Shown: in pieces, positions 1 to 64,000 of the stretch
How the letters are laid out: each line of letters opens with the position of its first letter
How positions within the stretch are numbered: position 1 is the first letter of the stretch
IMG/VR virus record: IMGVR_UViG_3300045996_004585
Span: 1,334-65,333 of that record
Length of the DNA stretch: 64,000 nucleotides
From: a virus
Lineage: Duplodnaviria > Heunggongvirae > Uroviricota > Caudoviricetes
Reading direction: 5' to 3' (one strand)
Position numbers and translations under genes: made by a program
The notes under the pieces: model-generated
What the model saw: only the letters and a program-made list of their open reading frames with translations
What the model was told of the DNA's origin: nothing
Database searches by the model: none

Positions 1-1
1 A

Positions 2-427
2 TTGTTTGACCCTGTTTCTCGTATCATGTACCGCTTTAACATCCGCCAGTACCTTCAGTGGTATGGGACAGAGGGCCACCGCTTAGTTTTCGGTGATGAC
101 TTCTGGGTGGATATGGCGCTCCCGAAGGACGTGAGCCATGAGGATCGACTGCTAGTTATCACTGATATGAGGTTCCCAAACGAAGCTCAGCGTGTACTCG
201 ACCTGGGTGGGTTCACCGTCAAGGTGGAGCGCGAGACAGCCACTGCTCACGCAGACCATCCTAGCGAACAGAGCATCGATCACATGATTGATTACTTCCT
301 GGACAACACCGGCACGATGACAGACTTGCGAGCGAACGTAGGTCAGATGCTCTTGGAGCTTTCTGAGCAGTCTAACGTACTTATAGAGAGGGTGACGAAT
401 CTTGCTGATCCAAGTAGACGTAGATAG
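2..427 (+). CDS. dNMP-kinase-like protein (5' end may lie outside the window)
   Basis: ORF abuts the window edge. Motif ITDMRFPNEA resembles phage deoxynucleoside monophosphate kinases. Assignment is weak. Confidence 0.35.
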   Translation: MFDPVSRIMYRFNIRQYLQWYGTEGHRLVFGDDFWVDMALPKDVSHEDRLLVITDMRFPNEAQRVLDLGGFTVKVERETATAHADHPSEQSIDHMIDYFLDNTGTMTDLRANVGQMLLELSEQSNVLIERVTNLADPSRRR

Positions 428-1112
428 CACACTGTACGATGCCGACAAGCTGTTTGGTGACCTTGCTGAAGAGGCAGGCATCAAGTGGCCGCGTCGCTCT
501 AACTCATGGAGCCAGCCAGACGGCATCCGCAAGATCGACGGCACTGTGTGTGGACGCGAAGACCTAACCAGGGTCTTCCGCAAGGCGCACAGCAAGGAAA
601 TCATCATGCAACAGAAGCCGTACCCGCGTGCAGCAGAGACGTTGGGGCGCATCGCTGAGATGTACGACAATGCAGAGATTGCTTACGTCTCCGACCGTCA
701 TTCATCACAGGCTGCTGCGCTGAACGAGTGGCTAGAGGCCAACGGATTCTTGCACACAGAGGATCAGCATGTTGTGGCCACGAAGGATAAGCGCCAGTGG
801 ATGCGCGAGAAGCGCCCAGACATCGTAATCGATGACCGCGTTCGTACCATGTTGATGGCTCGCTACGAGCTAGGCAGCTACGTTGTCTCGCTCATGCACA
901 ACCACAACATCAACCTGCTTGGCGAGGCAGACCACATCTACATCGTCAAGAAGTGGGCGGGCAACCAGAACCGTTTGCCTGATGAAGGTGGCAAGAGTCA
1001 AAGCTTGTGGCAAGACAAGGACTGCATCGACTACGTGTTGCATGAGATTGTCATCCCTAAGATCGAAGAGAAGGGCTTGGGTAGAAACTCCCGGCCCTAT
1101 GAACTAGTATAG
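402..1112 (+). CDS. HAD-superfamily 5'(3')-deoxyribonucleotidase-like protein
   Basis: N-terminal VDVDSTLYD (DxDxT HAD motif I), later IVIDDR; 236 aa; sits in a nucleotide-metabolism neighbourhood. Confidence 0.5.
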   Translation: MLIQVDVDSTLYDADKLFGDLAEEAGIKWPRRSNSWSQPDGIRKIDGTVCGREDLTRVFRKAHSKEIIMQQKPYPRAAETLGRIAEMYDNAEIAYVSDRHSSQAAALNEWLEANGFLHTEDQHVVATKDKRQWMREKRPDIVIDDRVRTMLMARYELGSYVVSLMHNHNINLLGEADHIYIVKKWAGNQNRLPDEGGKSQSLWQDKDCIDYVLHEIVIPKIEEKGLGRNSRPYELV

Positions 1113-1121
1113 GAGTGAGTT

Positions 1122-1394
1122 ATGGAAGAGAAGAAGCTAGAAGAGGCCGTGGAGATTGAGGAAGATGGCCTGCCTCGCGTCATGGTCAAGCCCCATCAGT
1201 TGGGTGGCATTGGCGTTGTTGTTCGTGGTGCTGATGGCACTGTTGCCGAGGGCCGCATCAATGTCAATGAGGCCGCGCTGATTGCTGCGCACCTACAGGC
1301 ACTGATCACGATGGCGTTTGGCACAGCCTACAATGCAGCGGCAGCAGAGGAAGAGGCTCTTCGTAGTTCTCGCCTCGTTGTTCCGGGTCGCTAG
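1122..1394 (+). CDS. hypothetical protein
   Basis: Non-overlapping ORF in the + strand gene series, start directly after the previous stop. Confidence 0.4.
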   Translation: MEEKKLEEAVEIEEDGLPRVMVKPHQLGGIGVVVRGADGTVAEGRINVNEAALIAAHLQALITMAFGTAYNAAAAEEEALRSSRLVVPGR

Positions 1395-1628
1395 ATGGCA
1401 CGCAAAATCCTGACGTTTCAGCACGTCTACGACTTGTACATGAGTGGCGTAATGGGCACCAAGGAGTTTCGTAACTGGCTAGCGAAGAAGGATGACGACT
1501 TCGCGTCTGTTCGTGACCCAGACGTAGACAATCAGATTGATGAGATGGCTCGTAGGCGCGAGCAGATGCTGTTCCCGCCGCCAGCCGAAGAGAGCGATTC
1601 TGATTCTGCCCTTGATTCACAGTCGTAG
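1395..1628 (+). CDS. hypothetical protein
   Basis: ORF start abuts the previous stop (TAGATG). Confidence 0.4.
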   Translation: MARKILTFQHVYDLYMSGVMGTKEFRNWLAKKDDDFASVRDPDVDNQIDEMARRREQMLFPPPAEESDSDSALDSQS

Positions 1629-1646
1629 TTCTGCTAGACTGTATCT

Positions 1647-1910
1647 ATGTCTCTAGATTTGATCCAGGCTCAACGCGAGCGCATCGACGTGCTAGTTCAA
1701 GGCATGGATGTGTACGACAAGAGTCTTTCTGACTTGGAGGATGCTCTTCGTGAGAAGGATCGTATGATCACTGGTATGCGAGAGGCTCTTCGTCGTGCTG
1801 CAAACTACAGGCATGATGATCTTCGCACACAGGTAGAGGGCATCCAGATTCTACTCGGCAAGGCTGCTGAATATGAGCCGCGTCGCCCGCAGAAGCGAGG
1901 GCGACGATGA
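1647..1910 (+). CDS. hypothetical coiled-coil protein
   Basis: Charged heptad-like sequence; the 3' end overlaps the next start (ATGA). Confidence 0.4.
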   Translation: MSLDLIQAQRERIDVLVQGMDVYDKSLSDLEDALREKDRMITGMREALRRAANYRHDDLRTQVEGIQILLGKAAEYEPRRPQKRGRR

Positions 1911-2125
1911 ACAAGTACAAGTGTTACGACTGTTTCTTGTCGATGATGGCGCTCTCCAATCCTCTTCAGTGCCCGCGCTGTGGGCTGAACCTGATGCAAC
2001 AGGTTGAAGACTTAGCGCCCACTGATGTTCCGTCAACGCTACACGAGATGAAGTCTGAGCTAGATATCGACCGCGAAGTTGATGCGGGCATGCTCAAAAT
2101 CCAGGAGTACCTTAAGGGGTGGTAG
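1907..2125 (+). CDS. small zinc-ribbon protein
   Basis: CYDC...CPRC four-cysteine motif. Confidence 0.4.
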   Translation: MNKYKCYDCFLSMMALSNPLQCPRCGLNLMQQVEDLAPTDVPSTLHEMKSELDIDREVDAGMLKIQEYLKGW

Positions 2126-2294
2126 CTATGCGCAAAAAGAAGGTTGTCATCGAGTTCAAGTACGAGGGTGGCCAGTGGGTCAAGTTCGATGAGACGCTTG
2201 TTCCTGCATGGGCTGACGAACAGGAGCGTCGAGCGCGTCTTGAGCATCCGCTAGCGGTGGTGCGTGTGCGTCCCGTAGAGAAGAGTAAGAAGTA

Positions 2295-3005
2295 GTGTTC
2301 TGGAACAGGAACCCGCGCGCCCAGCATAAGGCGGACTTCATCACGCTCTACAAGGGCGAGGACTTGCACCCAAAGATTGAGGATGCGTTCGACTGGGCTG
2401 ACGAGAATGTGTGGGAGCAGTTTCTTCCAGGGTCACATGACAGTGTGCGAGCGAAGACTATGCTGGCGGGTGGGGCACTCTTGTCTCACTTTACCAACCA
2501 GCCAGTTAGAGACTTCGACTTGTACTTCCGTAACCAGAAGGATTACGAAGCTGTAGTCTCTAACATCCCTGGCACTTTCGCGCTCGTGCCTCAGACTTCT
2601 GAGCGCTCTGTCACCTACCGGCGCACCGAGTCGATCCATGGGCAGATGTATGTGCGTGTGTTGAATTTGATCAAGGACAAGTTTCCTCAGTCGCCAGAAG
2701 ACTTGATTTCAGAATACGATTTCACTGTCACCATGTGTGCGATGACCCACGAGAGTATCGTGTACCATCCACAGTACTTCATGGACGTGGCGACTCGCGC
2801 TCTTCGCGTCTACAATCCTGAGAATGCAACAAGCACTCTCTACCGCATGCAGAAATACATCCAGCGTGGATACAGTATTGACCAAGAGAACATGCACAAA
2901 TTGTTGGAGGCCGTACAGGAGCGTGAGACGCTGCCAAATATCTACACGCCTGAGGATCAGAAGCTCGACGCCCAGGTGATGTCTAACCTTTATGGGAGTT
3001 CTTGA
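2295..3005 (+). CDS. hypothetical protein with Pol-beta-type nucleotidyltransferase-like motif
   Basis: AGGALLSHFTNQPVRDFDLYF fits hG[GS]-x(9-13)-DhD. Otherwise unassigned. Confidence 0.3.
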   Translation: MFWNRNPRAQHKADFITLYKGEDLHPKIEDAFDWADENVWEQFLPGSHDSVRAKTMLAGGALLSHFTNQPVRDFDLYFRNQKDYEAVVSNIPGTFALVPQTSERSVTYRRTESIHGQMYVRVLNLIKDKFPQSPEDLISEYDFTVTMCAMTHESIVYHPQYFMDVATRALRVYNPENATSTLYRMQKYIQRGYSIDQENMHKLLEAVQERETLPNIYTPEDQKLDAQVMSNLYGSS

Positions 3006-3286
3006 TGAGCAATGAGCAATTCGTAGAAGACTTGCGCCGAGACATCGGAGAGAAGATGGCTCGTGATGGCGAGACTCTACACGAGAATGCAAGTGAGAGT
3101 GTTAAGCAGGGTTATCGCCGTGGCGAGATTGGCTGGGGTTCCAACACAACCCCACGCCTTTTCGGAAAGGGTGGAAACGAGCGCACCGAATGGACGTGCG
3201 TTTGTGGTACACTGAATAGACGCTATCTAGTTCAGTGCAGCAAGTGTGGCATTCGTAAAGGTCTAGCACAGGAGGCAAATTCGTGA
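3002..3286 (+). CDS. small zinc-ribbon protein
   Basis: CVCG...CSKCG motif; overlaps the upstream stop. Confidence 0.4.
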   Translation: MMSNEQFVEDLRRDIGEKMARDGETLHENASESVKQGYRRGEIGWGSNTTPRLFGKGGNERTEWTCVCGTLNRRYLVQCSKCGIRKGLAQEANS

Positions 3287-3657
3287 GTGAGGTAAGCAAG
3301 ATTACGAGGTACCGCCGAACCAAGCGTGGTCTACTGACGGTGCGATACTCTGACATGGGTAGGCGCACGAGGGGCAAGACAGCGGGCGATGGCAAAAGCC
3401 AGATTTGGCTTGGCCTACCTCTGTTGCCTGTTCAGGAGTTTGTCGAGTGGGCGATGAGTGATCCTACTTATGACAAGCTCTACAACGAGTGGGTGCAGGC
3501 CGAGTATCAGCGTGGGCAGGCTCCATCGGTTCATCGTATCGACCGTGATGGTGGCTACACCATTGGCAACATCGAGTTTCGCAAGCACGTAGACAAGGCT
3601 CGTGAGTCACTGGCCAAGGGCAAGGAAACCATGAGGGCAAAGCGTGCGAATTCTTGA
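3283..3657 (+). CDS. HNH-family (HNH_3-like) endonuclease-like protein
   Basis: VHRIDRDGGYTIGNIEF resembles the H-x-I-D-x-x-x-x-N-x-x-x-N-I-E core of HNH_3 homing-endonuclease-like proteins. Confidence 0.4.
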   Translation: MSEVSKITRYRRTKRGLLTVRYSDMGRRTRGKTAGDGKSQIWLGLPLLPVQEFVEWAMSDPTYDKLYNEWVQAEYQRGQAPSVHRIDRDGGYTIGNIEFRKHVDKARESLAKGKETMRAKRANS

Positions 3658-4669
3658 TGACGTGGGTTTGTCTTTTGATGACGTGCTGCTCGTTCCCCAG
3701 AAGGGGACGCTACTAAAGCGTGAGGCAGCCGACATCTCTACACCGTTCTTTGCCAAGGGGTGGCACGATCAAACACTTCAGATTCCGATCCTCTCTGCTC
3801 CGATGTCGAGTGTTACTGAGGCAGCGATGGCTACAGCGATGCGAATGATTGGCGGGTTCGGTATCTTGCATCGTTTTTGCACACCTGAAGAGCAGGCCGC
3901 GATGTATCGTGAAGTCTACTTCTCGTGCAACAAGTTTCAGCCCGTGGCTGGTGCAGCGCTTGGTGTTAACGAGGGTTACGACCGCTGGGAGAAGCTGTAC
4001 GAAGCAGGTTGTCGCGTCTTCTGTCTTGACATTGCGCATGCTCATCACGACACGGTGGAGAATTTCCTAACTAACGCCCCTAAGCGTGAGGACAGCTACC
4101 TGATCGCAGGCAACGTAGCCACGTTCCATGGCTTCATGTTCTTGGCTCGTCTGGGGGTCGATGCAGTGAAGGTTGGGATCGGCCCAGGCGCTGCATGTAC
4201 GACGCGCGAAGTGACAGGTTTTGGTGTTCCCCAGCTAAGTGCCATCCTCTCTTGCGCGGCGGCACGGGATTCCTATGAGTTGCCTAATTCGACAACACCC
4301 CGTCAGAAGCGCATCCATATCATCGCTGACGGTGGTATCAGGAACAGCGGAGACATCGTTAAGGCACTGGCTGCTGGGGCTGACTCCGTGATGTTGGGTC
4401 GATTGCTCGCAGGTGCCGATGAGTCGCCACATCCTGGCTTGTATTGGGGCATGGCCAGTAAGCGTGTCAACTCTCATCGCGCACCGGAAGGTGTTGAGGG
4501 AGCCGTTCCGCGCACTGGCCCTGTCGAGGACACGATCAAGGCTTTGGCATGGGGCATTAAGAGCGGCGTTAGCTACGGTGGAGGTAGTAATTTAACTGAG
4601 TTACGCGAGAACGCAGAGTTCACGAGGGTAACTTCCCTCTCAATGAATGAGTCAGGGATACGAGTATGA
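3644..4669 (+). CDS. guaC: GMP reductase / IMPDH-family enzyme (GuaC-like, no CBS insert)
   Basis: [10 protein letters not shown]-terminus; catalytic-loop [11 protein letters not shown] (GxGxGSICTTR type); [21 protein letters not shown]; 341 aa TIM barrel without a CBS subdomain. Confidence 0.75.
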
Positions 4670-4878
4670 AAAATAGACTGTACCGAGCAGTGGTTTACGT
4701 TTTAACTTGGCTTGAAGAGCCGCAAGTGATGTGGCGACTGTGGAAGATGCGTTGGTTTCCTTATCGCACGGCCGAGTGGAAGGGTTACGACGAAGAGACA
4801 GGCGAAATGGTCTTAGGCCCATGGAAATGGAATCGACCCATGGTGCTGCGCAAGAAGAGGAAAGATGTTGAGGATTAG
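4666..4878 (+). CDS. hypothetical protein
   Basis: Trp-rich 70-aa ORF; ATGA overlap with guaC. Confidence 0.35.
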   Translation: MKNRLYRAVVYVLTWLEEPQVMWRLWKMRWFPYRTAEWKGYDEETGEMVLGPWKWNRPMVLRKKRKDVED

Positions 4879-5191
4879 AGCGAAGACACAGCAACGTCAC
4901 GAAGTCAGGGGGCTTGTTAACGAGTACCTTGCAGAAACTCGCAATGAATTTGACCTTATCTTGGCTCGCCTTGATGGGCTAGCCACTGACGTGCAGAAGC
5001 TACAGTCGGAAGAGGTAAAGATTGAGAGAATTGACGCGACCATTAAGCATGTTCAAGACAAGCTTGAAGCTAGGATTGCTGAATGCACAGAAGCAATCAT
5101 TGTTGTGGCAGGCAATGTTGAGCAGCATGCATCAGAGCTTGGTGAAATGCGTCATCGTCTTGAGTACATAGAGGAAAGGTTGGGTATCTAA
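4865..5191 (+). CDS. hypothetical coiled-coil protein (paralog of 6318..6659)
   Basis: C-terminus ELGEMRHRLEYIEERLGI matches SLLHRLEYLENRLGI of the 6318 ORF. Confidence 0.4.
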   Translation: MLRIRAKTQQRHEVRGLVNEYLAETRNEFDLILARLDGLATDVQKLQSEEVKIERIDATIKHVQDKLEARIAECTEAIIVVAGNVEQHASELGEMRHRLEYIEERLGI

Positions 5192-5192
5192 A

Positions 5193-5489
5193 ATGAGTGA
5201 GCCGTGGGAATCGTGGGATACCGCTAAGTGGGACGCTATGAATCCAAATCCGGTGTACAGGTCTGAACAGGAGCAGCTTAAGGAACTTGAAGCACTCATG
5301 AAGTCGCTTTCGGACGTAACTGGTGTGACTTTACCGCCCGCAAAGAAGCCCCGTGATCCGGTTGAGGTTATTGTAGAGCTTGAAGACAAATTCAAGGCAA
5401 TGACAGAACGACAAGAAGAGCTAGAGCTAGAACTGTCAGAGCTTGAAGAGCGAGTGATCAGAATGGAGCGCGAGCGTGAACAATCATAG
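5193..5489 (+). CDS. hypothetical acidic coiled-coil protein
   Basis: Start abuts the previous stop; E/L-rich C-terminus. Confidence 0.4.
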   Translation: MSEPWESWDTAKWDAMNPNPVYRSEQEQLKELEALMKSLSDVTGVTLPPAKKPRDPVEVIVELEDKFKAMTERQEELELELSELEERVIRMEREREQS

Positions 5490-6318
5490 CGGCATCGGTG
5501 ATGAGATAATTGGTTCAGAGATGGCTGAGCAGATTTCTGATGCGGTGATTGGTCGCTCTGGCTTCGCCAACGAGGCTCGTGTGCTTGACCATGGATTTGT
5601 CAGGCTTGTCGATCATATGGGCGATGACTTATCAGTCGTCAATTCTGCTCGTGTCAGCTTCGGCGCACAGTCCACCTTGGTGCGCACGTGTGGCGCATGT
5701 GGTGGTAACAAGCAAGAGTGCGGCCACAAGGGTTGGCACGACAAGGACACCTTGAAGCTGGCATCTGCTGACGCAGGGCTAATCAAGTTCTTGATGGTTA
5801 AGCGTCACGGTACACCGTTCGAACACAACAGCTTCAAGTTCCACGTCAAGGCTCCGCTGTTCGTGGTGCGTGAATGGCAGCGGCATAGGATAGCAAGCTA
5901 TAACGAGATGAGCGGACGCTACAAGGTCTTCGATAGCCTCGACTTCTATATTCCCGATGAGTACCGCACACAGTCAGGCAAGCCAGGCGACTACAAGATG
6001 GACAAGTGGCCTGGGAATGCCGACAAGATCAAGTCACTCACGCTGCGGCACTACGAGGATTGCTACGACCTGTACAAGTATCAGATCGATCAGGGCATCG
6101 CTAAGGAACTAGCAAGATGCGTTCTGCCGTTGGCTATGTACACAGAATTCTACTTCACCGTCAACGCTAGGAGCTTGATGAACTTCCTCTCGCTCCGCAA
6201 TGACGAGACGGCGCAGTACGAAATTAGAGAGTACGCTAAGGTCATCGAAGAGTTGTGGGGCAGCAAGATGCCCCACACCCACGCAGCGTTCATCGAGAAT
6301 GGAAGGGTGGCTCCCTAA
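5476..6318 (+). CDS. thyX: flavin-dependent thymidylate synthase ThyX
   Basis: ThyX signature RHRIASYNEMSGRY (RHRxxSxxxxSxR); length and upstream conserved blocks are consistent. Confidence 0.85.
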   Translation: MNNHSGIGDEIIGSEMAEQISDAVIGRSGFANEARVLDHGFVRLVDHMGDDLSVVNSARVSFGAQSTLVRTCGACGGNKQECGHKGWHDKDTLKLASADAGLIKFLMVKRHGTPFEHNSFKFHVKAPLFVVREWQRHRIASYNEMSGRYKVFDSLDFYIPDEYRTQSGKPGDYKMDKWPGNADKIKSLTLRHYEDCYDLYKYQIDQGIAKELARCVLPLAMYTEFYFTVNARSLMNFLSLRNDETAQYEIREYAKVIEELWGSKMPHTHAAFIENGRVAP

Positions 6319-6659
6319 TGGTGATTGGTATTGGGCTTGCGATTGTTCTACTACTCTTCTTGGGCGCTGTTTGGTATGATTCCTACCAGGACAAGAAAGA
6401 CCTTAAGTTTCTGCATAATTCTGTGGATAAGCCAGAGACATTGCCAAGCTATGACACACTGGACGGCCTTGTGGCGATGGTCGCCTCGTTGGATCGGTCG
6501 TTAGATCACGTAGACGTTCAATTGCAGACTTTAAGGGAGTGGGTTGCCGCTGAGGCGAAGCAGAAGAGCGAAGTAAAAGACTCGCAGCTAGCATTGGAAG
6601 AGGAAGTTAGAAGCTTGCTGCATAGGCTAGAGTACCTTGAGAATCGGCTAGGCATCTAG
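6318..6659 (+). CDS. membrane-anchored coiled-coil protein
   Basis: ATG overlapping the thyX stop (TAATG), chosen over the ORF-track start at 6255. N-terminal TM (VIGIGLAIVLLLFLGAV); C-terminal motif shared with 4865..5191. Confidence 0.45.
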   Translation: MVIGIGLAIVLLLFLGAVWYDSYQDKKDLKFLHNSVDKPETLPSYDTLDGLVAMVASLDRSLDHVDVQLQTLREWVAAEAKQKSEVKDSQLALEEEVRSLLHRLEYLENRLGI

Positions 6660-6759
6660 AAAAGTTTGGTTTTCAAACAGAAGGGGGTACCTTGCTTTCC
6701 GGCGCGGCGGCATATCTGAGGTTTTCGGACACATGTAGCGGACACTAGGAGAATGTGAT

Positions 6760-7311
6760 ATGATAGGTAGTATGAAGATTGAGTTTCGTGACTCTTCGCG
6801 TGGTGTGATCGCAGTGCCCGATGAGGCGACTATGGCCGTTATCGCTGCACGCGCGAATGCCCGCAGAACGTCTGCGCGCGATAAGAACCGCACACAGGCA
6901 TATTTCATCGAGGGCACCCAGTGGGATTCTCTGGATACGGAGATTCAGTCAATGTTGGCTGAACACGTTGTAGCGCACTATTTCGGCCAGACCGACTGGG
7001 AGCCAACTCTGCACAAGCCCGACAGACACGAGGGCGACCTTGTGATCGATACGGTGCCGATTGAGGTAAAATCCACCAATCGCGCCCGTGGCTCGCTCCC
7101 GATCAAGAAGGACGAGAAGCGAAATCGCCCATATGTGCTTGTAATTGTTGAGGGTCGCCAAGCGCGCATTGCGGGTTGGATCATGGCCCAGAATGGGCAG
7201 CAGGAGCGTTTCTGGCGCTCAGATGTTCGCTATCCGGCCTATTTCGTTCCACAGGGCGAATTGCTGCCCATTTCAGTCCTAAAGACAATTTTAGAGGATG
7301 ATGGCGCATGA
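6760..7311 (+). CDS. PD-(D/E)xK nuclease-like protein
   Basis: GDLVID ... IEVKS arrangement (D...E-x-K) typical of the restriction-endonuclease-like fold; RBS AGGAGA upstream. Confidence 0.45.
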   Translation: MIGSMKIEFRDSSRGVIAVPDEATMAVIAARANARRTSARDKNRTQAYFIEGTQWDSLDTEIQSMLAEHVVAHYFGQTDWEPTLHKPDRHEGDLVIDTVPIEVKSTNRARGSLPIKKDEKRNRPYVLVIVEGRQARIAGWIMAQNGQQERFWRSDVRYPAYFVPQGELLPISVLKTILEDDGA

Positions 7312-7775
7312 TGAGGGGTGGAACACCAGACGTGCCCTATGACGGGTTCTGTACGTGTGGGGTTGGCGATGATGTTGGAGCTATCGCGCATGCGGAAGAC
7401 TGCGTTTGCTCTGACTGGGTTTCTGGGCAACTAGAGGGCGGTTACGACGAAAATGATCCGTTGCAGAATCGGGCCATCGCTCCTGATCGGCGTTCATGTA
7501 AGGAGCGCGCATATGACGAGCTAGGGATCGCCACAGAGAGCGTGGATGCTAGGGTCTATCCGTACAAGGATACGGGCCATTACCACACAGATGGTCGTGG
7601 ACTTGTTCACCGCTGCTATCACCACTGTCGTCACCGCTGGTACATCTGGATTCCTCTTGCATTTGTTCTTCAGAGCCTGGCTGTGCCTCTTGAGCATGAC
7701 ATCGCAGAGTGGTTCTGGAATCTCGGGCCACTGCACGTAATTTCAGATTTTATGGGTTGGGGGCATGACAAGTAA
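7308..7775 (+). CDS. hypothetical Cys/His-rich protein
   Basis: ATGA overlap with the upstream gene; many Cys/His residues. Confidence 0.4.
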   Translation: MMRGGTPDVPYDGFCTCGVGDDVGAIAHAEDCVCSDWVSGQLEGGYDENDPLQNRAIAPDRRSCKERAYDELGIATESVDARVYPYKDTGHYHTDGRGLVHRCYHHCRHRWYIWIPLAFVLQSLAVPLEHDIAEWFWNLGPLHVISDFMGWGHDK

Positions 7776-8043
7776 GCCGACTAAACCATGGCCGCGAAAC
7801 ACAGTCTCTGTTGTCAACGACCTTTTTGCTGACGGCGAGCCTTTTATGGAGATGGCGTCAGAAGCGGCAAGGCAGTATTGTTTCGGCTACTATTGGGCGC
7901 TATGCGAGGCTGATGCACGCGCTGTGAAGAGCCACAGCGACCCGGACTATTGGGACTTGCGAACCACCATCAAGCCATACGGCTGGGATACTCCTGAATT
8001 CGAAATGGGGTTCTTCGATGGCAAAGCGTCCTTCGATTCGTAA
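7765..8043 (+). CDS. GY-motif small protein family member
   Basis: FGYYWAL ... EMGFFDGKASFD bipartite aromatic-GY / GY-DG motif shared with 9 other ORFs. Confidence 0.45.
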   Translation: MTSKPTKPWPRNTVSVVNDLFADGEPFMEMASEAARQYCFGYYWALCEADARAVKSHSDPDYWDLRTTIKPYGWDTPEFEMGFFDGKASFDS

Positions 8044-8178
8044 AGGTCATGAGTACTACAACGGCAAAGGTGCCAAGCCTTGCAAGATCAAGTGTGAGGA
8101 ATGTGGAGCCGAGAGGCAGCTAACAGAGCTTTTGCCCGGCCCGTGTTACAAGTGCCAGAATGAGACAGCGAGAGTAAT

Positions 8179-8439
8179 ATGAACACATCAACAGGAAGAA
8201 CCAACACTTGGAAAAACGTATGCGCAAGCTTTGGTGTTGAGCCATCGTCAATGAGTTACAAAACACCAACTTCATCTTACGCATATATTTTCGGTTACTA
8301 TTGGGGCAAAATAGGAGAGAATTTAGACGTTACGGCTGCTCATATACCAATCAGTAAAGGCAGCCCGCTTTACAATACGATTAAAGCCTATCATAAGGAT
8401 TTTCTGATGGGCTATCAAGATGCAGTTGAGGATGTATAG
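8179..8439 (+). CDS. GY-motif small protein family member
   Basis: IFGYYWGKIG ... FLMGYQDAVEDV. Confidence 0.45.
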   Translation: MNTSTGRTNTWKNVCASFGVEPSSMSYKTPTSSYAYIFGYYWGKIGENLDVTAAHIPISKGSPLYNTIKAYHKDFLMGYQDAVEDV

Positions 8440-8442
8440 ACA

Positions 8443-8991
8443 ATGGGCAGGCTAGAGGTAATTTGCGGCCCAATGTACTCGGGCAAATCGGAAGAGCTAT
8501 TGAGGCGACTTCGACGTGCTGAGATTGCTGGGCATAAGGTCGGCGTTATCAAGCCTGATATCGATAATCGCTATGATGCCTTTTCAGTTGTATCGAGGGC
8601 TGGTGTATCTAAGACAGCGATTCTCGTTAGCAGTAGCAGTGATATTAAGCTGAAAGGGCTAGGATTTGACGTTCTGGGTGTAGATGAAGCTCAATTCTTC
8701 GATCCTGATATCGTAGACGTTTTATCCCAGATGTCAACACGACAAGTAGTGATAGTTTCTGCACTGGATATGACCTATAGGCGAGAACCCTTTGGATCAG
8801 TACCGATTTTGCTGGCTATTGCGGATCGAGTAGATAAACTCACTGCCGTGTGCCATAGCTGCGGTGCTGACGCTACGCTGACACAGCGTTTGATCGACGG
8901 CAAGCCAGCGTCCTTTGGTGGCCCAACTGTTCAAGTCGGCGGTCTAGAGTCGTATGAAGCGCGATGCAGGGGATGTTTCCGTGCAGGATAA
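8443..8991 (+). CDS. tdk: thymidine kinase
   Basis: P-loop ICGPMYSGKSEELLRR, VDEAQFF Walker B, C-terminal Zn ribbon CHSCG...CRGCF; 182 aa. Confidence 0.85.
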   Translation: MGRLEVICGPMYSGKSEELLRRLRRAEIAGHKVGVIKPDIDNRYDAFSVVSRAGVSKTAILVSSSSDIKLKGLGFDVLGVDEAQFFDPDIVDVLSQMSTRQVVIVSALDMTYRREPFGSVPILLAIADRVDKLTAVCHSCGADATLTQRLIDGKPASFGGPTVQVGGLESYEARCRGCFRAG

Positions 8992-9190
8992 AGGAAAGCT
9001 TCTTGTCGATAGGCTCTACGACCTCACTCGTGGTGACAATGGGCCATCTAGCATCTTCTACCGTATTGGCTATACCGATGGCGTTAGAAAATCTCCCATG
9101 TATACTGCGCAGCAGTGGAATGATGAAAACAGCTATCATGTATACGTAATGGGTTACGAGGATGGAATGGGCGATGCTGAAGACTCATGA
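8981..9190 (+). CDS. GY-motif small protein family member
   Basis: IFYRIGYTDGVRKSPMY ... YVMGYEDGMGDAEDS. GTG start chosen to limit overlap with tdk; start uncertain. Confidence 0.45.
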   Translation: MQDKGKLLVDRLYDLTRGDNGPSSIFYRIGYTDGVRKSPMYTAQQWNDENSYHVYVMGYEDGMGDAEDS

Positions 9191-9380
9191 ACTGCTCAAT
9201 AAGTTGTACTCTGTTTCGTCGGCAGATTTTGGCTCAGACACGGTGTACTATCGCCTTGGCTATATGGATGGTGTCAGGAAGAATCCCAAATTTAACGCTC
9301 TAGGCGCTTGCAAAAATGACTTCATGGAAGAGATGTACACAATGGGATATGAGGATGGAAAAGCAGACATCGAAGTATAG
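9162..9380 (+). CDS. GY-motif small protein family member
   Basis: VYYRLGYMDGVRKNPKF ... YTMGYEDGKADIEV. Confidence 0.5.
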   Translation: MEWAMLKTHELLNKLYSVSSADFGSDTVYYRLGYMDGVRKNPKFNALGACKNDFMEEMYTMGYEDGKADIEV

Positions 9381-9699
9381 TGAGACAATTGTCAGTAAGA
9401 AGGATTTGAAGATCGACTATTTCCGCGCAGGCGGGAATGGTGGCCAGAACCAGAACGCGCGAGACACGGGCGTGCGGATAACGCATCTCGCGAGCGGTGC
9501 GGTAGGCGAAGGTCGCGATTCTCGTTATCAGTTGCAGAATAAGAAGGCTGCATTTCGTCGTATGGCTAAGCATCCCAAGTTTAAGGTTTGGCTTGCCAAG
9601 CAATTAGGGCAAGAGCGCGAAGCCCAGATTCCAACTCGTCGTTACACTTACAAGGCACCCAACATTAGCCTTGAAGGAAGAAAGCTGGATCGAGAGTAA
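9355..9699 (+). CDS. arfB: ArfB/YaeJ-like peptidyl-tRNA hydrolase (RF-1 GGQ domain)
   Basis: DYFRAGGNGGQNQNARDTGVRITH matches the class-I release factor GGQ catalytic domain; basic C-terminal tail as in ArfB. Start set at an internal ATG to avoid a 65-nt overlap. Confidence 0.6.
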   Translation: MEKQTSKYSETIVSKKDLKIDYFRAGGNGGQNQNARDTGVRITHLASGAVGEGRDSRYQLQNKKAAFRRMAKHPKFKVWLAKQLGQEREAQIPTRRYTYKAPNISLEGRKLDRE

Positions 9700-9959
9700 T
9701 GCATCCTCTAGCATCGCGAATGTATCGCGCTTGTCAGGGTGATGACGCATGCCGAGAGCAATACGTAAGTGGCCCATGGAAAGGCGCATGGAGAGATGCT
9801 GTATATAAACGAGCTTATCACCTTGGCGTCGATCCAACACAGAGCCTTGTTCCGGTTGACCATCACCAAGCTGGTAATCCAGATTGGCAAATGGGTTACG
9901 AGGACGGGAAAGGCGATCTAGAACTTTACGAAGCCCAGAGTACCAACAAACTGCCGTGA
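9699..9959 (+). CDS. GY-motif small protein family member
   Basis: AVYKRAYHLGVDPTQ ... WQMGYEDGKGDLELY. Confidence 0.5.
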   Translation: MHPLASRMYRACQGDDACREQYVSGPWKGAWRDAVYKRAYHLGVDPTQSLVPVDHHQAGNPDWQMGYEDGKGDLELYEAQSTNKLP

Positions 9960-9970
9960 GCGCTCGCTAA

Positions 9971-10168
9971 ATGAGTAAGATGGAAAAGCTCAAGTATCCT
10001 CCGTGCAATGTCAACCCCATGACTGAACAGCCGTACACTCGGCACAAGTGGGTAATTGTACCTGAGGCCAAGGCTATTACCAAGCGCACCAGAAAGGGCA
10101 CCCTTGCTTTCTACAAGGTTGCATGCTCCCGTTGCGGCATTAATGACCCACGACCCCCGGCCTATTAG
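9971..10168 (+). CDS. small zinc-ribbon-like protein
   Basis: PPCN ... CSRCG cysteine pairs. Confidence 0.35.
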   Translation: MSKMEKLKYPPCNVNPMTEQPYTRHKWVIVPEAKAITKRTRKGTLAFYKVACSRCGINDPRPPAY

Positions 10169-10171
10169 AGC

Positions 10172-10351
10172 ATGGCTGACACGACATCCAAAGAATGTGG
10201 CCAGTGCATTAAGGAGCGGGTTGCCCAAACGGGCGCACCTGAACCATTGGTGACGCTACCTCGCAGGCTCAAGAACAGCAAGAAAGCTGTTCAAGTCTGC
10301 GGCTGGTGTGATGGCCAAGAGCTACTTGCCATTGCCCTCAAAGACTCTTAA
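10172..10351 (+). CDS. small zinc-ribbon protein (59 aa, below ORF-track cutoff)
   Basis: ATG 4 nt after the previous stop; CGQC ... CGWC motif; read by eye. Confidence 0.25.
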   Translation: MADTTSKECGQCIKERVAQTGAPEPLVTLPRRLKNSKKAVQVCGWCDGQELLAIALKDS

Positions 10352-10365
10352 GGAGCTAGCTTCAA

Positions 10366-10764
10366 ATGACTCGTCAGGACGGTAAGTTCCCGCATGTTCC
10401 GAAGCTCGACATCGATCCAAATGTGTGGCCTGAGAACTATTGGAATCAGAGTCAAATTTGCATAGATTGCGAGATGGCTTGGCCCGCATCGCACTTGTTC
10501 CAACCCTCTGTGTGCTGCGATGCGAAGACACACATCGCAGATGCTCCACCTGACATGCGCTGGCCTGAGGCGGTCACACAGCTTCTTACACGGCGCTTTG
10601 AGCGAGCCTACGAGAGCTACAATGGCGGTATCTCAGATGAAGAGCTAGTCTTAGACGACATCGAGGTTGCACAAGCTGTCGAACAGCTAATTGAAGACAG
10701 CGCCAGCACTTCAAGTCCGTCGCCCGCGCCAGCTAATAGGTGGAGCGAACCACGGAGATACTAG
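10366..10764 (+). CDS. hypothetical Cys-rich acidic protein
   Basis: ORF fills the gap; next start abuts its stop. Confidence 0.4.
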   Translation: MTRQDGKFPHVPKLDIDPNVWPENYWNQSQICIDCEMAWPASHLFQPSVCCDAKTHIADAPPDMRWPEAVTQLLTRRFERAYESYNGGISDEELVLDDIEVAQAVEQLIEDSASTSSPSPAPANRWSEPRRY

Positions 10765-11529
10765 ATGTCAAATGGCTTAGGGCGCAGAACGCCACCCAAT
10801 TTTAGACACGTTTCACTTTTCCCGTATTCGGCATTTGCGCCGGATACGGTAACTGTAGCAGAGCGAGTCACTCAACTGCCTTATTGGCACTGGTCACACG
10901 ATCAGGGTGCCGAGGGCGCATGCGTAGGCTTCGGATCAAGCATGATGATGGCGATTGTCAACCTCATTCAGAGGCGAGACAACAAGCCTGAGCCAATTCG
11001 ACCGTTCGCGGTTCGTTATGACTCATGGTGGCTCTGGGACAGAGCTAAGGAAATCGACTACTGGCCCGACACGAACCCTGGCGACTCTAACGGCACGTCT
11101 GTTAGCGCAGCCATGGATGTTTTGCGCGCACAAGGCCACGTACAGGTACCAAATACCTCTAACGGACGGGCTAGCGATCCATCCCCGCTGATTATCAACG
11201 GCATCCAGATGAACCGTTGGGCACAGACGGTCGATGAGATGCGCACATCTATCGCCAATGGCGTTCCTGTCTCCATCGGAGTGAATTGGTACAGTAATTT
11301 CGACCGCCCGGTTGAGAAGAGCTACAACAACTTCTGGATCGGTGAAGGTTCGCTAGGAAACATCCGTGGAGGCCACTGCGTCTGTGTCTATGGTGTCTCA
11401 GACAAGCGTCAAGCGTTCCGCGTCAAGAACAGTTGGGGTAGAGGCTACCCGCTCGTGTGGATGCCCTACAGCACCATGGCTCGCCTTCTTAACGAGGACG
11501 GCGAGGCGACGATCATCACGGATCGGTAG
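10765..11529 (+). CDS. papain-like (C1-type) cysteine peptidase
   Basis: Nucleophile block GACVGFGSS, His block GGHCVCVYG, and an NSWG motif (KNSWGRGY). The NSWG Asn-Ser-Trp-Gly motif is diagnostic for the papain C1 family. Confidence 0.6.
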   Translation: MSNGLGRRTPPNFRHVSLFPYSAFAPDTVTVAERVTQLPYWHWSHDQGAEGACVGFGSSMMMAIVNLIQRRDNKPEPIRPFAVRYDSWWLWDRAKEIDYWPDTNPGDSNGTSVSAAMDVLRAQGHVQVPNTSNGRASDPSPLIINGIQMNRWAQTVDEMRTSIANGVPVSIGVNWYSNFDRPVEKSYNNFWIGEGSLGNIRGGHCVCVYGVSDKRQAFRVKNSWGRGYPLVWMPYSTMARLLNEDGEATIITDR

Positions 11530-11543
11530 AAAGGGAGTCACCC

Positions 11544-11786
11544 ATGCAGGAGAAAGACCTGTTTGTTATGTTGTCGCACAATCGTTACGCTGACGTGATG
11601 GGATTCGTTCAAGGGCGAATTGAAGTCATGGTTATGGATCGGCACAATTACCCGATGTGGCCTGCTCACGGTGGCAATCCCACAGATTCATTCGAAGAGG
11701 ATTTCCATGGTCGAAGTCGGCGCGTCTATTACGAGGCGACTAAGGACTTGATCTACGTATTGCGACAGCTTAGAAAAATCACATAG
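11544..11786 (+). CDS. hypothetical protein
   Basis: RBS AAGGGAG upstream. Confidence 0.4.
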   Translation: MQEKDLFVMLSHNRYADVMGFVQGRIEVMVMDRHNYPMWPAHGGNPTDSFEEDFHGRSRRVYYEATKDLIYVLRQLRKIT

Positions 11787-11825
11787 CTGCGGTGTAATAG
11801 GTGGAAGCTTCTAACAGGATGAGAC

Positions 11826-12197
11826 ATGGCTAGACGAGTAGGCGACAAGAATCAATTTTGGAACAACGTTGCTGTAGGTTCGAACGCAACCTCAGCAACG
11901 GTGAGGCTACCCCATTCTGTGGGCACCTTGGCTCTGTTCCTCACAACCAACGGTGCGACAACGATTAAGTTGCAAGCAGCACATCCCGGCGACCTATCAA
12001 GCTCAGGAAACGAGCCAGATACCGCCGACACAGTTTGGCATGACGCCTACCTCCTAGGTGCAGGCCAGATTCAGCACGTATTCGCTGGTGCAGGCTCTGC
12101 CGTCCTGGTAGTTCCTGACGCAGCTTTCGTGCATGTGAGGCTCCACAACCTAACAGCGGCAACGATCACGGCAGGTTGGCTAGGTATGCCTGAGTAG
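11826..12197 (+). CDS. hypothetical (possible virion) protein
   Basis: Leads the putative structural block; no recognisable motif. Confidence 0.4.
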   Translation: MARRVGDKNQFWNNVAVGSNATSATVRLPHSVGTLALFLTTNGATTIKLQAAHPGDLSSSGNEPDTADTVWHDAYLLGAGQIQHVFAGAGSAVLVVPDAAFVHVRLHNLTAATITAGWLGMPE

Positions 12198-12247
12198 GCA
12201 GACCTGTAAAATGCTCAGCAGCAACCACATAATCTACGAGGATATCT

Positions 12248-12817
12248 ATGGCAACTTGGACTTTAAACGCACGACTCACTAACTCGACTGACCTTTTGGT
12301 TGGTGCGACTGACCGTATCTGGTGGAGCGGCAGTGCAACTGACCCGACTGTGAACATCGTAGTCGGCAGCTACAACGACGGCACGCACGTCACCAACTCT
12401 TCTGACGTTCACCAGTGTACTACAAACCACGTTAACAACACGAAGTGGCTTGCAGACTCAGGCGCATCTTCAGTGAGCTTGAACGGCGCAGCAGCATCCA
12501 ACGTTACAGCGCTGACCACAGGTAACGCGGGGCTTCGCTTCAACTTTTCAGATGCAGCGTCAGTCGCGACATCTAACGGCAAGTTCTATGCTTACGATGG
12601 CACCACAGATGCAACAGCGATGGTCGGAGTAACCTTCAAGGCACTAGAGTCATCTGTTTCTTCCGCCTGGGTAACCGCCAACGGTTCAGCCGCAGCGCTA
12701 TCGCTCGCAGACGACACAGCAGCTACGTCACACGATTACTACATCGCAACAAGCATTTCACCCACATCAACCGGAGCTAAGACTGGCAAGATCAAGATCA
12801 GTCTTACGTATGTCTAA
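12248..12817 (+). CDS. hypothetical (possible virion) protein, Ser/Thr/Ala-rich
   Basis: RBS GAGGA upstream; composition typical of small beta-rich structural proteins. Confidence 0.4.
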   Translation: MATWTLNARLTNSTDLLVGATDRIWWSGSATDPTVNIVVGSYNDGTHVTNSSDVHQCTTNHVNNTKWLADSGASSVSLNGAAASNVTALTTGNAGLRFNFSDAASVATSNGKFYAYDGTTDATAMVGVTFKALESSVSSAWVTANGSAAALSLADDTAATSHDYYIATSISPTSTGAKTGKIKISLTYV

Positions 12818-13116
12818 TGGCTAGCATCAAGGCAGGACTTTACAGCGTAGATGAGCTTCTCAAGACAGCTAATTTTGACTTTGAAAAGGAGTCAGCAGCC
12901 GAGTACAATGGTGGCGCACCTGATTTCCGTCGAGTCAAGGTTGGCGGTCTAAGCTTTGACAGTCTTGACCGTCAGGTCAACGTTCCGGTCACAGCCGACA
13001 CAGTTACAGTCACTCTTGACGGCAAGAAGGTCGCAGAGTTGAGTGTCGAGCTAGACGATGAGCAAAAGGCCGAGCGCAAGCTCAGTCTAGAAACGGCAGC
13101 TAACGCGGAAGAGTAA
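12817..13116 (+). CDS. hypothetical protein
   Basis: TAATG overlap with the upstream gene. Confidence 0.4.
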   Translation: MASIKAGLYSVDELLKTANFDFEKESAAEYNGGAPDFRRVKVGGLSFDSLDRQVNVPVTADTVTVTLDGKKVAELSVELDDEQKAERKLSLETAANAEE

Positions 13117-13118
13117 GC

Positions 13119-14066
13119 GTGAAACGGGTTCTGGCAATTGCTAGCGCAGGGCTGGTTCTCTTTATCTCGGGCGCAGTTACTAGCGCCGTCGCTTCTCACT
13201 TTCTAACTGAGCTACACGTAGTTGATCCTCCTGCCATGACCACCGCTGTGATGATTGGCAAGCAGGTTCGCACAGTCGTACAAGACCCGCCGCCGATCAC
13301 CGTAACTGATTCGGACGAGGTTCAGCATGATACGACCACGGTGACAGTCACGGGGACTACAACTACGACCACCACTACGACTGAGCCTCCCCCGCCGACC
13401 ACTACTGTTCCTAGTGGAACGGTTCTTCCGGCTGGCTTTACAGGTGTGTATTTCCCTGTAACTGGCGAGACTCTTTCTTGTGCAGCGCCCCTCAACTACG
13501 TCACGATCAGGGTCAACAATCCTGGCGTGACGATTCAGGATTGTGACATTAGGGGTGCGGCGCAGGGACGTTCGCGTCCCGGTATGATTGAGGTTTACGC
13601 AAGCAGCCTTACGATCCGCAACGTCACTCTCCGAGGCGATGGCGCACAGCAGGCGCAGGGAGTCTATTCAACGGCCAACTCTGGTCTGAACGTAGATGGC
13701 CTGACCTGTCTTGACCCTGGCATCGACACCCGTTACGATCACTGCATCTATTTCGGCAGCAACACGACCAACTTCGTCGTGAACAACCTGCGCGGCACTG
13801 CCCGCTACGGCGGGATGCTTCATCTCTATCCCGGTGGGTCTACCGGCACGGTTCGTAACAGCGATCTTGGGGCTTCCGTTTGGAACGTCATTTCGTCTGG
13901 CGCGGGCAACAATGTTACGGTGGAGAATTCGAACCTCCACCACGCCACTGAGTACGCCGCTTATGCGCGTGATTCGGGCGTAATCACGCTCCGCAACTCC
14001 ACGGTCTGCGGCCCGCGTTCAGGCGCTATTGACGGTGGCGGCAACACCTTCAGTCAGACCTGTTAA
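13119..14066 (+). CDS. membrane-anchored right-handed beta-helix (pectate-lyase-fold) protein
   Basis: GTG start; N-terminal signal/TM (LAIASAGLVLFISGAVTSAVA); Thr/Pro-rich linker (TTTTTTTTTEPPPPTTT); repeated N-x-T/Asn-ladder beta-helix coils (NNPGVTIQDCDIRG, NVTLRGDG, NVTVENSNLHH). Confidence 0.55.
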   Translation: MKRVLAIASAGLVLFISGAVTSAVASHFLTELHVVDPPAMTTAVMIGKQVRTVVQDPPPITVTDSDEVQHDTTTVTVTGTTTTTTTTTEPPPPTTTVPSGTVLPAGFTGVYFPVTGETLSCAAPLNYVTIRVNNPGVTIQDCDIRGAAQGRSRPGMIEVYASSLTIRNVTLRGDGAQQAQGVYSTANSGLNVDGLTCLDPGIDTRYDHCIYFGSNTTNFVVNNLRGTARYGGMLHLYPGGSTGTVRNSDLGASVWNVISSGAGNNVTVENSNLHHATEYAAYARDSGVITLRNSTVCGPRSGAIDGGGNTFSQTC

Positions 14067-14142
14067 GCACGAACAGCCCTAATTTGCCAGTCTCTACACG
14101 CACGTAACAAGTAGAAACTACAACTTAGGAAAGGCACGGATA

Positions 14143-14613
14143 ATGGCCGACGCCGATGTAAGATGGGTAGCTACCCTCTCTGATGGGACAACTGCCGTAG
14201 AACACGCAGGAGAATACCAGATCGTTCCAGGGCAACGTAAGCCCTGGGTTAGGCTTTGCGAGTACGCAGCCGAGAACGATCTACACCTAACATCGCTCCG
14301 CTTGAATTTTCGAGGGCGCACGGTTCACATGCCGAGGCCGAAGTTTGATCGCTTCAGCTTCAATGAGAACAATCGTGCGCCCTTTTCTTATTCTCTTCAG
14401 TACCATATTGAAGGTGAAATGGGCGGGAGTGATATGGCACTAAGTCAAACGACCTTTATTGATCTTGCTGCGCACTATGAGACGCTAACGGTTCATTATG
14501 TTCAAGAGTTGGGTGACGGTAACAATAGTTGGGTAGTTGTTACAGAAAATGACAGGCCATTGGCTGAAACACCCAGGAGAACTAATGAACTGGAAGAACC
14601 TACAACGAGCTAA
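14143..14613 (+). CDS. hypothetical protein
   Basis: RBS AGGAAAGG upstream. Confidence 0.4.
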   Translation: MADADVRWVATLSDGTTAVEHAGEYQIVPGQRKPWVRLCEYAAENDLHLTSLRLNFRGRTVHMPRPKFDRFSFNENNRAPFSYSLQYHIEGEMGGSDMALSQTTFIDLAAHYETLTVHYVQELGDGNNSWVVVTENDRPLAETPRRTNELEEPTTS

Positions 14614-14636
14614 TCAACTAGCTAGGCTCGCCTAGC

Positions 14637-14951
14637 ATGGCTCTCGTTAACTGGTATCCCGCAGGCGCACCTGCTTGGCCACCCCCAGGCTATTCTCGGT
14701 TGGAATTTTCCAGCCTCGCTACTCTAGAAGCTTGGGCACGAAGGGCTATTGCAGATGGCATAGCAGACATCGACAACCCGACTAACCCAGAGCGCACAGC
14801 GATGATTACGCCCGCGCGTTGTAATCTGGGTCATACAGTCACTGCGCGCATGCTTGTTATTGGTGGATTGAGATACCCCTTTGCCCGATGCGACGACGCA
14901 ATCCATCGGGAATTCTTGGTTCCTTGGGCACCATACTTCTGGGGTTCTTAA
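14637..14951 (+). CDS. hypothetical protein
   Basis: Immediately precedes the large fibre gene (TAAATG junction). Confidence 0.4.
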   Translation: MALVNWYPAGAPAWPPPGYSRLEFSSLATLEAWARRAIADGIADIDNPTNPERTAMITPARCNLGHTVTARMLVIGGLRYPFARCDDAIHREFLVPWAPYFWGS

Positions 14952-17900
14952 ATGGCAGTCGTACACGCAGACGGATTTGAACACGGCTTAACTAACTCTG
15001 CCGGTGGTTACATCTGTGACAGCATCGTGCAAGGCCCAGGTTCACTCATGTCTATGGATACGAGTGTCTTTAAGCATGGTGCCTATTCGTTTAAGACAGT
15101 AATCACAAATGTAGCCAACAGTCCTGGATATCTCTATTCGGCAGGATTGGGTGGCACTGGTGAGTCTACTATGTCAGGGCAGATGCGCTTCAGTGCAACG
15201 CCCACAACGCGCTCTCCTATCTTTGATTACTTCTTGGACTCTGGTTACCTTCGCCTATTCCTTGAAACTAACGGATCGGTTACCCTAGAGTTCCCCACTG
15301 GTTCAGGCCAGGTTACTTCACCTGTTTTGGCCACCAATACGTTCCACTTGATCGAGATTATGGCAGATACAAGTGGAACAGCTTGGACAGCCCAATTAAG
15401 GGTTAATGGTTCTACGATCAGTGGGCAAACCACCTTTAGTGCTGCTGCGGGTCAGATGACCTATGACATGTCCATCGGTGGCGATACGACGAATGGCACA
15501 GCTAAAGGTGCCTTCACGGTATATTGGGATGACCTTGTTATCACTGATGCCTTTGCAGATTTCCCGCTGGGCGAGTATGACATCAAGGGGTATACGGTTG
15601 ACTCTGTAGGCACGCACAACCTTGATACCACACCATCGCTTCACTTCTTCAAGCACGACAATACCACCAGAACAGCACTAACGTCGAGCGAGACTACCTC
15701 GTATCAGATGATCGATGATTCGCCGATGTCTGTTTCTCTCTTTGAAGATCGCGTTCAAATTGAGTCCTACGCTGGCACTCCTACGCTTCCCACCTGGGTG
15801 GGCGCATCAACGCCCACGAGCAGCGCGTCTTCTTTCTCTCTTCCTATCCCCACTGGCACCCAGGATGGCGATATCCTTATCGCCATCATAGAGAGCGCCA
15901 ACCAGACTGCCGCCACACTATCAGGCGGCAACCAGACGTGGACTGAAATTGATACTGTCGGTGGTATTGGCGTCAATGCCTTCGGTGCTACTTCAACACG
16001 TATCCAGGCGTTCTGGGCGCGACGTGGTGCTACTGCACCCACATCTCCCACTGTTTCAGACACAACTGACCACCAGCACGGTGTCATGGTCGCGTTCCGC
16101 GACTGTATCGCTACAGGCAGCCCTATTGGCGACTCTGAGCCAAGTTCAGAAGCAGCAGTCGATACATCTGGATCAGCAACAGGAATCACAACGCCGACTG
16201 CGAACGAGATGGTTTGTTTGGCAGTTGGTACGTCGCTTCCTGATGCTTCAAGCACAGCCGCTAATATCTTCAGCGCGCACGCCTGTGCTTCACTTACTTC
16301 GATCACTGAGCGCGTAGACGCCTCAACCAACGCCGGTAATGGTGGTGGTCTTAACTTCATGCACGGTGCCAAGGCAACCGCTGGCGCAACGGGTGCGATC
16401 ACTTTCACATCACCTTCGGCTGCCAAGGCAATGATGGTGTTCTCGCTTAAGGGTGCCACACCGCTCGTGCATCCAGCTAACACCACCTATGTTGAATACA
16501 ATGTCGCCAATAGCGTCGAGGCGACTTCTCCCGCCTTCATCATTGGTCTTGCTGGTGTAAGCTCATCAGGAGCAGGCTCATCAGCGACCGTTAAGTTGCG
16601 TGATTCCTCCGCAGACACCAACCTCTTCACTGGAACCCTCTCTAACGTCATCCAAGTAAAGGGTGGCATCTGGGAGTTAGCTCCGTCAGGATCAGGTTGG
16701 ACAGATGCGCTCTTTGATTCACTCAAGATTCGGTTTGGTTTCACCAACACTGTCCCAGATATTGCCCATTTGCAGGCTGTTTCTATTCAGGCCGGGTTTC
16801 CTGTATCTGCTCTCACTAGTAACACCACTCGTGATGTTCGGGTAACTGGTAAGGCCGACTCTAACGCTGCTTTTGATGCCCGTGCAACAGGACAGGCAAC
16901 CTCCGACACGAGCAGAGATGTTAGAGTCACAGGCTCAGTTGCAGCTAGTGAGTCCGATACCACTCGTGATGCGCGCGTCACAGGTGATCCTTTCACCTTT
17001 GCTCAGGGACGCCTCCCCGCCGAGTCAAACACAGTCGGCCCACACAAGGCACCAAACGGCAACTTCTACACTGTGCTTTCGAGAAATGGTTTACAGACTC
17101 GCTACCAGATGTTCAAGGCATCTGATCCCACAAGCACATGGACAGCAGTTGGCGGTACTCTCAGCCCCACAGTCCCCGTAAGCAATCTTAACTCGTCTAC
17201 TGGATATGCCACCCATCTCAGCGGCACAGTAATTCATGTAGCTCAGGCCATTCTAAATGGGCAGGTATTGTATAGCGCCTTTGATACAGCATCCGATACA
17301 TGGACAGTCACAAATGAAGTAATTTCAGCAGGCGCTGACCCACAAAGTTTCGCTGGTGTAGCAATCGCGGTGCGCTCTGATGGTGACGTGATTGTACTTT
17401 ATGGTGAAGCCAGTGGTGGTGCCGAAAATGTTTACTACGCTCGCAGAGAAAGCGAATCATGGACAGCAGACATCGCCGTAAACAGTAGCGGCTCTTCCTG
17501 GGCTGGCGCAGCTATTCTTGCTGCATCTGATCGCATCCACCTTGTTTACCGCGATGGTCTTGCGATCAAAGCCAGAACGCTCTCGTCAGCGAACGCTCTA
17601 GGCACAGAAACAACATTGGCTTCAGATTCAGTAGACCAGTTAACAGGAAATGGTGTAAGTTGGAGTAGCGGAACTAAGCTAGCAGTAATCTTCCCTCAGG
17701 ATGCCACCAATAGACTCAAGATCGCTACCTGGGATGATGGCGCTACGCCGACTAACATTGCCGACACCGTGATTAGTGCTGCTGGGGTGGGCGCAGACGA
17801 TGGGCCACTTGCAGCATTGGCTGTTGACGGCACCATTCTGCACACATTGTTTTCAGATGAGGCAACCAGCGACCTGTTCCGTGATTCCAATCTAGGTTCA

Positions 17901-18545
17901 GGTTGGGGTACCGATGTAGAGATTGCAGACAACGTTACGGTGCGAAAGATCAGCGCAAATGTCTACGACAGGTCTGGCACTAAGCTTGCCTACTTGTGGG
18001 ATAACAATGGCACTGTTACCTACAGTGAAATTTCTCTTAGTTCAAGTGAAACCAGAGATGTGCGCGCTACGGGACAAGCTACCTCTGATGTTTCTTTTGA
18101 TGCACACACTACAGGTGAGGCCACAAGCTCTGACACTCGTGATATCCGTGTTGTAGGTGAGGCACCACCAGTCGTTCAGACCCTTATTCCCACGTCAGAT
18201 GTATCTACTGGAACTTGGGGAAGCACCCCACTCTATGCAAAGCTGGATGAGTCTGTGGCAGACGACAATGATTTTGTAACCACGCCTAATACCTCAACCT
18301 TCGAAGTAACATTTACGGTAGGCGATATTCCAGTCAGTGGAACCACAACGATTTACTACAGGATAGGCAAGACGAGTGCAGGTGGAACCATTGATTTCCT
18401 TGTTCAACTAATGGATGGCGCGACAGAGATTGATCAGTGGACTCACAATAATGTGGCAGAAGGTTTCACTACGTTTTCACAAGAAGTTATAGACCTTTAT
18501 GACGTAGATGACCTTCGTCTCGTAATTACGGGAACGGTAAGTTAA
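14952..18545 (+). CDS. large tail fibre / receptor-binding protein (1197 aa)
   Basis: Ser/Thr/Gly-rich; Asp-box-like segments (SDPTSTWTAV, SESWTADIAV); copies of the TRDVRVTG-x-ADS repeat; C-terminal module shared with the next gene. Confidence 0.6.
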   Translation: MAVVHADGFEHGLTNSAGGYICDSIVQGPGSLMSMDTSVFKHGAYSFKTVITNVANSPGYLYSAGLGGTGESTMSGQMRFSATPTTRSPIFDYFLDSGYLRLFLETNGSVTLEFPTGSGQVTSPVLATNTFHLIEIMADTSGTAWTAQLRVNGSTISGQTTFSAAAGQMTYDMSIGGDTTNGTAKGAFTVYWDDLVITDAFADFPLGEYDIKGYTVDSVGTHNLDTTPSLHFFKHDNTTRTALTSSETTSYQMIDDSPMSVSLFEDRVQIESYAGTPTLPTWVGASTPTSSASSFSLPIPTGTQDGDILIAIIESANQTAATLSGGNQTWTEIDTVGGIGVNAFGATSTRIQAFWARRGATAPTSPTVSDTTDHQHGVMVAFRDCIATGSPIGDSEPSSEAAVDTSGSATGITTPTANEMVCLAVGTSLPDASSTAANIFSAHACASLTSITERVDASTNAGNGGGLNFMHGAKATAGATGAITFTSPSAAKAMMVFSLKGATPLVHPANTTYVEYNVANSVEATSPAFIIGLAGVSSSGAGSSATVKLRDSSADTNLFTGTLSNVIQVKGGIWELAPSGSGWTDALFDSLKIRFGFTNTVPDIAHLQAVSIQAGFPVSALTSNTTRDVRVTGKADSNAAFDARATGQATSDTSRDVRVTGSVAASESDTTRDARVTGDPFTFAQGRLPAESNTVGPHKAPNGNFYTVLSRNGLQTRYQMFKASDPTSTWTAVGGTLSPTVPVSNLNSSTGYATHLSGTVIHVAQAILNGQVLYSAFDTASDTWTVTNEVISAGADPQSFAGVAIAVRSDGDVIVLYGEASGGAENVYYARRESESWTADIAVNSSGSSWAGAAILAASDRIHLVYRDGLAIKARTLSSANALGTETTLASDSVDQLTGNGVSWSSGTKLAVIFPQDATNRLKIATWDDGATPTNIADTVISAAGVGADDGPLAALAVDGTILHTLFSDEATSDLFRDSNLGSGWGTDVEIADNVTVRKISANVYDRSGTKLAYLWDNNGTVTYSEISLSSSETRDVRATGQATSDVSFDAHTTGEATSSDTRDIRVVGEAPPVVQTLIPTSDVSTGTWGSTPLYAKLDESVADDNDFVTTPNTSTFEVTFTVGDIPVSGTTTIYYRIGKTSAGGTIDFLVQLMDGATEIDQWTHNNVAEGFTTFSQEVIDLYDVDDLRLVITGTVS

Positions 18546-20938
18546 TGGCCACTGAGACTCTACTACCTGACGCGTTACTAGAAAATTCTGGTTGGGGAAG
18601 CATAGCCTTTGCAGATATTGACGAAGACCCTGATTCCCCAGATGGCAACTGGGCTGTAGCCAGTAGTAATAACAACGCGACTATTGCTAGAGTTAGCTTC
18701 CCTACGCCCACAGGCAACCCTGTGGGAATTCAGACTTTCAAGATGTATGTCAGGCAGTTCTCTGGCACACAGTCAGGCACTCCGCAAGCCCGTATTGATC
18801 TATATGAAAACGGCAGTTTGCTTGCTAGTGGAACAGATCAGGATGTAACGAGTACCACTGGTCAGATGCTTAGCCAAGATTTTGATTTGACTGGAATCAC
18901 ATTGGCTGATCCCACTGGGGCTAGCATTGAAGCTAGATTTGTAGGAACACAGAGTGGTGGTTCTCCTGGTGCCCGTAACAGCACTGATCTTGGTGCCATC
19001 AATTGGGACATCGTTACCTACGGGCTGAACAGCGATGTAGCATTTGCTGTATATGCTACAGGCAGTGCGACAGATTCAGATACAAGAGATTGTCGTGTTG
19101 AAGGAGCTTCTCCATCATCAGAGCCACAGGTGTCATGGCTACAGATCACTATTCCTGAAGCTACATCAGTTTTACAGTCATCCGACACCAGAGATGTGCG
19201 TGTTACGGGTAAGGCCGACTCTGACACAGCGCGTGATGCGCGAGTCACAGGTTTTGCGCATGCTACGTCATTCGATAGCTTTACGCGCACTAGAGCGCTG
19301 GGAGATGGCTGGGGAGCTACAACCTCGGGCCACGTTTGGACTCACCACTCCAACCTTTCAATCCCGGACTCGTCTAAGTTCGGCGTCAATGGCTCAGCAG
19401 GTTACATGCAGCTTAGCGCTGCGAATACCTCCGTTCATGCAAACTTGCGCGAGAACGACGCCACATTAACCGATGTTGATGTTCTCATCAAGGGTAAACT
19501 AGGCACAACGCCAACAGGCACAAGAGTAGAGCATTACGTCATCGCTCGTATGAAGGATGACGATGAGTACTACGCTCTAAGGCTCTACCACAACGTAGGT
19601 GATACTTCAACGCTGAGACTCACGAAGCGCAACGTCACAACAACTGATTTCGGATCAAGCGTCAGCATTGGAACCCTAGTACCTGAAGCTTGGTATTGGT
19701 TCAGGTTCCGAGTTGTTGGCACAACACTTGAGGGTAAGGTTTGGGCAGACGGATCGGGCGAGCCGTCAAGCTGGCAGGTTACAGCAACAGATAGTGATTT
19801 TGCTTCTGGTGGTGTAGGAGTCCGAGGATTTGCCCCGACAGGCAACACTAATCTGCCGACACTTGAGTGGGATGACTTACAGGTTAAGCTTCCTGTTCTT
19901 GCCGAGCGCGATGTACGCACGAGAGGTACACTAGACTCAAGCGACACCAGAGATGTGCGTGTTCGGGGTACTGTCGATAGTGACACCACTCGTGATGTAA
20001 GAGTTCGCGGTACCGCCGATAGCGCTGAGGCACGTGATGCGAGGGTAACAGGTAAAGCTGATTCCACTGTAGACCGAGATGTTCGGGTTACAGGTAAAGC
20101 CGACAGCGATACGACTAGAGATGCTCGCGTAAGGGGTCAGGCTGACAGTGATACTGCCCGTGACACACGAGTCACAGGACAAGCAACAGCAACTGAAGAT
20201 CGCAATGTTCGTGTTACAGGCCAAGCCGACTCTAGTGTTGACAGGGATGTTCGCACAACAGGAGCAGCAGGCGCTACAGCCTCTGAGAGGGCACAGGACG
20301 CCCGTGTAAGGGGTCAGGCGGACTCTGACACCACTCGTGACGTGCGCGCCCGTGGTGAGCTTACAACGGCTGAGAGCCGTGATGTTAGGGTTCGTGGTCA
20401 GGCAGACTCTTCGCGCACTCAGGATGTACGTATTACGGGTGCAGCCGACTCATCAACAACTCGTGACGCACGCGCCACAGGTAAGGCTGACTCGTCTCTT
20501 GCTCAGGATGTTCGCACATTCGGTCATAGCGCATCCTCAACTGATGTAGCAGTAAGAGTCACCGGAGTCATGCAGGTAATCAGGCCAACGTCTGATATCA
20601 CCGCAGGAGCCTGGGGAGTTGCGCCGCTGTACCAGAAGTTAGATGAAGTAACGCCAGACGATGGAGACTACGTTTCTACTACTTCGTCCTCAACAATGGA
20701 AGTCAGGTACGCAATCCCGGCCTCTCCTGAGCCAGGGTCAAGCTACGTTCGTTATAGACTAAGGAAGAGCGACAATGACGCAACGGTCGATTACACAGTC
20801 ACGTTGCTTGATGGGGCAACACAGATTGATCAATGGACGCACAATAACGTAGGAACCACATGGACGACTTATACGCAGACCGTAACGATTAGCAACTATG
20901 GCAACCTCCGTCTGCGCGTTCAGGCGGTGATAACCTAA
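18545..20938 (+). CDS. tail fibre protein with 14-aa tandem repeat array (797 aa)
   Basis: TAATG junction; at least 14 tandem copies of DS-x-x-x-RDVRVTG-x-A; shared module at both termini. Confidence 0.6.
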   Translation: MATETLLPDALLENSGWGSIAFADIDEDPDSPDGNWAVASSNNNATIARVSFPTPTGNPVGIQTFKMYVRQFSGTQSGTPQARIDLYENGSLLASGTDQDVTSTTGQMLSQDFDLTGITLADPTGASIEARFVGTQSGGSPGARNSTDLGAINWDIVTYGLNSDVAFAVYATGSATDSDTRDCRVEGASPSSEPQVSWLQITIPEATSVLQSSDTRDVRVTGKADSDTARDARVTGFAHATSFDSFTRTRALGDGWGATTSGHVWTHHSNLSIPDSSKFGVNGSAGYMQLSAANTSVHANLRENDATLTDVDVLIKGKLGTTPTGTRVEHYVIARMKDDDEYYALRLYHNVGDTSTLRLTKRNVTTTDFGSSVSIGTLVPEAWYWFRFRVVGTTLEGKVWADGSGEPSSWQVTATDSDFASGGVGVRGFAPTGNTNLPTLEWDDLQVKLPVLAERDVRTRGTLDSSDTRDVRVRGTVDSDTTRDVRVRGTADSAEARDARVTGKADSTVDRDVRVTGKADSDTTRDARVRGQADSDTARDTRVTGQATATEDRNVRVTGQADSSVDRDVRTTGAAGATASERAQDARVRGQADSDTTRDVRARGELTTAESRDVRVRGQADSSRTQDVRITGAADSSTTRDARATGKADSSLAQDVRTFGHSASSTDVAVRVTGVMQVIRPTSDITAGAWGVAPLYQKLDEVTPDDGDYVSTTSSSTMEVRYAIPASPEPGSSYVRYRLRKSDNDATVDYTVTLLDGATQIDQWTHNNVGTTWTTYTQTVTISNYGNLRLRVQAVIT
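19900..20560 (+). repeat. in-frame 42-nt tandem repeat array (14-aa unit DS-x-x-x-RDVRVTG-x-A)
   Basis: Recurring nt unit ~gac(a/t)cnnnnacncg(t/a)ga(t/c)gtncgngtnacnggn; it lies inside an ORF and is coding. Confidence 0.7.
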
Positions 20939-23430
20939 TGGGCGTTTTTGACATTCTGTCATTCCAGGGCAACGGCCTTGGGGCGAACTTGCCTACGAGA
21001 CTGGCTGCGTCTACAGGCACTCGTTACTACATCAGCCCGTCCGGCAACGACACCACAGGTGACGGCTCAAGCGGCACGCCTTGGCGCACACCTAAGAAGG
21101 CGCTCACCACTGTCGCCAACGGCTCGATCATCGAGATGGCTGCGGGCGACTACCCTTCACCCTACGCTGTAACCAAGGTTGCTGCATCGAACGCACCGAT
21201 CACATTCGTTCCTGCATCAGGATTGGCGCTTGGCGATGTGCGCTGGCTATGGTCATTTCGTCTCAACTCATCAGCGTATCTCCGATTCATCGGCATCGAA
21301 TTCTTCTTCGACAACGGCGTGCGCACGACGCTCGCCAACTCTGCCGCAATCGGCGCGACTACTGTAGACCTAGTAGATGCCAGTGCATTCCCGACTTCTA
21401 CAGCAGACGGCGCGCTAAACCCTGGTCAGAGACACTGCGGTGTCGGCAACACAGGGTTGACGGGCACAGAGGCCACTGAGAAAAACCACTTCACCTACAC
21501 CGGCAAGACAGGAAATACCCTAACTGGCGTAGCAGGATGGGCGAGCGGCACAGGCACCTTTAATGCTGGTTCAACGGTTGCCTATGGCGACGTAGGCGCA
21601 TACATCAACGGTGGCAGTAACATCGAGTTCCACTATTGCGACTTCCATCACGCCTCTGAGAGCAACATCTTCCCGGCAACCTCTGTAACTGATTTGCACT
21701 TCGTCAACTGTATCCTGCGTGACGCTGGAACACGCGAAGACCCGCGCCACCAGCGCGACCATGGAGCCTACTTTAACGGCGACAACAACCTGTTGCTGAA
21801 CTGCGTCATCCGCGATAATGACGCACACGCCTTCCAGCTTTATTCCAGTGGATCAGGCCGCTTGGTCATCAACTGCACCATCGATGGCAATGGCATCCAG
21901 CATGCAAGCAATCTAGCAGCTATGACTATCGCGGGCACAGCTTCTGCCGAGCGAATCATCAACTGTCTTGTCACTAACAACGGTGGCGTAGGATCAAACT
22001 CTACTGCGGGCACGGGCCACATCCTTAAGTACCCTCTCTTCTTCGGGAATGATGGTGCAGACCAGTCTGGTACCACGGGCATTACGTATACGGCGCACCC
22101 TGACAATAGTGAAGACCCACTGTATGTTAACCAACCTTCTAAGGACTTCTCACTTCAGTCTGGTAGCCCCGCCTTGGCTTCTGCCGATGGCGCATGGGCA
22201 CCACAGTTTGACTTCAATAACGATCTTCGTCCTGCGACTGCATCTGTAGGAGCATTCGAAAGTAGCGGTGGCACAACAGAGGCGCAGTTCTCTTGGACTG
22301 AGATTGAAGTTCCACTTGAGGGCGCTGGCACAGCTACAACTAGAGATGTCCGTGTTACTGGTACTGCTGACACTAATCGTACACAGGATGTTCGTGTAAC
22401 TGGATATCTCGACTCGTCAACTACACGAGACGTGCGAGCTAGAGGTTCTGCTGATTCGTCACGCGCACAGGACGTAAGAGCCACAGGACAGCAGACCACT
22501 ACAGAGAGTCGTGATGTGCGTGTTCGTGGTCAAGCCGACAGCACCACCAATCGTGACGTTCGTATTACTGGTGCAGCCGACAGTAATGCTACTCGTGACG
22601 TTAGGGTAACAGGCCAGCTTGGCTCTGAGCGCGCCCAGGACGTTAGAACAAGGGGCACGGCGACCAGCACTGTCGAGCGCGATGCTCGCGTGGTTGGTAC
22701 TGTCCCCGGCGAGGTAACTCACGCAGTTGATGCTCGTGTACGAGGTACTGCCACTTCTACAGACACTCGTGACGTTCGCGTATTCGCCAGCATTCCCGCA
22801 GATACAAGCAGAGATGTAAGAGCCAGAGGCCAAGCAGTCCTAGATGCTGTCCGCGACATTCGAATCGTTGCACAGGCAGACTCTACGATTGTCCGAGATG
22901 TGCGTCTACGAGGCCAACTATCGAGCGACACGTCGCGTGATGCGAGAACGACAGGTAAGGCCGACAGTTCGACTGAGACAAATGTTCGCGTCACAGGAAC
23001 CATCGCCACTAGTGTAGATTACGCCGCAAGAGTCACAGGTAAGGCTGACAGCGATACAACTCGTGACGTTTACGTTCGCGGTCAACTCGACAGCACGGTG
23101 CTACGCGACGTTCGTGTAACAGGCCAGGACGAAGCTGCTTGGGCGCAGGACGTTAGGACGCAAGGTCAAGCTGATCTTGCTCGTACTCAGGACGTTCGCG
23201 TCACAGGTTACCTCCCAGCCGCCTACGAGGTTGACGCTCGTGTCATAGGCGCAGAGGGCTACATCGACATCGCATTTGATGTGCGCGTAGCCGGTGGGAA
23301 CATTCCAGTGTGGGTTCGCCCAGGCCCATCTGAAACGAGAGTGGGTCACGGGCGAGGGGTATCCGGCATTGACAACACACTGTCAGAAGCTGGGATCGTC
23401 ACCAGTAGGGGTCAGTCAGAAACACTCTAG
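20938..23430 (+). CDS. tail spike/fibre with N-terminal pectate-lyase-like beta-helix and C-terminal repeat array (830 aa)
   Basis: TAATG junction; beta-helix coils (NCVIRDNDAHAF, INCTIDGNGIQHASN, INCLVTNNGGVGSN); then roughly 20 copies of the TRDVRVTG repeat. Confidence 0.6.
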   Translation: MGVFDILSFQGNGLGANLPTRLAASTGTRYYISPSGNDTTGDGSSGTPWRTPKKALTTVANGSIIEMAAGDYPSPYAVTKVAASNAPITFVPASGLALGDVRWLWSFRLNSSAYLRFIGIEFFFDNGVRTTLANSAAIGATTVDLVDASAFPTSTADGALNPGQRHCGVGNTGLTGTEATEKNHFTYTGKTGNTLTGVAGWASGTGTFNAGSTVAYGDVGAYINGGSNIEFHYCDFHHASESNIFPATSVTDLHFVNCILRDAGTREDPRHQRDHGAYFNGDNNLLLNCVIRDNDAHAFQLYSSGSGRLVINCTIDGNGIQHASNLAAMTIAGTASAERIINCLVTNNGGVGSNSTAGTGHILKYPLFFGNDGADQSGTTGITYTAHPDNSEDPLYVNQPSKDFSLQSGSPALASADGAWAPQFDFNNDLRPATASVGAFESSGGTTEAQFSWTEIEVPLEGAGTATTRDVRVTGTADTNRTQDVRVTGYLDSSTTRDVRARGSADSSRAQDVRATGQQTTTESRDVRVRGQADSTTNRDVRITGAADSNATRDVRVTGQLGSERAQDVRTRGTATSTVERDARVVGTVPGEVTHAVDARVRGTATSTDTRDVRVFASIPADTSRDVRARGQAVLDAVRDIRIVAQADSTIVRDVRLRGQLSSDTSRDARTTGKADSSTETNVRVTGTIATSVDYAARVTGKADSDTTRDVYVRGQLDSTVLRDVRVTGQDEAAWAQDVRTQGQADLARTQDVRVTGYLPAAYEVDARVIGAEGYIDIAFDVRVAGGNIPVWVRPGPSETRVGHGRGVSGIDNTLSEAGIVTSRGQSETL
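22320..23230 (+). repeat. in-frame 42-nt tandem repeat array (same 14-aa unit)
   Basis: The same degenerate unit as at 19900-20560, inside the 830-aa ORF. Confidence 0.7.
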
Positions 23431-23451
23431 AGCGAACACTAATAGCTGACC

Positions 23452-23607
23452 ATGGAACGAAGCGACAGACTTGGCACTCGCTGTAAACCCAGCGACAAGA
23501 AGAAATGGAAAAAGGCGGCTAAAGCTGCTGGAATGTCACTGTCTGCGTGGATCGAACAGACCCTAAATGAGAAGAGTGATGATGCAAAGCACCCTAATAA
23601 CGTGTGA
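23452..23607 (+). CDS. small ribbon-helix-helix-like DNA-binding protein (51 aa)
   Basis: KKKWKKAAKAAGMSLSAWIEQTL resembles the basic strand plus helix of RHH/CopG-like proteins; read by eye. Confidence 0.3.
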   Translation: MERSDRLGTRCKPSDKKKWKKAAKAAGMSLSAWIEQTLNEKSDDAKHPNNV

Positions 23608-23755
23608 CCATTGCGAAGACGAAGAGAAGTTCAGAGAAGAAGACAATCCTTTCGAAGCAGGCTGGCTTTCTGTGTGGGAGTATGATACACTAGCAGAAGA
23701 GATTAGAACATTCGACTTCTGTTGCCGAGACTGCATTGCTGCCCACTTCACCTAA
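23567..23755 (+). CDS. small zinc-binding protein
   Basis: CDHC ... CCRDC. Confidence 0.35.
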   Translation: MRRVMMQSTLITCDHCEDEEKFREEDNPFEAGWLSVWEYDTLAEEIRTFDFCCRDCIAAHFT

Positions 23756-25250
23756 AGACCCCTTTGTACAATCCGTTGATAATCAGATCAACGCTGTTCA
23801 TGATCAGATCAACGCTGACTTGAACAATCGCGTCGTTTCTGATAAAGTAGTAGGAGCAACCCCTAGACGCAAGATCGGCACTCGTGTCACCAAGATGACG
23901 AGCAAGGGGGTTGAGCAGACGTGGGAAAAGGTCAGCACCAACAAGTGGAAACGGATTAGTTCAGAAGCACTTGACACGGACGGCGAGAAAGGATATACTA
24001 GTACTATGACCACAAAAAAGGAAGACATCAGCCTCATCCCGAACGCCGACGTTTACCTCGACCAGGGGTTCAACGTTCTGCTGATCGGGCTTCATGGTAC
24101 AGGCAAGACGGCCAGCATTCAGGCGCTTGCTCGTGATCGCGGGTTCAAGATGAAGTACTACTCTTGTTCCACGCTCGACCCGTTCACCGATCTTGTCGGT
24201 GTCCCTACTCCGCGAGACTACTGCCCGGAGTGCAAGCTTTACTTCAAGGATGAGTCGAAGTGCCCGGAGTGCCAGGGGCGCACGGTCGAGGCTCTCAAGA
24301 TGGTTCGTCCTCGTGAGGTTGACGAGGCCGAGATTATCTTCCTTGACGAGTTCAACCGCGCCGATGGCAAGACGCAGAACGCTCTCTTTGAGATGATCCA
24401 GTTCGGCACGATCAACGGCGAGCCGCTCCCCAATCTCAAGGCATGCTGGGCAGCGATCAACCCGCCCGATGACGAGCAGAACTATCAGGTCGATGCCATC
24501 GACCCGGCGATGATGGATCGTTTCGATGTCTACATCGACATCACCCCGAAGCCGTCCGTCACGTACATGACCAAGCACATGCCTGAGCCGATTGCGCTCT
24601 CGCTGAAGCTCTGGTGGGACGATCATCAGAACGCGATTCGCTTGGGCAGCAAGGACGCACACTCGGACTACATCTCTCCGCGTCGTCTTGAGAAGATCGG
24701 TCTGGTGTGGTGCGCCACGAAGTCGCCCAAGAGCGTGTTCGCTGCTCTGCCGCGCGGTGGCCAGTTCGAAAAGAACAAGCTGGTCGATCATCTCAAGGCT
24801 GCTCAGAAGCAGGTTAACCAGGAGCAGGGTATTGTCGATCCGTCTCTGGACGATGGCCCTGACCTGGGAGGCAACGGCCTGGGTGACCGCCCGTCGCCAC
24901 TGTTCACCTACCGCAAGGCGAACATCCGCATGGACGCCGAGAAGCTCGCAGACCACCTGGCAGCTAACCCCAACGAGTTCGAAACGCACAAGAAGGTTGC
25001 GGACGAGCTTAAGTCGGGTGCAGGCGGACAGGACTTGGTTCTGCACTACGGCGCTGTCATCAACGCCCTAAACCCCTCGACGCTTGAGGGTATGGTTGCG
25101 GGCTTCCCGCCGCCGAAGGTGAAGCTGATGCGCGAGGGCTTCATGACGATGTACCAGGACACGCCGGACGAGGCCAAGAAGCTGACTCACCTGCACAAGG
25201 TGCTGACAGCCACGCCGGGTGCCCCCACGGGTTGGCCCGCTAAGCTCTAA
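23736..25250 (+). CDS. MoxR/CbbQ-type AAA+ ATPase with inserted zinc ribbon
   Basis: Walker A GLHGTGKT; Walker B/sensor IIFLDEFNRA (the DE(I/F)NRA MoxR signature); CPECKLYFKDESKCPECQG insert between the Walker motifs. Confidence 0.8.
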   Translation: MLPTSPKDPFVQSVDNQINAVHDQINADLNNRVVSDKVVGATPRRKIGTRVTKMTSKGVEQTWEKVSTNKWKRISSEALDTDGEKGYTSTMTTKKEDISLIPNADVYLDQGFNVLLIGLHGTGKTASIQALARDRGFKMKYYSCSTLDPFTDLVGVPTPRDYCPECKLYFKDESKCPECQGRTVEALKMVRPREVDEAEIIFLDEFNRADGKTQNALFEMIQFGTINGEPLPNLKACWAAINPPDDEQNYQVDAIDPAMMDRFDVYIDITPKPSVTYMTKHMPEPIALSLKLWWDDHQNAIRLGSKDAHSDYISPRRLEKIGLVWCATKSPKSVFAALPRGGQFEKNKLVDHLKAAQKQVNQEQGIVDPSLDDGPDLGGNGLGDRPSPLFTYRKANIRMDAEKLADHLAANPNEFETHKKVADELKSGAGGQDLVLHYGAVINALNPSTLEGMVAGFPPPKVKLMREGFMTMYQDTPDEAKKLTHLHKVLTATPGAPTGWPAKL

Positions 25251-25260
25251 GCGGCGCAAT

Positions 25261-25284
25261 GGGGAGGGGCGAAAGCCCCTCCCC
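25261..25284 (+). terminator. GC-rich hairpin with GAAA tetraloop
   Basis: ggggaggggc-GAAA-gcccctcccc, a perfect 10-bp stem, 11 nt after the MoxR stop; no U-tract follows. Confidence 0.45.
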
Positions 25285-25287
25285 GCC

Positions 25288-25316
25288 TTGACATCCCTGA
25301 CCAGATAGGATATACT
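25288..25316 (+). promoter_or_regulatory. sigma70-consensus promoter
   Basis: TTGACA, 17-nt spacer, TATACT. The -10 ends 6 nt before the ATG at 25323, which implies a leaderless or very short-leader transcript. Confidence 0.55.
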
Positions 25317-25322
25317 GTTCTT

Positions 25323-27077
25323 ATGGCCCCAAAGACTTCTCACGTTGACGACAAGATGAACACGAAGCAGCTTGCTAGGCATTACAGCGCTGCTATCGAG
25401 TATCTTGACGATCACTACGCCTACTTCCTCACGCACGTTCTGCACATCGGGCGACCGATGTGGGACGAGGCGGTTCAGACCGCCTGTGTTGCGATGCAGG
25501 AGGCCGAGAACAGCAAGGACGGCAGCAAGTGGGATTTCGATTTCATGTTCGCGCCGCGCTTCGCTTCTCAGCTTACGACTAAGGATATGGCGTTCGTGCT
25601 GGCGCACGAGGCATTCCACATCGTTCTCAACCACCTGAAGCTGGTCGAGAACTTCATTGATCGCAAGCGCCTCAAGAAGCTTGCTGAGATGGTCAGCAAC
25701 CGTGAGCGCCTGACGAAGGATGAAATCAAGGAACTGCTTGAGAACAAGCAGGCCGCAGCCAAGTTCAACATTGCCGCTGACGCGGTGATCAACGACTACC
25801 TCGTCAACAACGGCTTCTCGCCGCTTGAGGTTGACGGCGAGGTTATCGGCATTTACGGCCAGGATGTCATCGGTCAGAACGCCGCGTACCTCACGGTCAC
25901 CGATGTCTACGATATGCTCCCGGAGCAGAAGCAGGATCAGGGCGAGTGCAGCACGTGTGGTGGCACTGGCCAGAAGCCTGAGGACAAGCCCGAGGACGAG
26001 AAGAAGGACGAGGGCGACAAGGGCGAGGGAGACGAGAAGGGTGACGAGGGCGAGGGCCAGGATGATGGCGACTCTGAGGGCGAGGGCGAGGGCGACTCCG
26101 AGCAGGAGGGCGAGAACGCTAAGGGTGGCGCTGGCAAGGCCCACGGCGAAGATGGCAAGGGCGAGCCGTGCCCGGACTGCAAGGGTTCCGGCAAAGGCCA
26201 GGGTATGGGTTCTGGCATCCCTGGCGATCCTGGCGACGGACGTGGCGGCAACGCCATCGACAACCATGACTGGATGCTCGATCCCGACTGGGCTGAGAAG
26301 ATGGCTGAGGCTATCGACAAGCTCAACGACGACATCGACAAGCAGGGCAAGCTGCCCCAGGACGTGCGCGACAAGATGCAGGAAGAGGCCAACGGAGAGA
26401 CGGACGCACAAAAGGCTCTCGCCAACTCCATGCGCGCAGGATCAGAAGAGGGCAACATCCGCGAGTTCCAGGAGAAGCACGGCCTGAGCATGGCCTGGGC
26501 GAAGCTGCTCAAGGAAGTTGACCCGATGATCTTCAAGGAGCCGGGTGTCGGCCCGCCGCCGCGCGCAGAGTGGCATAAGCGCCCGCGCAAGCTGGGAGCG
26601 TTCCGCGATGTCAACCTGCCTGTCTACGGCACGTCACGTCACCAGGAGAAGCGCAGCAAGGAGAAGAAGAGCATCGTCCTTGCGCTGGACTACTCTGGTT
26701 CGTGTGGCCCTGAGGATGCAGACAAGTTCGCTTCGCTCGCTAAGAGCATTCCGCAAGAGCGCATCAAGGTTCTGGCCTGCACCTTCACCACCACGTGGAA
26801 GAAGCACGACATCGAGAATCCGCTTGGTGGCGGCAACGGCGGCACAGACTTCAACGCTATCGCTGACTTCATTGAGAAGGAGGTTCGCCCGGAGCTTAAC
26901 GGTCAGTACCCCACGGCAGTCGTCGTCATCACTGACGGTCAGGCGAGCTTCACCAATGCGCCCCAGGGCAAGGAGGCCGAGGCGTGGCTGTGGCTGCTCT
27001 CGCCGGATCGCACGCACGGGTATCCTGCCTCTAAGAACATCGGCCGCTGGGCGATGCTAGATGAATACACCCTCTGA
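25323..27077 (+). CDS. VWA-domain protein with N-terminal HExxH putative metallopeptidase domain (MoxR partner, DUF2201-like)
   Basis: N-domain AHEAFHIVLNH (HExxH); about 100-aa D/E/G/K low-complexity linker; C-terminal VWA with MIDAS motif LALDYSGSCG ... VVITDGQ. Confidence 0.75.
   Translation: MAPKTSHVDDKMNTKQLARHYSAAIEYLDDHYAYFLTHVLHIGRPMWDEAVQTACVAMQEAENSKDGSKWDFDFMFAPRFASQLTTKDMAFVLAHEAFHIVLNHLKLVENFIDRKRLKKLAEMVSNRERLTKDEIKELLENKQAAAKFNIAADAVINDYLVNNGFSPLEVDGEVIGIYGQDVIGQNAAYLTVTDVYDMLPEQKQDQGECSTCGGTGQKPEDKPEDEKKDEGDKGEGDEKGDEGEGQDDGDSEGEGEGDSEQEGENAKGGAGKAHGEDGKGEPCPDCKGSGKGQGMGSGIPGDPGDGRGGNAIDNHDWMLDPDWAEKMAEAIDKLNDDIDKQGKLPQDVRDKMQEEANGETDAQKALANSMRAGSEEGNIREFQEKHGLSMAWAKLLKEVDPMIFKEPGVGPPPRAEWHKRPRKLGAFRDVNLPVYGTSRHQEKRSKEKKSIVLALDYSGSCGPEDADKFASLAKSIPQERIKVLACTFTTTWKKHDIENPLGGGNGGTDFNAIADFIEKEVRPELNGQYPTAVVVITDGQASFTNAPQGKEAEAWLWLLSPDRTHGYPASKNIGRWAMLDEYTL
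25975..26125 (+). repeat. low-complexity GAGGGCGA-rich coding repeat (acidic linker)
   Basis: Iterated gagggcga / gacgag units encoding DEKKDEGDKGEGDEKGDEGEGQDDGDSEGEGEGDSEQEGE. Confidence 0.6.
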
Positions 27078-27285
27078 AGAAGATACGTTGGCCCACTTTG
27101 AAGCATGGTGGGCACAGCTTGTTAGGCAGCACCGTGACAGTGACGTACCTAGCGAGTGGTGGTATGTTGCAGGGTACTGGCATGGGGTGCGTCGTAGCCC
27201 AAGAGAATATGGCAATTTTGCCGACGCGGAGCGTACCAAGTATTGGCACATGGGTTACGATGATGCGGAAGGTGACCTAAGTTGA
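27061..27285 (+). CDS. GY-motif small protein family member
   Basis: WWYVAGYWHGVRRSPREY ... YWHMGYDDAEGDLS. Confidence 0.5.
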   Translation: MNTPSEEDTLAHFEAWWAQLVRQHRDSDVPSEWWYVAGYWHGVRRSPREYGNFADAERTKYWHMGYDDAEGDLS

Positions 27286-27503
27286 CTGCTTTTCTGCCAG
27301 GAACGCAAGAGCAAATTGAGCAATACGGTGAAGCATGGTGGCTAGTAGCCTCAACAATGTCCCCTGATCGCTGGTACCTGGGCGGCTATTACTCACGTAT
27401 GCGAGGCGACAGCAACGAACAGCATCTAGGGGATGATGACGAGGCCGTACAGTTCTGGCTTGAAGGTTGGAACGACGCGCATTGGGATTTGACCTATGGA
27501 TGA
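27282..27503 (+). CDS. GY-motif small protein family member
   Basis: RWYLGGYYSRMRGDSNEQ ... FWLEGWNDAHWDL. Confidence 0.5.
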   Translation: MTAFLPGTQEQIEQYGEAWWLVASTMSPDRWYLGGYYSRMRGDSNEQHLGDDDEAVQFWLEGWNDAHWDLTYG

Positions 27504-27708
27504 GTGGATGAGATTAAGAATCAAACAGGAGTGGGAGATGCGCTGGGCGGAACAGATGCAACCTCGCTCAGGTCAAGATTGGTATATAGGAGGGTATCTG
27601 TCGAAGCTGCGTGATTCGCCCCGTAGTACAGGCTTGAGAGGCACAGAAAAGGAATGGTGGCTTATGGGTTATGACGATGCAACCGGAGATATAGAGAGAA
27701 GATCATGA
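27496..27708 (+). CDS. GY-motif small protein family member
   Basis: DWYIGGYLSKLRDSPRS ... WWLMGYDDATGDIERRS. Confidence 0.5.
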   Translation: MDEWMRLRIKQEWEMRWAEQMQPRSGQDWYIGGYLSKLRDSPRSTGLRGTEKEWWLMGYDDATGDIERRS

Positions 27709-27878
27709 AACCTAATTCGAAATGCAAGCACAAAATCCTTCGACGTACACGTCTCGTAGAGTCACGTACTGATTATGATGCCGAGTGGCGCTATCAATGT
27801 GAAGAGTGCAAAGAAGAGCATACTATGACATACTGGCTCATTGCCTTGCAGCGGCCCGTAAAGTCTGATATAATTTAG
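27705..27878 (+). CDS. small zinc-ribbon protein (57 aa, below ORF-track cutoff)
   Basis: ATGA overlap with the previous gene; CKHK ... CEEC. Confidence 0.3.
   Translation: MKPNSKCKHKILRRTRLVESRTDYDAEWRYQCEECKEEHTMTYWLIALQRPVKSDII
27846..27874 (+). promoter_or_regulatory. sigma70-like promoter with extended -10
   Basis: TTGCAG, 17 nt, TGaTATAAT. The -10 ends 6 nt upstream of the ATG at 27881. It overlaps the 3' end of the small upstream ORF. Confidence 0.5.
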
Positions 27879-27880
27879 GT

Positions 27881-28357
27881 ATGCAGCTAACTCTTGAACA
27901 GCAGCTTCTCCTAGCGCCCCAGGTGGCCGCTAGAGCGCACGCGCATCAGAAGCGCAAGGATGGAACGCCGTATATCGCGCATCCCGTTAGGGTGGCTCTG
28001 AGGGTCACCAAGAACACACAGTCGGGCAGCCCTTGGCAGATGACGTGTCAGATCGGCGCATTTCTACATGACGTGGTTGAGGATACCGATGTCACACTTG
28101 ACGATCTTCGTGAGCTTGGCTTTTCTGAGGGTGTGCTGGCGGTAATCGACCGTGTAACCAAGCGCCCCGGCGAGAAGTACAAGGACTTCATTCTTCGCAT
28201 CAAGGGCGACGGTCTGAGCGAAACCTCACTCTACGCCATCGCGGTGAAGCTGGCTGACATCGATGACAATGTTGAAGACCAGTCGGCCCTCGATCCCGAG
28301 GAAGCTGAGTTCCTTCGTGAGCGATACGAAAGGGCGCGTGAGGTTCTTGAAGCTTAA
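27881..28357 (+). CDS. small alarmone hydrolase, (p)ppGpp hydrolase HD domain (SpoT/Mesh1-like)
   Basis: AHQKRKDGTPYIAHPVRVA ... GAFLHDVVEDTD matches the RelA/SpoT HD hydrolase core; 158 aa single-domain protein. Confidence 0.75.
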   Translation: MQLTLEQQLLLAPQVAARAHAHQKRKDGTPYIAHPVRVALRVTKNTQSGSPWQMTCQIGAFLHDVVEDTDVTLDDLRELGFSEGVLAVIDRVTKRPGEKYKDFILRIKGDGLSETSLYAIAVKLADIDDNVEDQSALDPEEAEFLRERYERAREVLEA

Positions 28358-28424
28358 TCGAAAAGGGCGCGAGCATGCCGTGAGATTTTTGATGCTTAGT
28401 CGAAGAGAGCGCGAGTCTGCCAAG

Positions 28425-28658
28425 GCTATGATGGTCATGGATGAGTCGTACAGAGATATGGTGATTCGCAGCATGGAGCCGTACCCCGGTACATCTGCCA
28501 AGAGGAATCGCGCCGGACTCCGCGCCGACCTAGAGATGTGGCGCTTCAATCGTAACTCACTTAGGGCACTTGAGCGTGGCGGCTTCGAAGCCATGTTTGA
28601 ATTCCAGCGCAAGTTTAACTGGAAGCACGACAAGCATTGGAGGCGTTACTTTGGATAG
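28425..28658 (+). CDS. hypothetical basic protein
   Basis: Internal ATG chosen because the ORF-track start at 28263 would overlap the SAH gene by about 95 nt. Start uncertain. Confidence 0.3.
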   Translation, partial: AMMVMDESYRDMVIRSMEPYPGTSAKRNRAGLRADLEMWRFNRNSLRALERGGFEAMFEFQRKFNWKHDKHWRRYFG

Positions 28659-28839
28659 GCTAAGAAAGCCGCTGATTGTGATTTTCATTTTGCTTATGGG
28701 CGTGTTCTACGCTGGCCTTGCTTTGTATGCTCTGGGTGGCATCACGAGCATTGGCGGCGCGCTGATTGCATGCGCTCTCGTCGCTGTTGCTTATGTGATT
28801 TGCGCGGCCCTCCTGCTATCGCTCTGGTGGAAGGGCTAA
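28650..28839 (+). CDS. small two-TM membrane protein (holin-like topology)
   Basis: Two hydrophobic helices (LIVIFILLMGVFYAGLALYALGG / ALIACALVAVAYVICAALLLSLWW). Start uncertain (TTG 28650, GTG 28677 or ATG 28705). Confidence 0.35.
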
Positions 28840-28840
28840 C

Positions 28841-29425
28841 ATGAACTTCGAAGTAGACATCATCGACAATCCGCATGAGTTGTGGACTGCGGCAGTCGAG
28901 TATCTCTCTATGCAGCGCAACACTCGTGAGGAAGCAGAGAAAGAGGCAACTGAGCTTGTTCAGTTCGTCACTGATGCGCGCAAGGGCGAGCTTGCGAATC
29001 GCCTAGAGAACGAGAGGTATGAGCGCGAGGTAGAAGAGAACCGAATTCAGAGAGAGCTAGACTTTCATCGAAAGCAGCAGCGCAAGGAACTGTGGAGTCT
29101 CGTTGGCTGGATTTCTTTCTGGGCCTTCCTTGTAGCTCTAATCGTTACCTTCGCCCTGTCCATGTACTGGATGAAGGAGAACGACCACGCTGGCTACGAT
29201 CAGAAGCAGGTTGGGCAGAGAGCCGCCGAGAAGCTTGAGGCGTGGTACGGTCACAATGAGAGCCAGAAGCTGGCTAACCTGAAGTTGATCGGTAAGCCGG
29301 TTAGGTCGGAGCTAGCAGGCAAGGAAGCCTGGCTGCTGCGTTTCCGCGAGGGCAAGAAGGTTCTGCGCGTCTTCATTTGGGAGACAGCAGCTAACAATGG
29401 ATTCGCTGCACGCTACGAACGATAA
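28841..29425 (+). CDS. coiled-coil membrane protein
   Basis: N-terminal charged coiled-coil then TM (WISFWAFLVALIVTFALSMYW). Confidence 0.4.
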   Translation: MNFEVDIIDNPHELWTAAVEYLSMQRNTREEAEKEATELVQFVTDARKGELANRLENERYEREVEENRIQRELDFHRKQQRKELWSLVGWISFWAFLVALIVTFALSMYWMKENDHAGYDQKQVGQRAAEKLEAWYGHNESQKLANLKLIGKPVRSELAGKEAWLLRFREGKKVLRVFIWETAANNGFAARYER

Positions 29426-29427
29426 TC

Positions 29428-29445
29428 TGCTATACTTAGTCTATG
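29428..29445 (+). promoter_or_regulatory. extended -10 promoter element inside conserved motif TGnTATACTTAGTCTATG
   Basis: TGcTATACT ends 6 nt before the ATG at 29443. An identical 15-nt core recurs at 40031. Confidence 0.45.
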
Positions 29446-30642
29446 GAGGAAAATGTGATCACAGATGAGATGCAGGGTTCCAAGCATTTCCCGATGCTCT
29501 ACAAGCGCACGTCCACTGGCAAGATTCAGCAGTGGATGATCTTCGTGCAGAAGCACGGCGCAGCTTTTCATGGCGAGCCTGCCGAGATTGTCACTGTCTA
29601 TGGGCTTAAGGACGGCAAGATGCAGACGGCCGTCGAGGTAATCCGCGAGGGCAAGAACATCGGCAAGTCCAACGAGACGACTCCCTTTGAGCAGGCTGTG
29701 CTTGAGGCACAGTCGCAGTGGGAGAAGAAGTCCAAGAAGAGCTATGTCCAGAACATCGAGGACGCACAGGCTGGCATCGTAGACACGAACTTCATCACGG
29801 GTGGCATCGACCCGATGCTCGCCAAGAGCTACGACAAGGATGGAGCCAAGATTACATTCCCGGCCTATGTTCAGCCGAAGCTCGACGGCCACCGCTGCAT
29901 TGCCATCATTCAGGACGGCAAGTGTACGCTCTGGTCGCGCACCCGCAAGCCCATCACGGGTGTGCCACACATCGCACGTCAGCTTGAGCGCCTGCTTGGC
30001 GATCTGCCCGTTCCGATTGTGCTGGATGGCGAGCTTTACAATCACGACTACAAGGATCGCTTCGAAGAGCTTACGAGCTTCATTCGTCAGGCTACGCCGA
30101 AGCCCGGTCATGAGGTTGTCCAGTATTGGGTCTACGACATCGTAGAAGAGGGCAAGCCGTTCTCGCATCGTGTGCAGAATCTTGAGCTTCTTGGCGACAA
30201 GATCGCTGCATCGCACAACGGCAGCGGCGTGTCTGTCGTAGCCACCAATAATGTTCTCAACGAAGAGGACATGATGACCGTCTTCAGTATCTACATGAAC
30301 AACGGCTTTGAGGGTCTGATGGTGCGCAATTATAATGGCAAGTACAAGCACGGGCGATCTGCCGACCTACAGAAGGTCAAGACGTTCATGGACTCCGAGT
30401 ATGAAGTCGTGGCCATCGAAGAGGGCAAGGGCAAGATGGCAGGCAAGGCCATGTTCGTCTGCGATGCTGGTGACGGCAAGACGTTCCGCGTCAAGATGAT
30501 GGGCGCTCTCGATGACTTGAAGACTTACTTCGACAACCCCGAGCCGTGGATTGGCCGTCAGCTTACGGTCAAGTATCAAAATCTCAGTGCAGACGGACTG
30601 CCGAGGTTTCCCGTAGCTCTTCGCTTTAGGGAGGACGTGTGA
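29443..30642 (+). CDS. ATP-dependent DNA ligase
   Basis: Adenylation motif I KLDGHR; motif III VLDGELY; motif IV EGLMVRN; motif V KYKHGRS..LQKVK; C-terminal OB-like region. 399 aa, which is T7/Chlorella-virus ligase size. Confidence 0.75.
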   Translation: MEENVITDEMQGSKHFPMLYKRTSTGKIQQWMIFVQKHGAAFHGEPAEIVTVYGLKDGKMQTAVEVIREGKNIGKSNETTPFEQAVLEAQSQWEKKSKKSYVQNIEDAQAGIVDTNFITGGIDPMLAKSYDKDGAKITFPAYVQPKLDGHRCIAIIQDGKCTLWSRTRKPITGVPHIARQLERLLGDLPVPIVLDGELYNHDYKDRFEELTSFIRQATPKPGHEVVQYWVYDIVEEGKPFSHRVQNLELLGDKIAASHNGSGVSVVATNNVLNEEDMMTVFSIYMNNGFEGLMVRNYNGKYKHGRSADLQKVKTFMDSEYEVVAIEEGKGKMAGKAMFVCDAGDGKTFRVKMMGALDDLKTYFDNPEPWIGRQLTVKYQNLSADGLPRFPVALRFREDV

Positions 30643-31253
30643 TGTTTCACATTGACGTAGAGATTCAGTTGCAGGACGAGGTTGTGTACCTTAATGTGAC
30701 ACGAGCCACTGAGGAAGAGGCAATCGCGTTTGCGCGTGAGCGCTTCCCGGAGGCCATCGAGATTGAGGTACAGTCATCTACGCCTGAGGAACCGTGGCCA
30801 TCATGATCAGCGTAGCTGAGATTTCGCAGAAGATGCTTGAGACAGCTAAGTCTGACGAGTCTCTTCAGGAGTGGGCCGAGCGTCATCGGGAGTGGCTTGA
30901 GTCTGTTGGCTATGAGGTTACTGCGACCGGATTCCGTGCGAGGGAGAAGAGTAATGGCTGACAACCTAACACAAGAAGACCTGGACGACTTCAAGGAATG
31001 GTTCAAGACTGACTTTCCTGAAGAAGCAGACCGTGTTGACGAACTAGACGTTCTGTTGGAGGAAGAATGAAATACGATCTTAGGTTGGCCAACAATATCT
31101 CGTGCAATGACGTGGAGAGCGATTTCCAGCTAGAGGACTTGCTGCACGAAATTCATCTTGGCTCTATCTGGCTCACCGATGAGTACGGATGGCGGATCAA
31201 CCCCGCGAGCATTGTGTTGGTGCGCCCGGTGGATGACGAGGATGAGCGTGAGA

Positions 31254-31439
31254 GTTACTAACACAGAGTGGGAGATGATCGTTCACGCCGTTGACAACTT
31301 TGCCGCTGAGCTAGCTGGCGACGAGGAAGAGCTATTTTCCGCATTGGCCGAGAAGCTGTACGGACAACACTTCAATGGCGAAGTAGAGATTAAGGCCGCG
31401 CATGAAGAGGTTAGGCGCAGCAGAGTTGACAAGAACTGA
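31254..31439 (+). CDS. hypothetical protein
   Basis: GTG start overlapping the previous stop. The ORF-track version (31158) would overlap 31067..31261 heavily. Confidence 0.3.
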   Translation, partial: VTNTEWEMIVHAVDNFAAELAGDEEELFSALAEKLYGQHFNGEVEIKAAHEEVRRSRVDKN

Positions 31440-31496
31440 GCAGCCTGTTATGCTGTACAGTGACCTGTAATGCAACATCAATGAAAGGAAAGTGAA

Positions 31497-32519
31497 GTGG
31501 GCTTTATCTTTTTGTCAGTGATCCTGCTGTTGGTCGCAGTGTCGTCAGTTTGGGCATCGAAATTGGTGCCAGCGACACTCGTGACGAAGGATCGTTTTGG
31601 TGGGCCGATCACTGAGACTCCGAATCCCGTGCGCCGCATGGTGCGTATCGGCGGAATCGTAGTCCCGGTCGCGCTGATTCTGTTGTTCGGTGCATTCAAG
31701 TCCTTCCACACTGTGGACAACGGCCACATCGGCATTGTCAAGCAGTTCGGTGAGGTAGTCGATACGACTGGCGACGGTTTCGTGACCACCATGCCTTGGC
31801 AGAACCTGCACGAGGTTTCGGTCAAGCGCGAGGTTCGTAAGTACAACATGACCAACAGCGGCGAGAACCTGATCGGTTCTGCTGTGTCGAAGGACTCACA
31901 GCCGATCTTCATCGAGTTGGTCGTGGACTATTCGCTCGACCGCACCAAGGCCGTTGAACTGTACAAGGAGACAGGTGGCGAGTATGTCGAGCGCTTGCTC
32001 GATCCGGCAGTTCCCCAGCTAACGAAGGAAGTCACGTCGCAGTACAAGGCAACCGAGGTAGCAGGCAAGCGTGGTGAGATTCGTACCAAGATCGTAGAGT
32101 CTCTTGAGCGCGAGATGGAAGTCCTCGGTATCCTGATCAATCAGGTAAGCATTCCTCAGTTTAGCCCGACGCGAGAGCTAAGCAAGGCTATCGAGGAAAC
32201 GGTTGTAGCTGGTCAGCAGGCACAGCGTGCCGAGGCCCAGGTTGCCATCAAGGAGGCCGAGGCTCGCCAGGTGGCTGCTGCTGCTAAGGGTGAAGCTGAT
32301 GCTAACCGCGCACGTGCAATCGGTGAAGCTGATGCGATCAAGCTCAAGGCTCAGGCTGACGCATACGCAACGCGCGTTAAGGGTCAGGCGCTTCGCAACA
32401 ACCCGAGCGTCCTTACTCTTGAGTCGATCAACAAGCTCAATCCGCAGGTACAGTTGATTGTTCCCGAAGACAGCACGCTTGTTCAGGGACTCAACGGCAA
32501 GACGGTAGTAACTCCGTAA
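31497..32519 (+). CDS. SPFH/band-7 (HflK/C-, prohibitin-like) membrane protein
   Basis: GTG start with RBS AAAGGAAAG; N-terminal TM; IGIVKQFGEV SPFH core; long Ala/Glu/Arg coiled-coil C-terminus. Confidence 0.65.
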   Translation: MGFIFLSVILLLVAVSSVWASKLVPATLVTKDRFGGPITETPNPVRRMVRIGGIVVPVALILLFGAFKSFHTVDNGHIGIVKQFGEVVDTTGDGFVTTMPWQNLHEVSVKREVRKYNMTNSGENLIGSAVSKDSQPIFIELVVDYSLDRTKAVELYKETGGEYVERLLDPAVPQLTKEVTSQYKATEVAGKRGEIRTKIVESLEREMEVLGILINQVSIPQFSPTRELSKAIEETVVAGQQAQRAEAQVAIKEAEARQVAAAAKGEADANRARAIGEADAIKLKAQADAYATRVKGQALRNNPSVLTLESINKLNPQVQLIVPEDSTLVQGLNGKTVVTP

Positions 32520-32528
32520 CGACAACCG

Positions 32529-32558
32529 CCCCTGGTGTGGCTATGGCTGCACCAGGGG
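32529..32558 (+). terminator. stem-loop (9-bp stem cccctggtg/caccagggg, 12-nt loop)
   Basis: Lies 10 nt after the SPFH stop; followed by cttcct. Confidence 0.4.
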
Positions 32559-32575
32559 CTTCCTAAGGGGATCGC

Positions 32576-32773
32576 ATGGCATTCAGTGTGTACGATGTCA
32601 AAAAGGTAATCGATCATGCTAGACTCAATTTAGTGCTTCCTTTGACCCAAGGCTATGTCGAGGGCAAGAAGCTAGAGGCCGAGGCGTTGATTAGAGCAGC
32701 CGAGATTGAAGCTGAGGCCAGACATCACGAGGCAGAAGCTCGCATCACCGCTGCTCAACTACTGGCACCCTAA
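32576..32773 (+). CDS. hypothetical protein
   Basis: Ala/Glu-rich small ORF. Confidence 0.3.
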   Translation: MAFSVYDVKKVIDHARLNLVLPLTQGYVEGKKLEAEALIRAAEIEAEARHHEAEARITAAQLLAP

Positions 32774-33060
32774 CCAAAGGAATAACTGCTATGATGGCAT
32801 CACAGGTCGAGCGGCTGGCAGCAGGGATACTCGCTCGCCTTGAGGATATCTACCTCAAGGGTAAGCAAATGGAAGCTGAGACGGCTAGGGAAGTAGCGAA
32901 AATTCAGGCAGATGCGATAATCTCTGCCGCACACATTCGAAGTGAGTGATCAAAATGGCTAAGAAGAAAACATGGGTCTGCAAGAAAGAACAGCACGAGA
33001 AATGCAACAACGTGGTTCTGTTAAGTAGCGTCATGACTGGCGTTCAGGGAATCCAGGCGT

Positions 33061-33300
33061 GTGCCTGCAACTGTCACAAGGAGAAAAATGTTCAAGCGTA
33101 AGTGGGAAGCAGTGTATGACGTGCAGTTTCACGTTGAGGGCATGCCCTCTGAGCAGGGCGTATGTGCTGGCAAGCATCTCTTTTGGACAGAGGGAGGGGC
33201 TAAACGCTGGGCGCTAGATGTTCAGCGTAAGACGATAATCTATAGCGCTGGACTGCCCTTCACTATCATGTGGTATGCGAGGCGTCGCAGTGACAGCTAA
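33061..33300 (+). CDS. hypothetical protein
   Basis: ORF track only. Confidence 0.35.
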   Translation: MPATVTRRKMFKRKWEAVYDVQFHVEGMPSEQGVCAGKHLFWTEGGAKRWALDVQRKTIIYSAGLPFTIMWYARRRSDS

Positions 33301-33606
33301 CGAGTTAATCAGGTTGCTCCGCGAGTGGCCGACTGAACTTGAAGTGCTGATTGAGTCACCGGACGGCAAGTGGTTTTTGTTGCCCAAGAGCGTCTCGCTA
33401 GAACAGGGTGGCGCATCCTCATGGCTAGAAATCAAGACGGATTAGGAGGAAGAGGAAATGACAACCAGAAAGCTGCGCAAGGCCGACCCAGAAGAGCTAG
33501 AGGAATACAACAAGCCTTCAGCGTATGAGAACATCATCGTGGGGATCGGTGTGGCTGCTTATTTGGCTGTTATTGTCTTCTGCCTCTATATCATTTTCAC
33601 ACTCTA

Positions 33607-33864
33607 ATGGCTATCACTCCTAAGAACGAGGCCATCATGATGGCCAAGATCAATTTAGAGTCAGACTCAGAACGCTACGTGCGGCAGATCGAGGCGCAGC
33701 TAATGGTCTGGGACACCAAGTCTGAAATCAAGATTGCTATCCCCGCAAATGATGTCGCTATTGGCCAACATTTGGTTAGAGAGTACAGGGAAGCTGGTTG
33801 GTTCCCCAGGCTCGTCAAGAAAGCTGGTTCAAGCAGAGACTACTGGTTCACGCTACCCGCATGA
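33607..33864 (+). CDS. hypothetical protein
   Basis: TAATG junction with a small upstream TM ORF (33458..33606, read by eye). Confidence 0.35.
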   Translation: MAITPKNEAIMMAKINLESDSERYVRQIEAQLMVWDTKSEIKIAIPANDVAIGQHLVREYREAGWFPRLVKKAGSSRDYWFTLPA

Positions 33865-33995
33865 AAGGACGCAATGTTTAGTTTACTTGCACATCAAGCT
33901 GACGCAGCTATGACTTGGCCTGATGTTGTTCTGATACTGGGCCTACCTATCTGTTTCGGCCTTGTCCTCTTCGTCATAGGAAAATGGTGGTAGGG

Positions 33996-34024
33996 TTGAC
34001 AAAACTCGTGACATCTGGTACATT
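33996..34024 (+). promoter_or_regulatory. sigma70-like promoter upstream of pnuC
   Basis: TTGACA, 17 nt, TGgTACATT. Transcription would start about 60 nt before the RBS AAGGGAGAG / ATG at 34089. Confidence 0.4.
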
Positions 34025-34088
34025 AATTAGTGAAGAGGTTAGGGTTCCTGATCGCCTAACCAAAAACAAAACAACAAGGGAGAGTACC

Positions 34089-34808
34089 ATGTTCGACAAG
34101 TTAGAAGGACTGTTCCACAGTGTGAAGTTCAACGTTGTGGTTGCAGCGCTGTTCGCGGTATTCGCATTCGTCGGATATCAGATGGGCGGACTAGAGTTTC
34201 TCACTGAGTGGGCTGGCGGCGTAGCTGCTGCTATCGGTATTGCCTGCTTGGTCTTCAAGACGCAGGGCTACTGGGCGTGGAGTATTGTCAACGCGATCCT
34301 GTGGTTCTACATGTTCTGGTATCAGTGGGACTTGCCGATGCTCGCTGGCCTACAGATCATGTACATTCTGTTCAGTCTCTACGGGTTGACAGTATGGGCA
34401 ACGACACATAACCGCATCGGCTATAGCGCAGAGAAGATCAAGGACAACATCGGCACGGTGTTGGGCCTTGGCATCCTGGCGTATGCAGTGTACGCTTTCC
34501 GAGGCTTGGAGGGCTACGCATTCACTGGTTGGTGGTGGGTGGAGTTCAGCGGAGTGCTGATCAGCATCGTAGCATTCTGGATGGACGCATTCAAGTACCG
34601 CACCAACTGGTTGGGATGGACAGCGACCAACTTCCTGTTCTTCCCGCTCTTCGTACACAACACGGGCACGTACTTCAACGGGCCTGCACTCTTGACTATC
34701 CTCTTCCAGACATTGTGCTTCTTCGGAATCTACAAGTGGTGGAAGGATCAGAAGGAAGCTGTCGAGAGCGGAGAAGTGGAACTAGTTGGTGGCGCACAGT
34801 ATGCATAA
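34089..34808 (+). CDS. pnuC: PnuC-like nicotinamide riboside transporter
   Basis: About 239 aa with 7-8 predicted TMs. Trp-rich helices (AWSIVNAILWFYMFWYQWD, FTGWWWVEF) are typical of PnuC. The internal ATG with a strong RBS is chosen over the ORF-track start because the promoter lies inside the longer ORF. Confidence 0.5.
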   Translation: MFDKLEGLFHSVKFNVVVAALFAVFAFVGYQMGGLEFLTEWAGGVAAAIGIACLVFKTQGYWAWSIVNAILWFYMFWYQWDLPMLAGLQIMYILFSLYGLTVWATTHNRIGYSAEKIKDNIGTVLGLGILAYAVYAFRGLEGYAFTGWWWVEFSGVLISIVAFWMDAFKYRTNWLGWTATNFLFFPLFVHNTGTYFNGPALLTILFQTLCFFGIYKWWKDQKEAVESGEVELVGGAQYA

Positions 34809-35046
34809 AGAATACGAGAATGTGTTGGGCACGTGTGATTGCGTGCCCAACATGTTCTCTTCTAAATCGTGTCGCAAGTGCGGGCGTCGTGCTGTAATGA
34901 CCGCCGAACACTTCAACGAGTGCATGATTAACCTATCGCAGTATCACTATGTGTTAAGCCAGATTCGTGATGGTGTATCGGATGGTCAGGCGCAAGATAT
35001 GGCTAAGCGAGTTCTTGATGGGGAGCGAAGTGTCAGACCTAACTAA
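34786..35046 (+). CDS. small zinc-ribbon protein
   Basis: CDCVPN ... CRKCG. Confidence 0.35.
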   Translation: MVAHSMHKEYENVLGTCDCVPNMFSSKSCRKCGRRAVMTAEHFNECMINLSQYHYVLSQIRDGVSDGQAQDMAKRVLDGERSVRPN

Positions 35047-35335
35047 AGAAGAAGTCGAGCAGCTAATCGAGGAATCGACTTGGCTGCTCAACATGCTTCA
35101 CAATGAATGGGGTGGGTGCGAAATCCTTTGCGCCCAAGCCGAACCTGTCCTACATCGACTGACCGCAGAAAGGTATAAGAATGACAAAGGAAACTGAGAA
35201 GAAGATTCTTGAACTGACGCTCTTCGGCCAGCAGACTGGTCATCATGCTGCGGTGAGCCACTATCCGCACCGTGTCACTGCTGTTGATGCGCTTGCTCTT
35301 CAAGAGAGACTGCGCGAGATTCGCAGGCTGGTCGA

Positions 35336-35923
35336 GTGGGGCGAGTCATGAGAGTCCAAGACTTGAAAGCTACAGGCAAGAAGCCGCGCGTTCATGGCAA
35401 TGGCTTTATTCAGCTTGACCTGAACGATGAGGGCACTCGTCGCCTGCATGTGTGGGATGAGAGCATCCCGCGACAGACTGTGGCTACACCTGTACACGAT
35501 CACGTCTTCGCCCTTAAGTCCAGGGTCATCGCAGGCACGCTGATCCATGAAGTGCTTGAGCCTATTGAGGGTGACACTCATCGTATCTTCCGAGCGCAGC
35601 AGGAAGAGGGCACACAGAACACAATCCTCGTACCGGATGAGGGCACGGTGGCTCTCAAGGTAGCAGAACGCTTTGTGCTTCCGGCTGGCGTCGAGTACGA
35701 GTTCCCAGCATGGGAGCTTCACCAAACTGATCATCGAGGACTGACAGCTACGATCATGGAGAAGATCGATGCGCCACAGGAGTATGGTCGTCCTCGTGTC
35801 CTCGTGCCCACAGGCCAAGAGCCTGACAACGAGTTCAAGCGTGATGGCATTGACCCTGAAACTCTGTGGCCATTGATTGAGCGAGCGCTAGAGCTTGCAC
35901 GCGCAATGGAGGAAGTGCTATAA
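35336..35923 (+). CDS. hypothetical protein (His-rich, possible cupin-like)
   Basis: PVHDHVFAL ... GTLIHEV His cluster; no firm assignment. Confidence 0.4.
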   Translation: MGRVMRVQDLKATGKKPRVHGNGFIQLDLNDEGTRRLHVWDESIPRQTVATPVHDHVFALKSRVIAGTLIHEVLEPIEGDTHRIFRAQQEEGTQNTILVPDEGTVALKVAERFVLPAGVEYEFPAWELHQTDHRGLTATIMEKIDAPQEYGRPRVLVPTGQEPDNEFKRDGIDPETLWPLIERALELARAMEEVL

Positions 35924-36156
35924 TGGAAGCGATGGGTTCTAATCTTCTCCCCGTTGAGGATGGGCTTCGCGTAGGAGAGTTCGTTACTCGTTTAGAGCAG
36001 CGAGGATATCCCATTACGGCAGATTCGCTTCCAGGCGTAGTGGCAATTGCTGACAAGGTGATCACCAGTGCCGAGCTTGACGAGAACGCAGAGTGGGTAG
36101 TGCTTTACTTGGAAGACAACACAACATTTAGAATCGAGGCTCGCTATGATGCATAA
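35923..36156 (+). CDS. hypothetical protein
   Basis: TAATG junction. Confidence 0.35.
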   Translation: MEAMGSNLLPVEDGLRVGEFVTRLEQRGYPITADSLPGVVAIADKVITSAELDENAEWVVLYLEDNTTFRIEARYDA

Positions 36157-36364
36157 CAGTTGGGAATACCGTCTGTGGCGTTGGTGCTACAACCTCGGTC
36201 GTAGGCTAGCGGGCGGTAAGGATGCATAAGCACAACTGGAATCTAATCGACAAGACAGTAATTGAGTCAGCATTTACGAAGCTGCTAAACAGCGGCCGTG
36301 CAGTTACCAGTTTCAAGATGGGCAACGCAGAGGTTGCGCGTGACATCGTTGTTCTTGTATTCAA

Positions 36365-36595
36365 GTGCGAGTGTGGCAAGATCAGGATCGAGGAACGATG
36401 ATGCGGCATCTGATTAGATTAGGCCGTGGGCTAGGCATTATGGTTATCATTCTTCTGCCCATTGCTGCGATTGTAGGATCAATTAAACTTCTGCTCGTCT
36501 TGGGTGACAATGGCTATGGCACTCATGTATTTGTTGTTTTCTCTGTCCTGCTAATAGGCGGGTTGGCATACAGTATTGGGAGTGATTTCGAATGA
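36365..36595 (+). CDS. small two-TM membrane protein
   Basis: GIMVIILLPIAAIVGSI / VFVVFSVLLIGGLAYSI. Confidence 0.35.
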   Translation: MRVWQDQDRGTMMRHLIRLGRGLGIMVIILLPIAAIVGSIKLLLVLGDNGYGTHVFVVFSVLLIGGLAYSIGSDFE

Positions 36596-36993
36596 GCGAA
36601 AAGATCGTGGCGAGCTATGCAGCCATCGAGTCAGTCCGCAACATCTGCGAGCCATGGATCGAGGCTTGGGGTGGCGACGAGTGGGGCGAGTCCATGTACA
36701 ATCTTCATGGTGCTGCGCACACTAGCTATGGTCTTTCAGATGAGGATTGCGCGACAGTTGCTGAAATCTTGCTTCGCAATGTCATTGAGGCCAAAGAGTT
36801 CGGAGATGAATATGGTAGCCCAGAGCAAGAGGCTCTGGCTCGCGCCGAAGCAACCAAACAGCGAAACTACTGGCTCAAGGGTGGCAACCTTGGTGACTGG
36901 CACACCACTATAGAGGACGCCAAATCTTCAATCGACCAGATGCCTGATTGGTTTTTCGAAGGGGGAGAAAGTGAAACTATCGACGGCACTTAA
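36592..36993 (+). CDS. hypothetical acidic protein
   Basis: ATGA junction. Confidence 0.4.
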   Translation: MSEKIVASYAAIESVRNICEPWIEAWGGDEWGESMYNLHGAAHTSYGLSDEDCATVAEILLRNVIEAKEFGDEYGSPEQEALARAEATKQRNYWLKGGNLGDWHTTIEDAKSSIDQMPDWFFEGGESETIDGT

Positions 36994-37285
36994 GCTAGTT
37001 CATGATGAGCTAGAGAGAGCGCAAGAGAATCACCCTAGCCCGATGCATGACCCTCATCACGGTTATGCAATCCTGCTTGAAGAGATTGATGAGCTATGGG
37101 CTGAGATTAAGGCCAGCCAGGGCACAACTCACCGTGGCGTTAGCGAGGCAGTACAAGTTGCTGCTATGGCGGTTCGATACCTCGTAGACCTATGCCCCGA
37201 CGAGACGGCCAAGGAACATACACACAAGGCAGAGGTTCATAAGGTTCAACGTTATGAAGGTGAGAGGGGAGGATACTCAGGATGA
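36971..37285 (+). CDS. MazG-like nucleotide pyrophosphohydrolase (all-alpha NTP-PPase)
   Basis: LLEEIDELWAEIKA (EExxE metal-binding motif) at the expected position in a ~100-aa helical protein. Confidence 0.45.
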   Translation: MKLSTALKLVHDELERAQENHPSPMHDPHHGYAILLEEIDELWAEIKASQGTTHRGVSEAVQVAAMAVRYLVDLCPDETAKEHTHKAEVHKVQRYEGERGGYSG

Positions 37286-37464
37286 TCGATAAGCTCTACG
37301 ATGTTTATTGGACGGATACCAGGAACAACAATGAGCGTTGTTCTGAGAAAGGTGGCCTTACGCGCGAGGAAGCAGAACGGATGATCGCTGAATGGGCGCG
37401 TGAGGCACCATTCTTTGTAGATTGCGTTATCCTACCCCACAATTCTAAGGAAGAACATGCGTAG
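37282..37464 (+). CDS. hypothetical protein
   Basis: ATGA junction. Confidence 0.3.
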   Translation: MIDKLYDVYWTDTRNNNERCSEKGGLTREEAERMIAEWAREAPFFVDCVILPHNSKEEHA

Positions 37465-38467
37465 AGGACTCGTAGTAGGTAAGTTCATGCCCCTGCACCG
37501 TGGGCATCAATTGCTCATCGAGACGGCTCTAGCGCGCTCTGATGAGCTTACAGTGGTAGTGTACGACTCTGAGGTTCCCGAGCGCTGGGCGAACGAGATG
37601 ATGCCTGTCGAGAAGAGGGCGCGTTGGGTTGCCGAGCTTTACCCTGGCATCCACAACATCGTGACGCAAGAGGATACACTTGGTGGCACGCACGAAGACC
37701 ATGACCACCCCAAGTATGCGCAGCATTACGCCGATCAGCTAGCGTACCTTGGCCCATTCACTCACGTGTTCAGCAGCGAAGAGTACGGTAAGCCGTTCGC
37801 TGAAGCTCTGGGCGCAGAACATGTGATGGTGGATGCTGCTCGTGAGCTTGTGCCGATGAGCGGCACCAAGTTCCGACAGAGCATGTACGAAAATCGTGCC
37901 TATGTCGATCCTCTCGTTTACCGTGATCTAGTACAAAAGGTGGTCTTCGTGGGCACTGAGAGTACTGGGAAGTCAACTCTCGCCAAGGCAATGGCCGAAG
38001 AGCTAAAAACACTGTACACTGAAGAGTACGGACGCTCTCTGTGGATTGAGCGTGACGAGCAAGGTGTGAAGCCCAGCTTCCATGACTTGCTCCACGTGGG
38101 TCAGACGCAGTACATGCAGGAGCAGGCGGCGCAGCTTCACGCCAATCGCTTCCTGTTCTGCGACACCAATGCATGGACGACCATGCTATGGAGCGAGATG
38201 TACTATGGCGCTGCGGATACACGGCTAATCGAGTTGGCTCGTCAAACCATAGGTGAGTACAAGTGGTTCCTCTGCTCTAACGATTTCGATTGGGTGCAAG
38301 ATGGCTACAGAGAACTGAAGGGCGACAAGTCCAAGAACTTCCAGAGGGTCAACGAAGCTACGTTGCAGCACTGGGGTATCGACTACCACATTCTGTCTGG
38401 CCCTGTTGAGCAGCGCATTCAACAGGTGAAGGACGACCTAGGCATTACGATAGGAGCATACGCATGA
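37457..38467 (+). CDS. nadR: NadR-like bifunctional NMN adenylyltransferase / ribosylnicotinamide kinase (no HTH domain)
   Basis: N-terminal GLVVGKFMPLHRGHQ (GxFxPxHxGH nucleotidyltransferase motif); second domain P-loop VFVGTESTGKSTLAKAMA; 336 aa. Confidence 0.7.
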   Translation: MRRGLVVGKFMPLHRGHQLLIETALARSDELTVVVYDSEVPERWANEMMPVEKRARWVAELYPGIHNIVTQEDTLGGTHEDHDHPKYAQHYADQLAYLGPFTHVFSSEEYGKPFAEALGAEHVMVDAARELVPMSGTKFRQSMYENRAYVDPLVYRDLVQKVVFVGTESTGKSTLAKAMAEELKTLYTEEYGRSLWIERDEQGVKPSFHDLLHVGQTQYMQEQAAQLHANRFLFCDTNAWTTMLWSEMYYGAADTRLIELARQTIGEYKWFLCSNDFDWVQDGYRELKGDKSKNFQRVNEATLQHWGIDYHILSGPVEQRIQQVKDDLGITIGAYA

Positions 38468-38630
38468 GTAAGCGAGACATCTTTTATATCTTCTTAGACG
38501 GACTTCTTCTTTCTTGGTTCCTTTACGAGGGCGGACGTTGGTTCGCGTTTATTGCTGGCATGTTGTTTGTATTGATTCTAAACAAGTTGTTCGACTGGTA
38601 CTTGCGCCGTCCTCGTGCTACACTGTAATT

Positions 38631-39305
38631 ATGACTCACGTTGTAGCTATCAGCGATCTGCACGGCAACCTGCCTGAGATTCCTGAGTGTGATCTTCTAC
38701 TGATTGCTGGGGATGTCACACCCGTATGGAATCACGAGCGCAAGTTCCAGGCTGACTGGTTGCGTAACGATTTCTCGCAGTGGCTGATGAACGCACCCGC
38801 ACGAGCCATCGTTGGTGTGGGAGGTAACCACGACTTCGTGCTTGAGGATAGCAAGAAGATCGGCTCCGAGCTACCATGGGTTTACCTTAACAACGAATCG
38901 GTGACTCTGGGCCAATTCCATGATGACGAGAACCCTCTAACTATTTGGGGGTCGCCGCTATCCAACATGTTCGGCAATTGGGCTTTCATGAAGTGGGAGG
39001 AAGAGCTTGTTGCCGAGTGGATGAACATCCCTCGTGACATCGACATCCTCATCACACACGGGCCAGCTTACGGCTATGGTGACCGTGTGCCTGATCACTA
39101 TGCGCACGACCGTGATCCACATGTGGGTTCGACTTCGCTTACCTATCAGCTTGAGAACGACGAGTGGCCGAACTTGAAGTTGCATGTCTTCGGGCACATC
39201 CATAACGGGTATGGCTCCTACGTTGGCCCTACTCTCATGGTCAATGCAGCACACGTCAACGAGGAATACAAGCCTGTCAACGCACCAGTGGAGCTAGAGC
39301 TATGA
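38631..39305 (+). CDS. calcineurin-like metallophosphoesterase
   Basis: DLHGN, GDV, GNHD, GH-x-H motif series (ISDLHGNL; IAGDVTP; GGNHDF; FGHIHNG). ATG at 38631 chosen, after a small TM ORF. Confidence 0.6.
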   Translation: MTHVVAISDLHGNLPEIPECDLLLIAGDVTPVWNHERKFQADWLRNDFSQWLMNAPARAIVGVGGNHDFVLEDSKKIGSELPWVYLNNESVTLGQFHDDENPLTIWGSPLSNMFGNWAFMKWEEELVAEWMNIPRDIDILITHGPAYGYGDRVPDHYAHDRDPHVGSTSLTYQLENDEWPNLKLHVFGHIHNGYGSYVGPTLMVNAAHVNEEYKPVNAPVELEL

Positions 39306-39523
39306 GCGAACGGGATAGAATCCTAGATCAAATCGAAGCAGCTATTGAGTCTCTCAATCCAGGCTATGGCGAATCAGACGGTTGGTACAGCAGACGAATA
39401 GCCGAAGCTGCATTAGCCGTCATCGAGAAGCCTGAGTCTACCACTGTTCAAGACATCAAGACGTGTACGTGTTCAAACACGGGCTACTCTACAGCCCACA
39501 CTAAGGAGTGCCCCTTAGGATGA
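39302..39523 (+). CDS. hypothetical protein
   Basis: ATGA junction. Confidence 0.35.
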   Translation: MSERDRILDQIEAAIESLNPGYGESDGWYSRRIAEAALAVIEKPESTTVQDIKTCTCSNTGYSTAHTKECPLG

Positions 39524-39774
39524 CCAACTCAATAGGCAGCCTCTACGAGCTTGGCTATTGGCATGGCTACCAGGAACTAGCTCGTGGTACTTACGGTGGC
39601 CCGGAATATGAAATGGGATATAAGGATGGTGTTGGATCGAGAGAACTTAAGGATGAGCAGGCAAATGACAGATGGCAAGCTCTAAAAGATGTGTGGAAGC
39701 AACACGATAGCAATCTTCGTGACATCGTGTTCTCGGCAGAAGAACTACCTGATTTCAGGTTTCATAAGTCATGA
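39508..39774 (+). CDS. GY-motif small protein family member
   Basis: LYELGYWHGYQELARG ... YEMGYKDGVGSRELKD. Confidence 0.5.
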   Translation: MPLRMTNSIGSLYELGYWHGYQELARGTYGGPEYEMGYKDGVGSRELKDEQANDRWQALKDVWKQHDSNLRDIVFSAEELPDFRFHKS

Positions 39775-40028
39775 GAAATAGGCCGCATGATGATGAAAGA
39801 ACCATGGCGGACTACAGCAAGCTTGCATCTTGGCGTGATGACCCAACCCAGAACATGGGTTCGGGTGGTGTATGTGATGCCGAATTCCTGACCGCAGCTT
39901 ACTTGCAAGGTTGGGAGGCAGCAAAGAAGGGGCAACCTTCTAAGAGCTTCTACGTACACCCAAGAAACCAAGAGGCGTACCTGATGGGCTACGAAGATGC
40001 GCAAGGGGACTTGCGCTCCCCCTCATAA
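39771..40028 (+). CDS. GY-motif small protein family member
   Basis: FLTAAYLQGWEAAKKGQ ... YLMGYEDAQGDLRSP. Confidence 0.5.
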   Translation: MRNRPHDDERTMADYSKLASWRDDPTQNMGSGGVCDAEFLTAAYLQGWEAAKKGQPSKSFYVHPRNQEAYLMGYEDAQGDLRSPS

Positions 40029-40030
40029 AC

Positions 40031-40048
40031 TGATATACTTAGTCTATG
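40031..40048 (+). promoter_or_regulatory. extended -10 promoter element, second copy of TGnTATACTTAGTCTATG
   Basis: TGaTATACT followed by the conserved TAGTCTATG. Lies upstream of 40046 (an alternative RBS-led ATG is at 40070). Confidence 0.45.
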
Positions 40049-40906
40049 AGCAACGAAAGGGGATCGGAAATGAGCATCACAGAGTACACGCATGACGAGA
40101 AGGGCACCCGCGTTGACGTGCATCGCCCGTCCGCGATCAACCCTGGCGACTACGAGTACATCAAGGTCTTCCAGCATCGCAAGGCTGTCATCAAGCCTGG
40201 ACAGAAGCTTGCTGGCCCTGGTGGCACCTGCCATCACTGTGGCAAGGCCATCGTCTGGGAGGTTCTCTTCCGCTACCTGCCGACTGGTGATGTCGTCACC
40301 TTCGGTTACATCTGCGCAGGCATCCTTGAGATGACGGACAACCGCATCGACCACGAGATGAATCTGCTCAAGCGCCAGGCCGCGAACGAGCGCCGTCAGG
40401 AGCAGTGGAACCAGCAGAAGCTGGATCGTCACGCCGAGTTCGTCACCAACCACCCCGACCTTGCCAACTTCGTGGACGAGTGGGACTTGGACGATGAGCC
40501 GAACGGCTACATCGCCCGCATCAAATGGGGCATCGAGACTTACGGATCGCCCGCCGAGTGGCAGATGGACGGCCTGCGCCGCTTCAAGGATGGCCGCGAG
40601 AAGTTCATCGCACGCCGCATCGAAGAGGCCAAGCTGCTTGAGAACGCGCCGCTGCTTCAGGATGGTCGCCAGGTGATCGAGGGCTACGTCCTCAACACCA
40701 AGCTTCAGTCGAGCGATTACGGCGACACGCTCAAGATGACGGTGCGCACGCTCGATGGCAACCGCGTCTACGGCACGGTGCCGAGCAACATCGAGTTCGC
40801 AGTCCTTGAGGGCAAGGATGTCAAGGTTCGCTTCACCGCCAAGGTGGAGGCCAAGGAGGATCACTTCGGCTTCTTCAGCCGCCCCACCAAGGCAGAGGTT
40901 CTTTGA
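40046..40906 (+). CDS. hypothetical protein with CxxC zinc-binding motif
   Basis: CHHCGKAIVWE. Start may be 40046 (leaderless) or 40070 (RBS AAAGGGGA). Confidence 0.45.
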   Translation: MSNERGSEMSITEYTHDEKGTRVDVHRPSAINPGDYEYIKVFQHRKAVIKPGQKLAGPGGTCHHCGKAIVWEVLFRYLPTGDVVTFGYICAGILEMTDNRIDHEMNLLKRQAANERRQEQWNQQKLDRHAEFVTNHPDLANFVDEWDLDDEPNGYIARIKWGIETYGSPAEWQMDGLRRFKDGREKFIARRIEEAKLLENAPLLQDGRQVIEGYVLNTKLQSSDYGDTLKMTVRTLDGNRVYGTVPSNIEFAVLEGKDVKVRFTAKVEAKEDHFGFFSRPTKAEVL

Positions 40907-41436
40907 GTAACCCCTACGTGATGTACGGACTGAAGCCGAGTAGCTCCGCTCTTCTGAGCGGGGCTGTTCTGCTTTCCTCTGATCAGTATGACATCAAGAT
41001 CAGACACCTTGAGGGGATTGGCCTTAGCACGGCCAGCGCAACAATGTCCCTAACAGCCGCAGAGATGATCGAGGCTTACAAGGCGCTATGGGAGCCGATC
41101 CAGGTTACAGCCACCAGCACCATGTATCGTTTCAAGGCCGCCACTATTCCTTACACGGGCCGCCAATACACGCCCCCTGAGCCAGTGGAACCGCAGGATG
41201 TCATGGACGAATGGTGGAATCAGCATAATGCGCTGGCCGACAAGTTCGCGGACAACTTCATCATTGCGACTACAGGCACGTTCCTCATTGAGGGTGACGA
41301 GGACGAAGACTTCACCTATGGCGCATTCTTGCAGGCCATCGCGAACCTTAATCTGCGTGACGATCAGTGGATTCTTGCTCGCGAGTTCGGCAACTACTAC
41401 TCCGTGCGCAACATTGACATTCTACTCAACTCGTGA
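40903..41436 (+). CDS. hypothetical protein
   Basis: Overlapping stop/start with the previous gene. Confidence 0.45.
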   Translation: MSNPYVMYGLKPSSSALLSGAVLLSSDQYDIKIRHLEGIGLSTASATMSLTAAEMIEAYKALWEPIQVTATSTMYRFKAATIPYTGRQYTPPEPVEPQDVMDEWWNQHNALADKFADNFIIATTGTFLIEGDEDEDFTYGAFLQAIANLNLRDDQWILAREFGNYYSVRNIDILLNS

Positions 41437-41452
41437 TAAGATAGGAGCATCT

Positions 41453-41779
41453 ATGACGATAAAGCTACCCAAGAGCTTAAGTCCAGGTAGGATCAGCGAG
41501 ACACTGTATCCGCTCACGCTGATCGTGAGCGGCATGTTGTTCTACCTAGTAGCAACAGGGCAGACGGGCTGGTACTTCTATGTTGGATTGGCATTCCTGC
41601 TCATTGAGCGAGCTATCGTCGCATTCGTGCATTGGATCGCCAAGGTTATGGCTGTTCAGGTCATGCAGCGTGTGCTGAGCGCCGCTGCTGCCCAGACTTC
41701 ACAGCCTGTCGATCCTACACTTGGCCCCATCCATGGTGGAATGATTGAGCCGCCCCCACCCGCCGATGATCAAGAATAG
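41453..41779 (+). CDS. membrane protein (two TM)
   Basis: Internal ATG of the ORF-track ORF 41198..41779, chosen to avoid overlap with 40903..41436. Hydrophobic helices LTLIVSGMLFYLVA / VGLAFLLIERAIVAFV. Confidence 0.35.
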   Translation: MTIKLPKSLSPGRISETLYPLTLIVSGMLFYLVATGQTGWYFYVGLAFLLIERAIVAFVHWIAKVMAVQVMQRVLSAAAAQTSQPVDPTLGPIHGGMIEPPPPADDQE

Positions 41780-42077
41780 GGACGACGAGGGCGAGCTAGA
41801 CCCTGAGCTAGCGCCCAGAGAAGAAATCATGCCCAAGGTGGAGGCTGAGATTGAGACGGCGCGCAATGCTGTAGGAGCCGCGCATCAGTTCGCTCAGGCC
41901 AAGGCCAAAGAAGCCGCGCGTGCTAAGCTGGATGCGGAAGTGTTGAGGGCAGAATGTGCCACCCACTTTACCCAACTCAAGTTTGAAGAGCAGCGATCTA
42001 AGATGTGGAGGCTCTTGTTCGTCATGGCTTTAGTCTTGTGGCTGCTAACTTCATTTGTCCTTCTAACGACCACTTAA
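41745..42077 (+). CDS. coiled-coil protein with C-terminal TM anchor
   Basis: LLFVMALVLWLLTSFVLLT at the C-terminus. Confidence 0.35.
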   Translation: MSRPHPPMIKNRDDEGELDPELAPREEIMPKVEAEIETARNAVGAAHQFAQAKAKEAARAKLDAEVLRAECATHFTQLKFEEQRSKMWRLLFVMALVLWLLTSFVLLTTT

Positions 42078-42095
42078 TCAATAGTAAAAGAGGGG

Positions 42096-42506
42096 ATGAT
42101 GGATATGTCATGGCACCTTTACGCGGTATTGGGTTTGCTGATCGCAGCAGTGTATGGGCTGCCCAGGCTTGTGAACGCCCTACTCCCTAAGCCGCCTGCA
42201 CCACCCGAGTTGATTCCCGTCCACCTGTTTGGTGGGCCGCATCACGACACGACACAACAGATTCGTGCAGACGAGAAGCCCCAGTTCTTCATCGCGCAAT
42301 ACCTGCCAGTCGATGAAGAGACGGGCGAGCCTAAGGAAGAGAACCTGATTAAGGCTGACGAGCAGAAGATGTACTTTAAGCCCAGTTATGCCTACTATCA
42401 GGCAATCACAGACAACGATTACTTCTACGTGCGCGACATCACAGCACAAGAGATTTACACGATGCAGAAGACCGGCAAGCTGCCGAGTCCTCAGCCTGAA
42501 GAGTAA
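42096..42506 (+). CDS. N-terminally anchored membrane protein
   Basis: HLYAVLGLLIAAVYGL TM near the N-terminus. Confidence 0.4.
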   Translation: MMDMSWHLYAVLGLLIAAVYGLPRLVNALLPKPPAPPELIPVHLFGGPHHDTTQQIRADEKPQFFIAQYLPVDEETGEPKEENLIKADEQKMYFKPSYAYYQAITDNDYFYVRDITAQEIYTMQKTGKLPSPQPEE

Positions 42507-42538
42507 CACCAAACACCAGAACGCCATAGCCACAGGTG

Positions 42539-42558
42539 GGCCACCGAAAGGTGGCCCT
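42539..42558 (+). terminator. hairpin with GAAA tetraloop (gggccacc-GAAA-ggtggccc)
   Basis: Perfect 8-bp stem 33 nt after the stop at 42506; followed by a ttccatttgg T-rich tract. Confidence 0.5.
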
Positions 42559-42617
42559 TCCATTTGGCGTCCTTCTGCTGCCTAATAGGTGAGTGGTTTA
42601 CTAAGGATTGAGGGCAC

Positions 42618-42887
42618 ATGAGCGGCAGCATCGTGTTTGTCCTGGTCGAACTAGATGACGGCGTGCAGGAGTTTTTCGAAACTGCTTACGATGGCTTCAA
42701 GTTTGCGAAGGAAGCAGAGCAGCGACGTAGGGGCAGTGTTGAGTACGTGGCTGTGGGCGAATTCTACGAATCAGAAGGATCAATCTATGCTGGCCAAGAG
42801 CTAAGGCACCTGCTTAGGTCGCTCGACAACGTACATGGATGGCTTAAGGCGCAGCATGAAGCAGAGACACATGAAGAGACAGATTAG
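42618..42887 (+). CDS. hypothetical protein
   Basis: RBS-like GGATTGAGGG upstream. Confidence 0.4.
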   Translation: MSGSIVFVLVELDDGVQEFFETAYDGFKFAKEAEQRRRGSVEYVAVGEFYESEGSIYAGQELRHLLRSLDNVHGWLKAQHEAETHEETD

Positions 42888-45800
42888 CAAGCTAGCGGCA
42901 CGAGTGTACGATGCTCTCGTTGAGGATGTAAGAGCTAATCTAACACCGGAATTGCTCAAGCCAGAGTTCAGGGAGTCTCCGTTCCCTACTGGCCACTGTT
43001 ATGTCGCCGCAGAGGCTATTTATCACTTAGCTGGTGGGCCTGAGTCAGGTCTAAAGCCTATGCGCCTACGTATGCCTGACGGTGTAGTACATTGGTGGCT
43101 TCAAACGGCTGAGGGTGAAGTCATCGATCCCACACATGATCAGTACCACGAACCTGTACCATACGCCCAGGGCCGCTCAGGAGGCTTCCTGACGGCCTCT
43201 CCGTCCAAACGGGCTAGAGAGGTCATGAAGCGCGTCACAGGGGCTGTAAAGACCGCACAAGAGCTTGTGTTGATTGAGCCTAGAGAGTACAAGTTCCATG
43301 GTGGTGGCTATCCCTTCTTCTACATCCCCAGTGAGCAGAAGCTATATGTGATGCCCGCACATGCGTTTCACACTGACATGGCACTCAATGACCCCGAGTT
43401 ACGGGAATTAATCAAGAACTACATGGTCAATACCTATCGCACAACAACAGCGCCGTACATCCCAGGTCGCATCCATCTTGATCGCCCAGGTGCAACAGAT
43501 GGTGAAGTTGATGTGTATGGGGAAATTGTTGGTATCGATGCTAAGAACCACTGGCAGCCAATCCTTCAATCCATGGTTGATCAGTGGTGGGGCACAGAGA
43601 TTCCAGTGACTACAAGCGACTATCAAGGCGATGAGTTTGAAGCAGAGCCTGATGAGTTAGGCGAGTACCGCGATGTTCTCTCTGGTTATGAACAGCAGAT
43701 GGGGCGAGTAGCCAAGATTGTCAATCTTCCAGCGTTCGAGAAGACCCATGATGGTGACGAACCCACAAAAGACACGTGGAGGCGAACGTTCGTCTACCTC
43801 CCCACCACTGACACGCTCTACCTAGCGAATCACAACGCATATCACACAGATATCTGGCGCTGGATCGCTGAGCAGAACCCTGACATGGACTGGGAGCCAC
43901 TACACAATCGTGAGGTAGAGCCATCTCTGGGCTTGATCCAACGCAATTATGATGACAAGCAGCTTGAGGTTCATTACTACCACGCCGAGGGTGCGCCATT
44001 ACCCGATCACATGATGTTCGAATTAGAAGAGCATCTAGGTGAACACATGTCGCAGGTGCCGTGGCAGTATCCTCGCCCACTCGCTGACGACTGGTATGGC
44101 GATTGGGACGATGACGATTACGGTGCGACAGAACAGTGGCCCACAGACACCAAGAGCATCGCTCGACTTTCAACACAGTTTGATCACCCCATCGAGAATC
44201 CAGTCAACTATGACTTCGTGCCTCTGTCGCCTCTTGAGACAACAGCATGGGACACTTTGACACCAAGAGAGCGACACTGGTGGAGACGTAAGGCGCTTAA
44301 GTTGAACAACTACAGTGACAACCGAGGCAAGGTTAGACCACAAGATTTGCATGCACTTTATACCCGTTACCAGGGCTTTTGTGCATATTGTGGTGGGCCA
44401 GGAGCCACAAGTTGGGATCATGTCATCCCACTATCGCAGGGTGGCCAGAACGCTATTGAGAACCTGTTGCCTTGCCATCGCGAATGCAATGGACAGTTGA
44501 ATGACTGGGATCAACGTATGAATCCATTTGATCCAAACTCCCAGACTAAGCCTCCCGGCTACTGGGGCTTCCAACCTGCTGAGGCTGCTGTGGATTGGTC
44601 GCGCTCTGATCGCGTTCCTTACCAGTTTGGATTCGCGTTTATGTATCACGAGGGTGAACTATATGTAACTCACAATGGTCATCATCCAGACCTAATGCGT
44701 GAGTACTTGCGACAACAGGGGAGCCAAGAGCTAGAAGCAATCCAAGGAGTACGAGCCTTCAAGGAACAGGTTAAGGCTGGCAAGACAGTCTTTGGCTGGG
44801 TAAATCGCGACGACATCGAGTTTGTGAGTGGTAGTGCAGGCGACGACATGGCGTGGCATGCCGATCCTAAGCTCAAAGCTGAAGCGCATGGGGCTGTTAA
44901 GCAGTACATGCAGGAACATAAGACAGCAGGCACATTGTCTACCAAGTTCATTAACATAACCGATGACATTTGGCCCAATTATCCTCACAAAGATTCAAGT
45001 AGTTTCGCATGGATGTATCTCGATGGCACACTTTACGTATTGAACACAGGCCATCATCCCGACATCATGCGCTGGTATTTGAAGAATAAAGCTTTGGGGA
45101 GCCGCGATCTTGCACGAGCTTTCAAGGAGGCTATTGGAGAGGGTCGCGCTGTGTTCGGTTGGACAGTAAATGCAGACTCTGCTGTGTTAAGCGGCAACGC
45201 GCCTGACTCTATGGCCCGTCAGGCTCCACCCGAATTACAAGCAGAAGCACTCGCTGCTTGTGATGCATATATCGAATCTTTGCGAGCTACCTACAAACGA
45301 GCAGGCACACAGCCTGTCGAGTTAATGGTGTCAGATGACAGGCGCTGGCACTTCGATGACTATCTCAAGAGATACGACCGATTCGCATGGGTTTACTTCG
45401 ACGGCACCCTCTACTGTGGTGACTTGCACAGGGATATCATGGCCGAGATGAGACGAGAAGGTTTAGACTTCAGAAATGGAGCTTACTACGGCTGGTATGA
45501 TCCTTGGGGCAAGGAAGCGCCCAAGCAACCGAATGGTATTGACTACGTAACAGATTACGGCGAGCAGCATGAGGCACTGTTGCCTGAAGTCGAAGCGTTT
45601 TTTGAGCGTTATCCGCCTAAAGCTGTCCTTGACTACCTCAAGCATGGCACAAGACTAGGTGCTGCGCCCATGAAGGTGATGCGCGTGAAGACACCGCGCA
45701 CGAAGTTCCGTGGGGTCTATGGCATGCCCTTTAGTTATGTGCCCAGTCTCAACACCATCTTCCTTGCAGACTCGCACACCTATCACACGCGCATGTGGCC

Positions 45801-48800
45801 ACGACTGCCTGAAGAGTTTAGGCGCATAGTTTTAAGTGAACGGGCATCTATGGTCAATGGGCACATCGTTCCGGTCAAGGGAGATTACCTTGGTGGAGTT
45901 CAGTTCTATCTAGAACAAGATCAGATCGTAGACGAGGCGACAGCGGCAGCGATCCAGGATGCGCTCGTGCCCTACGTCGAACAGCTTGAGTTCGAAGAGG
46001 AAGAGTACGTCGAAGAGACTAAGCCCGGTGACCAGGATCAGCTATCGCTATTAGGGAAGACAAGTGCCGATTGGGGTTGGCTCATGAACGATATCGAGTA
46101 CAAAGCACAAGAGATTGCTGCTCGTCACAATTGGGAAATGACATTTGAATGGCGGGGGATGCCAATGTCAGATTGGGATGGCCGAAAGTATTACAATGGC
46201 GATATTGGTGGAAGGGTTGACTTTCAGGTTCCCTGGTTTTTAGCAGAGAGTGACGAGACGTGGTTGCCTGATCAGATTACCACTGTCATATTCACTGCGC
46301 CACCTATTGTTGACAAGCTCACTTACTACATTGCACTACATGAGCTAGGGCACATGGCATTCGTGAGTCAATATGGGCGAGATGTTAACAGTCAGGAAGA
46401 AGAGTTCTGGGCGATGCATTGGGCTATTGAGAACGGTGGTGGCGTAGTGGATCGCGCAACTATGGAATACGCCGCTGATTTCGTCAACTCATATTTCACT
46501 GGCGAGGCTGTAGAGCAAGGTATTAAGCGTCGAGCGCCGTCCCTTCCTTACAAGTATGTTGAAGACACACGTTTCCAGCAATTGCCGCTCAGCAAAGTTG
46601 CAGGCACAACGATGTATCGTGTTCTCCCAAAGAAGTTCCGTGATTTTGTGATGAAGCATGGATTAGTTAGATTGCCGGATCACAGTGGCAGCATGGATGA
46701 TGCGAGATTGTACGTTTTTCAAGACTTAGATTCTGCGCGATTGTTTGCAGAACATTATCGTCATTATCAAACCTCAGATATCTGGCGTATCAATGCGCCC
46801 ACTGATCTGCCGATAAAGTTTGACCCACGAGATTATCCACTTCTCGGCGTTGAGCATCCAGATGTAGATGAAGTTGGCTATTGGAAGCCCACACCATTCT
46901 ATCTCCATGTGGATATTCCGCCCGAATATGTAGAGCTTGTCGATACAGTGGTTGGTGCGCGTCAGTTTGATACAAGTCTATCTAAGACCGCCAACGAGGA
47001 CGACATCTGGGTAGATGGCCTGCCATTTCATGAAGCGCTCGATGGTCAAGTGGCGTTCTTACTCTACCCTGATTTGCTCGTAGCTGCCGAAAGCACGGGC
47101 CACAACGACATTAGACGATGGGTGCGAGAGAACAGGCCCGAGTTGTTGCGTGAGGAAATCCTACAGGGCTACAGCCGCGTTGTCCAGGGCAGGCCATCAG
47201 TAAGCTCATACGAGTATGGCTTGCACACTGAAGACTCGTTCCCTGGCCTAACCAAGCGCGTGTTCAACCTCGCGCTCTTCAACGAGGTTGAAGTTGCCGA
47301 CTTCGATGTAATCCGAGGTTTGAGTAAGGAGGCAGCATTGTCTCCTTCAGACTTTGAGAAGGGCGACTACTACACTGAGGTCATCCACAACATCTGGATT
47401 TACAACGGTGTCACCAAGAAGCTTTACTATGGCCACATAAAGCCAACAGTTGAGCGCAATCTTTCGTCATGGGAAGACAACCACCCTGAGCTTATGCGTC
47501 GGTACCGTGATGAGTTGGGTGGCGAGAATCGAGACAAGAATGTCTATGGTTGGTGGGTGAGGCGCATTGATGATGGATCACTTCGACCTATCATCCATAG
47601 TGACGCTTTCTCTAACACACGACGATGGGAGCCGCTAGTCGAAGAGGCATTTGAAGCAGCAAAGGCTGCGATTTCAGAACAAGAGCGACCCATCGTAGAG
47701 GATTACCGTTATTCATCCAGGTGGTCTGAGATGCCGCCGATTGGCTCACAGTGGGAGTGGCACAACGATCAGTTCGAGAATATGCTAACGGTCGTTCGCC
47801 TCGATCCACGCAACGAGGTTGTCATCATCCGTGGTCAAGCGGGACATGAGGTAGAGATTCATCTAGATGACTGGCACGAGTATGTGAGTGATGGCATGTT
47901 AAAGACGGCAGCAGCAACAGATTACATCTGGGTCTACGATCCTAACACAGGAGAACTACTCATACACGAGGAAGATTATGGATTGGTTAGACACGTGACA
48001 TTGATGGCTCAGCTTGGCGACAAAGAATATGCCAAGACGCTTTGGGGTGGTCACTGGCGCGACGGTGAAATAGATGTGCAGCATTGGCCCGCGAAAATAC
48101 TCGATTGGAATATGTCAATAGAGGAACGAGAGCAGGCAACTCAAGAAGCACTCAAGGAAAAGGAAGACGCATACGCTGCGGTAAGAGCCAAGCTTGGCTC
48201 AGTGCGTGTAGGTGCCGCTATTCCTTATGAGTGGGTGGAGTTATACGATTCAGCCAGCGAGCAATACATGAAGGGTTCTTTGCCATTCGTGTATATAGAT
48301 GGCAAAATCTATATTGCTAATGGGTCAGCTTATCACACGGCGATATGGAGAGCGCTGAAGCGAAACGATTTGGTGCGCCACATTAGCACTGATCAATACG
48401 TTCAGGGATGGGTGAGCATTAGTGGTGATATCCACTTCTATGAGGGCGATGAGGCATGGCCTGACCCTGATCCTGAAGTGCTGAAGCAGATTAAACAGGC
48501 AGTAAGAGAAGCACATGATGAGCGCGTCAATGAGCGAGCCGATATGGGAGACTGGTTAACAACGGCGGCATGGCCGAGTAATCCTGCTTGGGTCTATGAC
48601 CCTGAGGTTGATAAGCTTTACGTTGGCCAATGGCACCAGGACATCATTAGAAGGAACAAGCTGATGGGTAAGGCTAAATTAGAGCGTGACCCTGACGGCG
48701 ACTTTGATTTGGTTCGATTCACTACGTCGCTCGTGCTGGGCTGGCATCATGCTGGCGTCTTCTCTGATTATGGCGCGAGTACTGCAACAGAAGAGCAGAA

Positions 48801-51800
48801 GCAGCGAGCGCTTGAACTGGCAGAGGAATACTATGCGGATGTCGATGATGATCCACGATACACGCGCACAGCGGCTGTGCCTAATCCTGTGCCCAAGTAC
48901 AGGTGGGTCGTGATGACCGATGGCACTGTGTTTGTAGACGAGGACGACATCTACTTGAATCACCCGCAGTTGTTCCGCATGAAGGCTAAGCCATTGGGCT
49001 ATACGAAGGACGACATTGCGGATGCTGGATATCGCTCACAGTCTTATATGAGGATGCTTCCTTGGTATCAGGAGAATGCTGATACGTATGCGGTTGAGGA
49101 TGACGAGAGGGTAAAACGACACACAGGCAATCTGGTAGTGCGCGATGATCCGCGCACTGATATCTTCATCTTCACTTATTCGCCGCAGTCAGACACGATG
49201 ATCATCGGCAATCGGAGATGGAATCACACTAGGTACTGGCAGAGTGATGATCAGGGGCTAATTGCAGGTGGCGTTAACCTAACGAGCGGGCTATGGTTCT
49301 ACGATGAGAGTATGGTCACGGCAGAGATAGAGGCGCGAGTAGAAGAACTAATAGACGAGTGGCGATCTTCTAACATAGGAGTAGGAGATAACACCACAAC
49401 ACCCACGGTATCAAGCCATCAGTCTACTGGAACAACCGCAGAGAATAGCGGTCAGTCTCGCCCTATACTCAGCACAACTGTCCTACAGGATTCTGCCCTG
49501 GTACCTAGTACTGCGCAGCTAGCACAGTTAGATGGCCAGGTCAAGGGCAATCACGATAAGCTGTGGGGTGTGATGACTGCACCGCATCCATCAGCATGGA
49601 TGCCCGCCACATATCCCGCCATCACCGCCACTCATACCGCCATGGATACAACACACGACCTTCTAACATCAGAGTGGTCACCTACACCTAGACCCGTACA
49701 CCTAGACCCCCACCAAGGTGGCACCATAGGGTACCCCCAGGGGTATACCGGAAAGGTGCTTTTCCCGACTGACACTACTTCAGCCTTTTCGGGTACTAGA
49801 CTGGCAGACTGGGACGAGGATTCCCCTAACATCGACGTAGCCTACACTGAAGCGCATGGATGGCGGGTATATCTGCTGGATACCAGCCTAATCCCCGGCC
49901 CTCCACCCTGGGAGAATCTGCGTAGGCCAGCGCATTGGAGCAAGGAACAGAAGCTGATCTTCATTGGTTCAGAGGGCACTCACCACAATCCATTGTTGAG
50001 GGGTCTGATCCTCACTGGGCTTGTTCAAAGCCCGGAGGATATCAATGATCTGAAGTGGGAAATCATCCTCCCTACAGGTGAGATACGCATGTCTCTACGC
50101 TTCGAAGAGGGGGCGCAGGAGGCAGTGAATGAAGCGCTGGGCACTGATTACGACCCATTGAAGAAGAACATTCCTGTCGGTTTGGAAGAGGGTCTGCGCG
50201 TGGACACATCTCGGACAGGTGCCGAGGAAAGTATGTCCGAGAATGAGATGTCATATGGAGGATGGACACTGCGAAGATTGCCTGACACTACAGTGTACGG
50301 CATGGGTACTAGATGGTCATGGGTAGCCAACCCTGACACCAGGGAGATTGTCTATGGATCAGGTTGGACTCACCGACCACTTTTCAAAGAATTGGGCTTG
50401 AGAGGCGATCATGCAGTCAACTTGAAAGAACGATCAAAACCTGCTGCTGGTATTGTCTGGGATGATGGGACTAGTTGGTTGTATGGTAATGCATTTATTG
50501 GCAACACAGTTGAAACAATCATGAAAGACGTATACCTGAAATCAAGTGCAAATGAGCCTCCTAGGCTCCCTAGACACACGGGCGCTATTCAGCTTCGTGA
50601 GGGCTGGGTATGGGGCGAGTGGCATCACCCTGAAGATGTCTATACGCCGCAGCCGTTCATCTACCAGAACCACACTCTTTGGTTAGGGGGCGACGATGCT
50701 CCTACACATCCTTTCGTTGTACGGAAGTATGGCCTAGATCGGGAGAAGCCCATGCTGCCGGGTTGGGTCTATCATGAGTCGAAGCAGATCGCTTTCCAGT
50801 CGTGGGAAGAGAATGTAGACCGGAGCCTCATCGAGGAAGCCATGCCGCTGATCTTGGCCTCTCTTCCTGAGGGGTATCAGAGAGTGCCGCAACGTACCAC
50901 GGCAGCTTCTGAATGGACTATCCATCTCGTGGACAATGCGCCTTACGAAGATGTAGGAAGCGATTGGTTATGGGCACCCACGCGATTCCCTGTTCTTTTC
51001 CAGAAGGAGCGAAAGATCATGTTCGTCGGCACGCAGCCTGGGTCGCATCACGTGCCTCTTATGAGGGCAATGAAAGAAAGTGTGCCATTCCAGGCATACA
51101 CTACACCAACGATTCGACCCACCCTATCGTGGGATTTCTTGGACAACGGCAAGCCGGGACGTGGCGACCATGCTATCGGCAGTACGCCCGGTGGAAGACA
51201 GGCCGTCCAAAAGGCATGGGCGATGCTACACCCAAAGAAGCCTGAACCAGCGGATCAGCTATCGCTCTTTGAAGCGAAGACGAGTGATTTCTATCCCCGC
51301 GAGAGAGCGTTCGCCTTCATTGATGGCAGACTGATTTTCGGCACTTCTCATAGCTCGATTCTGCGAAGAGCGAGGGAGGAAGGATTGTTGCTGAGCGATG
51401 ACCCGCAAATTGATCTGGGCTGGATGCAGCAATTAGATGACGACCACTGGGAGCCTGAGTCTATCTCATATGACAACAACGCCTTCGTTCGCTCTAGTTC
51501 CGAGTACCGAGCGCAAATGCTGGCTGAGGCACGCCGATTGTGGCCTGAGCATATGAGGAACTTGAAGGTTTCAAAGGACTCTCTTGTACTTGTAGATCAG
51601 CATCTCTGGGATGATGTCGCTCCGCACGTCAAGACCTTCAAACTTCATGATAGCGAAACGCAAACCGATGTCGGCAAGATCACGTATGGAATCATAGAGG
51701 ATGAGAAGAGAATCCATGTTGGCACGATGCATGTCGATGGGTTGTACCGCAAGACGGATGCTTTCATGCGACTAATTGAGCCTCTTGTACCGTACCTCTC

Positions 51801-53349
51801 CCAGGGCTATACCTTAGATGCTACGTATGTGAACCCGCGCTTGAAGAATGTGGTAGAGCGCTGGTTCGGTCGGCATGCAACATTGGGAGACATCGGCTCA
51901 GACTTCTTCTGTTGGGTCTACTGTGGTCAGTGTAAGCAGCTATGGATCGACGGTTACTCCTACCACGGTGACCTATACCGGAACAATCCTGAGATTAGAC
52001 GGGTGCATGCAAAAGAAGGCCATTCTCTTATCTGGGGTCAAGTCGCACTCTATGACAACCCTCCTATCCGCATGTACTCAGATTGGTATGAAGGCTGGGC
52101 TGATCAGCAAGAGAAGCCAGGAACCGACGATGGCTATGACTATGAAAGAGATGATGAGCTATTCGCAAACGCACAGCAGTTTGGTTACTTCAAGGAAGCT
52201 GAGCCTCTTGTTGAGGCTTGGCTGGATAAGGAGCGCGAAGGATGGAGAAAGGATGCGGCTGTCACCGACTGGGAAGTTGTCGATGTCACCACCATAATGG
52301 AAGGCAATGATAATCGCATCTTCAAGCCTGACCGTATTGCATTTGTAGCTGATACGGAATCTAAGCTCATTGCGATTGGTCGTGGCCTATACCACAAGCC
52401 CTTGATCAGGATGCTGGTAGACAACATGATAGGTAACACAGAAGTCGAGCATGGAGCAGAGCTTAACCGCAACGAAGGCTTGCGTGACAGATTCGTGGCT
52501 GGATACTACTTCCAGGCCGACAAGCATTTCGATCCTGAGTCAGGCTATCACTTAGAAGGAAGAGAGGTTCAGACGGCTGTTGCACTGTACGTGGATCAAC
52601 ATCCGGTGTTAAGCAAGACGGCAGCTATCAAGATTGTAGAGGTCGATACAACAGGCGTGCAGTACGATGATTGGATTGGCGAAGACATCGCAAAGGTGCG
52701 TCGCCCAATGCTCTATCAGCCATGGGACGACACCGTGTACATCGGGCCGACAAAGGGTCTTCATGGGCAGATAGCTAGGAAGCTGGGATGGGATAAGACG
52801 TGGTGGGATGATTCATTGCGAGGCATGATCGTCCGAGATGAAATTTTGTGGTTTGGTAGCGTACCCCAAGAGGCTCAAGATGCCGTGCAAGCTTGGCATG
52901 ATGACAGAAGCCATCTGCGAACAGCAGGAACACAGGACGCTGATTTGGCTTTCGATCCGTTCAGTAATAGGCCCAATGCCAAGGGTCTGCGTGGAGAAGA
53001 CTACGGACTTGACCCCCGTGGAACCTTCGTTTACGTGGACGGTGTGCTATTCTGGGGCGACCGTATTCACCCGCGCATGTTGAAGCAGATTATGGAGGAA
53101 CACTTCGATATCCCCGATCCCAAGATTGCTGACTTCAAGAACTTCATCGCTACGCACGAGACAGCTTTCGGGCGTGTACGTTGGGAAGGTGAGTTCCTTT
53201 GGTACATGGGAGGTACGCCCGAGTTTGCTGAAGAGACAGCGGTGAGTTTCGTTAGTTGGGATTTTGGAGATACCGCGCCTGAAACTAAAGAGAAGGTGTT
53301 GGCTGAAATCCGCAAGTATGCTCCTGACCTAGAAATGGAAGAAGAGTAA
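42835..53349 (+). CDS. giant polyvalent protein (3504 aa) with ~20 repeated modules, HNH nuclease motif and HExxH zincin motif
   Basis: Uninterrupted 10.5-kb ORF (alternative starts at 42856 and 42871). HNH motif CAYCGGPGATSWDHVIPLSQGGQNAIENLLPCHRECN at nt ~44380-44492. HExxH motif ALHELGHMAF at nt ~46339. About 20 copies of the module [FW]-x-[FWY]-h-Y-x-D-G-x-L-Y-h-x(5-7)-H-x-x-h-h-R. Low-complexity linker at ~49380-49800. Confidence 0.8.
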   Translation: MDGLRRSMKQRHMKRQISKLAARVYDALVEDVRANLTPELLKPEFRESPFPTGHCYVAAEAIYHLAGGPESGLKPMRLRMPDGVVHWWLQTAEGEVIDPTHDQYHEPVPYAQGRSGGFLTASPSKRAREVMKRVTGAVKTAQELVLIEPREYKFHGGGYPFFYIPSEQKLYVMPAHAFHTDMALNDPELRELIKNYMVNTYRTTTAPYIPGRIHLDRPGATDGEVDVYGEIVGIDAKNHWQPILQSMVDQWWGTEIPVTTSDYQGDEFEAEPDELGEYRDVLSGYEQQMGRVAKIVNLPAFEKTHDGDEPTKDTWRRTFVYLPTTDTLYLANHNAYHTDIWRWIAEQNPDMDWEPLHNREVEPSLGLIQRNYDDKQLEVHYYHAEGAPLPDHMMFELEEHLGEHMSQVPWQYPRPLADDWYGDWDDDDYGATEQWPTDTKSIARLSTQFDHPIENPVNYDFVPLSPLETTAWDTLTPRERHWWRRKALKLNNYSDNRGKVRPQDLHALYTRYQGFCAYCGGPGATSWDHVIPLSQGGQNAIENLLPCHRECNGQLNDWDQRMNPFDPNSQTKPPGYWGFQPAEAAVDWSRSDRVPYQFGFAFMYHEGELYVTHNGHHPDLMREYLRQQGSQELEAIQGVRAFKEQVKAGKTVFGWVNRDDIEFVSGSAGDDMAWHADPKLKAEAHGAVKQYMQEHKTAGTLSTKFINITDDIWPNYPHKDSSSFAWMYLDGTLYVLNTGHHPDIMRWYLKNKALGSRDLARAFKEAIGEGRAVFGWTVNADSAVLSGNAPDSMARQAPPELQAEALAACDAYIESLRATYKRAGTQPVELMVSDDRRWHFDDYLKRYDRFAWVYFDGTLYCGDLHRDIMAEMRREGLDFRNGAYYGWYDPWGKEAPKQPNGIDYVTDYGEQHEALLPEVEAFFERYPPKAVLDYLKHGTRLGAAPMKVMRVKTPRTKFRGVYGMPFSYVPSLNTIFLADSHTYHTRMWPRLPEEFRRIVLSERASMVNGHIVPVKGDYLGGVQFYLEQDQIVDEATAAAIQDALVPYVEQLEFEEEEYVEETKPGDQDQLSLLGKTSADWGWLMNDIEYKAQEIAARHNWEMTFEWRGMPMSDWDGRKYYNGDIGGRVDFQVPWFLAESDETWLPDQITTVIFTAPPIVDKLTYYIALHELGHMAFVSQYGRDVNSQEEEFWAMHWAIENGGGVVDRATMEYAADFVNSYFTGEAVEQGIKRRAPSLPYKYVEDTRFQQLPLSKVAGTTMYRVLPKKFRDFVMKHGLVRLPDHSGSMDDARLYVFQDLDSARLFAEHYRHYQTSDIWRINAPTDLPIKFDPRDYPLLGVEHPDVDEVGYWKPTPFYLHVDIPPEYVELVDTVVGARQFDTSLSKTANEDDIWVDGLPFHEALDGQVAFLLYPDLLVAAESTGHNDIRRWVRENRPELLREEILQGYSRVVQGRPSVSSYEYGLHTEDSFPGLTKRVFNLALFNEVEVADFDVIRGLSKEAALSPSDFEKGDYYTEVIHNIWIYNGVTKKLYYGHIKPTVERNLSSWEDNHPELMRRYRDELGGENRDKNVYGWWVRRIDDGSLRPIIHSDAFSNTRRWEPLVEEAFEAAKAAISEQERPIVEDYRYSSRWSEMPPIGSQWEWHNDQFENMLTVVRLDPRNEVVIIRGQAGHEVEIHLDDWHEYVSDGMLKTAAATDYIWVYDPNTGELLIHEEDYGLVRHVTLMAQLGDKEYAKTLWGGHWRDGEIDVQHWPAKILDWNMSIEEREQATQEALKEKEDAYAAVRAKLGSVRVGAAIPYEWVELYDSASEQYMKGSLPFVYIDGKIYIANGSAYHTAIWRALKRNDLVRHISTDQYVQGWVSISGDIHFYEGDEAWPDPDPEVLKQIKQAVREAHDERVNERADMGDWLTTAAWPSNPAWVYDPEVDKLYVGQWHQDIIRRNKLMGKAKLERDPDGDFDLVRFTTSLVLGWHHAGVFSDYGASTATEEQKQRALELAEEYYADVDDDPRYTRTAAVPNPVPKYRWVVMTDGTVFVDEDDIYLNHPQLFRMKAKPLGYTKDDIADAGYRSQSYMRMLPWYQENADTYAVEDDERVKRHTGNLVVRDDPRTDIFIFTYSPQSDTMIIGNRRWNHTRYWQSDDQGLIAGGVNLTSGLWFYDESMVTAEIEARVEELIDEWRSSNIGVGDNTTTPTVSSHQSTGTTAENSGQSRPILSTTVLQDSALVPSTAQLAQLDGQVKGNHDKLWGVMTAPHPSAWMPATYPAITATHTAMDTTHDLLTSEWSPTPRPVHLDPHQGGTIGYPQGYTGKVLFPTDTTSAFSGTRLADWDEDSPNIDVAYTEAHGWRVYLLDTSLIPGPPPWENLRRPAHWSKEQKLIFIGSEGTHHNPLLRGLILTGLVQSPEDINDLKWEIILPTGEIRMSLRFEEGAQEAVNEALGTDYDPLKKNIPVGLEEGLRVDTSRTGAEESMSENEMSYGGWTLRRLPDTTVYGMGTRWSWVANPDTREIVYGSGWTHRPLFKELGLRGDHAVNLKERSKPAAGIVWDDGTSWLYGNAFIGNTVETIMKDVYLKSSANEPPRLPRHTGAIQLREGWVWGEWHHPEDVYTPQPFIYQNHTLWLGGDDAPTHPFVVRKYGLDREKPMLPGWVYHESKQIAFQSWEENVDRSLIEEAMPLILASLPEGYQRVPQRTTAASEWTIHLVDNAPYEDVGSDWLWAPTRFPVLFQKERKIMFVGTQPGSHHVPLMRAMKESVPFQAYTTPTIRPTLSWDFLDNGKPGRGDHAIGSTPGGRQAVQKAWAMLHPKKPEPADQLSLFEAKTSDFYPRERAFAFIDGRLIFGTSHSSILRRAREEGLLLSDDPQIDLGWMQQLDDDHWEPESISYDNNAFVRSSSEYRAQMLAEARRLWPEHMRNLKVSKDSLVLVDQHLWDDVAPHVKTFKLHDSETQTDVGKITYGIIEDEKRIHVGTMHVDGLYRKTDAFMRLIEPLVPYLSQGYTLDATYVNPRLKNVVERWFGRHATLGDIGSDFFCWVYCGQCKQLWIDGYSYHGDLYRNNPEIRRVHAKEGHSLIWGQVALYDNPPIRMYSDWYEGWADQQEKPGTDDGYDYERDDELFANAQQFGYFKEAEPLVEAWLDKEREGWRKDAAVTDWEVVDVTTIMEGNDNRIFKPDRIAFVADTESKLIAIGRGLYHKPLIRMLVDNMIGNTEVEHGAELNRNEGLRDRFVAGYYFQADKHFDPESGYHLEGREVQTAVALYVDQHPVLSKTAAIKIVEVDTTGVQYDDWIGEDIAKVRRPMLYQPWDDTVYIGPTKGLHGQIARKLGWDKTWWDDSLRGMIVRDEILWFGSVPQEAQDAVQAWHDDRSHLRTAGTQDADLAFDPFSNRPNAKGLRGEDYGLDPRGTFVYVDGVLFWGDRIHPRMLKQIMEEHFDIPDPKIADFKNFIATHETAFGRVRWEGEFLWYMGGTPEFAEETAVSFVSWDFGDTAPETKEKVLAEIRKYAPDLEMEEE

Positions 53350-55623
53350 ATGGCACCACGAGTTCTATATCACTACAGTGACCCAGCTAACCGCGAGTCC
53401 ATTCAGTTAGGAGGGCTTTCGCCTGACTTCGATTTCACAGGTCTTGGCGCGGTCTATCTCTCCACTGAGCCTCTTGACACTTCAGATGAGGCTGACGTGT
53501 GGCGCGTTTATACTCAGGGACTTGACGTTGTTGACGATGTTTCAACGCCAGGTTTCGAAGGCGAGTGGTTCATGTACTACGGTGTCATTCCGCCCGAGCG
53601 CCTAGAGTTGATGGGCGAGTGGGAAAAGGCAGCCAAGTGGAAGAAGATGGCCGAGACTTACATGGGGTGGCCCAAGTTCGACCGTGGTGACAAGGTGATC
53701 GTTTTGGGCTATGGAGAGAAGGGCACTGTCGATTCTGCTCACTGGGTAGAGGATCGAGACGAATGGTGGTATCGCGTCTGGACTATTGTCGATGGTATTC
53801 ATGAGCTTACTCCTGTTCCAGAAAGCGACCTTGAGCGCCTTAGCGCGGGACTCGATGATAATGCTGACCTAGATCAGCCGTCTGCCTGGACGCTCAAAGA
53901 CTTCGGAATCCCACCTGAAGCAGAAGAATACTTCCGTTCAGCGGGATTACGTGACCAAATTGAGTGGATACGCGCTCAAGTGGGGATAGATGGTGAAGAG
54001 TTTGAGCCAACCAGGGCAGCGACACCCTGGGCTAAGGGTAAGTCAAATGGAATGTGGTACTGCCGTAAGTGTGGCGAAGGGCCATGGGATAAGTTGTGGT
54101 ACGCGCAACAACACACACAATCTCGACATCCAATAGCGAAATATGTTACAATGGATAGGATGAGTGCTAACCAAGCACAGCTTGACGCTATCCGCGAAAC
54201 CTATGAGGCGGATATCAACGCCCGTGCCGCAACGGACGCGCTGACGGCTGCCGGTGGACGGGTCTTCATCGTTGGTGGGGCCGTTCGTGACGCTTTCCTT
54301 GGAAGACCGTCCAAGGACGTAGATTTGATGTGTCAAGGCTTGACTGGCGACGAGATTATGGCGGCGCTGTCTCCCTTGGGCATCGTCAAGCTGACGGGCG
54401 AAGCGTTCGGCGTCTACCGCTTCAGGCTCCCTAACACAGACGCAAGTCAAGAGGTTGAGATTGCCCTTCCTCGTACCGAGCGCTCCACAGGCGCTGGCCA
54501 CAAGGACTTTGAGGTTCAGACTGATCCTTACCTCGACCCTGTGGTCGATCTACAGCGCCGTGACTTCACTGGAAACGCGATGGCCTATGATCCTGTCGGC
54601 AATGAGCTTCTCGACCCGCACGGGGGCGCTGATGACCTTACAGCGGGTCGCCTGAGGTTGGTCAATGACAGCGCGCTTGCAGATGACCCTCTGAGAATCG
54701 TGCGCGCACTTGTGGCAAACGCTCGCTTCGGACTTCAGCCTGATGAAGACCTACTTGACGCGCTGTCTGCGAACGCACACAGACTAAAGTCTCTCCCTGG
54801 CGAGCGCATCCAGATGGAGATGGATAAGCTGCTCGCTGGCGACAACCCTGCGGGGGCTATGGAGATTGCTGCTGCCTCAGGGTTGATTGACTACATGGTG
54901 CCCGAGCTTGCCGCTGCGGTTGGCTTCGATCAGATGAACCCGCACCATGACCTGAGTGTCTACGATCATACGATGGAAGTCTTAAGGGCGGCAGCACGCC
55001 TAACAACCGATCCTGACATTCGCCTAGCTGCACTCTTCCACGATGCTGGTAAGCCCGAATCCTTCTGGCGAGATGAGACTGCACCCGAGGGTGGCGGCGG
55101 GCACTTCTACAAGAAGGTGTTGGAGGACGGCACTGAGATTGGGGAGAACCATGAAGAGGTTTCTGCTCGCTTGGTCGAGGCGTTCATGAAGCGCCTGCGC
55201 TACCCTAACGACCGCATGAAGCGTGTCACGACGCTGTGCGCCAACCATATGTTCCCGTACTTCAAGACCGAGAAGGGGGCACGTAAGTTCTTGGCCGCAC
55301 TCGACGGTGACTTCAAGCTGGCTGAGGATTTGCTGACTCTTCGTGAGGCCGATGCTTCAGGTAAGAGGGATGGTTCAATCAATGAGCGTGACCGCAAGGC
55401 AATCGACCGCGCAAGAGAATTGCTCGCAGCAGCGAAGGAAAACAACACTGCCGTCACGGTGAAGGACTTGGCTGTGAATGGCCACGACTTGATGCAGTTT
55501 GGACTGAAAGGGCCGCAGATTGGGCAAGCTCAGAAGAAGCTGCTTGAAGTTATCATCGACAATCCAGAACTCAATGAACGAGAATCATTGCTTAGACTGT
55601 TGAGGGACGGCCTGGTGGGTTAA
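53350..55623 (+). CDS. CCA-adding-enzyme-like nucleotidyltransferase + HD domain protein with Tpt1/KptA-like ART-fold N-terminal domain
   Basis: Pol-beta head motif VFIVGGAVRDAFLGRPSKDVDLM; HD motifs HHDLSVYDHTMEV and LFHDAGKP; N-terminal VLYHYSDPANRESIQLGGLSP ... VYLSTEP ... VIPPERLEL. Confidence 0.7.
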   Translation: MAPRVLYHYSDPANRESIQLGGLSPDFDFTGLGAVYLSTEPLDTSDEADVWRVYTQGLDVVDDVSTPGFEGEWFMYYGVIPPERLELMGEWEKAAKWKKMAETYMGWPKFDRGDKVIVLGYGEKGTVDSAHWVEDRDEWWYRVWTIVDGIHELTPVPESDLERLSAGLDDNADLDQPSAWTLKDFGIPPEAEEYFRSAGLRDQIEWIRAQVGIDGEEFEPTRAATPWAKGKSNGMWYCRKCGEGPWDKLWYAQQHTQSRHPIAKYVTMDRMSANQAQLDAIRETYEADINARAATDALTAAGGRVFIVGGAVRDAFLGRPSKDVDLMCQGLTGDEIMAALSPLGIVKLTGEAFGVYRFRLPNTDASQEVEIALPRTERSTGAGHKDFEVQTDPYLDPVVDLQRRDFTGNAMAYDPVGNELLDPHGGADDLTAGRLRLVNDSALADDPLRIVRALVANARFGLQPDEDLLDALSANAHRLKSLPGERIQMEMDKLLAGDNPAGAMEIAAASGLIDYMVPELAAAVGFDQMNPHHDLSVYDHTMEVLRAAARLTTDPDIRLAALFHDAGKPESFWRDETAPEGGGGHFYKKVLEDGTEIGENHEEVSARLVEAFMKRLRYPNDRMKRVTTLCANHMFPYFKTEKGARKFLAALDGDFKLAEDLLTLREADASGKRDGSINERDRKAIDRARELLAAAKENNTAVTVKDLAVNGHDLMQFGLKGPQIGQAQKKLLEVIIDNPELNERESLLRLLRDGLVG

Positions 55624-55624
55624 C

Positions 55625-55909
55625 GTGATGTTTGATCCTTCACTACTCAGCGAGAAATTGAGAGATGGAACAGTCTCGTATGAGGGCGGCTTTAATCTGG
55701 GCTTGAAGGGTCACGTTCGTCAGTTGCTTGTCATCACTGGGCAAATCAAACATGAGTACGATGATGGCATGGGTGCCGCGACCGGCAAGATTGGCAAAGC
55801 ATGGGTCATGGGCAACTTAGATGGACTAGCTACTGGTGGCCACGAAGACATGTTGACCGAAGATCAGATGAGACTTGCGCACGAGTGGCTAGACTCAGAA
55901 CCTGACTAG
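55625..55909 (+). CDS. hypothetical protein
   Basis: Sits between two large genes; GTGATG junction. Confidence 0.35.
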   Translation: MMFDPSLLSEKLRDGTVSYEGGFNLGLKGHVRQLLVITGQIKHEYDDGMGAATGKIGKAWVMGNLDGLATGGHEDMLTEDQMRLAHEWLDSEPD

Positions 55910-58065
55910 TGCGTACACCAATAAGTGCTATGCAGAAAACAGCACGCACAACGCTTTACCACGTTACTCCACAAGCCAACAGAGAGAGCATCTTGGCTGA
56001 AGGATTAAATCCTGCCTATGCCCCTGGTCGTGATTACGTGTGGCTATGGGATGATCCACAGGAGATGTCTGAAATACTTGTTAATAGTCTGACGTGGGGC
56101 GGGGATCGAACACCCGATGTTTGGCTGGTTGATGGTTCCGGTATCCAATTGCAACGTGATCCCCATCCAAGTGGCTGGGCGCATGCATTTGCTACGCGCG
56201 ATGCGATCCCGCCCGATAGACTCCAACTGATGCCTCCTGAAAGGTTCTCTCTAGCCCGAACCAGTAATATTTTCGACCCAATCGAGAAGTCGCTCGACCA
56301 ACAGGTGTTCCGGGGCATCGAGCCACGGCAGCACCACATTGACTGGATTCTTAGACTGTACGCACGAGCGCTGATGCAGCGATTCGGCGTCCAGGGAGAC
56401 GGCTGGACTGACCTGTACTTCACTGGCTCGCTGACGACCTATCAGTACAGCGAGACAAGCGATGCTGACATCTCTGTCTTCGCCAACTGGGATCGTTTCA
56501 CTGAAGAGCTAGGCATGGATGTTCAGACGACTCGTAAGGAGTTGATCGCCATGAGCATCGACCATCTCGATGGAACCTTCCTCCCAGGCACCACGCACCC
56601 GCTACAGTTCTTTGTAGTACCCCAGGGAGTACTTCCATCCGACCTGTACCAGCCGGGGCTTAGAAGCGCTTACAGCCTCGATGACCGTATGTGGTATCAG
56701 GAACCTGAGCCGGATCGTGTTCACGAGATTGCTGTCGAGCTACCGGAATTCATGGCTCGTGCCGCTGATATGGCTGAAAAGATGACTGAAATGCTCGACC
56801 ACGATCCTGAGTCTGCCCGCCAACTCTGGCACGACATTCACAAGAAGCGTCAGCTTGATCAGCAGGCAGGGCTTGGTGACTTTAGTGAAGGGAACATCGT
56901 CTATAAGTACCTGCTTCACGAGGGGCTGTTCGACCGCATCCGTGAAGAACTAGGCGAGTACATCGCCAAGACGGCCATTTCACGTGGACAGGCTTGGGTC
57001 TATGATCCTAAAACTGACACGCTAGCTTCTGGCCATCCTTTTCATGCGCACGTTTTGCATGATATGGGTTATCATTCTGGCAAAGACCCGGCACTTCATG
57101 GATTTATCTATGGTGTCGTCAACGATGCTGGACTATATTCTGTGTTGATCAAAACTGATTTTCCTACGGTGGATTACCGTGACTACATTCCTCAGATTGA
57201 GGTCAAGCTGACAGAACTGATGGGCATGCCCGTTAAGAATCGGTGGGTACTAGAGGATAGCGACCGGCTGAGTCAGAGGAAAGTTGCAGCACTCCTTGAT
57301 GAAGAGACAATCGCTGATCTAACTGCTCACATCTACGAGCTAGCGGAGAAATATAGAATTGAGATTCGATGGGGAGAAGATAGGCATAATGCTTGGGCTG
57401 CGCCTGATCTTGTCATGACTCCGCAAATTCGCTATGACATCGATTACCTTGTGGCTCTTCATGAGGTAGGCCACGTTGTCTTGCAGATGGAAGGGCAGCA
57501 CCCTGACTGGGAGTTTTACGACGAATGGTCAGAGGTTGAGGAAGAGGCTCAAGTCTGGCGGTGGGCACTCGATAACACGATCATTCCTATTAGCCCGGAG
57601 ATGCTACGTCAAGCGAAGTGGGATTTGGGCACGTACTATGAGCATGCTACCCAGACATTTGGCAAGCCGCGCGAACCAGAGGAAGTTGGAGAGAATTACA
57701 GATGGCTTCTCAATTTCCAGAGCGCCAACCTTTGGGATAGAGTTACGACCAAGGTCATCTACGACTTTGACAAAGACCAGATTGTGCTTGGAACACAGGC
57801 AACCCTAGCTGACTTGCCACATTCTAAGATCATCGGGGAGTACGCCGACGAGGCAGTTACTCTCTTTGAAGCAGAGAAGCAGTGGATCAACCCCGGTTAC
57901 TTCCACCGCTTATGGCAGCACACCTTCCCGAATCGACCGCTCAAGGATGTCTACTACCGGCGCGGCGACAACTCGGAATACAAACTCAAGACAAGGGTAA
58001 AGCAATGGACGCGAGGCGACTTAGAAGACGGGCCGTATCCATGGGAAGACGGCGATACAGATTAG
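55909..58065 (+). CDS. multidomain protein: Tpt1/KptA-like ART-fold N-domain, minimal nucleotidyltransferase motif, one copy of the giant-protein module, HExxH zincin motif
   Basis: N-terminal TLYHVTPQANRESILAEGLNP ... AIPPDRLQLM (paralogous to the 53350 N-terminus); NTase motif FTGSLTTYQYSETSDADISVF; module WVYDPKTDTLASGHPFHAHVLHDMGY; zincin motif ALHEVGHVVL. Confidence 0.6.
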   Translation: MRTPISAMQKTARTTLYHVTPQANRESILAEGLNPAYAPGRDYVWLWDDPQEMSEILVNSLTWGGDRTPDVWLVDGSGIQLQRDPHPSGWAHAFATRDAIPPDRLQLMPPERFSLARTSNIFDPIEKSLDQQVFRGIEPRQHHIDWILRLYARALMQRFGVQGDGWTDLYFTGSLTTYQYSETSDADISVFANWDRFTEELGMDVQTTRKELIAMSIDHLDGTFLPGTTHPLQFFVVPQGVLPSDLYQPGLRSAYSLDDRMWYQEPEPDRVHEIAVELPEFMARAADMAEKMTEMLDHDPESARQLWHDIHKKRQLDQQAGLGDFSEGNIVYKYLLHEGLFDRIREELGEYIAKTAISRGQAWVYDPKTDTLASGHPFHAHVLHDMGYHSGKDPALHGFIYGVVNDAGLYSVLIKTDFPTVDYRDYIPQIEVKLTELMGMPVKNRWVLEDSDRLSQRKVAALLDEETIADLTAHIYELAEKYRIEIRWGEDRHNAWAAPDLVMTPQIRYDIDYLVALHEVGHVVLQMEGQHPDWEFYDEWSEVEEEAQVWRWALDNTIIPISPEMLRQAKWDLGTYYEHATQTFGKPREPEEVGENYRWLLNFQSANLWDRVTTKVIYDFDKDQIVLGTQATLADLPHSKIIGEYADEAVTLFEAEKQWINPGYFHRLWQHTFPNRPLKDVYYRRGDNSEYKLKTRVKQWTRGDLEDGPYPWEDGDTD

Positions 58066-58242
58066 ACGGCAACAAGTTTTGGGCGGGCACAGCTATCGGT
58101 CTTGGCGTTTGGGAGACGACCGCCATCACAACTAAGAAGGTTCCGACCATCACTAAGACGTGCCAATCAGCACGGAGTAGATACCGCCGCCGCGCTGAAG
58201 TGGTGATTGCTATGTGGCTCTTGGGCTTAGCTGCCCACCTGT

Positions 58243-58503
58243 TCAAGCAATAATCTGATAGAACGGGCCGCTCATGATCTTCTCTGCGGCCTTGCGAATC
58301 TCAGGATCGTCGGACTTGAGCGCGACATCGAGTGCCGCGAACATATCCATTGCGGCCTCCGCGCCAAGGCTTGATGCCTTGAGTGCCTTGTCCTGAACCG
58401 CATTGAGGCGAGTTACAAGCCCTCGATTGCGTCCGCCTGGGCGAGCCACCTTGATGAGCCTCTCGGCCATCTCATGCGTGTACATTGAATCATGCGTCGG
58501 CAT
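58243..58503 (-). CDS. hypothetical protein
   Basis: First gene of a short minus-strand cluster; stop overlaps the next minus gene. Confidence 0.4.
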   Translation of the reverse strand: MPTHDSMYTHEMAERLIKVARPGGRNRGLVTRLNAVQDKALKASSLGAEAAMDMFAALDVALKSDDPEIRKAAEKIMSGPFYQIIA

Positions 58504-58909
58504 TGTTTTCCCTCCACTCTTGGTTGTATCTTTCCATGAACTTCTCTAGCGGGCCACCCCAGCGCCAATCGCCGTCTACGAACTTGTGGCCCTCTATCTT
58601 GAGCATCCACGTGAACATCTCGCGGAAGACCCCCTCGTTTTGGTACGAAGGATTGACATAGGCAGAACGGAGGAAAATGAAGTCTCCCTCGTCTGACCAC
58701 GTTAGGGAGCCGATCAGGTCGGCTCCGTCGAAAGCGTTGATGCCATAGCGGGTGCGGCCTTCAAACTCTGGCTCAAAGACCAGAGTGGCGCTGTTCCAGT
58801 TAAGGAATTCGTCTCCCGCTTGGATACGCTGATACTCAACCATCTGCTGGCTCAATCTCAATCTGGTAGTGCCAACAGAGATTTGGGTAGTGTGCATCAC
58901 GATCATCAC
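58490..58909 (-). CDS. hypothetical protein (possible GNAT-like fold)
   Basis: SAYVNPSYQNEGVFREMFTWM is weakly reminiscent of acetyltransferase motif A; low confidence. Confidence 0.35.
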   Translation of the reverse strand: MMIVMHTTQISVGTTRLRLSQQMVEYQRIQAGDEFLNWNSATLVFEPEFEGRTRYGINAFDGADLIGSLTWSDEGDFIFLRSAYVNPSYQNEGVFREMFTWMLKIEGHKFVDGDWRWGGPLEKFMERYNQEWRENNADA

Positions 58910-59057
58910 ATGGAAGCTTGGTCACCATGAGAGTTGCCCACTCCCAATGACCTGTCTTGTAATACTCGCCAAAAGCACGGTCGAGCGCTCGTTGTTCAGC
59001 AGACGACTGTTTCCAGCCGCCATCATTAACTTCGCTGCTGATATAGACGAAGGTCAA
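58836..59057 (-). CDS. hypothetical protein
   Basis: Minus-strand ORF. A further 39-aa ORF (59057..59176) read by eye overlaps by ATGA. Confidence 0.35.
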   Translation of the reverse strand: MTFVYISSEVNDGGWKQSSAEQRALDRAFGEYYKTGHWEWATLMVTKLPCDDRDAHYPNLCWHYQIEIEPADG

Positions 59058-59228
59058 TGATCCTCTCGCTCTGCGTCATTGAAGTCATCGCTACCGAAAA
59101 GCTCGATAAGCTCTTCAAGCGTGTAGTCACTCCAATCGAGGCGGGAAGCCTCGCGGATGTTCTCTGCGCTCATCATACTTATATTATAACACACTTTCGA
59201 ACTGCTCGCAAGCGACAGCTAATAGACG

Positions 59229-62200
59229 ATGATAGGCAACTTCCTCTGGGCCGATGGCCAGCTTAAGCTGGTTCCCGGCAACCTCACTCACCCCATGAAG
59301 CTTCTGATGGAGGCTAAGTCCTCCAACTTCTGTGCGGGCGAGTTTCACCTAGATGACCATGGGCCTGACTTCGATAGCATCTCTCTTGAATGGGAAGCTG
59401 GCAAATGCCCTACCGATAACGACTTGCGGCGCATGATCCGTCTAGAGATTGACAGCTACGGTCGAGAGGCACGTTATCGCAAGCGTGTAGCGGCTACTTC
59501 AGAAGACACTGAGCCAGTCGGCAAGGACGTAGGATTCCTTCGTGACCCGCGTCCGAATCTCTACCCTCCACTCTTCCGTGGCAGTGAAGAAATTTCACCT
59601 GATGTCATCGGAAAGCTGAAGGCCCACGTCCTGAATGCATTGGAGGCAGAGCTTCCCAATCCAGACAGTTTTATCTACTTCACCATCTACGGAAGCGGCA
59701 TCTCGTACAACTGGGACGAGGCCGGTGACATGGATGTGCAGATGTGGGTCGATATCGAAAAGTACGAGGGCGAGGACATGACTTCCGATGACCTGATCGC
59801 CACCATTCGCCGTATCGTTCAGCCGATCAACTTCCCGACCTTTAACGACCTTGGCCTTGAATCTCCCGATGACTCGGCTGAGGGCACGATGATGATTCAG
59901 TATTACCCCAAGCCGGGTAGGGGCACGCCCGAAGAGAACCTCGCATCTAAGCCTTATGCCTGCTACGACCTTGAGACAGGCGAGTGGCTAGAGAAGGCGA
60001 AGCCCATCACACCAACTTTCTACGGGGAACACTTCCTCATGCTTGAGCCGAAGTGCGAAGACATCGCACTACAGGCCGAAGCGCTCATTGGCGAGCTAGA
60101 GAGGAATATCCTCAACTGGCAGTTTTGGTACAGCATGTATCAAAGGTTCGACAATGACCACTATCGGGAGCGGTATGAAAAGGCTCAACAAAACGCTGAA
60201 CAGGAGAAGGCAGGAGTCATTGCCCTGTTCGAAGGTGTGTTCGGGGGAAGGGCAAAGGCTTACTCCCCTGAAGGTAAGGGAATCGAAGACGAGCGAGATA
60301 TGGTACAGAAGATGCTTGAGGTCTGGGGAATCTTTCAGAAGCTGAAGCACTACGCTCGTGAGGCATTGCCATGGGAAGAGAAGGAGATGCCGAACGCACC
60401 CAAAAAGACTGCGGGTGGCGACACATGGGATGGCAGTCCTGGTCTATACACTGAGGAACATAACCCACGTGGATTACCTCGCCCAATCTGGAAAGGCATG
60501 CCTGTTCCATGGACAGGTGATTCTGAAATGACATTAGATGGGTATGTACCTAACTTTCCTAACACCAGAGAGGACAGAATGAATCAGGCTGAAAATCTTG
60601 ACCTTTGTTTGCTTTGCGGCCTGGAACTTTCTGATCCTGTAATAGTTTTCGCAGACTCATCAGGCGGCATCGTAGATGGCGGTTTGCACCCTCGTTGCGC
60701 AAAAATCACGAAGGCACATTGCCCCCATTTGCGCGACGATGATGGGTACTACACTCTTATATCTATACCTTTATCTTCTTGGAATCATGGCAACAATGGC
60801 ATCGTGCCAGAAGATAATTTCCTCTTTGAATCTGCCAAGCTGGCTGAAGTCACTGATTCGATCTACGAGGCAATCAGAGCCAGTGGTGGCGGCACGTATG
60901 ATGCTCAAACGCTACAGCCCGCACAGCATTCACATGGATTCTATGTCGGCATCAAAGGCGCTGAGTTAAAGCTGCCCGTCGAAGAGATGACCGACGACAC
61001 CATCGAGGAATACGCGGCACACACCACAACCCCGTTTGTGGGCGCATGGATTAGCGACGGCTATGTCTTCCTAGACAACGTTCTTTGGGTAGAGAATCCT
61101 CACGATGCCACGATCCTTGGCAAGCAGCAAGATCAGCAGGCTATCTGGGACATTCGTAATCAGCGAGAGATTTGGCTCAAGAAGGGCTGGGCTATCACAA
61201 CGATGGCTGAGCGCACGGGCGATCCTGAGCTTGATATGCTGATTGAAGAGTTTAAGGCAAGTGATCCATTTGACCGGGGCATCCTAGACATAGCCCAATA
61301 CGAAGAGTTGCGCGATCCCGAAACGGCAGAAGGTTTGTGTGTGTTGCTCACCAATGCCTTTACTGGCTTCATTCGACGCGAGGGAATTGAGGCTTGGCCA
61401 GCGGATTCTCCTGGCACTATGGGTGGCAATGTTCCAGGGTTCTTTTCGCCCGACGAACTAGGATACGCAGACAGGAAGCGCCCTGGCTTCAATTCACATT
61501 CGGCGGCGATGGTTCGAAAGGACGGCCAGACGTACATGATTGACTTCACACCTGCCCAATATGGTTACTCAGAATTTCCAATGGTGCAGAAGCTCGATGG
61601 CCAGGAGTGGCAACGCGAATGGACAAGCAGTCTGCACAAGACCGCTGACTGGCAGGACATCCAAGACAAGGCACAGCGCTTACGCGGAACAGGTGTTACG
61701 GTTCTTCGCAACGGCTACGAGAACGTGGTTGGTGAGGTTCCGTCCGAGTCTCGCCCTGGCATGATGCACTACCCGGAGATTTGGCGACAAGACCCGAACC
61801 GTGGCACGATCACGCTTTGGGATTGTACCTGCGAGTGGGCAGGCTTCTCGTGGGGCAGAACCCGCCAGTGGAAGAAGTTTGAGGGCCGACCGTGCGCACA
61901 CGTTCTAGCACTGTTTTGGGAGGCGTCAACGCAACCCATTGAAGATGATGCGCAGACGTTCATGCCTACGCCAGAAGAGGAAATTCCACCACCTGGGCAG
62001 CTTACAGACGCCTTGCGCGCTACCGTACCAGGACAGCCGCAGCAGGCACCCGTCATCCCTGGCTCACAACCGACGCAGCCACAGCGTGCGCCCGCTCCAC
62101 CCGTCTCTGAGTTGACCACGGTGAATGAAGCAGAAGATCAACAGCTAACCCTGCCGGGCACATTCTCTCGCTGGTATCGAGCAAGCAACTTCATGAACGG

Positions 62201-62435
62201 CGACTACGTGCGCACCAACGTCAAAGTAGACGGTTTCGATGATCGTGAAACCTACTATGTCGTGCCTCGCAACATGATTGGCGAGGTCATCTGGGCAGAT
62301 GATGAGAGCGCTGTCGTCATCTTCTCAATCAACTCTAAAGCTCTTGGCCCTCATAACGTGCGAGTAGAAGCGCCAGTAGAGTCATTCTCCCTTGTGCCGC
62401 GCACGAGGGGCACAGCCCCAAGGCGAAGACGCTAA
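59229..62435 (+). CDS. multidomain protein with Pol-beta-type nucleotidyltransferase motif, SWIM zinc finger and Pro/Gln-rich linker (1068 aa)
   Basis: N-terminal module copy FLWADGQLKLVPGNLTHPMKLLMEA; NTase motif YGSGISYNWDEAGDMDVQMWVD; SWIM CTCEWAGFSW ... RPCAHVLAL (CxCx(n)CxH); linker PPPGQLTDALRATVPGQPQQAPVIPGSQPTQPQRAP. Confidence 0.6.
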   Translation: MIGNFLWADGQLKLVPGNLTHPMKLLMEAKSSNFCAGEFHLDDHGPDFDSISLEWEAGKCPTDNDLRRMIRLEIDSYGREARYRKRVAATSEDTEPVGKDVGFLRDPRPNLYPPLFRGSEEISPDVIGKLKAHVLNALEAELPNPDSFIYFTIYGSGISYNWDEAGDMDVQMWVDIEKYEGEDMTSDDLIATIRRIVQPINFPTFNDLGLESPDDSAEGTMMIQYYPKPGRGTPEENLASKPYACYDLETGEWLEKAKPITPTFYGEHFLMLEPKCEDIALQAEALIGELERNILNWQFWYSMYQRFDNDHYRERYEKAQQNAEQEKAGVIALFEGVFGGRAKAYSPEGKGIEDERDMVQKMLEVWGIFQKLKHYAREALPWEEKEMPNAPKKTAGGDTWDGSPGLYTEEHNPRGLPRPIWKGMPVPWTGDSEMTLDGYVPNFPNTREDRMNQAENLDLCLLCGLELSDPVIVFADSSGGIVDGGLHPRCAKITKAHCPHLRDDDGYYTLISIPLSSWNHGNNGIVPEDNFLFESAKLAEVTDSIYEAIRASGGGTYDAQTLQPAQHSHGFYVGIKGAELKLPVEEMTDDTIEEYAAHTTTPFVGAWISDGYVFLDNVLWVENPHDATILGKQQDQQAIWDIRNQREIWLKKGWAITTMAERTGDPELDMLIEEFKASDPFDRGILDIAQYEELRDPETAEGLCVLLTNAFTGFIRREGIEAWPADSPGTMGGNVPGFFSPDELGYADRKRPGFNSHSAAMVRKDGQTYMIDFTPAQYGYSEFPMVQKLDGQEWQREWTSSLHKTADWQDIQDKAQRLRGTGVTVLRNGYENVVGEVPSESRPGMMHYPEIWRQDPNRGTITLWDCTCEWAGFSWGRTRQWKKFEGRPCAHVLALFWEASTQPIEDDAQTFMPTPEEEIPPPGQLTDALRATVPGQPQQAPVIPGSQPTQPQRAPAPPVSELTTVNEAEDQQLTLPGTFSRWYRASNFMNGDYVRTNVKVDGFDDRETYYVVPRNMIGEVIWADDESAVVIFSINSKALGPHNVRVEAPVESFSLVPRTRGTAPRRRR

Positions 62436-62674
62436 TGGAGAAGAAAACCCGCAAGAAGAAGTGGGGCGCTTGCCCTGATTGTGCGCAGTTGGTCTATGCT
62501 GCTGTTGGCACTCTGGGCAATCACGTGTGCCCCGAGAAGCTTATAGCCAGGAAAGAGGCCGAACTCGATATCGTAATAGATGCAGAGCTATCAACCTGGG
62601 ATGCAGATGTCAAGAAGTTCTGGCGCTCTAAGGATGTCAAGTTCTACCAACACCTACTAAAGGAAGAGAAGTAA
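62435..62674 (+). CDS. small zinc-ribbon protein
   Basis: CPDC ... NHVCP; TAATG junction. Confidence 0.4.
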   Translation: MEKKTRKKKWGACPDCAQLVYAAVGTLGNHVCPEKLIARKEAELDIVIDAELSTWDADVKKFWRSKDVKFYQHLLKEEK

Positions 62675-63645
62675 TGCAAGACGGAGAATTCTTCTCAGAC
62701 TGGTGGTTCGACAAGATTGCCGGACTAGAGATTCCTGCCAACTATAGCGACGACGATCCGCTCGACCTACAGGGCAAAGAGCCTGTGTTCCAGGCCATGC
62801 ATGTGGATTGGGTCAACCTGCCGCCGATGGAGCAGAAGCAGGCCATCGTCAACGCTTTCCGTGCGACCATGCTCAGCCCGAGGATGAATCTCAAGTCCAA
62901 CGCTATCCTGTACCAAACCCTTATGAGTGTTCCCGCAGATGAGTCTGACCCAGACGTGTTTGAAAAGCTAGTCCGTGAGGTCAAAGCAAAGTGGGATGCC
63001 TACGAGATGGCATTGCGTGCGCAGGAAAGCGGACAGCCTGTCGAGGCTCCCGAAGCCCCCGAGAAGTTCGTTCGTGGGCGCTACATGCCAGGATTCTGGC
63101 AGAACATTCGCAGGCTCGCCAACCTTGGCCCGTACTCTGACGAGCTTCACCGCGTTGCCGTCGAGGACGTACAGATGGGCGGCGGCGGACAACACTTCCG
63201 CAATGAAGTTCTGAAGATGAAGATTCCGGGCGTAGGCGCTAAGGTCGGATCGTTTGCTTGGCTCGCTCTTGCGCCGCTTACCTCTGAGCTAGCGACCATC
63301 GACGTTCACATGATGCGCCACCTGGGGCTACAGCACGAGTCACCCAAGAACGTGAAAGAGTACTTTGCGCTTGAGGAACAACTGCGCGAAGAACGCAACC
63401 AGTCGCCCTACGGCGATACTGTTCCCCTAACCAAGTATCAGTGGGGTGTATGGGATAAGCGCAGGACTCCCGGCTACCATCAGGATCACTCGCCGTTGAG
63501 GGTCTACGAGCCAACCCCGTTCCATGAAGTAGAGTGGCCCACGACGCTGAAAGTTCGCCGCAAGAAAGTTGATCCCAACCAGCAGGAGCTACTGCCCATA
63601 GCGAAATGGACTAGGGCTTCTGTTCCGGCTTGGGTGCGACGTTAA
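62674..63645 (+). CDS. hypothetical protein with helix-hairpin-helix-like element (possible HhH-GPD-type DNA glycosylase-like)
   Basis: IPGVGAKVGSFAWLAL ... IDVHMMRHLGL resembles the L-PGVG-x-x-TA ... (D/V)-x-H-x-x-R element of endonuclease III-like proteins; TAATG junction. Confidence 0.35.
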   Translation: MQDGEFFSDWWFDKIAGLEIPANYSDDDPLDLQGKEPVFQAMHVDWVNLPPMEQKQAIVNAFRATMLSPRMNLKSNAILYQTLMSVPADESDPDVFEKLVREVKAKWDAYEMALRAQESGQPVEAPEAPEKFVRGRYMPGFWQNIRRLANLGPYSDELHRVAVEDVQMGGGGQHFRNEVLKMKIPGVGAKVGSFAWLALAPLTSELATIDVHMMRHLGLQHESPKNVKEYFALEEQLREERNQSPYGDTVPLTKYQWGVWDKRRTPGYHQDHSPLRVYEPTPFHEVEWPTTLKVRRKKVDPNQQELLPIAKWTRASVPAWVRR

Positions 63646-63793
63646 TCACCTTGGCGTCATCAAACACTGAGCCATCCATCTGGGCCTGGAAAAGCTCAGG
63701 CCAAGGGCGTGAACGAACTAGAACGACCTGTGTTGGCTCTTCCAGCAGGCCCAACTTGCGCCAACGCTCAATCTTCTCTTCGTAAGTCATTAC

Positions 63794-64000
63794 TCTACGG
63801 CTCGTAGATGGTCAGGTTGCGGTCGGAGTCGAACGCTTCGCGGATGTCCTCTTCCGCCATACCGATGGCGCGAGCGATGCCGATGATGCCAGAGTTCATG
63901 TGTTCGTGCGTGTCGCCCGAGAAGCCGCCGTCCTGCTCACGAACATACTTGCGCATTGCATCCACAAGAGCGAGCGTGTTGCCCTCGGCCCACCAGCCAA
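63794..64000 (-). CDS. hypothetical protein (C-terminal fragment; gene continues beyond window end)
   Basis: Open minus-strand frame to the window edge ending ...DSDRNLTIYEP*; no assignment. Confidence 0.3.

Follow-up and report, generated by a model that had tools for sequence, protein, structure and literature searches.

A giant protein of an uncultured tailed phage carries 22 copies of a new alpha+beta domain and is encoded next to a CCA-adding enzyme

The giant reading frame and its gene neighbourhood

We report that positions 42835-53349 (+) of the window, i.e. the whole stretch of 64,000 nucleotides that was analysed, constitute a single ORF of 3504 codons (10.5 kb) with zero stops, as the initial annotation had stated, and that its product comprises 3504 aa (403 kDa, pI 5.06). 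The start is ambiguous by at most 12 codons: the candidate ATG at 42856 shares an ATGA overlap with the stop of an upstream 79-codon ORF (42619-42858, +), ATG 42871 is a second alternative, and the starts of the homologues fall near M8/M13 of the product. A G+C-rich terminator-like hairpin, predicted by consensus scan only, is located upstream of the cassette (42538..42557, +).

Twelve full-length homologues (2159-4712 aa) were found in independent JGI, ENA, NCBI and Logan assemblies, and an exhaustive HMM search matched 258 of 1.84e9 representatives at E<=1e-3, of which the best 150 have 2-30 matched stretches each. The giant ORF is a genuine gene, and the tailed phage that carries it is large (jumbo-type) and uncultured. 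An origin of this ORF by mis-assembly or frame fusion, or the misreading of a known repeat family (e.g. RHS/YD repeats), has next to no probability and was ruled out. The contig of origin is metagenomic and the Y-x-D-G-x-L-Y core of the repeated module is superficially like a YD repeat, but the frame is uninterrupted over 10.5 kb, one of the 12 independent homologues was recovered in two assemblies, synteny is kept among relatives, and Pfam gives neither RHS_repeat nor any other repeat family. Moreover, the cores are spaced by ~110 aa with helices between the hairpins, whereas YD repeats are contiguous 20-aa hairpins.

The ATG of the partner gene (53350..55623, +) immediately follows the TAA of the giant ORF. 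It encodes a CCA-adding tRNA nucleotidyltransferase (Pfam PolyA_pol, PolyA_pol_RNAbd, HD and tRNA_NucTran2_2; NCBIfam CCA families) with the CCA-adding and HD domains at aa 286-757 and an N-terminal "LYH" domain (see below) at aa 1-91. The third gene of the cassette (55909..58065, +; 718 aa) combines an LYH domain, a Pol-beta-type nucleotidyltransferase (NTase; GS...SDADISVF), one module and a zincin-like domain (ALHEVGH). The coupling to the CCA-adding enzyme is absent from the initial annotation. In all four loci having downstream sequence the giant and CCA genes abut (adjacency in L001/L002, L004 and L006), homologues of the Pol-beta NTase are present downstream of the CCA gene in L001, L004, L006 and L007, and in at least five representatives (P0043, P0081, P0132, P0123 and P0102) the giant protein and the CCA enzyme are fused, in P0043 in the order YunG-modules-CCA. 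The conserved order of the cassette is giant protein, CCA-adding/HD enzyme, Pol-beta nucleotidyltransferase.

All genes in the window are on one strand, and PHROG matches include thymidylate synthase, thymidine kinase, DNA ligase, NadR-type NMNAT, PnuC and metallophosphoesterase. No cultured phage is close: megablast gave no match, and the identity of the DNA ligase does not exceed 36%. No linkage of the giant gene to MuF, portal or head-protein genes was seen and its neighbours are metabolic genes, not head genes; the delivery-with-DNA part of the polyvalent concept (see below) is therefore unsupported. We regard it as decidedly unlikely that the giant protein is a structural virion part, i.e. 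a long fibre, decoration or internal-head/ejection protein to which the enzyme domains are accessory. Its very large size, the tandem small-domain arrays that are typical of fibres and decoration proteins, a long Ser/Thr/Pro linker and fibre-like ORFs with a Pfam beta-helix match 20 kb upstream within the window would fit, as would precedents for giant virion-packaged enzymes such as N4 vRNAP (discussed in PMC5512222). However, the gene lies among nucleotide-metabolism, NAD and RNA-repair genes, translationally abuts the CCA-adding enzyme and is fused to it in relatives; the order and number of its repeat units vary freely among relatives, unlike in length-determining structural proteins, and no structural PHROG or Pfam family matches.

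A repeated domain of about 110 residues

The giant ORF contains 22 diverged copies of the module, corresponding to ~57% of the chain. The initial annotation had proposed about 20 copies of a ~30-aa module matching no known family; the repeat and its novelty hold, but not the size. All five of its example strings were located (aa 600, 724, 1817, 2826 and 3398), and comparison of the protein with itself in 120-aa tiles likewise revealed the repeat (e.g. aa 601-706 vs 725-831, E 2e-23). An HMM built from units of homologous proteins, giant ORF units excluded ("homologue-only HMM"), scored 352.9 bits on the giant ORF and recognised 22 domains, of which 17 reached >=10 bits, to be compared with a maximum of 7.6 bits (full sequence) and 8.8 bits (domain) in 200 shuffles and -6.8 bits for the reversed sequence. 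The module repeat exceeds chance by far.

Family-wide, the core-to-core spacing has its mode at 100-130 aa, and an AlphaFold (AF2) model of unit 4 gave a single ~105-aa domain (pLDDT 76.7, pTM 0.69), a model of moderate confidence and without the N-terminal strand that the sequence suggests is part of the unit. No described family matched the module in Pfam, PHROGs, NCBIfam, PDB sequences, PDB folds or BFVD. The module is a new, previously undescribed alpha+beta domain of ~110 aa, and the ~30-aa module is its conserved first hairpin and His-helix.

Along the chain (all +; scores refer to the homologue-only HMM), unit 1 (43300..43590, aa 156-252; 12.9 bits) has an orthologous unit in P0002 (E 2e-23) and is followed by unit 2 (43774..44055, aa 314-407; 28.8 bits). 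Unit 3 (44629..44991, aa 599-719; 30.5 bits) is a recent duplicate of the modelled unit 4 (44995..45324, aa 721-830; 23.6 bits), with E 1e-24. Unit 5 (45373..45711, aa 847-959; 34.8 bits), with orthologues in 12 proteins, is the most conserved subtype of the family, and unit 6 (45724..46038, aa 964-1068; 17.1 bits) has a P0002 orthologue (E 9e-43). Unit 7 (47074..47244, aa 1414-1470; 3.9 bits, core HMM iE 0.17) is weak or degenerate and unit 8 (47395..47655, aa 1521-1607; 7.0 bits, core HMM iE 0.003) weak, while units 9 (47917..48234, aa 1695-1800), 10 (48271..48519, aa 1813-1895) and 11 (48577..48897, aa 1915-2021) score 16.3, 40.1 and 25.3 bits, respectively. The very weak unit 12 (48904..49089, aa 2024-2085; 0.9 bits, regex match YRWVVMTDGTVFVDEDDIYLNHPQLF) is called on motif and spacing only, and unit 13 (49165..49392, aa 2111-2186; 10.6 bits) has an orthologue in P0005 (E 5e-20). 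Units 14 (49921..50151, aa 2363-2439; 9.2 bits), 15 (50305..50574, aa 2491-2580; 21.1 bits), 16 (50644..50967, aa 2604-2711; 24.6 bits) and 17 (50977..51213, aa 2715-2793; 11.2 bits) precede the weak unit 18 (51298..51450, aa 2822-2872; 5.9 bits, core HMM iE 0.001). Finally, units 19 (51910..52119, aa 3026-3095; 10.0 bits), 20 (52327..52683, aa 3165-3283; 11.9 bits), 21 (52699..52977, aa 3289-3381; 37.6 bits) and 22 (53017..53334, aa 3395-3500; 14.1 bits) complete the series.

For 15 of 18 units the best match is in another protein, and at least 15 unit subtypes are common to 4-12 proteins. The units are ancient, individually conserved paralogues and not a recent expansion, and this distribution favours specialised binding over a simple spacer. 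The module was never single among the 151 proteins analysed; proteins of just two to three units exist.

The module had been suggested to bind nucleic acid or nucleotides, for which we find no support: by net charge, 19 of the 22 units are negative, two basic and one neutral, and the pI of the protein is 5.06. In 766 copies a His is conserved at 100%, a Gly at 95%, an aromatic residue at 97% and a Pro at 94%, and the His begins helix 1 in the AlphaFold module model. The module could in principle be a ligand-binding or catalytic unit around this His at the helix N-terminus (e.g. a phosphate, nucleotide or metal site, or a phospho-His carrier), which would make the giant protein a multivalent sink or processive array and not a scaffold. 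This conservation, the modelled position of the His and the association with nucleotide- and RNA-end-processing enzymes point in that direction; yet a single invariant polar residue falls short of a usual active site, most units are acidic and no nucleotide-binding family was found to resemble the module in sequence. We consider this reading quite unlikely.

Enzyme-like domains of the giant protein

The N-terminus holds a YunG-family domain (42904..43254, +; aa ~24-140) with invariant GHC (C55), HWW (H86) and DPT.DQ (D98), that is Cys, His and Asp in this order. Over the N-terminal 120 aa, identity to standalone YunG-family proteins is 38-58%, and the close relatives all begin with this domain. 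It defines the family and is absent from the initial annotation. The domain has a transglutaminase/papain-like fold with a Cys-His-Asp triad: the best superpositions of its model are with LapG, Ceg10, protein-glutaminase and TGase-like proteases.

The two enzyme motifs noticed initially both belong to conserved domains. The HNH string CAYCGG...WDHVIPLSQGGQNAIENLLPCHRECN (aa 516-552, nt 44380-44490) is part of an HNH nuclease domain with a conserved N-terminal extension (44272..44544, +; aa ~480-570; PF01844, PF14279), the core of which (aa 516-556) matches Pfam PF01844 at E 6e-8 (33.1 bits, cut-off 21.4), many PHROG HNH families and PDB 4h9d (E 0.004). The HExxH string YYIALHELGHMAF (aa 1164-1176, nt 46324-46362), with H1169-E-L-G-H1173, and the downstream EEEFWAMHWAIE (EEEFW..H..E, aa 1188-1199) lie in a zincin-like domain of ~80 aa (46285..46533, +; aa ~1151-1233), where HExxH is invariant and followed by EE.W..H..E. 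We aligned 11 copies from six proteins, with at most three per protein; the derived HMM scores 94.5 bits on the giant ORF, and ORF 55909-58065 also carries a copy. The domain has zero matches in the databases searched, including Pfam.

The LYH domain (46591..46947, +; aa ~1253-1371) was delineated by alignment of its copies (HMM 88.2 bits), and the copy in the giant protein has Arg instead of His (MYRV). Six of eight weak PDB profile matches, including the best, are RNA 2'-phosphotransferases (E 0.13-1), which suggests a weak resemblance to the KptA/Tpt1 C-lobe. This KptA-lobe-like domain is also new relative to the initial annotation. A Thr/Ser/Pro/Ala-rich low-complexity segment, recognised by composition (49402..49869, +; aa ~2190-2345), includes DPHQGG, the local form of a conserved (Y/D)PHQ(T/G)xPSRVPP motif found in six family proteins. 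Inserts shuffled among the relatives are GNAT (5 of 12), HNH, zincin, KptA-lobe-like, cREC_REC, PcfJ, YunG and PolyA_pol domains.

The chain could also be a polyprotein, cut at basic-Thr-Ala-small junctions by the Cys-His-Asp N-terminal and/or zincin-like domain, or by a phage protease, into free enzymes and ~20 small acidic proteins acting as distinct effectors or inhibitors, a reading that we find unlikely. Upstream of unit cores, at a distance of 3-31 aa, there is a K[TVI][AS]-type motif with a beta-strand after it; it occurs 16 times in the ORF vs 2.5 expected and in 71 of 171 family units vs 4% background, and by our own reading a relaxed form occurs at at least 19 of 22 boundaries. In the model the motif falls just past the last helix, in a low-confidence linker. 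The presence of two peptidase-like domains, the resemblance of the mostly acidic, individually conserved units of ~100 aa to many small phage anti-defence proteins, the existence of two- to three-unit proteins and the autoproteolysis by MPTase domains proposed for polyvalent proteins (PMC5512222) are in keeping with cleavage. On the other hand, the motif may be no more than a helix C-cap together with the strand that opens the following unit, several boundaries are without it or have it in degenerate form, and the lack of single-copy modules among the 151 proteins is unexpected if single units were functional products.

Possible role and comparison with known systems

We favour, as a reading about evenly balanced between right and wrong, that the giant protein is a polyvalent-type mega-scaffold whose modules are non-catalytic adaptors and whose role is connected with RNA/tRNA-end repair or host takeover. 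Each ancient subtype would have its own binding partner or hold one enzyme head, and as adaptors and enzyme holders the modules would let the giant protein assemble, or deliver at once, enzymes acting on host proteins and RNA/tRNA ends (CCA repair, 2'/3'-phosphate clean-up, nucleotide addition, nuclease and peptidase). This would occur during host takeover, or as counter-defence against tRNA- or NAD-targeting immunity, and the embedded peptidase domains may cut the chain at the conserved junctions. Against a scaffold speak the invariant His, which one would sooner expect at a ligand-binding or catalytic site than in a passive adaptor, the absence of an annotated relative with a stated function, the sub-threshold matches behind the ART/KptA assignment together with the missing His in the giant protein's own copy, the zincin-like domain without database match and the moderate confidence of the module model.

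The initial annotation likened the protein to the polyvalent proteins of phages and conjugative elements (Iyer, Burroughs, Anand, de Souza, Aravind 2017, PMC5512222), and its domain vocabulary and shuffled architecture bear this out: the giant protein is a real, unusual variant of polyvalent phage proteins. Like these, it is a very large phage polypeptide joining unrelated enzyme domains, its family has zincin-type metallopeptidase, GNAT, ART-like and Pol-beta NTase domains (the published vocabulary includes MPTase, ART, GNAT and Pol-beta NTase in variable architectures; PMC5512222), and architectures are shuffled among its relatives. The published class, however, has 2-15 mostly different domains (PMC5512222), whereas ~57% of the giant protein is 22 copies of one non-enzymatic domain. 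This module is absent from the PMC5512222 repertoire, where "repeat" appears twice in the text, neither time for such a module. The giant protein further differs in having no seen MuF, portal or head linkage, an always YunG-like N-terminal domain in its family and an obligatory coupling to a CCA-adding enzyme.

Jumbo phages carry RNA-repair sets of CCA-adding, KptA, calcineurin-like and HD proteins (Iyer et al. 2021, PMC7824862; Iyer et al. 2022, PMC9503650). As in these RNA-repair/NAD+ sets, the window has a CCA-adding/HD enzyme, a calcineurin-like phosphoesterase, a ligase, NadR and PnuC, as well as a KptA-lobe-like domain and a further Pol-beta NTase; there, however, the components are separate small proteins, while here several are attached to, or directly after, a giant repeat protein, and unlike described KptA the KptA-like domain lacks the RNA-binding N-lobe. 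The ERH (enhancer of rudimentary homologue) and PHPT1/janus folds are also among the closest known systems. Finally, the N-terminal domain belongs with the standalone YunG-family proteins (Pfam PF24585) and is likened to transglutaminase-like/papain-fold cysteine enzymes (LapG, protein-glutaminase, BTLCP), and phiCbK gp296, which adjoins DNA polymerase I, is the same YunG-type domain.

The giant reading frame and its repeated domain

We report that the reading frame at positions 42835-53349 (+) of the window is single and uninterrupted over 3504 codons, as the initial annotation had claimed, and that all strings quoted in that annotation are present in it. Since 12 full-length homologues (2159-4712 aa) were found in other assemblies from JGI, ENA, NCBI and Logan, one of them recovered from two assemblies, the frame survives an independent-assembly check and is no artefact of assembly. 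In the public JGI annotation the giant gene is named 'McrA', with a start placed 79 codons too far downstream, so that half of the conserved N-terminal domain is lost; both the name and the start are corrected here. An upstream 79-codon ORF (42619-42858 (+)) ends in a TGA that overlaps a candidate ATG of the giant gene at 42856 (ATGA arrangement), and this ATG may be the true start. Moreover, a strong G+C-rich hairpin, GGGCCACCGAAAGGTGGCCC (42538-42557 (+)), is positioned 3' of the ORF 42096-42506 and 5' of the 79-codon ORF, and the hairpin and the 79-codon ORF together may show where the transcription unit begins. The giant protein is acidic (pI 5.06) and Trp-rich (3.5%), and the net charge is negative for 19 of its 22 repeated units, neutral for one and basic for two. 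ARAGORN calls a permuted 'tmRNA*' within the ORF (49541-49965 (-)), most likely a false positive, and it was treated as such.

The repetition described in the initial annotation, approximately 20 copies of a ~30-aa module, holds with 22 domains by HMM, while the size does not, the real unit being ~110 aa. Whole-protein self-BLAST gave the identity match only. Self-comparison by tile-against-tile phmmer, by contrast, bore out the repeats, pairing aa 601-706 with aa 725-831 at E 2e-23 besides dozens of weaker pairs. For a non-circular test we used an HMM built from 81 units, all from homologous proteins and none from the giant ORF. This HMM scored 352.9 bits on the giant ORF, where it recognised 22 domains (17 at ≥10 bits); over 200 shuffles the highest scores were 7.6 bits for a full sequence and 8.8 bits for a domain, and the reversed sequence scored -6.8. 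An iterated family-wide HMM of the core, the conserved start of the unit, detected 21 copies in the giant ORF and ~170 in the 12 homologues. The core-to-core distances are most often 100-130 aa, a second maximum being seen at double that distance, and therefore the 30-aa 'module' represents the conserved start of a ~110-aa domain.

AlphaFold2, run with an alignment of 92 bounded units (A1) on unit 4 (aa 720-845), predicted one compact domain with moderate confidence (pLDDT 76.7, pTM 0.69). Specifically, the model comprises a hairpin (residues 6-17), a helix that begins at the invariant His (22-33), a helix (38-49), a second hairpin (53-66) and a long helix (80-103); its final 20 residues are disordered and, to judge from the sequences, belong to the next unit. 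In A1 one His is invariant and a Gly near-invariant, and over 766 copies in 152 proteins the conservation is 100% for the His, 95% for the Gly, 97% for an aromatic residue and 94% for a Pro. A module that is itself ligand-binding or catalytic, built around this invariant His at the start of a helix, appears quite unlikely to us.

The initial annotation could not place the module in any known family, and this stands: the unit in the giant ORF has no match in Pfam, PHROGs or NCBIfam, the units in 102 relatives have none in Pfam, the A1 profile gave nothing below E 0.99 against all PDB sequences, and Foldseek of the unit model against BFVD gave nothing below E 0.2. Likewise, three consecutive units had no tblastn match in 50,697 deposited phage genomes, a narrow, pattern-limited search with the best-conserved unit subtype (alignment A6) returned no relative in GTDB species genomes or IMG/VR, and literature searches on giant repeat proteins in jumbo phages turned up no account of the module. 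According to hhalign it is unrelated to two other domains of the giant protein, LYH and YunG, discussed below (probability <2%). An HMM search run exhaustively over 1.84 billion cluster representatives yielded only 258 proteins at E≤1e-3; among 151 proteins analysed the copies per protein have a median of 4 and a maximum of 26-30, and none has fewer than two. As far as the searched libraries go, the repeated domain is undescribed. RHS/YD repeats, which superficially resemble the core, were rejected because neither the giant ORF nor the 102 relatives have a Pfam repeat match and because RHS/YD repeats are contiguous ~20-aa hairpins, whereas the unit has a 100-130-aa period and three helices. 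An artefact or a known repeat family is accordingly hardly credible.

For 15 of the 18 well-delimited units the best match is in another protein; units 6 and 5, for example, match the homologue P0002 at E 9e-43 and E 3e-36, respectively. The only recent tandem duplicate within the giant protein is units 3 and 4. Clustering gave at least 15 unit subtypes, each common to 4-12 giant proteins, in which their order differs. By these cross-protein matches and shared subtypes, the array is an old set of specialised and shuffled paralogues and not a recently expanded spacer.

Enzyme-like domains and the junction motif

All close homologues share the conserved N-terminal domain (aa ~24-140), in which GHC, HWW and DPT.DQ are invariant. 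Searches with it identified 31 standalone relatives (111-190 aa, E 3e-32 to 2e-16), 14 of which carry YunG (PF24585). A direct Pfam YunG match was obtained for 3/12 orthologues, the copy in the giant ORF itself being below the Pfam reporting level, and the domain is homologous to YunG. Using tblastn, it also matched Synechococcus phages and gp296 of phiCbK-like Caulobacter phages; in phiCbK (NC_019405.1, 94026-94700) gp296 is a standalone YunG-like protein of 224 aa, annotated as hypothetical, and in the phiCbK-like jumbo phages its gene directly follows that of DNA polymerase I. The AlphaFold2 model (pLDDT 92.6) has a papain-like core fold, on which Cys, His and Asp follow one another as invariant residues. 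By sequence and model, this is a transglutaminase/papain-fold domain. Literature searches for YunG returned no description, the matches being author names only. The 4712-aa homologue P0005 has a second, internal YunG-like domain at aa ~2753, and the YunG domain is therefore not confined to the N-terminus.

The HNH nuclease motif noted initially is confirmed at aa 516-552, which match PF01844 (E 6e-8, 33.1 bits vs a cut-off of 21.4) and 14 PHROG HNH/endonuclease VII families; the HNH signature (a His, Asn and His-or-Asn motif with Cys pairs) is readable in the sequence as CAYC...DH...N...N..PCHRECN. The claim of a zincin-like HExxH...E motif stands as far as the motif is concerned (H1169-H1173, followed by EEEFWAMHWAIE at aa 1188-1199). 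It belongs to a conserved domain (aa ~1151-1233), present in up to three copies per protein, in which HExxH and EE.W..H..E are invariant over 11 aligned copies from six proteins; this domain has no match in Pfam, NCBIfam or PDB. In zincin/gluzincin metallopeptidases HExxH is joined by a downstream Glu as third ligand, within the zincin fold.

The LYH domain (aa ~1253-1371 in the giant protein, with Arg replacing His) also opens both of the next genes and is present in 26 of the module proteins analysed. Against PDB profiles, 6/8 weak matches, the best included, are Tpt1/KptA RNA 2'-phosphotransferases (E 0.13-1), and the alignment covers LYHGTP..N..SIL..GL and VPP...L. Further weak KptA matches were obtained in NCBIfam (E 0.064) and, for one relative, with Pfam PTS_2-RNA (E 0.007). 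These profile matches are weak evidence that the domain may be KptA-C-lobe-like. In Tpt1/KptA the C-lobe has the ART fold and an H-G-T/S motif for NAD binding, and the N-terminal RNA-binding lobe carries part of the Arg-His-Arg-Arg tetrad. Membership of the Tpt1 family was rejected for LYH, since the ~105-aa domain matches the 180-aa enzymes over residues ~90-178 only and lacks the N-lobe.

The segment aa ~2190-2345 (49402-49869 (+)) is of low complexity, rich in Thr, Ser, Pro and Ala, and is probably disordered; it includes a local version of (Y/D)PHQ(T/G)xPSRVPP, conserved in six family proteins. A GNAT-like stretch suspected at aa ~2935-3010 was dropped, there being no Pfam match and no phmmer match of aa 2880-3025 in P0002 or P0007, two homologues with GNAT-like stretches by eye.

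Finally, a motif of a basic residue, Thr, Ala and a small residue, followed by a beta-strand (e.g. SKTAAIKIVEVD), is located 3-31 aa upstream of the cores. Its strict form occurs 16 times in the giant ORF vs 2.5 expected, and the motif is present in 71/171 family units vs a background of 4%. The giant protein could thus be a polyprotein, in which the built-in Cys-His-Asp and zincin-like peptidases would cut the conserved Lys-Thr-Ala junctions and one translation product would release an arsenal of small effectors and RNA-repair enzymes. To our knowledge, this strategy is essentially without precedent among tailed dsDNA phages, and we regard it as possible, if unlikely. Somewhat more doubtful is the wider proposal that the unit represents a new superfamily of ERH-like topology with an invariant helix-capping His and at least 15 subtypes, present 20-30 times in true polyproteins of 250-550 kDa. 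Both the invariant His and the conserved junction motif lend themselves readily to mutagenesis and mass spectrometry.

Phage neighbourhood and a cassette with tRNA-end repair enzymes

All genes in the window are on the + strand, with PHROG matches to DNA ligase, thymidylate synthase, thymidine kinase, NMNAT, tRNA nucleotidyltransferase and HNH; an ATP-dependent DNA ligase, a NadR-type NMNAT, PnuC, a metallophosphoesterase, an HD phosphohydrolase and an AAA ATPase are also encoded. As a whole, the window resembles a section of a large tailed-phage genome, and the homologues sit on phage-like contigs of 56-168 kb. Megablast of the giant ORF gave no match, and none of the cultured phages is close. 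Upstream of the giant gene are genes for a PnuC-like nicotinamide riboside transporter (33984-34808), a NadR-type NMN adenylyltransferase/kinase (37457-38467) and a metallophosphoesterase (38514-39305; all (+)); NadR-like and Metallophos genes are also upstream in L005, and a Metallophos gene in L001, two of the loci compared. This upstream neighbourhood amounts to NAD+ salvage plus phosphoesterase.

Three large consecutive ORFs (1197, 797 and 830 aa; 14952-23430 (+)) are probably tail fibres or depolymerases, the 797-aa ORF matching a phage 'phosphodiesterase' PHROG and the 830-aa ORF the right-handed beta-helix PF13229 (E 6.5e-9). Structural genes would thus lie within 20 kb of the giant gene. 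The genes directly flanking it are metabolic or RNA-repair, and that the giant protein is itself a structural virion protein we judge improbable. A separate 584-aa HNH-endonuclease-like ORF (25323-27077 (+); phrog_1314, E 7e-31) is found in a region of high local G+C (0.57-0.58) with several long overlapping ORFs on both strands.

Downstream, the TAA of the giant ORF abuts the ATG of a partner gene (53350-55623 (+)) for a 757-aa protein, which has an LYH domain (aa 1-91) and a CCA-adding tRNA nucleotidyltransferase with an HD domain. The LYH domain is part of a 285-aa N-terminal extension, in which inspection by eye revealed a putative small SH3/Tudor-like stretch (GDKVIVLGYGEKGTV...WWYRVW) and a putative Cys/His zinc-ribbon-like motif (WYCRKCGEGPW...HTQSRH). 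Adjacency of the giant and CCA genes was seen at every homologous locus with downstream sequence (L001/L002, L004, L006), and at least five cluster representatives are fusions in which the CCA enzyme forms the C-terminal part after a module array, the order in P0043 being YunG-modules-CCA. The third gene (55909-58065 (+); 718 aa) encodes an LYH domain (aa 9-111), a Pol-beta-type NTase (GSLTTYQYSETSDADISVF; aa ~114-351), one module (aa ~360-446; iE 1e-6) and a zincin-like domain (ALHEVGH; aa ~503-588), and four other loci, L001, L004, L006 and L007, have this NTase conserved 3' of their CCA gene. In L006, the locus of the homologue P0002, this NTase gene and the next gene (20412-24835) show faint to weak LAGLIDADG_3, Hom_end_hint and Intein_splicing signatures. 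Given the conserved adjacency, the fusions and the downstream NTase, the unit of selection is therefore a cassette of the giant protein, the CCA-adding/HD enzyme and the second NTase. From jumbo phages, RNA-repair enzymes of the CCA-adding, KptA, calcineurin-like and HD types are already known, as are NAD+ salvage genes (PMC7824862; PMC9503650).

Proposed role and relation to polyvalent proteins

Beyond the observed anatomy, family, synteny and fusions of the giant protein, the reading that we favour, with about even confidence, is that of a polyvalent-type mega-scaffold with adaptor modules, tied to RNA/tRNA-end repair. The diversified modules would serve as adaptor units and the enzyme heads would target proteins and nucleic acids of the host, with the entire assembly functionally tied to RNA/tRNA-end repair or remodelling during takeover or counter-defence. 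The observation in the initial annotation is confirmed, and its interpretation is supported in part.

If this reading is right, the module founds a new domain family of 766 recognisable copies in ~150 proteins, which Pfam, PDB sequences, PHROGs and the deposited phage genomes all lack, and the giant protein represents a new kind of architecture among phage mega-proteins. The family is rare and sharply defined, and its copy number is unprecedented. It brings a transglutaminase-like enzyme, a nuclease and a peptidase together with enzymes of tRNA 3'-end repair (all predicted activities), and the strict fusion or adjacency with the CCA-adding enzyme provides a testable handle on the role of the giant protein in infection.

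Polyvalent proteins are encoded by phages and conjugative elements, combine at least two unrelated effector or enzyme domains in variable architectures, are fused or linked to head-packaging markers (MuF, portal, head genes), and often travel inside the virion to be injected together with the DNA (PMC5512222). The resemblance to polyvalent architectures noted initially holds in that the giant ORF is encoded among phage genes with PHROG matches and in that the domains are several and variable (YunG/TGase-like, HNH, zincin-like and LYH in the giant protein; GNAT, cREC_REC, PcfJ and PolyA_pol in relatives). It does not extend to head-packaging linkage, since no MuF, portal or head family was detected by Pfam/PHROG in the giant ORF, 27 relatives or the neighbours. 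The giant protein hence shares the polyvalent domain vocabulary and variability, and differs in this absent linkage and in being dominated by one repeated new domain; it is a variant of the polyvalent phage proteins and not a new kind of system.

Follow-up and report, generated by a model that had tools for sequence, protein, structure and literature searches.

The gene cluster described here lies on the plus strand of a 64,000-nucleotide stretch of viral DNA (Caudoviricetes), hereafter the window, and all features are on that strand unless stated otherwise. It opens with a giant ORF, G (42835–53349; 3,504 aa), in which an array of ~22 copies of a small module is interspersed with other domains. 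Gene A (53350–55623; 757 aa) follows with a gap of 0 nt and fuses a domain that we call X to a CCA-adding tRNA nucleotidyltransferase. One nucleotide further on lies a 94-aa ORF without a family match (55625–55909), and then gene B (55909–58065), which comprises X, a nucleotidyltransferase (NTase)-like core, a module, a zincin-like domain, and a C-terminal domain. The 718 residues of B are counted from GTG 55909, a start that overlaps the 94-aa ORF by 1 nt, whereas the JGI call is ATG 55930. Gene C (59229–62435; 1,068 aa) consists of a module, an NTase-like core, a variable middle, and a SWIM-containing C-terminal domain. The original prediction had described four contiguous, co-oriented genes, 0–2 nt apart, as one operon. 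That spacing holds for G and A, but the 94-aa ORF intervenes between A and B, and 1,163 nt separate B from C. This gap is occupied by four small minus-strand ORFs (58243–59194; 86, 139, 73, and 46 aa); because these opposite-strand ORFs split B from C, the genes do not form one uninterrupted operon. GC skew is negative at 58–60 kb, where the minus-strand ORFs lie.

The three proteins downstream of G had been taken for NTases, and the assignment stands. The CCA-adding region of A (54262–55596, aa 305–749) matches the Pfam families PolyA_pol (E=3e-19), PolyA_pol_RNAbd (E=1e-13), HD (E=5e-10), and tRNA_NucTran2_2 (E=3e-6), as well as phrog_2244 (E=6e-72). The core of B (56251–56982, aa 115–358; TGSLTTYQYSETSDAD) ends in GEYIAKTA, is 45–75% identical to its homologs among the matches listed, and is modeled at pLDDT >90 with a fold resembling MNT and ANT-type NTases. 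The core of C (59484–60413, aa 86–395; YGSGISYNWDEAGDMD) aligns with it in hhalign at 97.7% (P=2.2e-12, 232 columns), and both carry a GS...DxD motif. Judged from their sequences, the two cores are paralogous nucleotidyltransferases of the Pol-beta type. In both B and C the core and the C-terminal domain are conserved, and the cassettes between them vary among homologs; these cassettes include 2H/LigT/Acb1-like, NUDIX, cyclase-type, GNAT, methyltransferase, HNH, and M78 domains. The C-terminal domain of B (57742–58023, aa 612–705; KVIYDFDKDQIVLGT...) is found in 74 of the 120 listed homologs and is weakly module-like (P=1.2e-4). That of C (61626–62432, aa 800–1068), with a weak SWIM-like zinc finger at aa 864–897 (E=0.021, below the Pfam cutoff), is kept in ~64–70 of 81 homologs.

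A module of ~30 aa had been proposed to be shared by G, B, and C. The sharing is confirmed, but the size is not: the 30-aa segment is the core of an 85–125-aa alpha/beta domain with one invariant His. The domain is previously undescribed, and a comparison with the PDB gave no significant match. G contains 19–22 copies. Six precede the zincin-like domain: copies 1 (43300–43719, aa 156–295, iE 1e-8), 2 (43774–44184, aa 314–450, iE 5e-15), 3 (44623–44919, aa 597–695, iE 3e-12), 4 (44995–45300, aa 721–822, a unit modeled with AlphaFold2), 5 (45373–45639, aa 847–935, iE 2e-12), and 6 (45715–46056, aa 961–1074, iE 9e-8). The series continues with copies 7 (47044–47325, aa 1404–1497, iE 4e-11 with the core profile), 8 (47380–47694, aa 1516–1620, iE 6e-4), 9 (47920–48219, aa 1696–1795, iE 2e-6), 10 (48274–48558, aa 1814–1908, iE 1e-16), 11 (48574–48864, aa 1914–2010, iE 1e-10), and 12 (48892–49134, aa 2020–2100), the weakest, which has no HMM match and was placed by eye in the alignment. 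Copies 13 (49153–49389, aa 2107–2185, iE 3e-5), 14 (49927–50244, aa 2365–2470, iE 7e-4), 15 (50305–50538, aa 2491–2568, iE 2e-7), 16 (50641–50895, aa 2603–2687, iE 4e-8), 17 (50980–51276, aa 2716–2814, weak at iE 0.04), and 18 (51295–51609, aa 2821–2925, iE 2e-4) come next, and the array closes with copies 19 (51898–52248, aa 3022–3138, iE 5e-6), 20 (52327–52614, aa 3165–3260, iE 8e-5), 21 (52693–52917, aa 3287–3361, iE 4e-12), and 22 (53011–53346, aa 3393–3504, iE 3e-5).

Single copies had also been predicted in B and at the extreme N-terminus of C, and both are borne out. The copy in B (56986–57240, aa 360–444) is marginal against profiles made from G only (E 0.04–0.6). It scores E=6.2e-7 against a broad profile built from 684 copies in 93 other proteins, from which the B and C families had been left out, and the next ORF outside G scores 0.23; in P0004, a collinear homolog of B, the equivalent place is occupied by a canonical copy. 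For the copy in C (59229–59483, aa 1–85), HMMER with the module profiles found nothing. An alignment of 60 sequences, C and the copies in its homologs, matches the module profile in hhalign at 93.6% probability (P=2.1e-7, 77 of 88 columns; reversed control P=0.13), and the start at ATG 59229 is backed by homologs whose alignment with C begins at residue 1.

G and B each contain a zincin-like domain, in G at 46225–46494 (aa ~1131–1220; HELGH at aa 1169, EEE at aa 1188–1190) and in B at 57274–57711 (aa 456–601; HEVGH at aa 518, EEE at aa 544–546). The segments with HExxH and a downstream Glu, claimed earlier to be paralogous, span 46318–46425 and 57445–57567. Pairwise BLAST between them is marginal (E=0.037). 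A profile built from B aa 455–600 and nine homologs, with G left out, nevertheless matches G aa ~1131–1220 at E=8e-16, against E=1.4 for the next best of the 556 six-frame ORFs in the window. In an alignment of 16 sequences, Y, L, H, E, H, and two residues of the EEE are invariant.

A third shared domain, X, was overlooked in the original prediction and links G (46591–46953, aa ~1253–1373, E=5.8e-16), A (53350–53631, aa 1–94, E=1.9e-15), and B (55936–56253, aa 10–115); in this region, A and B match in BLASTP at E=6.6e-7. It is Tpt1/KptA-like, resembling the ADP-ribosyltransferase lobe, but without the RNA-binding N-lobe that is present in Tpt1, a lack that speaks against action on RNA ends. 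The genes do have mobile domains in common, as had been proposed, and X adds to those recognized at first. That these similarities are chance matches of HExxH and a few hydrophobic residues between unrelated neighbors is vanishingly improbable. Pairwise BLAST is indeed weak (E 0.003–0.04), and profiles made from G only are not significant on B or C. However, searches with independent profiles reach E=8e-16, 6e-7, 6e-16, and 2e-15, hhalign reaches P=2e-7, the controls are clean, and synteny is conserved. The chance reading is refuted on these grounds, and the shared modules represent true homology; alignment by profile, as the original prediction had asked, is better than chance.

A group of uncultivated phages shares the cluster arrangement, and homologs of the four genes co-occur elsewhere, a point raised with the original prediction. 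Two other contigs, read directly, show the order giant, CCA enzyme, B, C, and in 18 of 24 IMG/VR loci a CCA enzyme is found no more than 10 kb from a B-type core. The lists of B and C homologs have 29 contig sizes in common, and 6 are in common with the giant homologs. The domains move between proteins: in related phages the CCA enzyme bears the module at its N-terminus, a PEP-utilizer protein carries it too, the zincin occurs inside a C homolog, and two loci (L022 and L023) join CCA enzyme and NTase core in one ORF.

The remaining domains of G are an N-terminal domain (42925–43242, aa 31–136; phrog_12251, E=2.6e-26), where the homologous giant P0210 has a YunG-like Pfam match, and an HNH nuclease domain (44380–44502, aa 516–556; Pfam HNH E=6e-8, with PHROG HNH families). 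The 12 giant homologs besides G range from 2,159 to 4,712 aa. Giants have 10–22 modules and enzymes one, and this distribution could be explained if the module were a protein–protein docking domain and the giant a multivalent scaffold for one large enzyme assembly. Single modules on B, C, the PEP-utilizer protein, and the CCA enzyme of related phages would then tether these enzymes to the giant without cleavage, much as the earlier idea of an interaction module implied, and linkers would be mere flexible spacers inherited with the cassettes. The position of the module, terminal or beside a core, and its lack of a conserved catalytic-looking residue set apart from the one His agree with docking, and co-conservation of the B core and C-terminal domain favors an intact chain. 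On the other hand, its conserved residues (the invariant His, a Gly, and an aromatic strand) could equally bind a ligand. We regard the scaffold as possible but rather unlikely, and the linkers themselves count against it.

Many of those linkers, which are disordered, carry a [KR]-[TV]-A-[AG] motif just ahead of the next domain. Persistence of a specific K-T-A sequence across domain types and distant phages is not what one would expect of a purely structural spacer. In G the sites are KTAQ (43249–43260, aa 139), KTAG (44920–44931, aa 696, disordered in the model), KTSA directly ahead of the zincin (46057–46068, aa 1075), KVAG directly ahead of X (46594–46605, aa 1254), KTAN (46984–46995, aa 1384), KEAA (47326–47337, aa 1498), KTAA (47902–47913, aa 1690), TTAA (48559–48570, aa 1909), RTAA (48865–48876, aa 2011), KSSA (50539–50550, aa 2569), TTAA (50896–50907, aa 2688), KTSD (51277–51288, aa 2815), KDAA (52249–52260, aa 3139), KTAA (52615–52626, aa 3261), and RTAG (52918–52929, aa 3362). 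B has KTAR ahead of X (55936–55947, aa 10), KTAI where the NTase core ends (56968–56979, aa 354), both at pLDDT <50, and KVAA ahead of the zincin (57280–57291, aa 458). C has RVAA at the module/core boundary, where homologs carry insertions (59484–59495, aa 86), KTAG at the end of the core (60405–60416, aa 393), and KTAD where the C-terminal domain begins (61638–61649, aa 804). Modeled motif positions in B and in the module-4 unit of G fall in linkers with pLDDT <50. KTA occurs 9 times in G, B, and C (0.8 expected) and twice in the remaining window (3.2 expected), and 129 times in 199 homologs (28.7 expected). Where X, the module, or the B C-terminal domain starts internally, K[TV][AS] stands ahead of it at a fixed distance in 27–33% of cases, and the reversed motif in ~5–6%. 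Codons differ between copies of the motif; therefore the constraint acts on the protein. The motif is degenerate, and many junctions are without it, which speaks against cleavage. Because the motif also overlaps with [AS]-N-I-x-D-P, the N-terminus of the NTase core itself, a number of "KTA-N" cases may belong to the domain and not to the linker.

Location of the motif in disordered linkers makes processing plausible. The original prediction assigned proteolysis of the products to the zincin domains, but these were present in only ~9 of the 120 B homologs listed, in 3 of 13 giants, and in none of the 24 IMG/VR loci; a domain this rare cannot serve the whole system as its general processing enzyme. 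Cutting B at every linker would also separate its co-conserved core and C-terminal domain, which counts against processing.

Cleavage by a prohead maturation protease would be expected if G, B, and C were packed in the capsid, targeted there by the module or by N-terminal segments, and injected along with the phage DNA, as is the case for N4 vRNAP and the P1 Dar proteins. HK97-type prohead proteases cleave after Lys and ahead of a small residue, which fits the motif. Related loci show the motif in further large proteins, encoded between C and a capsid-decoration gene, and structural genes adjoin the cluster in one locus (L001). G is similar in size to packaged N4 vRNAP, ~3,500 aa (PMC13434306), and packaging and processing have been proposed for polyvalent proteins (PMC5512222). 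The neighbors of the cluster in the window, however, are nucleotide-metabolism genes and not head genes, and there is no obvious need to package a CCA-adding enzyme. We consider packaging the least probable of the functional readings, and distinctly improbable.

We favor, at roughly even confidence, a lineage-specific cluster of phage genes. Its large proteins draw on a common pool of domain cassettes, are most likely of the polyvalent type with RNA ends as their targets, and would be processed at their linkers. Polyvalent proteins with zincin peptidase domains offer a conceptual precedent (PMC5512222); against the reading, none of the Pfam polyvalent-protein families matched at E<=0.1. The theme of RNA ends recurs in the CCA enzyme, its placement beside B-type cores, Tpt1-like X, the 2H/LigT/Acb1-like and NUDIX inserts, and NAD-salvage and ligase genes upstream in the window. 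The proteins would function as effector arrays of the polyvalent or MARTX type, with the linkers as processing sites whose cleavage, by the zincin where present and elsewhere by another protease, would free individual domains. The module may confer on all of them one binding specificity, directed either at a common ligand, RNA for example, or at one another. RNA ends would be the substrates of the enzymes, with tRNA 3′ ends and 2′/5′ phosphates the likeliest targets and NAD the probable co-substrate for X.

Three cassettes (a repeated module, a zincin-like domain, and an ADP-ribosyltransferase lobe) are homologous across the giant protein G and the products of the downstream genes A, B, and C. 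B and C are themselves paralogous, the synteny of the group is kept in other contigs, and the cassettes move freely among gene families. The peptide segments on which the original prediction drew were all found where it had placed them.

All of these genes lie on the plus strand. The G open reading frame (42835-53349, 3,504 aa) is followed by A (53350-55623, 757 aa), by a small ORF of 94 aa at 55625-55909 that had escaped mention, and by B (55909-58065, 718 aa counted from a GTG codon); the junctions among these four are abutting or overlapping, at 0-1 nt. C, an ORF of 1,068 aa at 59229-62435, begins only after a further 1,163 nt. The idea of four contiguous genes separated by 0-2 nt is therefore only partly right: G, A, and B abut, with the 94-aa ORF between A and B, but the gap before C holds four small overlapping ORFs on the minus strand (58243-59194), where the GC skew is negative. 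These minus-strand ORFs encode 86, 139, 73, and 46 aa, and the segment YVNPSYQNEGVFREMF of the 139-aa product resembles an acetyltransferase motif. Elsewhere in the window, right-handed beta-helix proteins are encoded at 13119-14066 and 20938-23430 and are probably tail fibres or depolymerases. They flank ORFs of 1,197 and 797 aa; family scans gave no match whatsoever for the former, and the latter has a PHROG match annotated as phosphodiesterase and none in Pfam.

The JGI start calls are later than those of the longest ORFs. G is called 79 codons downstream (P0202, 3,425 aa), B from Met8 (P0001, 711 aa), 7 codons after the GTG at 55909, and C from Met23 (P0121, 1,046 aa), a start that would remove part of its N-terminal module. 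About 46 homologs span the first residues of C, and since many of them align from residue 1, the ATG at 59229 is validated.

The module is a domain of 85-125 aa with an invariant histidine. An iterated profile detects 19 copies of its 30-aa core in G, and two or three more are recognized by eye, for a total of about 22; the per-copy E-values come from a profile that includes the copies of G itself. When a 22-unit profile was compared with 1.84 billion representative proteins, only 96 were matched at E<=0.001, mostly giants with up to 22 copies. Single copies had been proposed in B and at the N-terminus of C. Profiles made from G only, whether of the 30-aa core or of a unit of about 85 aa, find B marginally (E 0.04-0.6) and do not find C. 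A richer profile of 684 copies from 93 proteins, from which the B and C families were excluded, matches B at aa 360-444, spanning positions 3-80 of 87, with E=6.2e-7; the next ORF other than G stands at 0.23. A collinear homolog of B, P0004, has a canonical copy at the matching position. The N-terminal family of C has the consensus YKFVWADG-x-L...HH-x-D-I-L...GG-x-F, which looks canonical for the module, and hhalign aligns it with the rich profile over 77 columns at 93.6% probability (P=2.1e-7; controls 0.13 for the reversed profile and 0.07 for an unrelated domain). Jackhmmer from the C N-terminus gave no bridge to canonical modules, and the HMM of its family reaches only E=0.05 on G, so that it is profile-profile comparison that joins C to them. 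By the richer-profile match and the hhalign result with its clean controls, both single copies are real. The AlphaFold2 model of B gives the module region a pLDDT of about 30, a low value attributable to the few aligned sequences that cover it. The C-terminal domain of B (57742-58023, aa 612-705; KVIYDFDKDQIVLGT...) aligns weakly with the module's first half (47 columns, P=1.2e-4; 0.18 for the reversed control) and may be a distant derivative of it.

Several segments of G lie outside the modules. A Ser/Thr/Pro/Gln-rich, module-free stretch at aa ~2185-2340 (window ~49390-49855) divides two module arrays. The segment between modules 18 and 19, at aa ~2926-3021 (window ~51610-51897), has no Pfam match; it may be a divergent GNAT domain, as giant homologs carry GNAT. 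A segment preceding the HNH domain (aa ~476-515, window 44260-44380; FDHPIENPVNYDFVPLSPLE) recurs in the B homologs P0064, P0067, and P0071, directly after a KTA or IA junction, so the HNH cassette is shared as well.

The zincin-like segment of G was proposed to be paralogous to one in B, and this relationship is now well founded. In a pairwise BLAST comparison of G and B the segment scores only E=0.037, but it is among the three best alignments, the other two being likewise proposed homologies. Among 120 matches listed of the 179 database relatives of B, at least nine contain the segment in a form closer to G than that of B itself, e.g. SYWVALHELGHAAFRRQYG...SLEEELWAHHWALEH. A profile of B and these nine relatives, with G left out, was run against 556 six-frame ORFs of the window and finds G at aa ~1131-1220 with E=8e-16, the next match being at E=1.4. 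An alignment of 16 sequences shows no variation at Y, L, H, E, H and at two positions of the EEE that follows; the invariant E-x-E lies 19-26 residues past HExxH, at the position of the third zinc ligand. The AlphaFold2 model of B places HExxH in a helix at 510-527 and EEE in one at 540-555, consecutive helices that follow two strands, as in the zincin layout. With HExxH on one helix and the glutamate on the next, as deduced from alignment and model, the segments of G and B have the motifs of gluzincins and may be regarded as putative peptidases. Known peptidases are distant: the Pfam scan found no peptidase family match for the segments, the profile finds nothing significant among PDB sequences (only ACE-family matches, E 0.3-1), and Foldseek offers a weak match to ArdC (E=0.6), whose C-terminal domain is a polyvalent-protein peptidase.

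The third cassette, X, is a lobe like that of Tpt1/KptA. The N-termini of A and B align with E=6.6e-7, and a profile of B aa 9-114 with 62 copies from 48 other proteins detects it in G at aa ~1253-1373 (E=5.8e-16) and in A at aa 1-94 (E=1.9e-15). X corresponds to the C-terminal, NAD-binding ART lobe of Tpt1/KptA, with which it has in common a YH-x-[TS]...I...GL...P motif visible in the sequences themselves; the alignments cover about 100 of about 180 target residues. Unlike Tpt1/KptA, it is only about 100 aa long, occurs as a fused cassette with up to five copies per protein, and does not have the N-terminal RNA-binding lobe; hence it is Tpt1-like rather than a Tpt1. Chance similarity is excluded as an account of the shared cassettes.

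The description of A, B, and C as three nucleotidyltransferase (NTase) proteins is acceptable. Its family matches identify A as a class II CCA-adding enzyme: PolyA_pol (E=3e-19), PolyA_pol_RNAbd (1e-13), and HD (5e-10), all above the curated Pfam cutoffs, along with tRNA_NucTran2_2 and phrog_2244 (E=6e-72). A shares this domain content with the phage enzymes of phrog_2244 but differs from them in its N-terminal X and about 200 additional residues. Homologs of A have a module in place of X, or are fused to an NTase core of the B type.

B is a mosaic of X (aa 10-115), a core (aa 115-358), the module, the zincin-like domain, and the C-terminal domain at aa 612-705. The core, modeled with pLDDT >90, is 45-75% identical in the listed homologs and ends in a near-invariant GEYIAKTA; the C-terminal domain is present in 74 of the 120 homologs among the matches listed. 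Between the two, homologs carry 2H/LigT/Acb1-like, NUDIX, cyclase-type, GNAT, methyltransferase, HNH, or M78 domains. C begins with the module, after which come the core (aa 86-395), a middle that varies, and a C-terminal domain that is conserved and gives a weak SWIM-like match; homologs have insertions precisely at the module/core junction. By hhalign the two cores are paralogs (97.7%, P=2.2e-12 over 232 columns; reversed control 0.29). Both contain the G[GS]-x9-13-D-x-[DE] motif of Pol-beta NTases, as GS-x10-D-x-D (B TGSLTTYQYSETSDAD; C YGSGISYNWDEAGDMD), and its G, S, and both D residues are invariant in the B family. Matches of the B core to AAD(9) by Foldseek (E=0.023, probability 0.57) and of its profile to DrrA (E=0.2) are weak but consistent with the NTase fold, which C may share through its hhalign link to B; the profile of the NTase core finds nothing significant among PDB sequences.

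B and C resemble Pol-beta NTases (minimal NTases of the MNT type, the aminoglycoside and lincosamide NTases AAD(9), AadA, and LinB, and the AMPylase DrrA) in this motif and in a probable strand-helix core followed by a helical domain. By sequence they are not significantly related to any NTase of solved structure, and they possess features of their own: invariant NI-x-DP, GLRS, and G-x-GD-[FY]-[SC]-x-[GS]-N motifs and a dedicated beta-rich C-terminal domain. A further difference is that their homologs host inteins, in P0011, P0014, and P0077 of the B family and P0138 of the C family. The intein of the B core is inserted after the conserved GLGDF|C site, and P0138 has Pfam matches to Hom_end_hint, LAGLIDADG_3, and Intein_splicing. 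Inteins are usually located at conserved sites of essential enzymes.

Co-occurrence of homologs elsewhere, on which the proposal of one system depended, is borne out. Contig size, used as a proxy for shared contigs, gives 29 sizes common to the homolog lists of B and C, and matches six of twelve other giant homologs (2,159-4,712 aa, mostly with 8-17 modules at a strict threshold) to homologs of B or C. Two contigs were read directly, NCBI JAXOUH010012724.1 (loci L001 and L002) and ENA k141_1878714 (locus L003). Both have the order giant, CCA enzyme directly downstream, small genes, B homolog, small genes, C homolog, and a protein with a PEP-utilizer domain (746-854 aa; L003 16443-18695, L001 13829-16393), which in L003 bears a module (iE 6e-5); the matching position lies beyond the window end. 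In both the CCA enzyme has an N-terminal module in place of X, and one of the two C homologs contains the zincin-like domain. At L001 4139-5911, between the CCA enzyme and the B homolog, are genes for an FtsH-like protease (AAA and Peptidase_M41) and a Band_7 protein; no counterpart of these was seen in the window. The B core served to find 24 IMG/VR loci, of which 18 encode a CCA enzyme no more than 10 kb away, 16 have a module, and 8 have X. Two of these loci (L022 7514-10711 and L023 7520-10720) combine CCA enzyme, module, and B-type NTase core in a single ORF of about 1,066 aa. A nucleotide search of the INPHARED phages gave no match, and a protein search with B gave one weak match, in a 636-kb uncultured phage.

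In G, B, and C, [KR]-[TV]-A-[AG] or a close variant of it (LSKTAA, LGKTSA, RKRVAA) stands ahead of nearly all domain starts. Counts of the tripeptide KTA are 9 in G, B, and C together (0.8 by shuffling) and 2 in the other ORFs of the window (10.6 thousand residues; 3.2 expected); A has none. Among 199 homologs the count is 129, with 28.7 expected, and the permutations TKA, ATK, and KAT are near expectation. Because the codons of the motif differ at synonymous sites, the constraint is on the protein level, and a DNA-level signal such as a recombination site was rejected on the same grounds. Of the internal starts of the module, X, and the C-terminal domain of B in 295 related proteins, 27-33% have K[TV][AS] in the 40 residues before them, as against about 5-6% for the reversed motif. 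Each domain type has its own fixed distance from the motif: 0-5 aa in X, 20-30 aa in the module, and 5-15 aa in the C-terminal domain of B. The excess is small for 25 internal starts of the B core (6 against 4), and some cases belong to the domain, since the N-terminus of the NTase core ([AS]-N-I-x-D-P) overlaps the motif. In models the motif falls in segments with pLDDT <50.

These linkers may be true site-specific cleavage sites, a tentative reading by which phage genes of 2-4.7 thousand codons would encode cassette polyproteins cut into 20-30 small proteins. The zincin-like domain may cut the linkers where it is present. As a universal protease for the motif it was rejected, since most homologs and all 24 IMG/VR loci lack it, and the suggestion that it processes the products of the system does not stand for a general enzyme. 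Cleavage might come instead from the prohead protease, with the linkers cut in virion cargo; this is improbable. The many copies of the module in G and the single copies in B and C could also be those of a scaffold and its tags, with no cleavage of the linkers and their conserved motif, a model that we consider doubtful.

Cleavage into units is known or proposed in two comparable kinds of protein. MARTX proteins are secreted bacterial toxins of 3,500-5,300 aa with glycine-rich repeats and arrays of effector domains; an internal cysteine protease, activated by inositol hexakisphosphate, cuts short inter-domain linkers and frees the effectors. G is likewise a giant repeat-containing protein with domain arrays, but it belongs to a phage, its repeats are globular domains, its protease would be the putative zincin, and cleavage is predicted by analogy. 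The features that point to such cutting here are two, the conserved disordered linker motif and the zincin-like domain. The polyvalent proteins of phages and conjugative elements (Iyer, Burroughs, Anand, de Souza, and Aravind 2017; PMC5512222) are extensively shuffled and include a zincin-like HExxH...E peptidase domain proposed to cut the units apart. The present proteins resemble them in being huge phage proteins that mix domains acting on nucleic acids, NAD, and proteins (ART, 2H, GNAT, HNH, NTase), in this peptidase-like domain, and in their shuffling. Many diverse domains are joined in one chain, G having an N-terminal domain, HNH, zincin, X, and 22 modules, and B five domains. Polyvalent Pfam families (MPTase-PolyVal, LPDs) have no match in G, A, B, or C at E<=0.1. 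What dominates here, unlike in polyvalent proteins, is one novel domain repeated in tandem about 22 times, and the hub is a paralogous NTase pair with a CCA enzyme, the zincin being rare. The NTase among polyvalent domains is a minimal version from firmicute conjugative elements (PMC5512222). The word 'linker' does not occur in that paper, which thus appears not to describe a conserved linker motif, and searches of the literature for giant phage polyproteins turned up no description of such a system.

By analogy with the polyvalent proteins (PMC5512222) or the MARTX toxins, the proteins would be arrays whose units are freed by cutting at the linkers. Their target may be RNA ends, probably of tRNA, a guess from context suggested by the accompanying CCA enzyme, the lobes like that of Tpt1, the inserts of 2H and NUDIX type, and genes upstream of G. 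These encode an ATP-dependent DNA ligase (29443-30642), a PnuC-type NMN transporter (33984-34808), a NadR-like NMN adenylyltransferase (37457-38467), and a metallophosphoesterase (38514-39305). The NAD salvage genes may be connected with the three adjacent X domains, which resemble NAD enzymes. In the tentative polyprotein reading, the His-module would represent a new fold family and provide the CCA enzyme, two new NTases, and the released units of the giant with one shared target, e.g. tRNA, in a previously unrecognized system of RNA repair or RNA protection.

No tested library names the families of this cluster: a tandemly amplified domain of about 100 aa, two paralogous NTase families (45-75% identity, with inteins in homologs), and a conserved linker motif. 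They are tied genetically to a CCA-adding enzyme and to cassettes directed at NAD or RNA ends, among them the Acb1/2H-like and NUDIX inserts of homologs. Should the linkers not be cleaved, the giant would be a multivalent scaffold of a rare kind, and its client enzymes would bear the matching tags. If they are cleavage sites, tailed phages would have a polyprotein strategy on the scale of RNA viruses and MARTX toxins, and the variable inserts would supply a ready list of candidate effectors for counter-defence or RNA repair.

Follow-up and report, generated by a model that had tools for sequence, protein, structure and literature searches.

Phages and conjugative elements encode polyvalent proteins with a zincin MPTase hub and multi-copy H-Y-D ARTs (Iyer et al. 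2017, PMC5512222). A KptA-2H-Macro RNA-end pathway and phage CCA enzymes are likewise already known (PMC9503650, PMC7824862). Here we analyzed a locus of an uncultivated soil phage within a window of 64,000 nucleotides, the window being the whole stretch of DNA that was studied. The three large ORFs of the preliminary description were confirmed with the ORF list and translations, which contain every motif quoted there, and are referred to as P757 (53350-55623, 757 aa), P718 (55909-58065, 718 aa from a GTG start, the JGI alternative being an ATG at 55930 that gives 711 aa) and P1068 (59229-62435, 1068 aa; the JGI version has 1046 aa, yet aa 1-22 are conserved among homologues). These ORFs and all features described below are on the plus strand unless indicated otherwise. 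Upstream of P757 lies a giant polyvalent-type protein of 3504 aa (42835..53349) with HNH, zincin-like and mini-ART domains and a short repeat in many copies, and its TAA stop is followed directly, in the same frame, by the ATG of P757. The giant protein is part of the same system as P757, P718 and P1068.

The proteins resemble polyvalent proteins in that they occur in phages, are giant, join unrelated enzymes, include an HExxH peptidase module (here recognized by its motif) and carry an ART in one to many copies beside GNAT, HNH, 2H and methyltransferase domains. They differ in that the mini-ART belongs to another family than ART-PolyVal and Tox-ART-HYD2, and in that a CCA-adding enzyme and two new NTase modules form the conserved scaffolds, a combination of which we found no description in the literature searched.

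Organization and conservation of the gene block

In the majority of related viral contigs, synteny is kept between the CCA enzyme, the NTase protein and the SWIM protein. A CCA ORF lies at most 10 kb from an NTase gene in 22 of 32 loci (directly upstream of it in 21), and in 26 of the 32 the NTase gene is followed downstream by a SWIM-type ORF homologous to the C-terminal region of P1068. The CCA core and the NTase module share a single ORF in loci L023 and L024, and longer fusions were found in which one polypeptide has the architecture ARTx5...CCA-NTase (P0208) or ART-zincin-CCA-NTase (P0331); ART-CCA fusions also occur in P0310, P0314 and locus L019. The region is best explained as the core of a gene block that is conserved among uncultivated phages of one lineage, mostly of 100-220 kb.

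A 94-aa ORF between P757 and P718 (55625..55909) has no family match and no counterpart in loci L001 or L002. Between the P718 and P1068 genes, two overlapping ORFs of 86 and 139 aa on the minus strand (58243..58909) gave a weak GNAT match (E 0.014) and no tblastn match in L001 or L002, while L002 has minus-strand genes of 86 and 138 aa at the equivalent position. The minus strand also bears a promoter-like site at 59211-59183. Adjoining the block, no structural genes were identified; beta-helix fibre-like ORFs are located ~30 kb upstream, and P323 showed a weak portal-like match (E 0.0025). Neither an RNA ligase nor a PNK nor a Macro domain was found among the ORFs scanned. Genes for a PnuC-like protein and a NadR-type NMNAT, which relate to NAD+ salvage, are present in the window. 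Neither the 64-kb window nor any of 15 related loci contains tRNA genes, which indicates that the CCA enzyme does not serve an adjacent phage tRNA cluster.

P757 and its CCA-adding core

As the preliminary description had proposed, P757 combines a class-II CCA core and an HD domain with a long N-terminal extension. The class-II tRNA nucleotidyltransferase core covers aa 291-751 (54220..55602) and was recognized by Pfam, PHROG and NCBIfam models and by alignment to PDB entry 3wfo. Pfam matches were obtained for PolyA_pol (head, 3e-19), PolyA_pol_RNAbd (1.3e-13), HD (4.5e-10) and tRNA_NucTran2_2 (2.9e-6; 27.8 bits against a cut-off of 27), and aa 304-728 matched the PHROG tRNA nucleotidyltransferase with a value of 5.6e-72. 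The translation contains the core motifs GGAVRD...DVD (head), RRD/RRDF and DDPLR (motif D, templating [ED]DxxR), and the order of the parts is head, neck, HD domain (aa 537-646) and body/tail. A resemblance confined to a generic poly(A) polymerase head had been considered beforehand, but the neck, body and tail were matched as well, by PolyA_pol_RNAbd, by TIGR02692 (covered from 16 to 462 of 466 positions) and by 3wfo, which aligns across aa 305-746. The best NCBIfam models were CCA equivalogs, and since the score (181 bits against a cut-off of 438.8) was below every equivalog cut-off, P757 has to be regarded as a divergent member. We conclude that P757, with its HD domain, is predicted to be a divergent CCA-adding enzyme of class II, its sequence not separating CCA- from CC- or A-adding specificity. 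Phage CCA enzymes are common, with at least 500 INPHARED records, every one of which has less than 35% identity to P757.

Compared to bacterial and phage class-II CCA-adding enzymes (phrog_2244; multifunctional CCA addition/repair protein), P757 matches in head, neck, body/tail and HD domain but differs by the mini-ART-bearing extension of about 290-300 aa that precedes the core and that gave no family match. The mini-ART occupies aa 1-90 (53350..53619), with the His, the Tyr and both conserved Asp present, and its fold was assigned via the modelled paralogue in P718. It is followed by a mobile middle domain (aa 108-199; 53671..53946) without a PDB sequence match, which tblastn showed to recur in locus L002 (10355-10612; 44% identity, E 1e-10), at the C-terminal end of the P718-family protein P0009. 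A regular-expression search revealed a C2H2-like motif, Cys-x2-Cys...His-x5-His, at aa 238-260 (54061..54129), before the CCA head, which is absent at the equivalent position in the other CCA ORFs examined. Among relatives, the CCA core is always C-terminal, in ORFs with extensions of 0-1700 aa, and it is sometimes fused to the novel NTase.

NTase modules and swapped cargo in P718, P1068 and the giant protein

The NTase assignments proposed earlier for P718 and P1068 withstood closer analysis. The Pol-beta NTase module of P718 (aa 115-358; 56251..56982) consists of an alpha/beta NTase half with an invariant TGS...SDxD and a helical half, and P1068 contains a paralogous module (aa about 104-380; 59538..60368) with YGSG...GDMD (HMM E 1.3e-12; hhalign 97.6%). 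In both modules, the alpha/beta core of the NTase shows G[SG]-x9-13-DxD, and the GS...DxD motif is invariant in the alignments of both families. The module has invariant residues of its own (Q.F, G.RS, KR..D..G.GD..E.N..YK). As a candidate third catalytic carboxylate, the Asp at position 107 of alignment A3 (about aa 221 of P718, in LDGT) is invariant in the P718 family, whereas the aligned position is not acidic in the P1068 family. The module was not detected by any Pfam, NCBIfam or PADLOC model, and structure comparison pointed to an NTase-type fold with weak scores (Foldseek E 2e-3, TM 0.2-0.3). The basis of both P718 and P1068 is a Pol-beta NTase module that had not been annotated before, for which catalysis is predicted from the sequence.

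Matches to Pol-beta NTases with a helical C-domain, namely the aminoglycoside-lincosamide NTases ANT(9)/AadA/LinB, MNT, TUTases and CD-NTases, were weak and reached no family threshold, and unlike these enzymes the module described here is the constant part of cargo-swapping proteins. A parallel exists with RlaP (RNA-ligase-associated Pol-beta NTase), a phage Pol-beta NTase that is also genomically tied to an RNA-end enzyme (PMC7824862), but the partner here is a CCA enzyme rather than an RNA ligase, and Pfam RlaP gave no match with E up to 1 among 23 NTase-module members scanned.

P718 carries a zincin-like HExxH...EEE module (aa 464-580; 57298..57648), a mobile cargo recognized by a local HMM and alignment; it had no PDB sequence match, so that its putative peptidase identity derives from the motif. 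The giant protein has a module of the same family (aa 1128-1224; 46216..46506; local HMM E 1.1e-25), the H-E-x-x-H and EEE being invariant in alignment A4, in addition to an HNH domain at aa 516-556 (6e-8). The C-terminal module of the P718 family, detected with an HMM at aa 605-700 (57721..58008), is present in about 74 of 120 homologues. In P1068, a conserved N-terminal region (aa 1-95; 59229..59513) weakly resembles the repeat of the giant protein (hhalign E 0.008), and a variable cargo region (aa about 400-800; 60426..61628), which includes a Cys-rich segment and a phrog_17808-like segment, is covered by 3-18 of 81 homologues and has no PDB sequence match. The C-terminal region that is conserved in the P1068 family (aa 800-1068; 61626..62435) contains a SWIM-like finger, which had been reported as a SWIM zinc finger: the CxCx(n)CxH motif is present at aa 864-897 (DCTC...PCAH) and the homologue P0170 bears the JGI name 'SWIM zinc finger', but the Pfam match remained below threshold (E 0.021; 14.8 bits against 19.6). 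Among homologues, the cargo between conserved ends comprises 2H/LigT, NUDIX, cyclase, methyltransferase, GNAT, HNH, Fic-type, PcfJ, intein and zincin domains. The best explanation is that all three proteins and the giant protein are scaffolds for swapped, unrelated cargo domains.

The mini-ART domain and the possible roles of the proteins

Three large proteins of the locus carry a mini-ART of ~100 aa: P757, P718 (aa 10-110; 55936..56238) and the giant protein (aa 1254-1371; 46594..46947; HMM E 3.8e-21). That P757 and P718 share an N-terminal domain, as first suspected, is evident from 33% identity between aa 2-88 and aa 12-108, respectively (E 2e-6). The P718 copy was used for structure modelling and showed an ART fold with Tpt1 as the nearest relative, including the split beta-sheet, the His/Arg on strand 1 and the aromatic residue on strand 2. 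The strand-1 His of the NAD+ lobe (LYHGT) is present, and over 221 copies the His is conserved in 98%, a Gly in 100%, the aromatic residue in 96% and two Asp in 76-81%, one where the third strand begins (76%) and one in the loop before it (81%). The strand aligned to 'VWLT' of KptA has no acid, and the canonical catalytic Glu of strand 5 is not assignable. The family comprises 3179 cluster representatives and has no Pfam family. Copies occur at variable positions, with up to 5-7 matched stretches per protein, next to GNAT, NUDIX and PcfJ domains and with zincin modules in the same proteins. The mini-ART is a mobile cargo domain and, because 123 of the 137 top mini-ART proteins lack all three NTases, it represents general cargo and not a dedicated CCA partner. 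Within the P718 family it is associated with 2H phosphoesterase cargo (9/15 versus 16/104, odds ratio 8.25, p 4.5e-4), the p-value being optimistic since related sequences enter the Fisher test as if they were independent.

Alt, ModA and ModB of T4 and polyvalent H-Y-D ARTs are thought to ADP-ribosylate host proteins, and MNT antitoxins and DrrA/SidM AMPylate or nucleotidylylate proteins. The proteins of this locus might similarly be host-takeover modifiers, with mini-ARTs that ADP-ribosylate and NTases that AMPylate or nucleotidylylate host proteins, and with the CCA enzyme as a passenger in a polyprotein pool. The multi-copy arrays and their GNAT/NUDIX/PcfJ neighbours match published polyvalent ARTs (PMC5512222), the prevalence of NTase-free mini-ART proteins agrees with this idea, and the only PDB match of the NTase module by sequence profile was the DrrA/SidM AMPylase on GS...DxD (E 0.5). 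However, the mini-ART profile scored 22.6 bits on KptA but 2.7 bits on the vRNAP of Roseovarius Plymouth podovirus 1 (RPP1; CBX87992.1), the prototype polyvalent ART, and Pfam ART-PolyVal gave no match with E up to 1 in 37 mini-ART domain sequences scanned. The NTase module is also recurrently fused or adjacent to a tRNA-specific enzyme, which, like the 2H enrichment, points towards RNA, and we consider protein modification rather unlikely.

The preliminary description had interpreted the N-domains as RNA 2'-phosphotransferases of the Tpt1/KptA type, which together with the CCA NTase and the HD phosphoesterase would form a tRNA-end healing toolkit. Tpt1 is indeed the nearest relative in fold and sequence, ART-CCA fusions recur, and beside the mini-ART there is an enrichment of 2H domains, which act on the product of Tpt1 in the known pathway (PMC9503650). 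Nevertheless, the profile aligns to residues 97-180 of KptA only: the ART fold and the homology to the C-lobe stand, but because the mini-ART begins at aa 1 in P757 and at aa 10 in P718, the N-terminal winged-helix RNA-binding lobe is absent and, with it, three of the four residues for catalysis. We do not regard the mini-ART as a Tpt1 orthologue, and a 2'-phosphotransferase of the Tpt1 type is unlikely. The expected R-H-R-R tetrad was not retained, R-H-R being lost with the lobe and the fourth Arg, present in P718, being variable in the copies aligned and missing from the columns conserved over 221 copies. Pfam PF01885 (PTS_2-RNA) stayed short of its gathering score, with E 0.023 at best, in 1 of 27 copies, and found nothing in P757 or P718. 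The mini-ART further differs from Tpt1/KptA by an aromatic residue (Tyr/Phe/Trp) in place of the second His, by two family-specific Asp, and by being a mobile cargo of giant phage proteins, often in arrays that would be unexpected for a repair enzyme. A domain that is shuffled, multi-copy and mostly NTase-free is more in keeping with a conflict effector than with a housekeeping enzyme for healing. We consider the Tpt1-type toolkit improbable. Its CCA/HD part stands, and the wider idea of tRNA-end healing and anti-defence is plausible because ART-CCA and CCA-NTase fusions recur, 2H domains co-occur and NAD+ salvage genes are present.

Non-catalytic binding, in which mini-ART arrays act as sponges or sensors for NAD+ or ADP-ribose-derived immune signals and the NTases as packaging scaffolds, would account for the tandem copies, the unassignable Glu, the inteins in both the P718 and P1068 scaffold families and the giant-protein mini-ART, in which Arg replaces the otherwise conserved His. 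The conservation of the His and the two Asp elsewhere, and the invariance of GS and DxD, which argues for catalysis, leave it with a slim chance. Another early proposal, in which the two extra NTases would synthesize or degrade immune signals of the cyclic-oligonucleotide type (CD-NTase-like or anti-CBASS), is most improbable: CdnC and CdnE were among the Foldseek matches (probability 0.5-0.87, TM 0.2-0.27) and some homologues have cyclase, NUDIX or 2H cargo, but aminoglycoside NTases, TUTases and MNT scored on a par in structure searches with TM-scores of 0.2-0.3, no PADLOC, Pfam or NCBIfam CD-NTase model matched, and the conserved partner is a tRNA enzyme.

The explanation that we favour, with evenly balanced confidence, is that the proteins are polyvalent-type phage effector scaffolds whose presumed biochemistry is centred on tRNA/RNA ends and NAD+. 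Once produced or delivered, they would target host RNA, mainly at tRNA 3' ends, where the CCA enzyme and the HD phosphohydrolase could rebuild trimmed or phosphate-blocked ends. The novel NTases may act on substrates of the same class, or on attacking host proteins, by adding or transferring nucleotides. The cargo in this phage includes the SWIM-like finger, the zincin-like HExxH module as a candidate self-processing peptidase, and the three mini-ART copies homologous to the NAD+-binding lobe of Tpt1/KptA. The latter may use NAD+, possibly supplied by the phage's salvage genes, to attach ADP-ribose to a phosphate or hydroxyl of either RNA or a host protein, the choice of substrate being set by the carrier protein instead of a Tpt1-type RNA lobe. 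Several points count against this explanation: the range of cargo, with cyclase, GNAT, methyltransferase, HNH and Fic domains, is not specific to RNA, the mini-ART is general cargo without an assignable catalytic Glu, the NTase fold matches are weak, an RNA ligase, PNK or Macro domain is missing from the ORFs scanned, and structural genes were not identified beside the block. Altogether, the gene set points to a new candidate kind of injected or early counter-defence proteins.

A divergent CCA-adding enzyme and two paralogous nucleotidyltransferases

The three ORFs of this region lie at 53350-55623 (P757, the CCA/HD protein), 55909-58065 (P718) and 59229-62435 (P1068, the SWIM protein), and the motifs quoted for them in the preliminary description were found in their translations. 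GC content across the region (0.51-0.56) was similar to that of the remainder of the window, so base composition gives no mark of recent insertion. The proposal that P757 contains a CCA-adding enzyme, and not just a generic polymerase head, was borne out, since neck, body/tail and HD domains were all found. In Pfam, P757 matched the poly(A)-polymerase/CCA head (3e-19), the neck 'RNAbd' domain (1.3e-13), the HD domain (4.5e-10) and, marginally, the tRNA_NucTran2_2 body/tail (27.8 bits at a cut-off of 27). Residues 304-728 matched the PHROG 'tRNA nucleotidyltransferase' (5.6e-72), and residues 305-746, which include the HD domain, aligned to the solved tRNA nucleotidyltransferase 3wfo. The best NCBIfam models were CCA equivalogs (TIGR02692, 181 bits, 16-462 of 466 covered), with PcnB scoring 95.8 bits; because all NCBIfam scores were below the curated cut-offs, P757 is a divergent member. 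Phage CCA enzymes are common, with at least 500 INPHARED records that all show less than 35% identity, and they are regarded as tRNA-end repair enzymes (PMC7824862). The first ~290-300 residues of P757 matched no family, a homologue search with residues 1-300 gave none, and the middle region yielded only noise against PDB sequences. Residues 108-199 recur at the C-terminal end of a P718-family protein in another phage.

Three consecutive Pol-beta nucleotidyltransferases (NTases) had been predicted here, and all three are present, one of a known kind and the other two forming an unannotated pair of paralogous families. A database search identified 179 relatives of P718; among the 120 of these that were listed, residues ~115-358 were common to all and residues ~605-700 to about 74, the remaining parts being variable. 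In an alignment of 23 sequences the shared module has an invariant T-G-S, S-D-x-D, one more Asp and ~30 other positions, and T172 and D185 were invariant in 118 P718-family modules. The module HMM matched P1068 residues 104-259 (1.3e-12), the two families matched each other in a profile-profile comparison over 216 columns (97.6% probability, E 4e-12), and the G, S and D..D of the motif were kept in 49-51 of 51 P1068-family sequences. This module, the constant part of two cargo-swapping families, is absent from Pfam, NCBIfam, the PHROG functional annotation and PADLOC. No Pfam, NCBIfam or PADLOC model reached threshold for the module, the weak signals being NTP_transf_2, MTPAP-like, Adenyl_cycl_N and SidM_N, and the sole PDB profile match of the P718 module was the DrrA/SidM AMPylase, aligned on GS...DxD (E 0.5). 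As PDB sequence queries, P718, P1068 and the P1068 middle region gave noise only, and PADLOC returned only HD/Cas3-HD cross-matches.

INPHARED, searched at the DNA and protein levels with the region and P718 as queries, gave no match and hence no cultured relative; relatives were almost confined to uncultivated viral contigs of 100-220 kb. The module was found in only 3 of 185,579 species genomes, namely a Burkholderiales MAG, an Acidobacteriota MAG and Candidatus Solirubrobacter pratensis, whose 602-kb scaffold probably holds a prophage. The relative in the isolate URHD0082 of the latter species (NZ_AUEK01000007.1, 264365-271042) probably corresponds to the 152-kb prophage prediction IMGVR_UViG_2522572155_000001 (loci L037 and L018) and is a possible experimental handle.

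A small ADP-ribosyltransferase-fold domain related to one lobe of Tpt1/KptA

The N-terminal domains of P757 (residues 2-88) and P718 (residues 12-108) are 33% identical and represent a domain of ~100 residues with the ADP-ribosyltransferase (ART) fold, which we refer to as the mini-ART. An HMM built from them detected 31 copies, at variable positions, among the P718 relatives and a third copy in the window, at residues 1254-1371 of the giant protein encoded directly upstream of P757. Profile searches gave only matches below threshold, to Tpt1 (E 0.1) and DarT (0.3) in the PDB and to the Pfam families PTS_2-RNA (0.023), PARP (0.12) and DUF7002, the majority agreeing in direction. The mini-ART profile scored 22.6 bits on E. 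coli KptA (hhalign 94.5% probability, E 8e-8), and the proposed resemblance to KptA therefore holds as a common fold and remote homology. The match was limited to KptA residues 97-180, the NAD+ lobe only. Tpt1 is a two-lobe enzyme, with its R-H-R-R tetrad mostly in the N-terminal RNA lobe. As the mini-ART starts at residues 1-10 of P757 and P718, this RNA lobe is absent; moreover, the Arg aligned to the fourth tetrad residue, which P718 does have, was not conserved across the aligned copies, and these domains are thus not Tpt1 enzymes.

The 221 near-complete copies revealed a different set of constrained positions: a strand-1 His (98%), the Gly of 'GL' (100%), an aromatic residue in place of the second His of Tpt1 (Y 77%, F 11%, W 8%), two Asp residues (76% and 81%) and a helix-1 Arg (72%). 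The giant-protein copy has Arg in place of the conserved His, and the strand aligned with the catalytic-Glu strand of other ARTs contains no acid. This pattern of constraint argues for a predicted NAD+-using enzyme.

When all 1.84 billion cluster representatives (50% identity) were scanned with the HMM, 3179 proteins had a mini-ART at E <=1e-3, and 575 at E <=1e-10. These proteins reach 4516 residues, with up to 5-7 matched stretches in one protein, and some are stand-alone domains of 100-130 residues; the small stand-alone proteins matched no Pfam family. GNAT, NUDIX and PcfJ domains were also found in the top mini-ART proteins. The H-Y-D ARTs of phage 'polyvalent proteins' are likewise present 1-12 times in a protein, next to GNAT domains and together with a zincin peptidase as hub (Iyer et al., PMC5512222). 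The mini-ART resembles these ARTs in its deployment but differs in sequence and is a different family: the profile scored only 2.7 bits on the vRNAP of Roseovarius Plymouth podovirus 1, the polyvalent ART prototype, and ART-PolyVal matched none of 37 mini-ART copies scanned. This very large family, to which the NAD+ lobe of Tpt1/KptA comes closest, is absent from Pfam, NCBIfam, the PHROG functional annotation and PADLOC.

Exchangeable cargo and linkage to the CCA-adding enzyme

In the P718 relatives, variable cargo precedes the constant NTase and C-terminal modules or separates the two. It includes 2H/LigT phosphoesterases, NUDIX, nucleotide cyclase, SAM methyltransferases, GNAT, HNH, an ImmA-type peptidase, an intein and a JGI 'prophage maintenance system killer protein', which we read as being of the Fic/Doc type. 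The P1068 relatives have constant parts corresponding to residues 1-395 and 800-1068, with PcfJ, inteins, methyltransferases, 2H, HNH or GNAT in the variable middle. P718 residues 464-580 contain an invariant HExxH, with EEE 22 residues further on, and further copies of the module were found in the giant protein (residues 1128-1224), in relatives of P1068 and in giant proteins elsewhere. Judged by its motif, it is read as a putative zincin-like peptidase; its profile gave noise only against PDB sequences. One phage (124,614-bp contig) has intein/LAGLIDADG domains in both NTase-scaffold families (P0014 and P0138), which suggests that the insertion sites are strongly conserved and probably essential.

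The giant protein itself (3504 residues, 42835-53349, plus strand) has an HNH nuclease motif at residues 516-556 and a short repeat, 'F.Y....LY......H..i', with 8 copies by HMM and ~20 by regular expression, one of which P718 residues 345-376 resemble. Origins of the P718 C-terminal module (hhalign E 0.28) and of the P1068 N-terminus (hhalign E 0.008) as copies of a giant-protein repeat were not established.

Exact protein look-up identified two contigs with the same order, (giant ORF) - CCA - NTase protein - small genes - ~1100-residue SWIM protein, and 30 further IMG/VR loci were retrieved by NTase alignment. Of these 32 loci, 22 have a CCA ORF within 10 kb, which in 21 is the immediately preceding same-strand ORF, and 26 have a downstream ORF homologous to the P1068 C-terminal region. 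The CCA core of the related loci was in every case the C-terminal end of its ORF, following an N-extension of 0-1700 residues. L019 has a mini-ART opening the CCA ORF, as in the window, and a single ORF encodes both CCA core and NTase module in L023 and L024. Of the highest-ranking mini-ART proteins, P0310 and P0314 have the architecture ART - CCA, P0331 ART - zincin - CCA - NTase, and P0208 five ARTs followed by CCA - NTase. The three genes of the region are thus one polypeptide in some relatives. This linkage should not be over-read, because 123 of the 137 highest-ranking mini-ART proteins lack all three NTases. Repeated genetic and physical linkage of mini-ART and NTase to a tRNA CCA-adding enzyme is likewise absent from the four libraries named for the mini-ART.

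At 53347-53352, the TAA of the giant ORF is followed without spacer by the ATG of P757 in the same reading frame. Read-through of this stop would yield a giant-ART-CCA fusion like the single polypeptides P0208 and P0331; the junction alternatively suggests termination-reinitiation coupling. The idea that the giant ORF and P757 are a split form of the long CCA ORFs of relatives was dropped, as BLAST did not match the giant protein to their N-extensions. A YunG-family domain (Pfam E 2e-6 to 7e-5) opens several long CCA ORFs of relatives (L006, L008, L019), and the giant-protein N-terminus looks YunG-like by eye.

The plus-strand block is broken by two overlapping minus-strand ORFs of 86 and 139 residues with a weak GNAT match (58243-58909). 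The best promoter-like site of the region (59183-59211, minus strand) is just upstream of them; promoter and terminator scans of the region gave no more than expected from shuffled sequence. At the same position the related phage L002 carries minus-strand genes of 86 and 138 residues, with no detectable similarity to the window ORFs. The 323-residue ORF after P1068 (62674-63645) has a weak portal-like PHROG match (E 0.0025) and shares 55% identity with the central part of a 786-residue protein of L002 (16635-18995) that has a PEP-utilizers domain. Neighbouring ORFs of the related loci had no informative PHROG matches. Elsewhere in the window, a MoxR-type AAA ATPase and, next to it downstream, a DUF2201 metallopeptidase/VWA protein (23736-27077) form a pair conserved in phages.

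Candidate substrates and biological meaning

In the P718 family, a mini-ART was present in 9 of 15 proteins with 2H cargo and in 16 of 104 without (odds ratio 8.25, p 4.5e-4, an optimistic p-value as the sequences are related). In the known pathway, the cyclic phosphates of RNA ends and of the Tpt1 product are opened by 2H enzymes (PMC9503650). A PnuC-like nicotinamide riboside/NMN transporter (33984-34808) and a NadR-type NMN adenylyltransferase (37457-38467) form an NAD+ salvage route, and such a phage-borne pair bears on NAD+-depleting defences and on ART domains. Neither the 64-kb window nor any of 15 related loci was found to contain tRNA genes, which means that the CCA enzyme does not serve an adjacent phage tRNA cluster; presumably, it works on host tRNA. 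A permuted 'tmRNA*' called by ARAGORN (49541-49965, minus strand) is antisense inside the giant ORF and was treated as a false positive. An ATP-dependent DNA ligase (29443-30642, PHROG 4.7e-86) and a calcineurin-like phosphoesterase (38514-39305) could each join in nucleic-acid end repair.

We consider it about an even chance that the region encodes, as a conserved block, effector scaffolds of the polyvalent type acting against host defence, with tRNA or RNA ends as the likeliest common substrate; confidence is high for the anatomy and low to moderate for the chemistry. The constant parts of the scaffolds would be the three Pol-beta NTases, one of them tRNA-specific, and the scaffolds would carry exchangeable NAD+-, RNA- and protein-directed modules. 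Delivery in the virion would be an extension from the polyvalent-protein literature, not from the locus, and the neighbouring genes gave no signal of structural genes. Protein-modifying takeover effectors are a possible, if somewhat unlikely, alternative. Literal Tpt1-type healing would fit the KptA resemblance and is improbable for domains lacking the RNA lobe. Even less should be expected of non-catalytic binders or sponges, given a constraint pattern that points to an enzyme, and the notion that the extra NTases are nucleotide-signal enzymes, a cyclase being among the cargo, can hardly be credited.

A bolder reading, which we regard as doubtful, is that mini-ART, CCA/HD enzyme and the new NTase module make up an NAD+-dependent machine that unblocks and rebuilds tRNA 3' ends against anti-phage lesions. 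Its parts would be separate genes in the window and a single polyprotein in relatives, and the lesions that it would reverse at the tRNA acceptor end are terminal phosphates or pyrophosphates, trimmed CCA and extra nucleotides. If true, phage counter-defence would gain a new class, and the Tpt1 fold a new use without its RNA lobe. Within the limited literature searched, polyvalent proteins, phage KptA and phage CCA enzymes were described separately, and no description was found of the KptA-lobe-like mini-ART family, these NTase scaffolds or their CCA fusion. Even the conservative reading extends the catalogue of phage effectors by new domain families and by a new scaffold logic, in which a variable middle lies between constant catalytic ends. 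Should the linkage be functional, it would provide defined constructs for tracing the host systems that are countered, and tRNA 3' ends would be a major battleground of phage polyvalent proteins.
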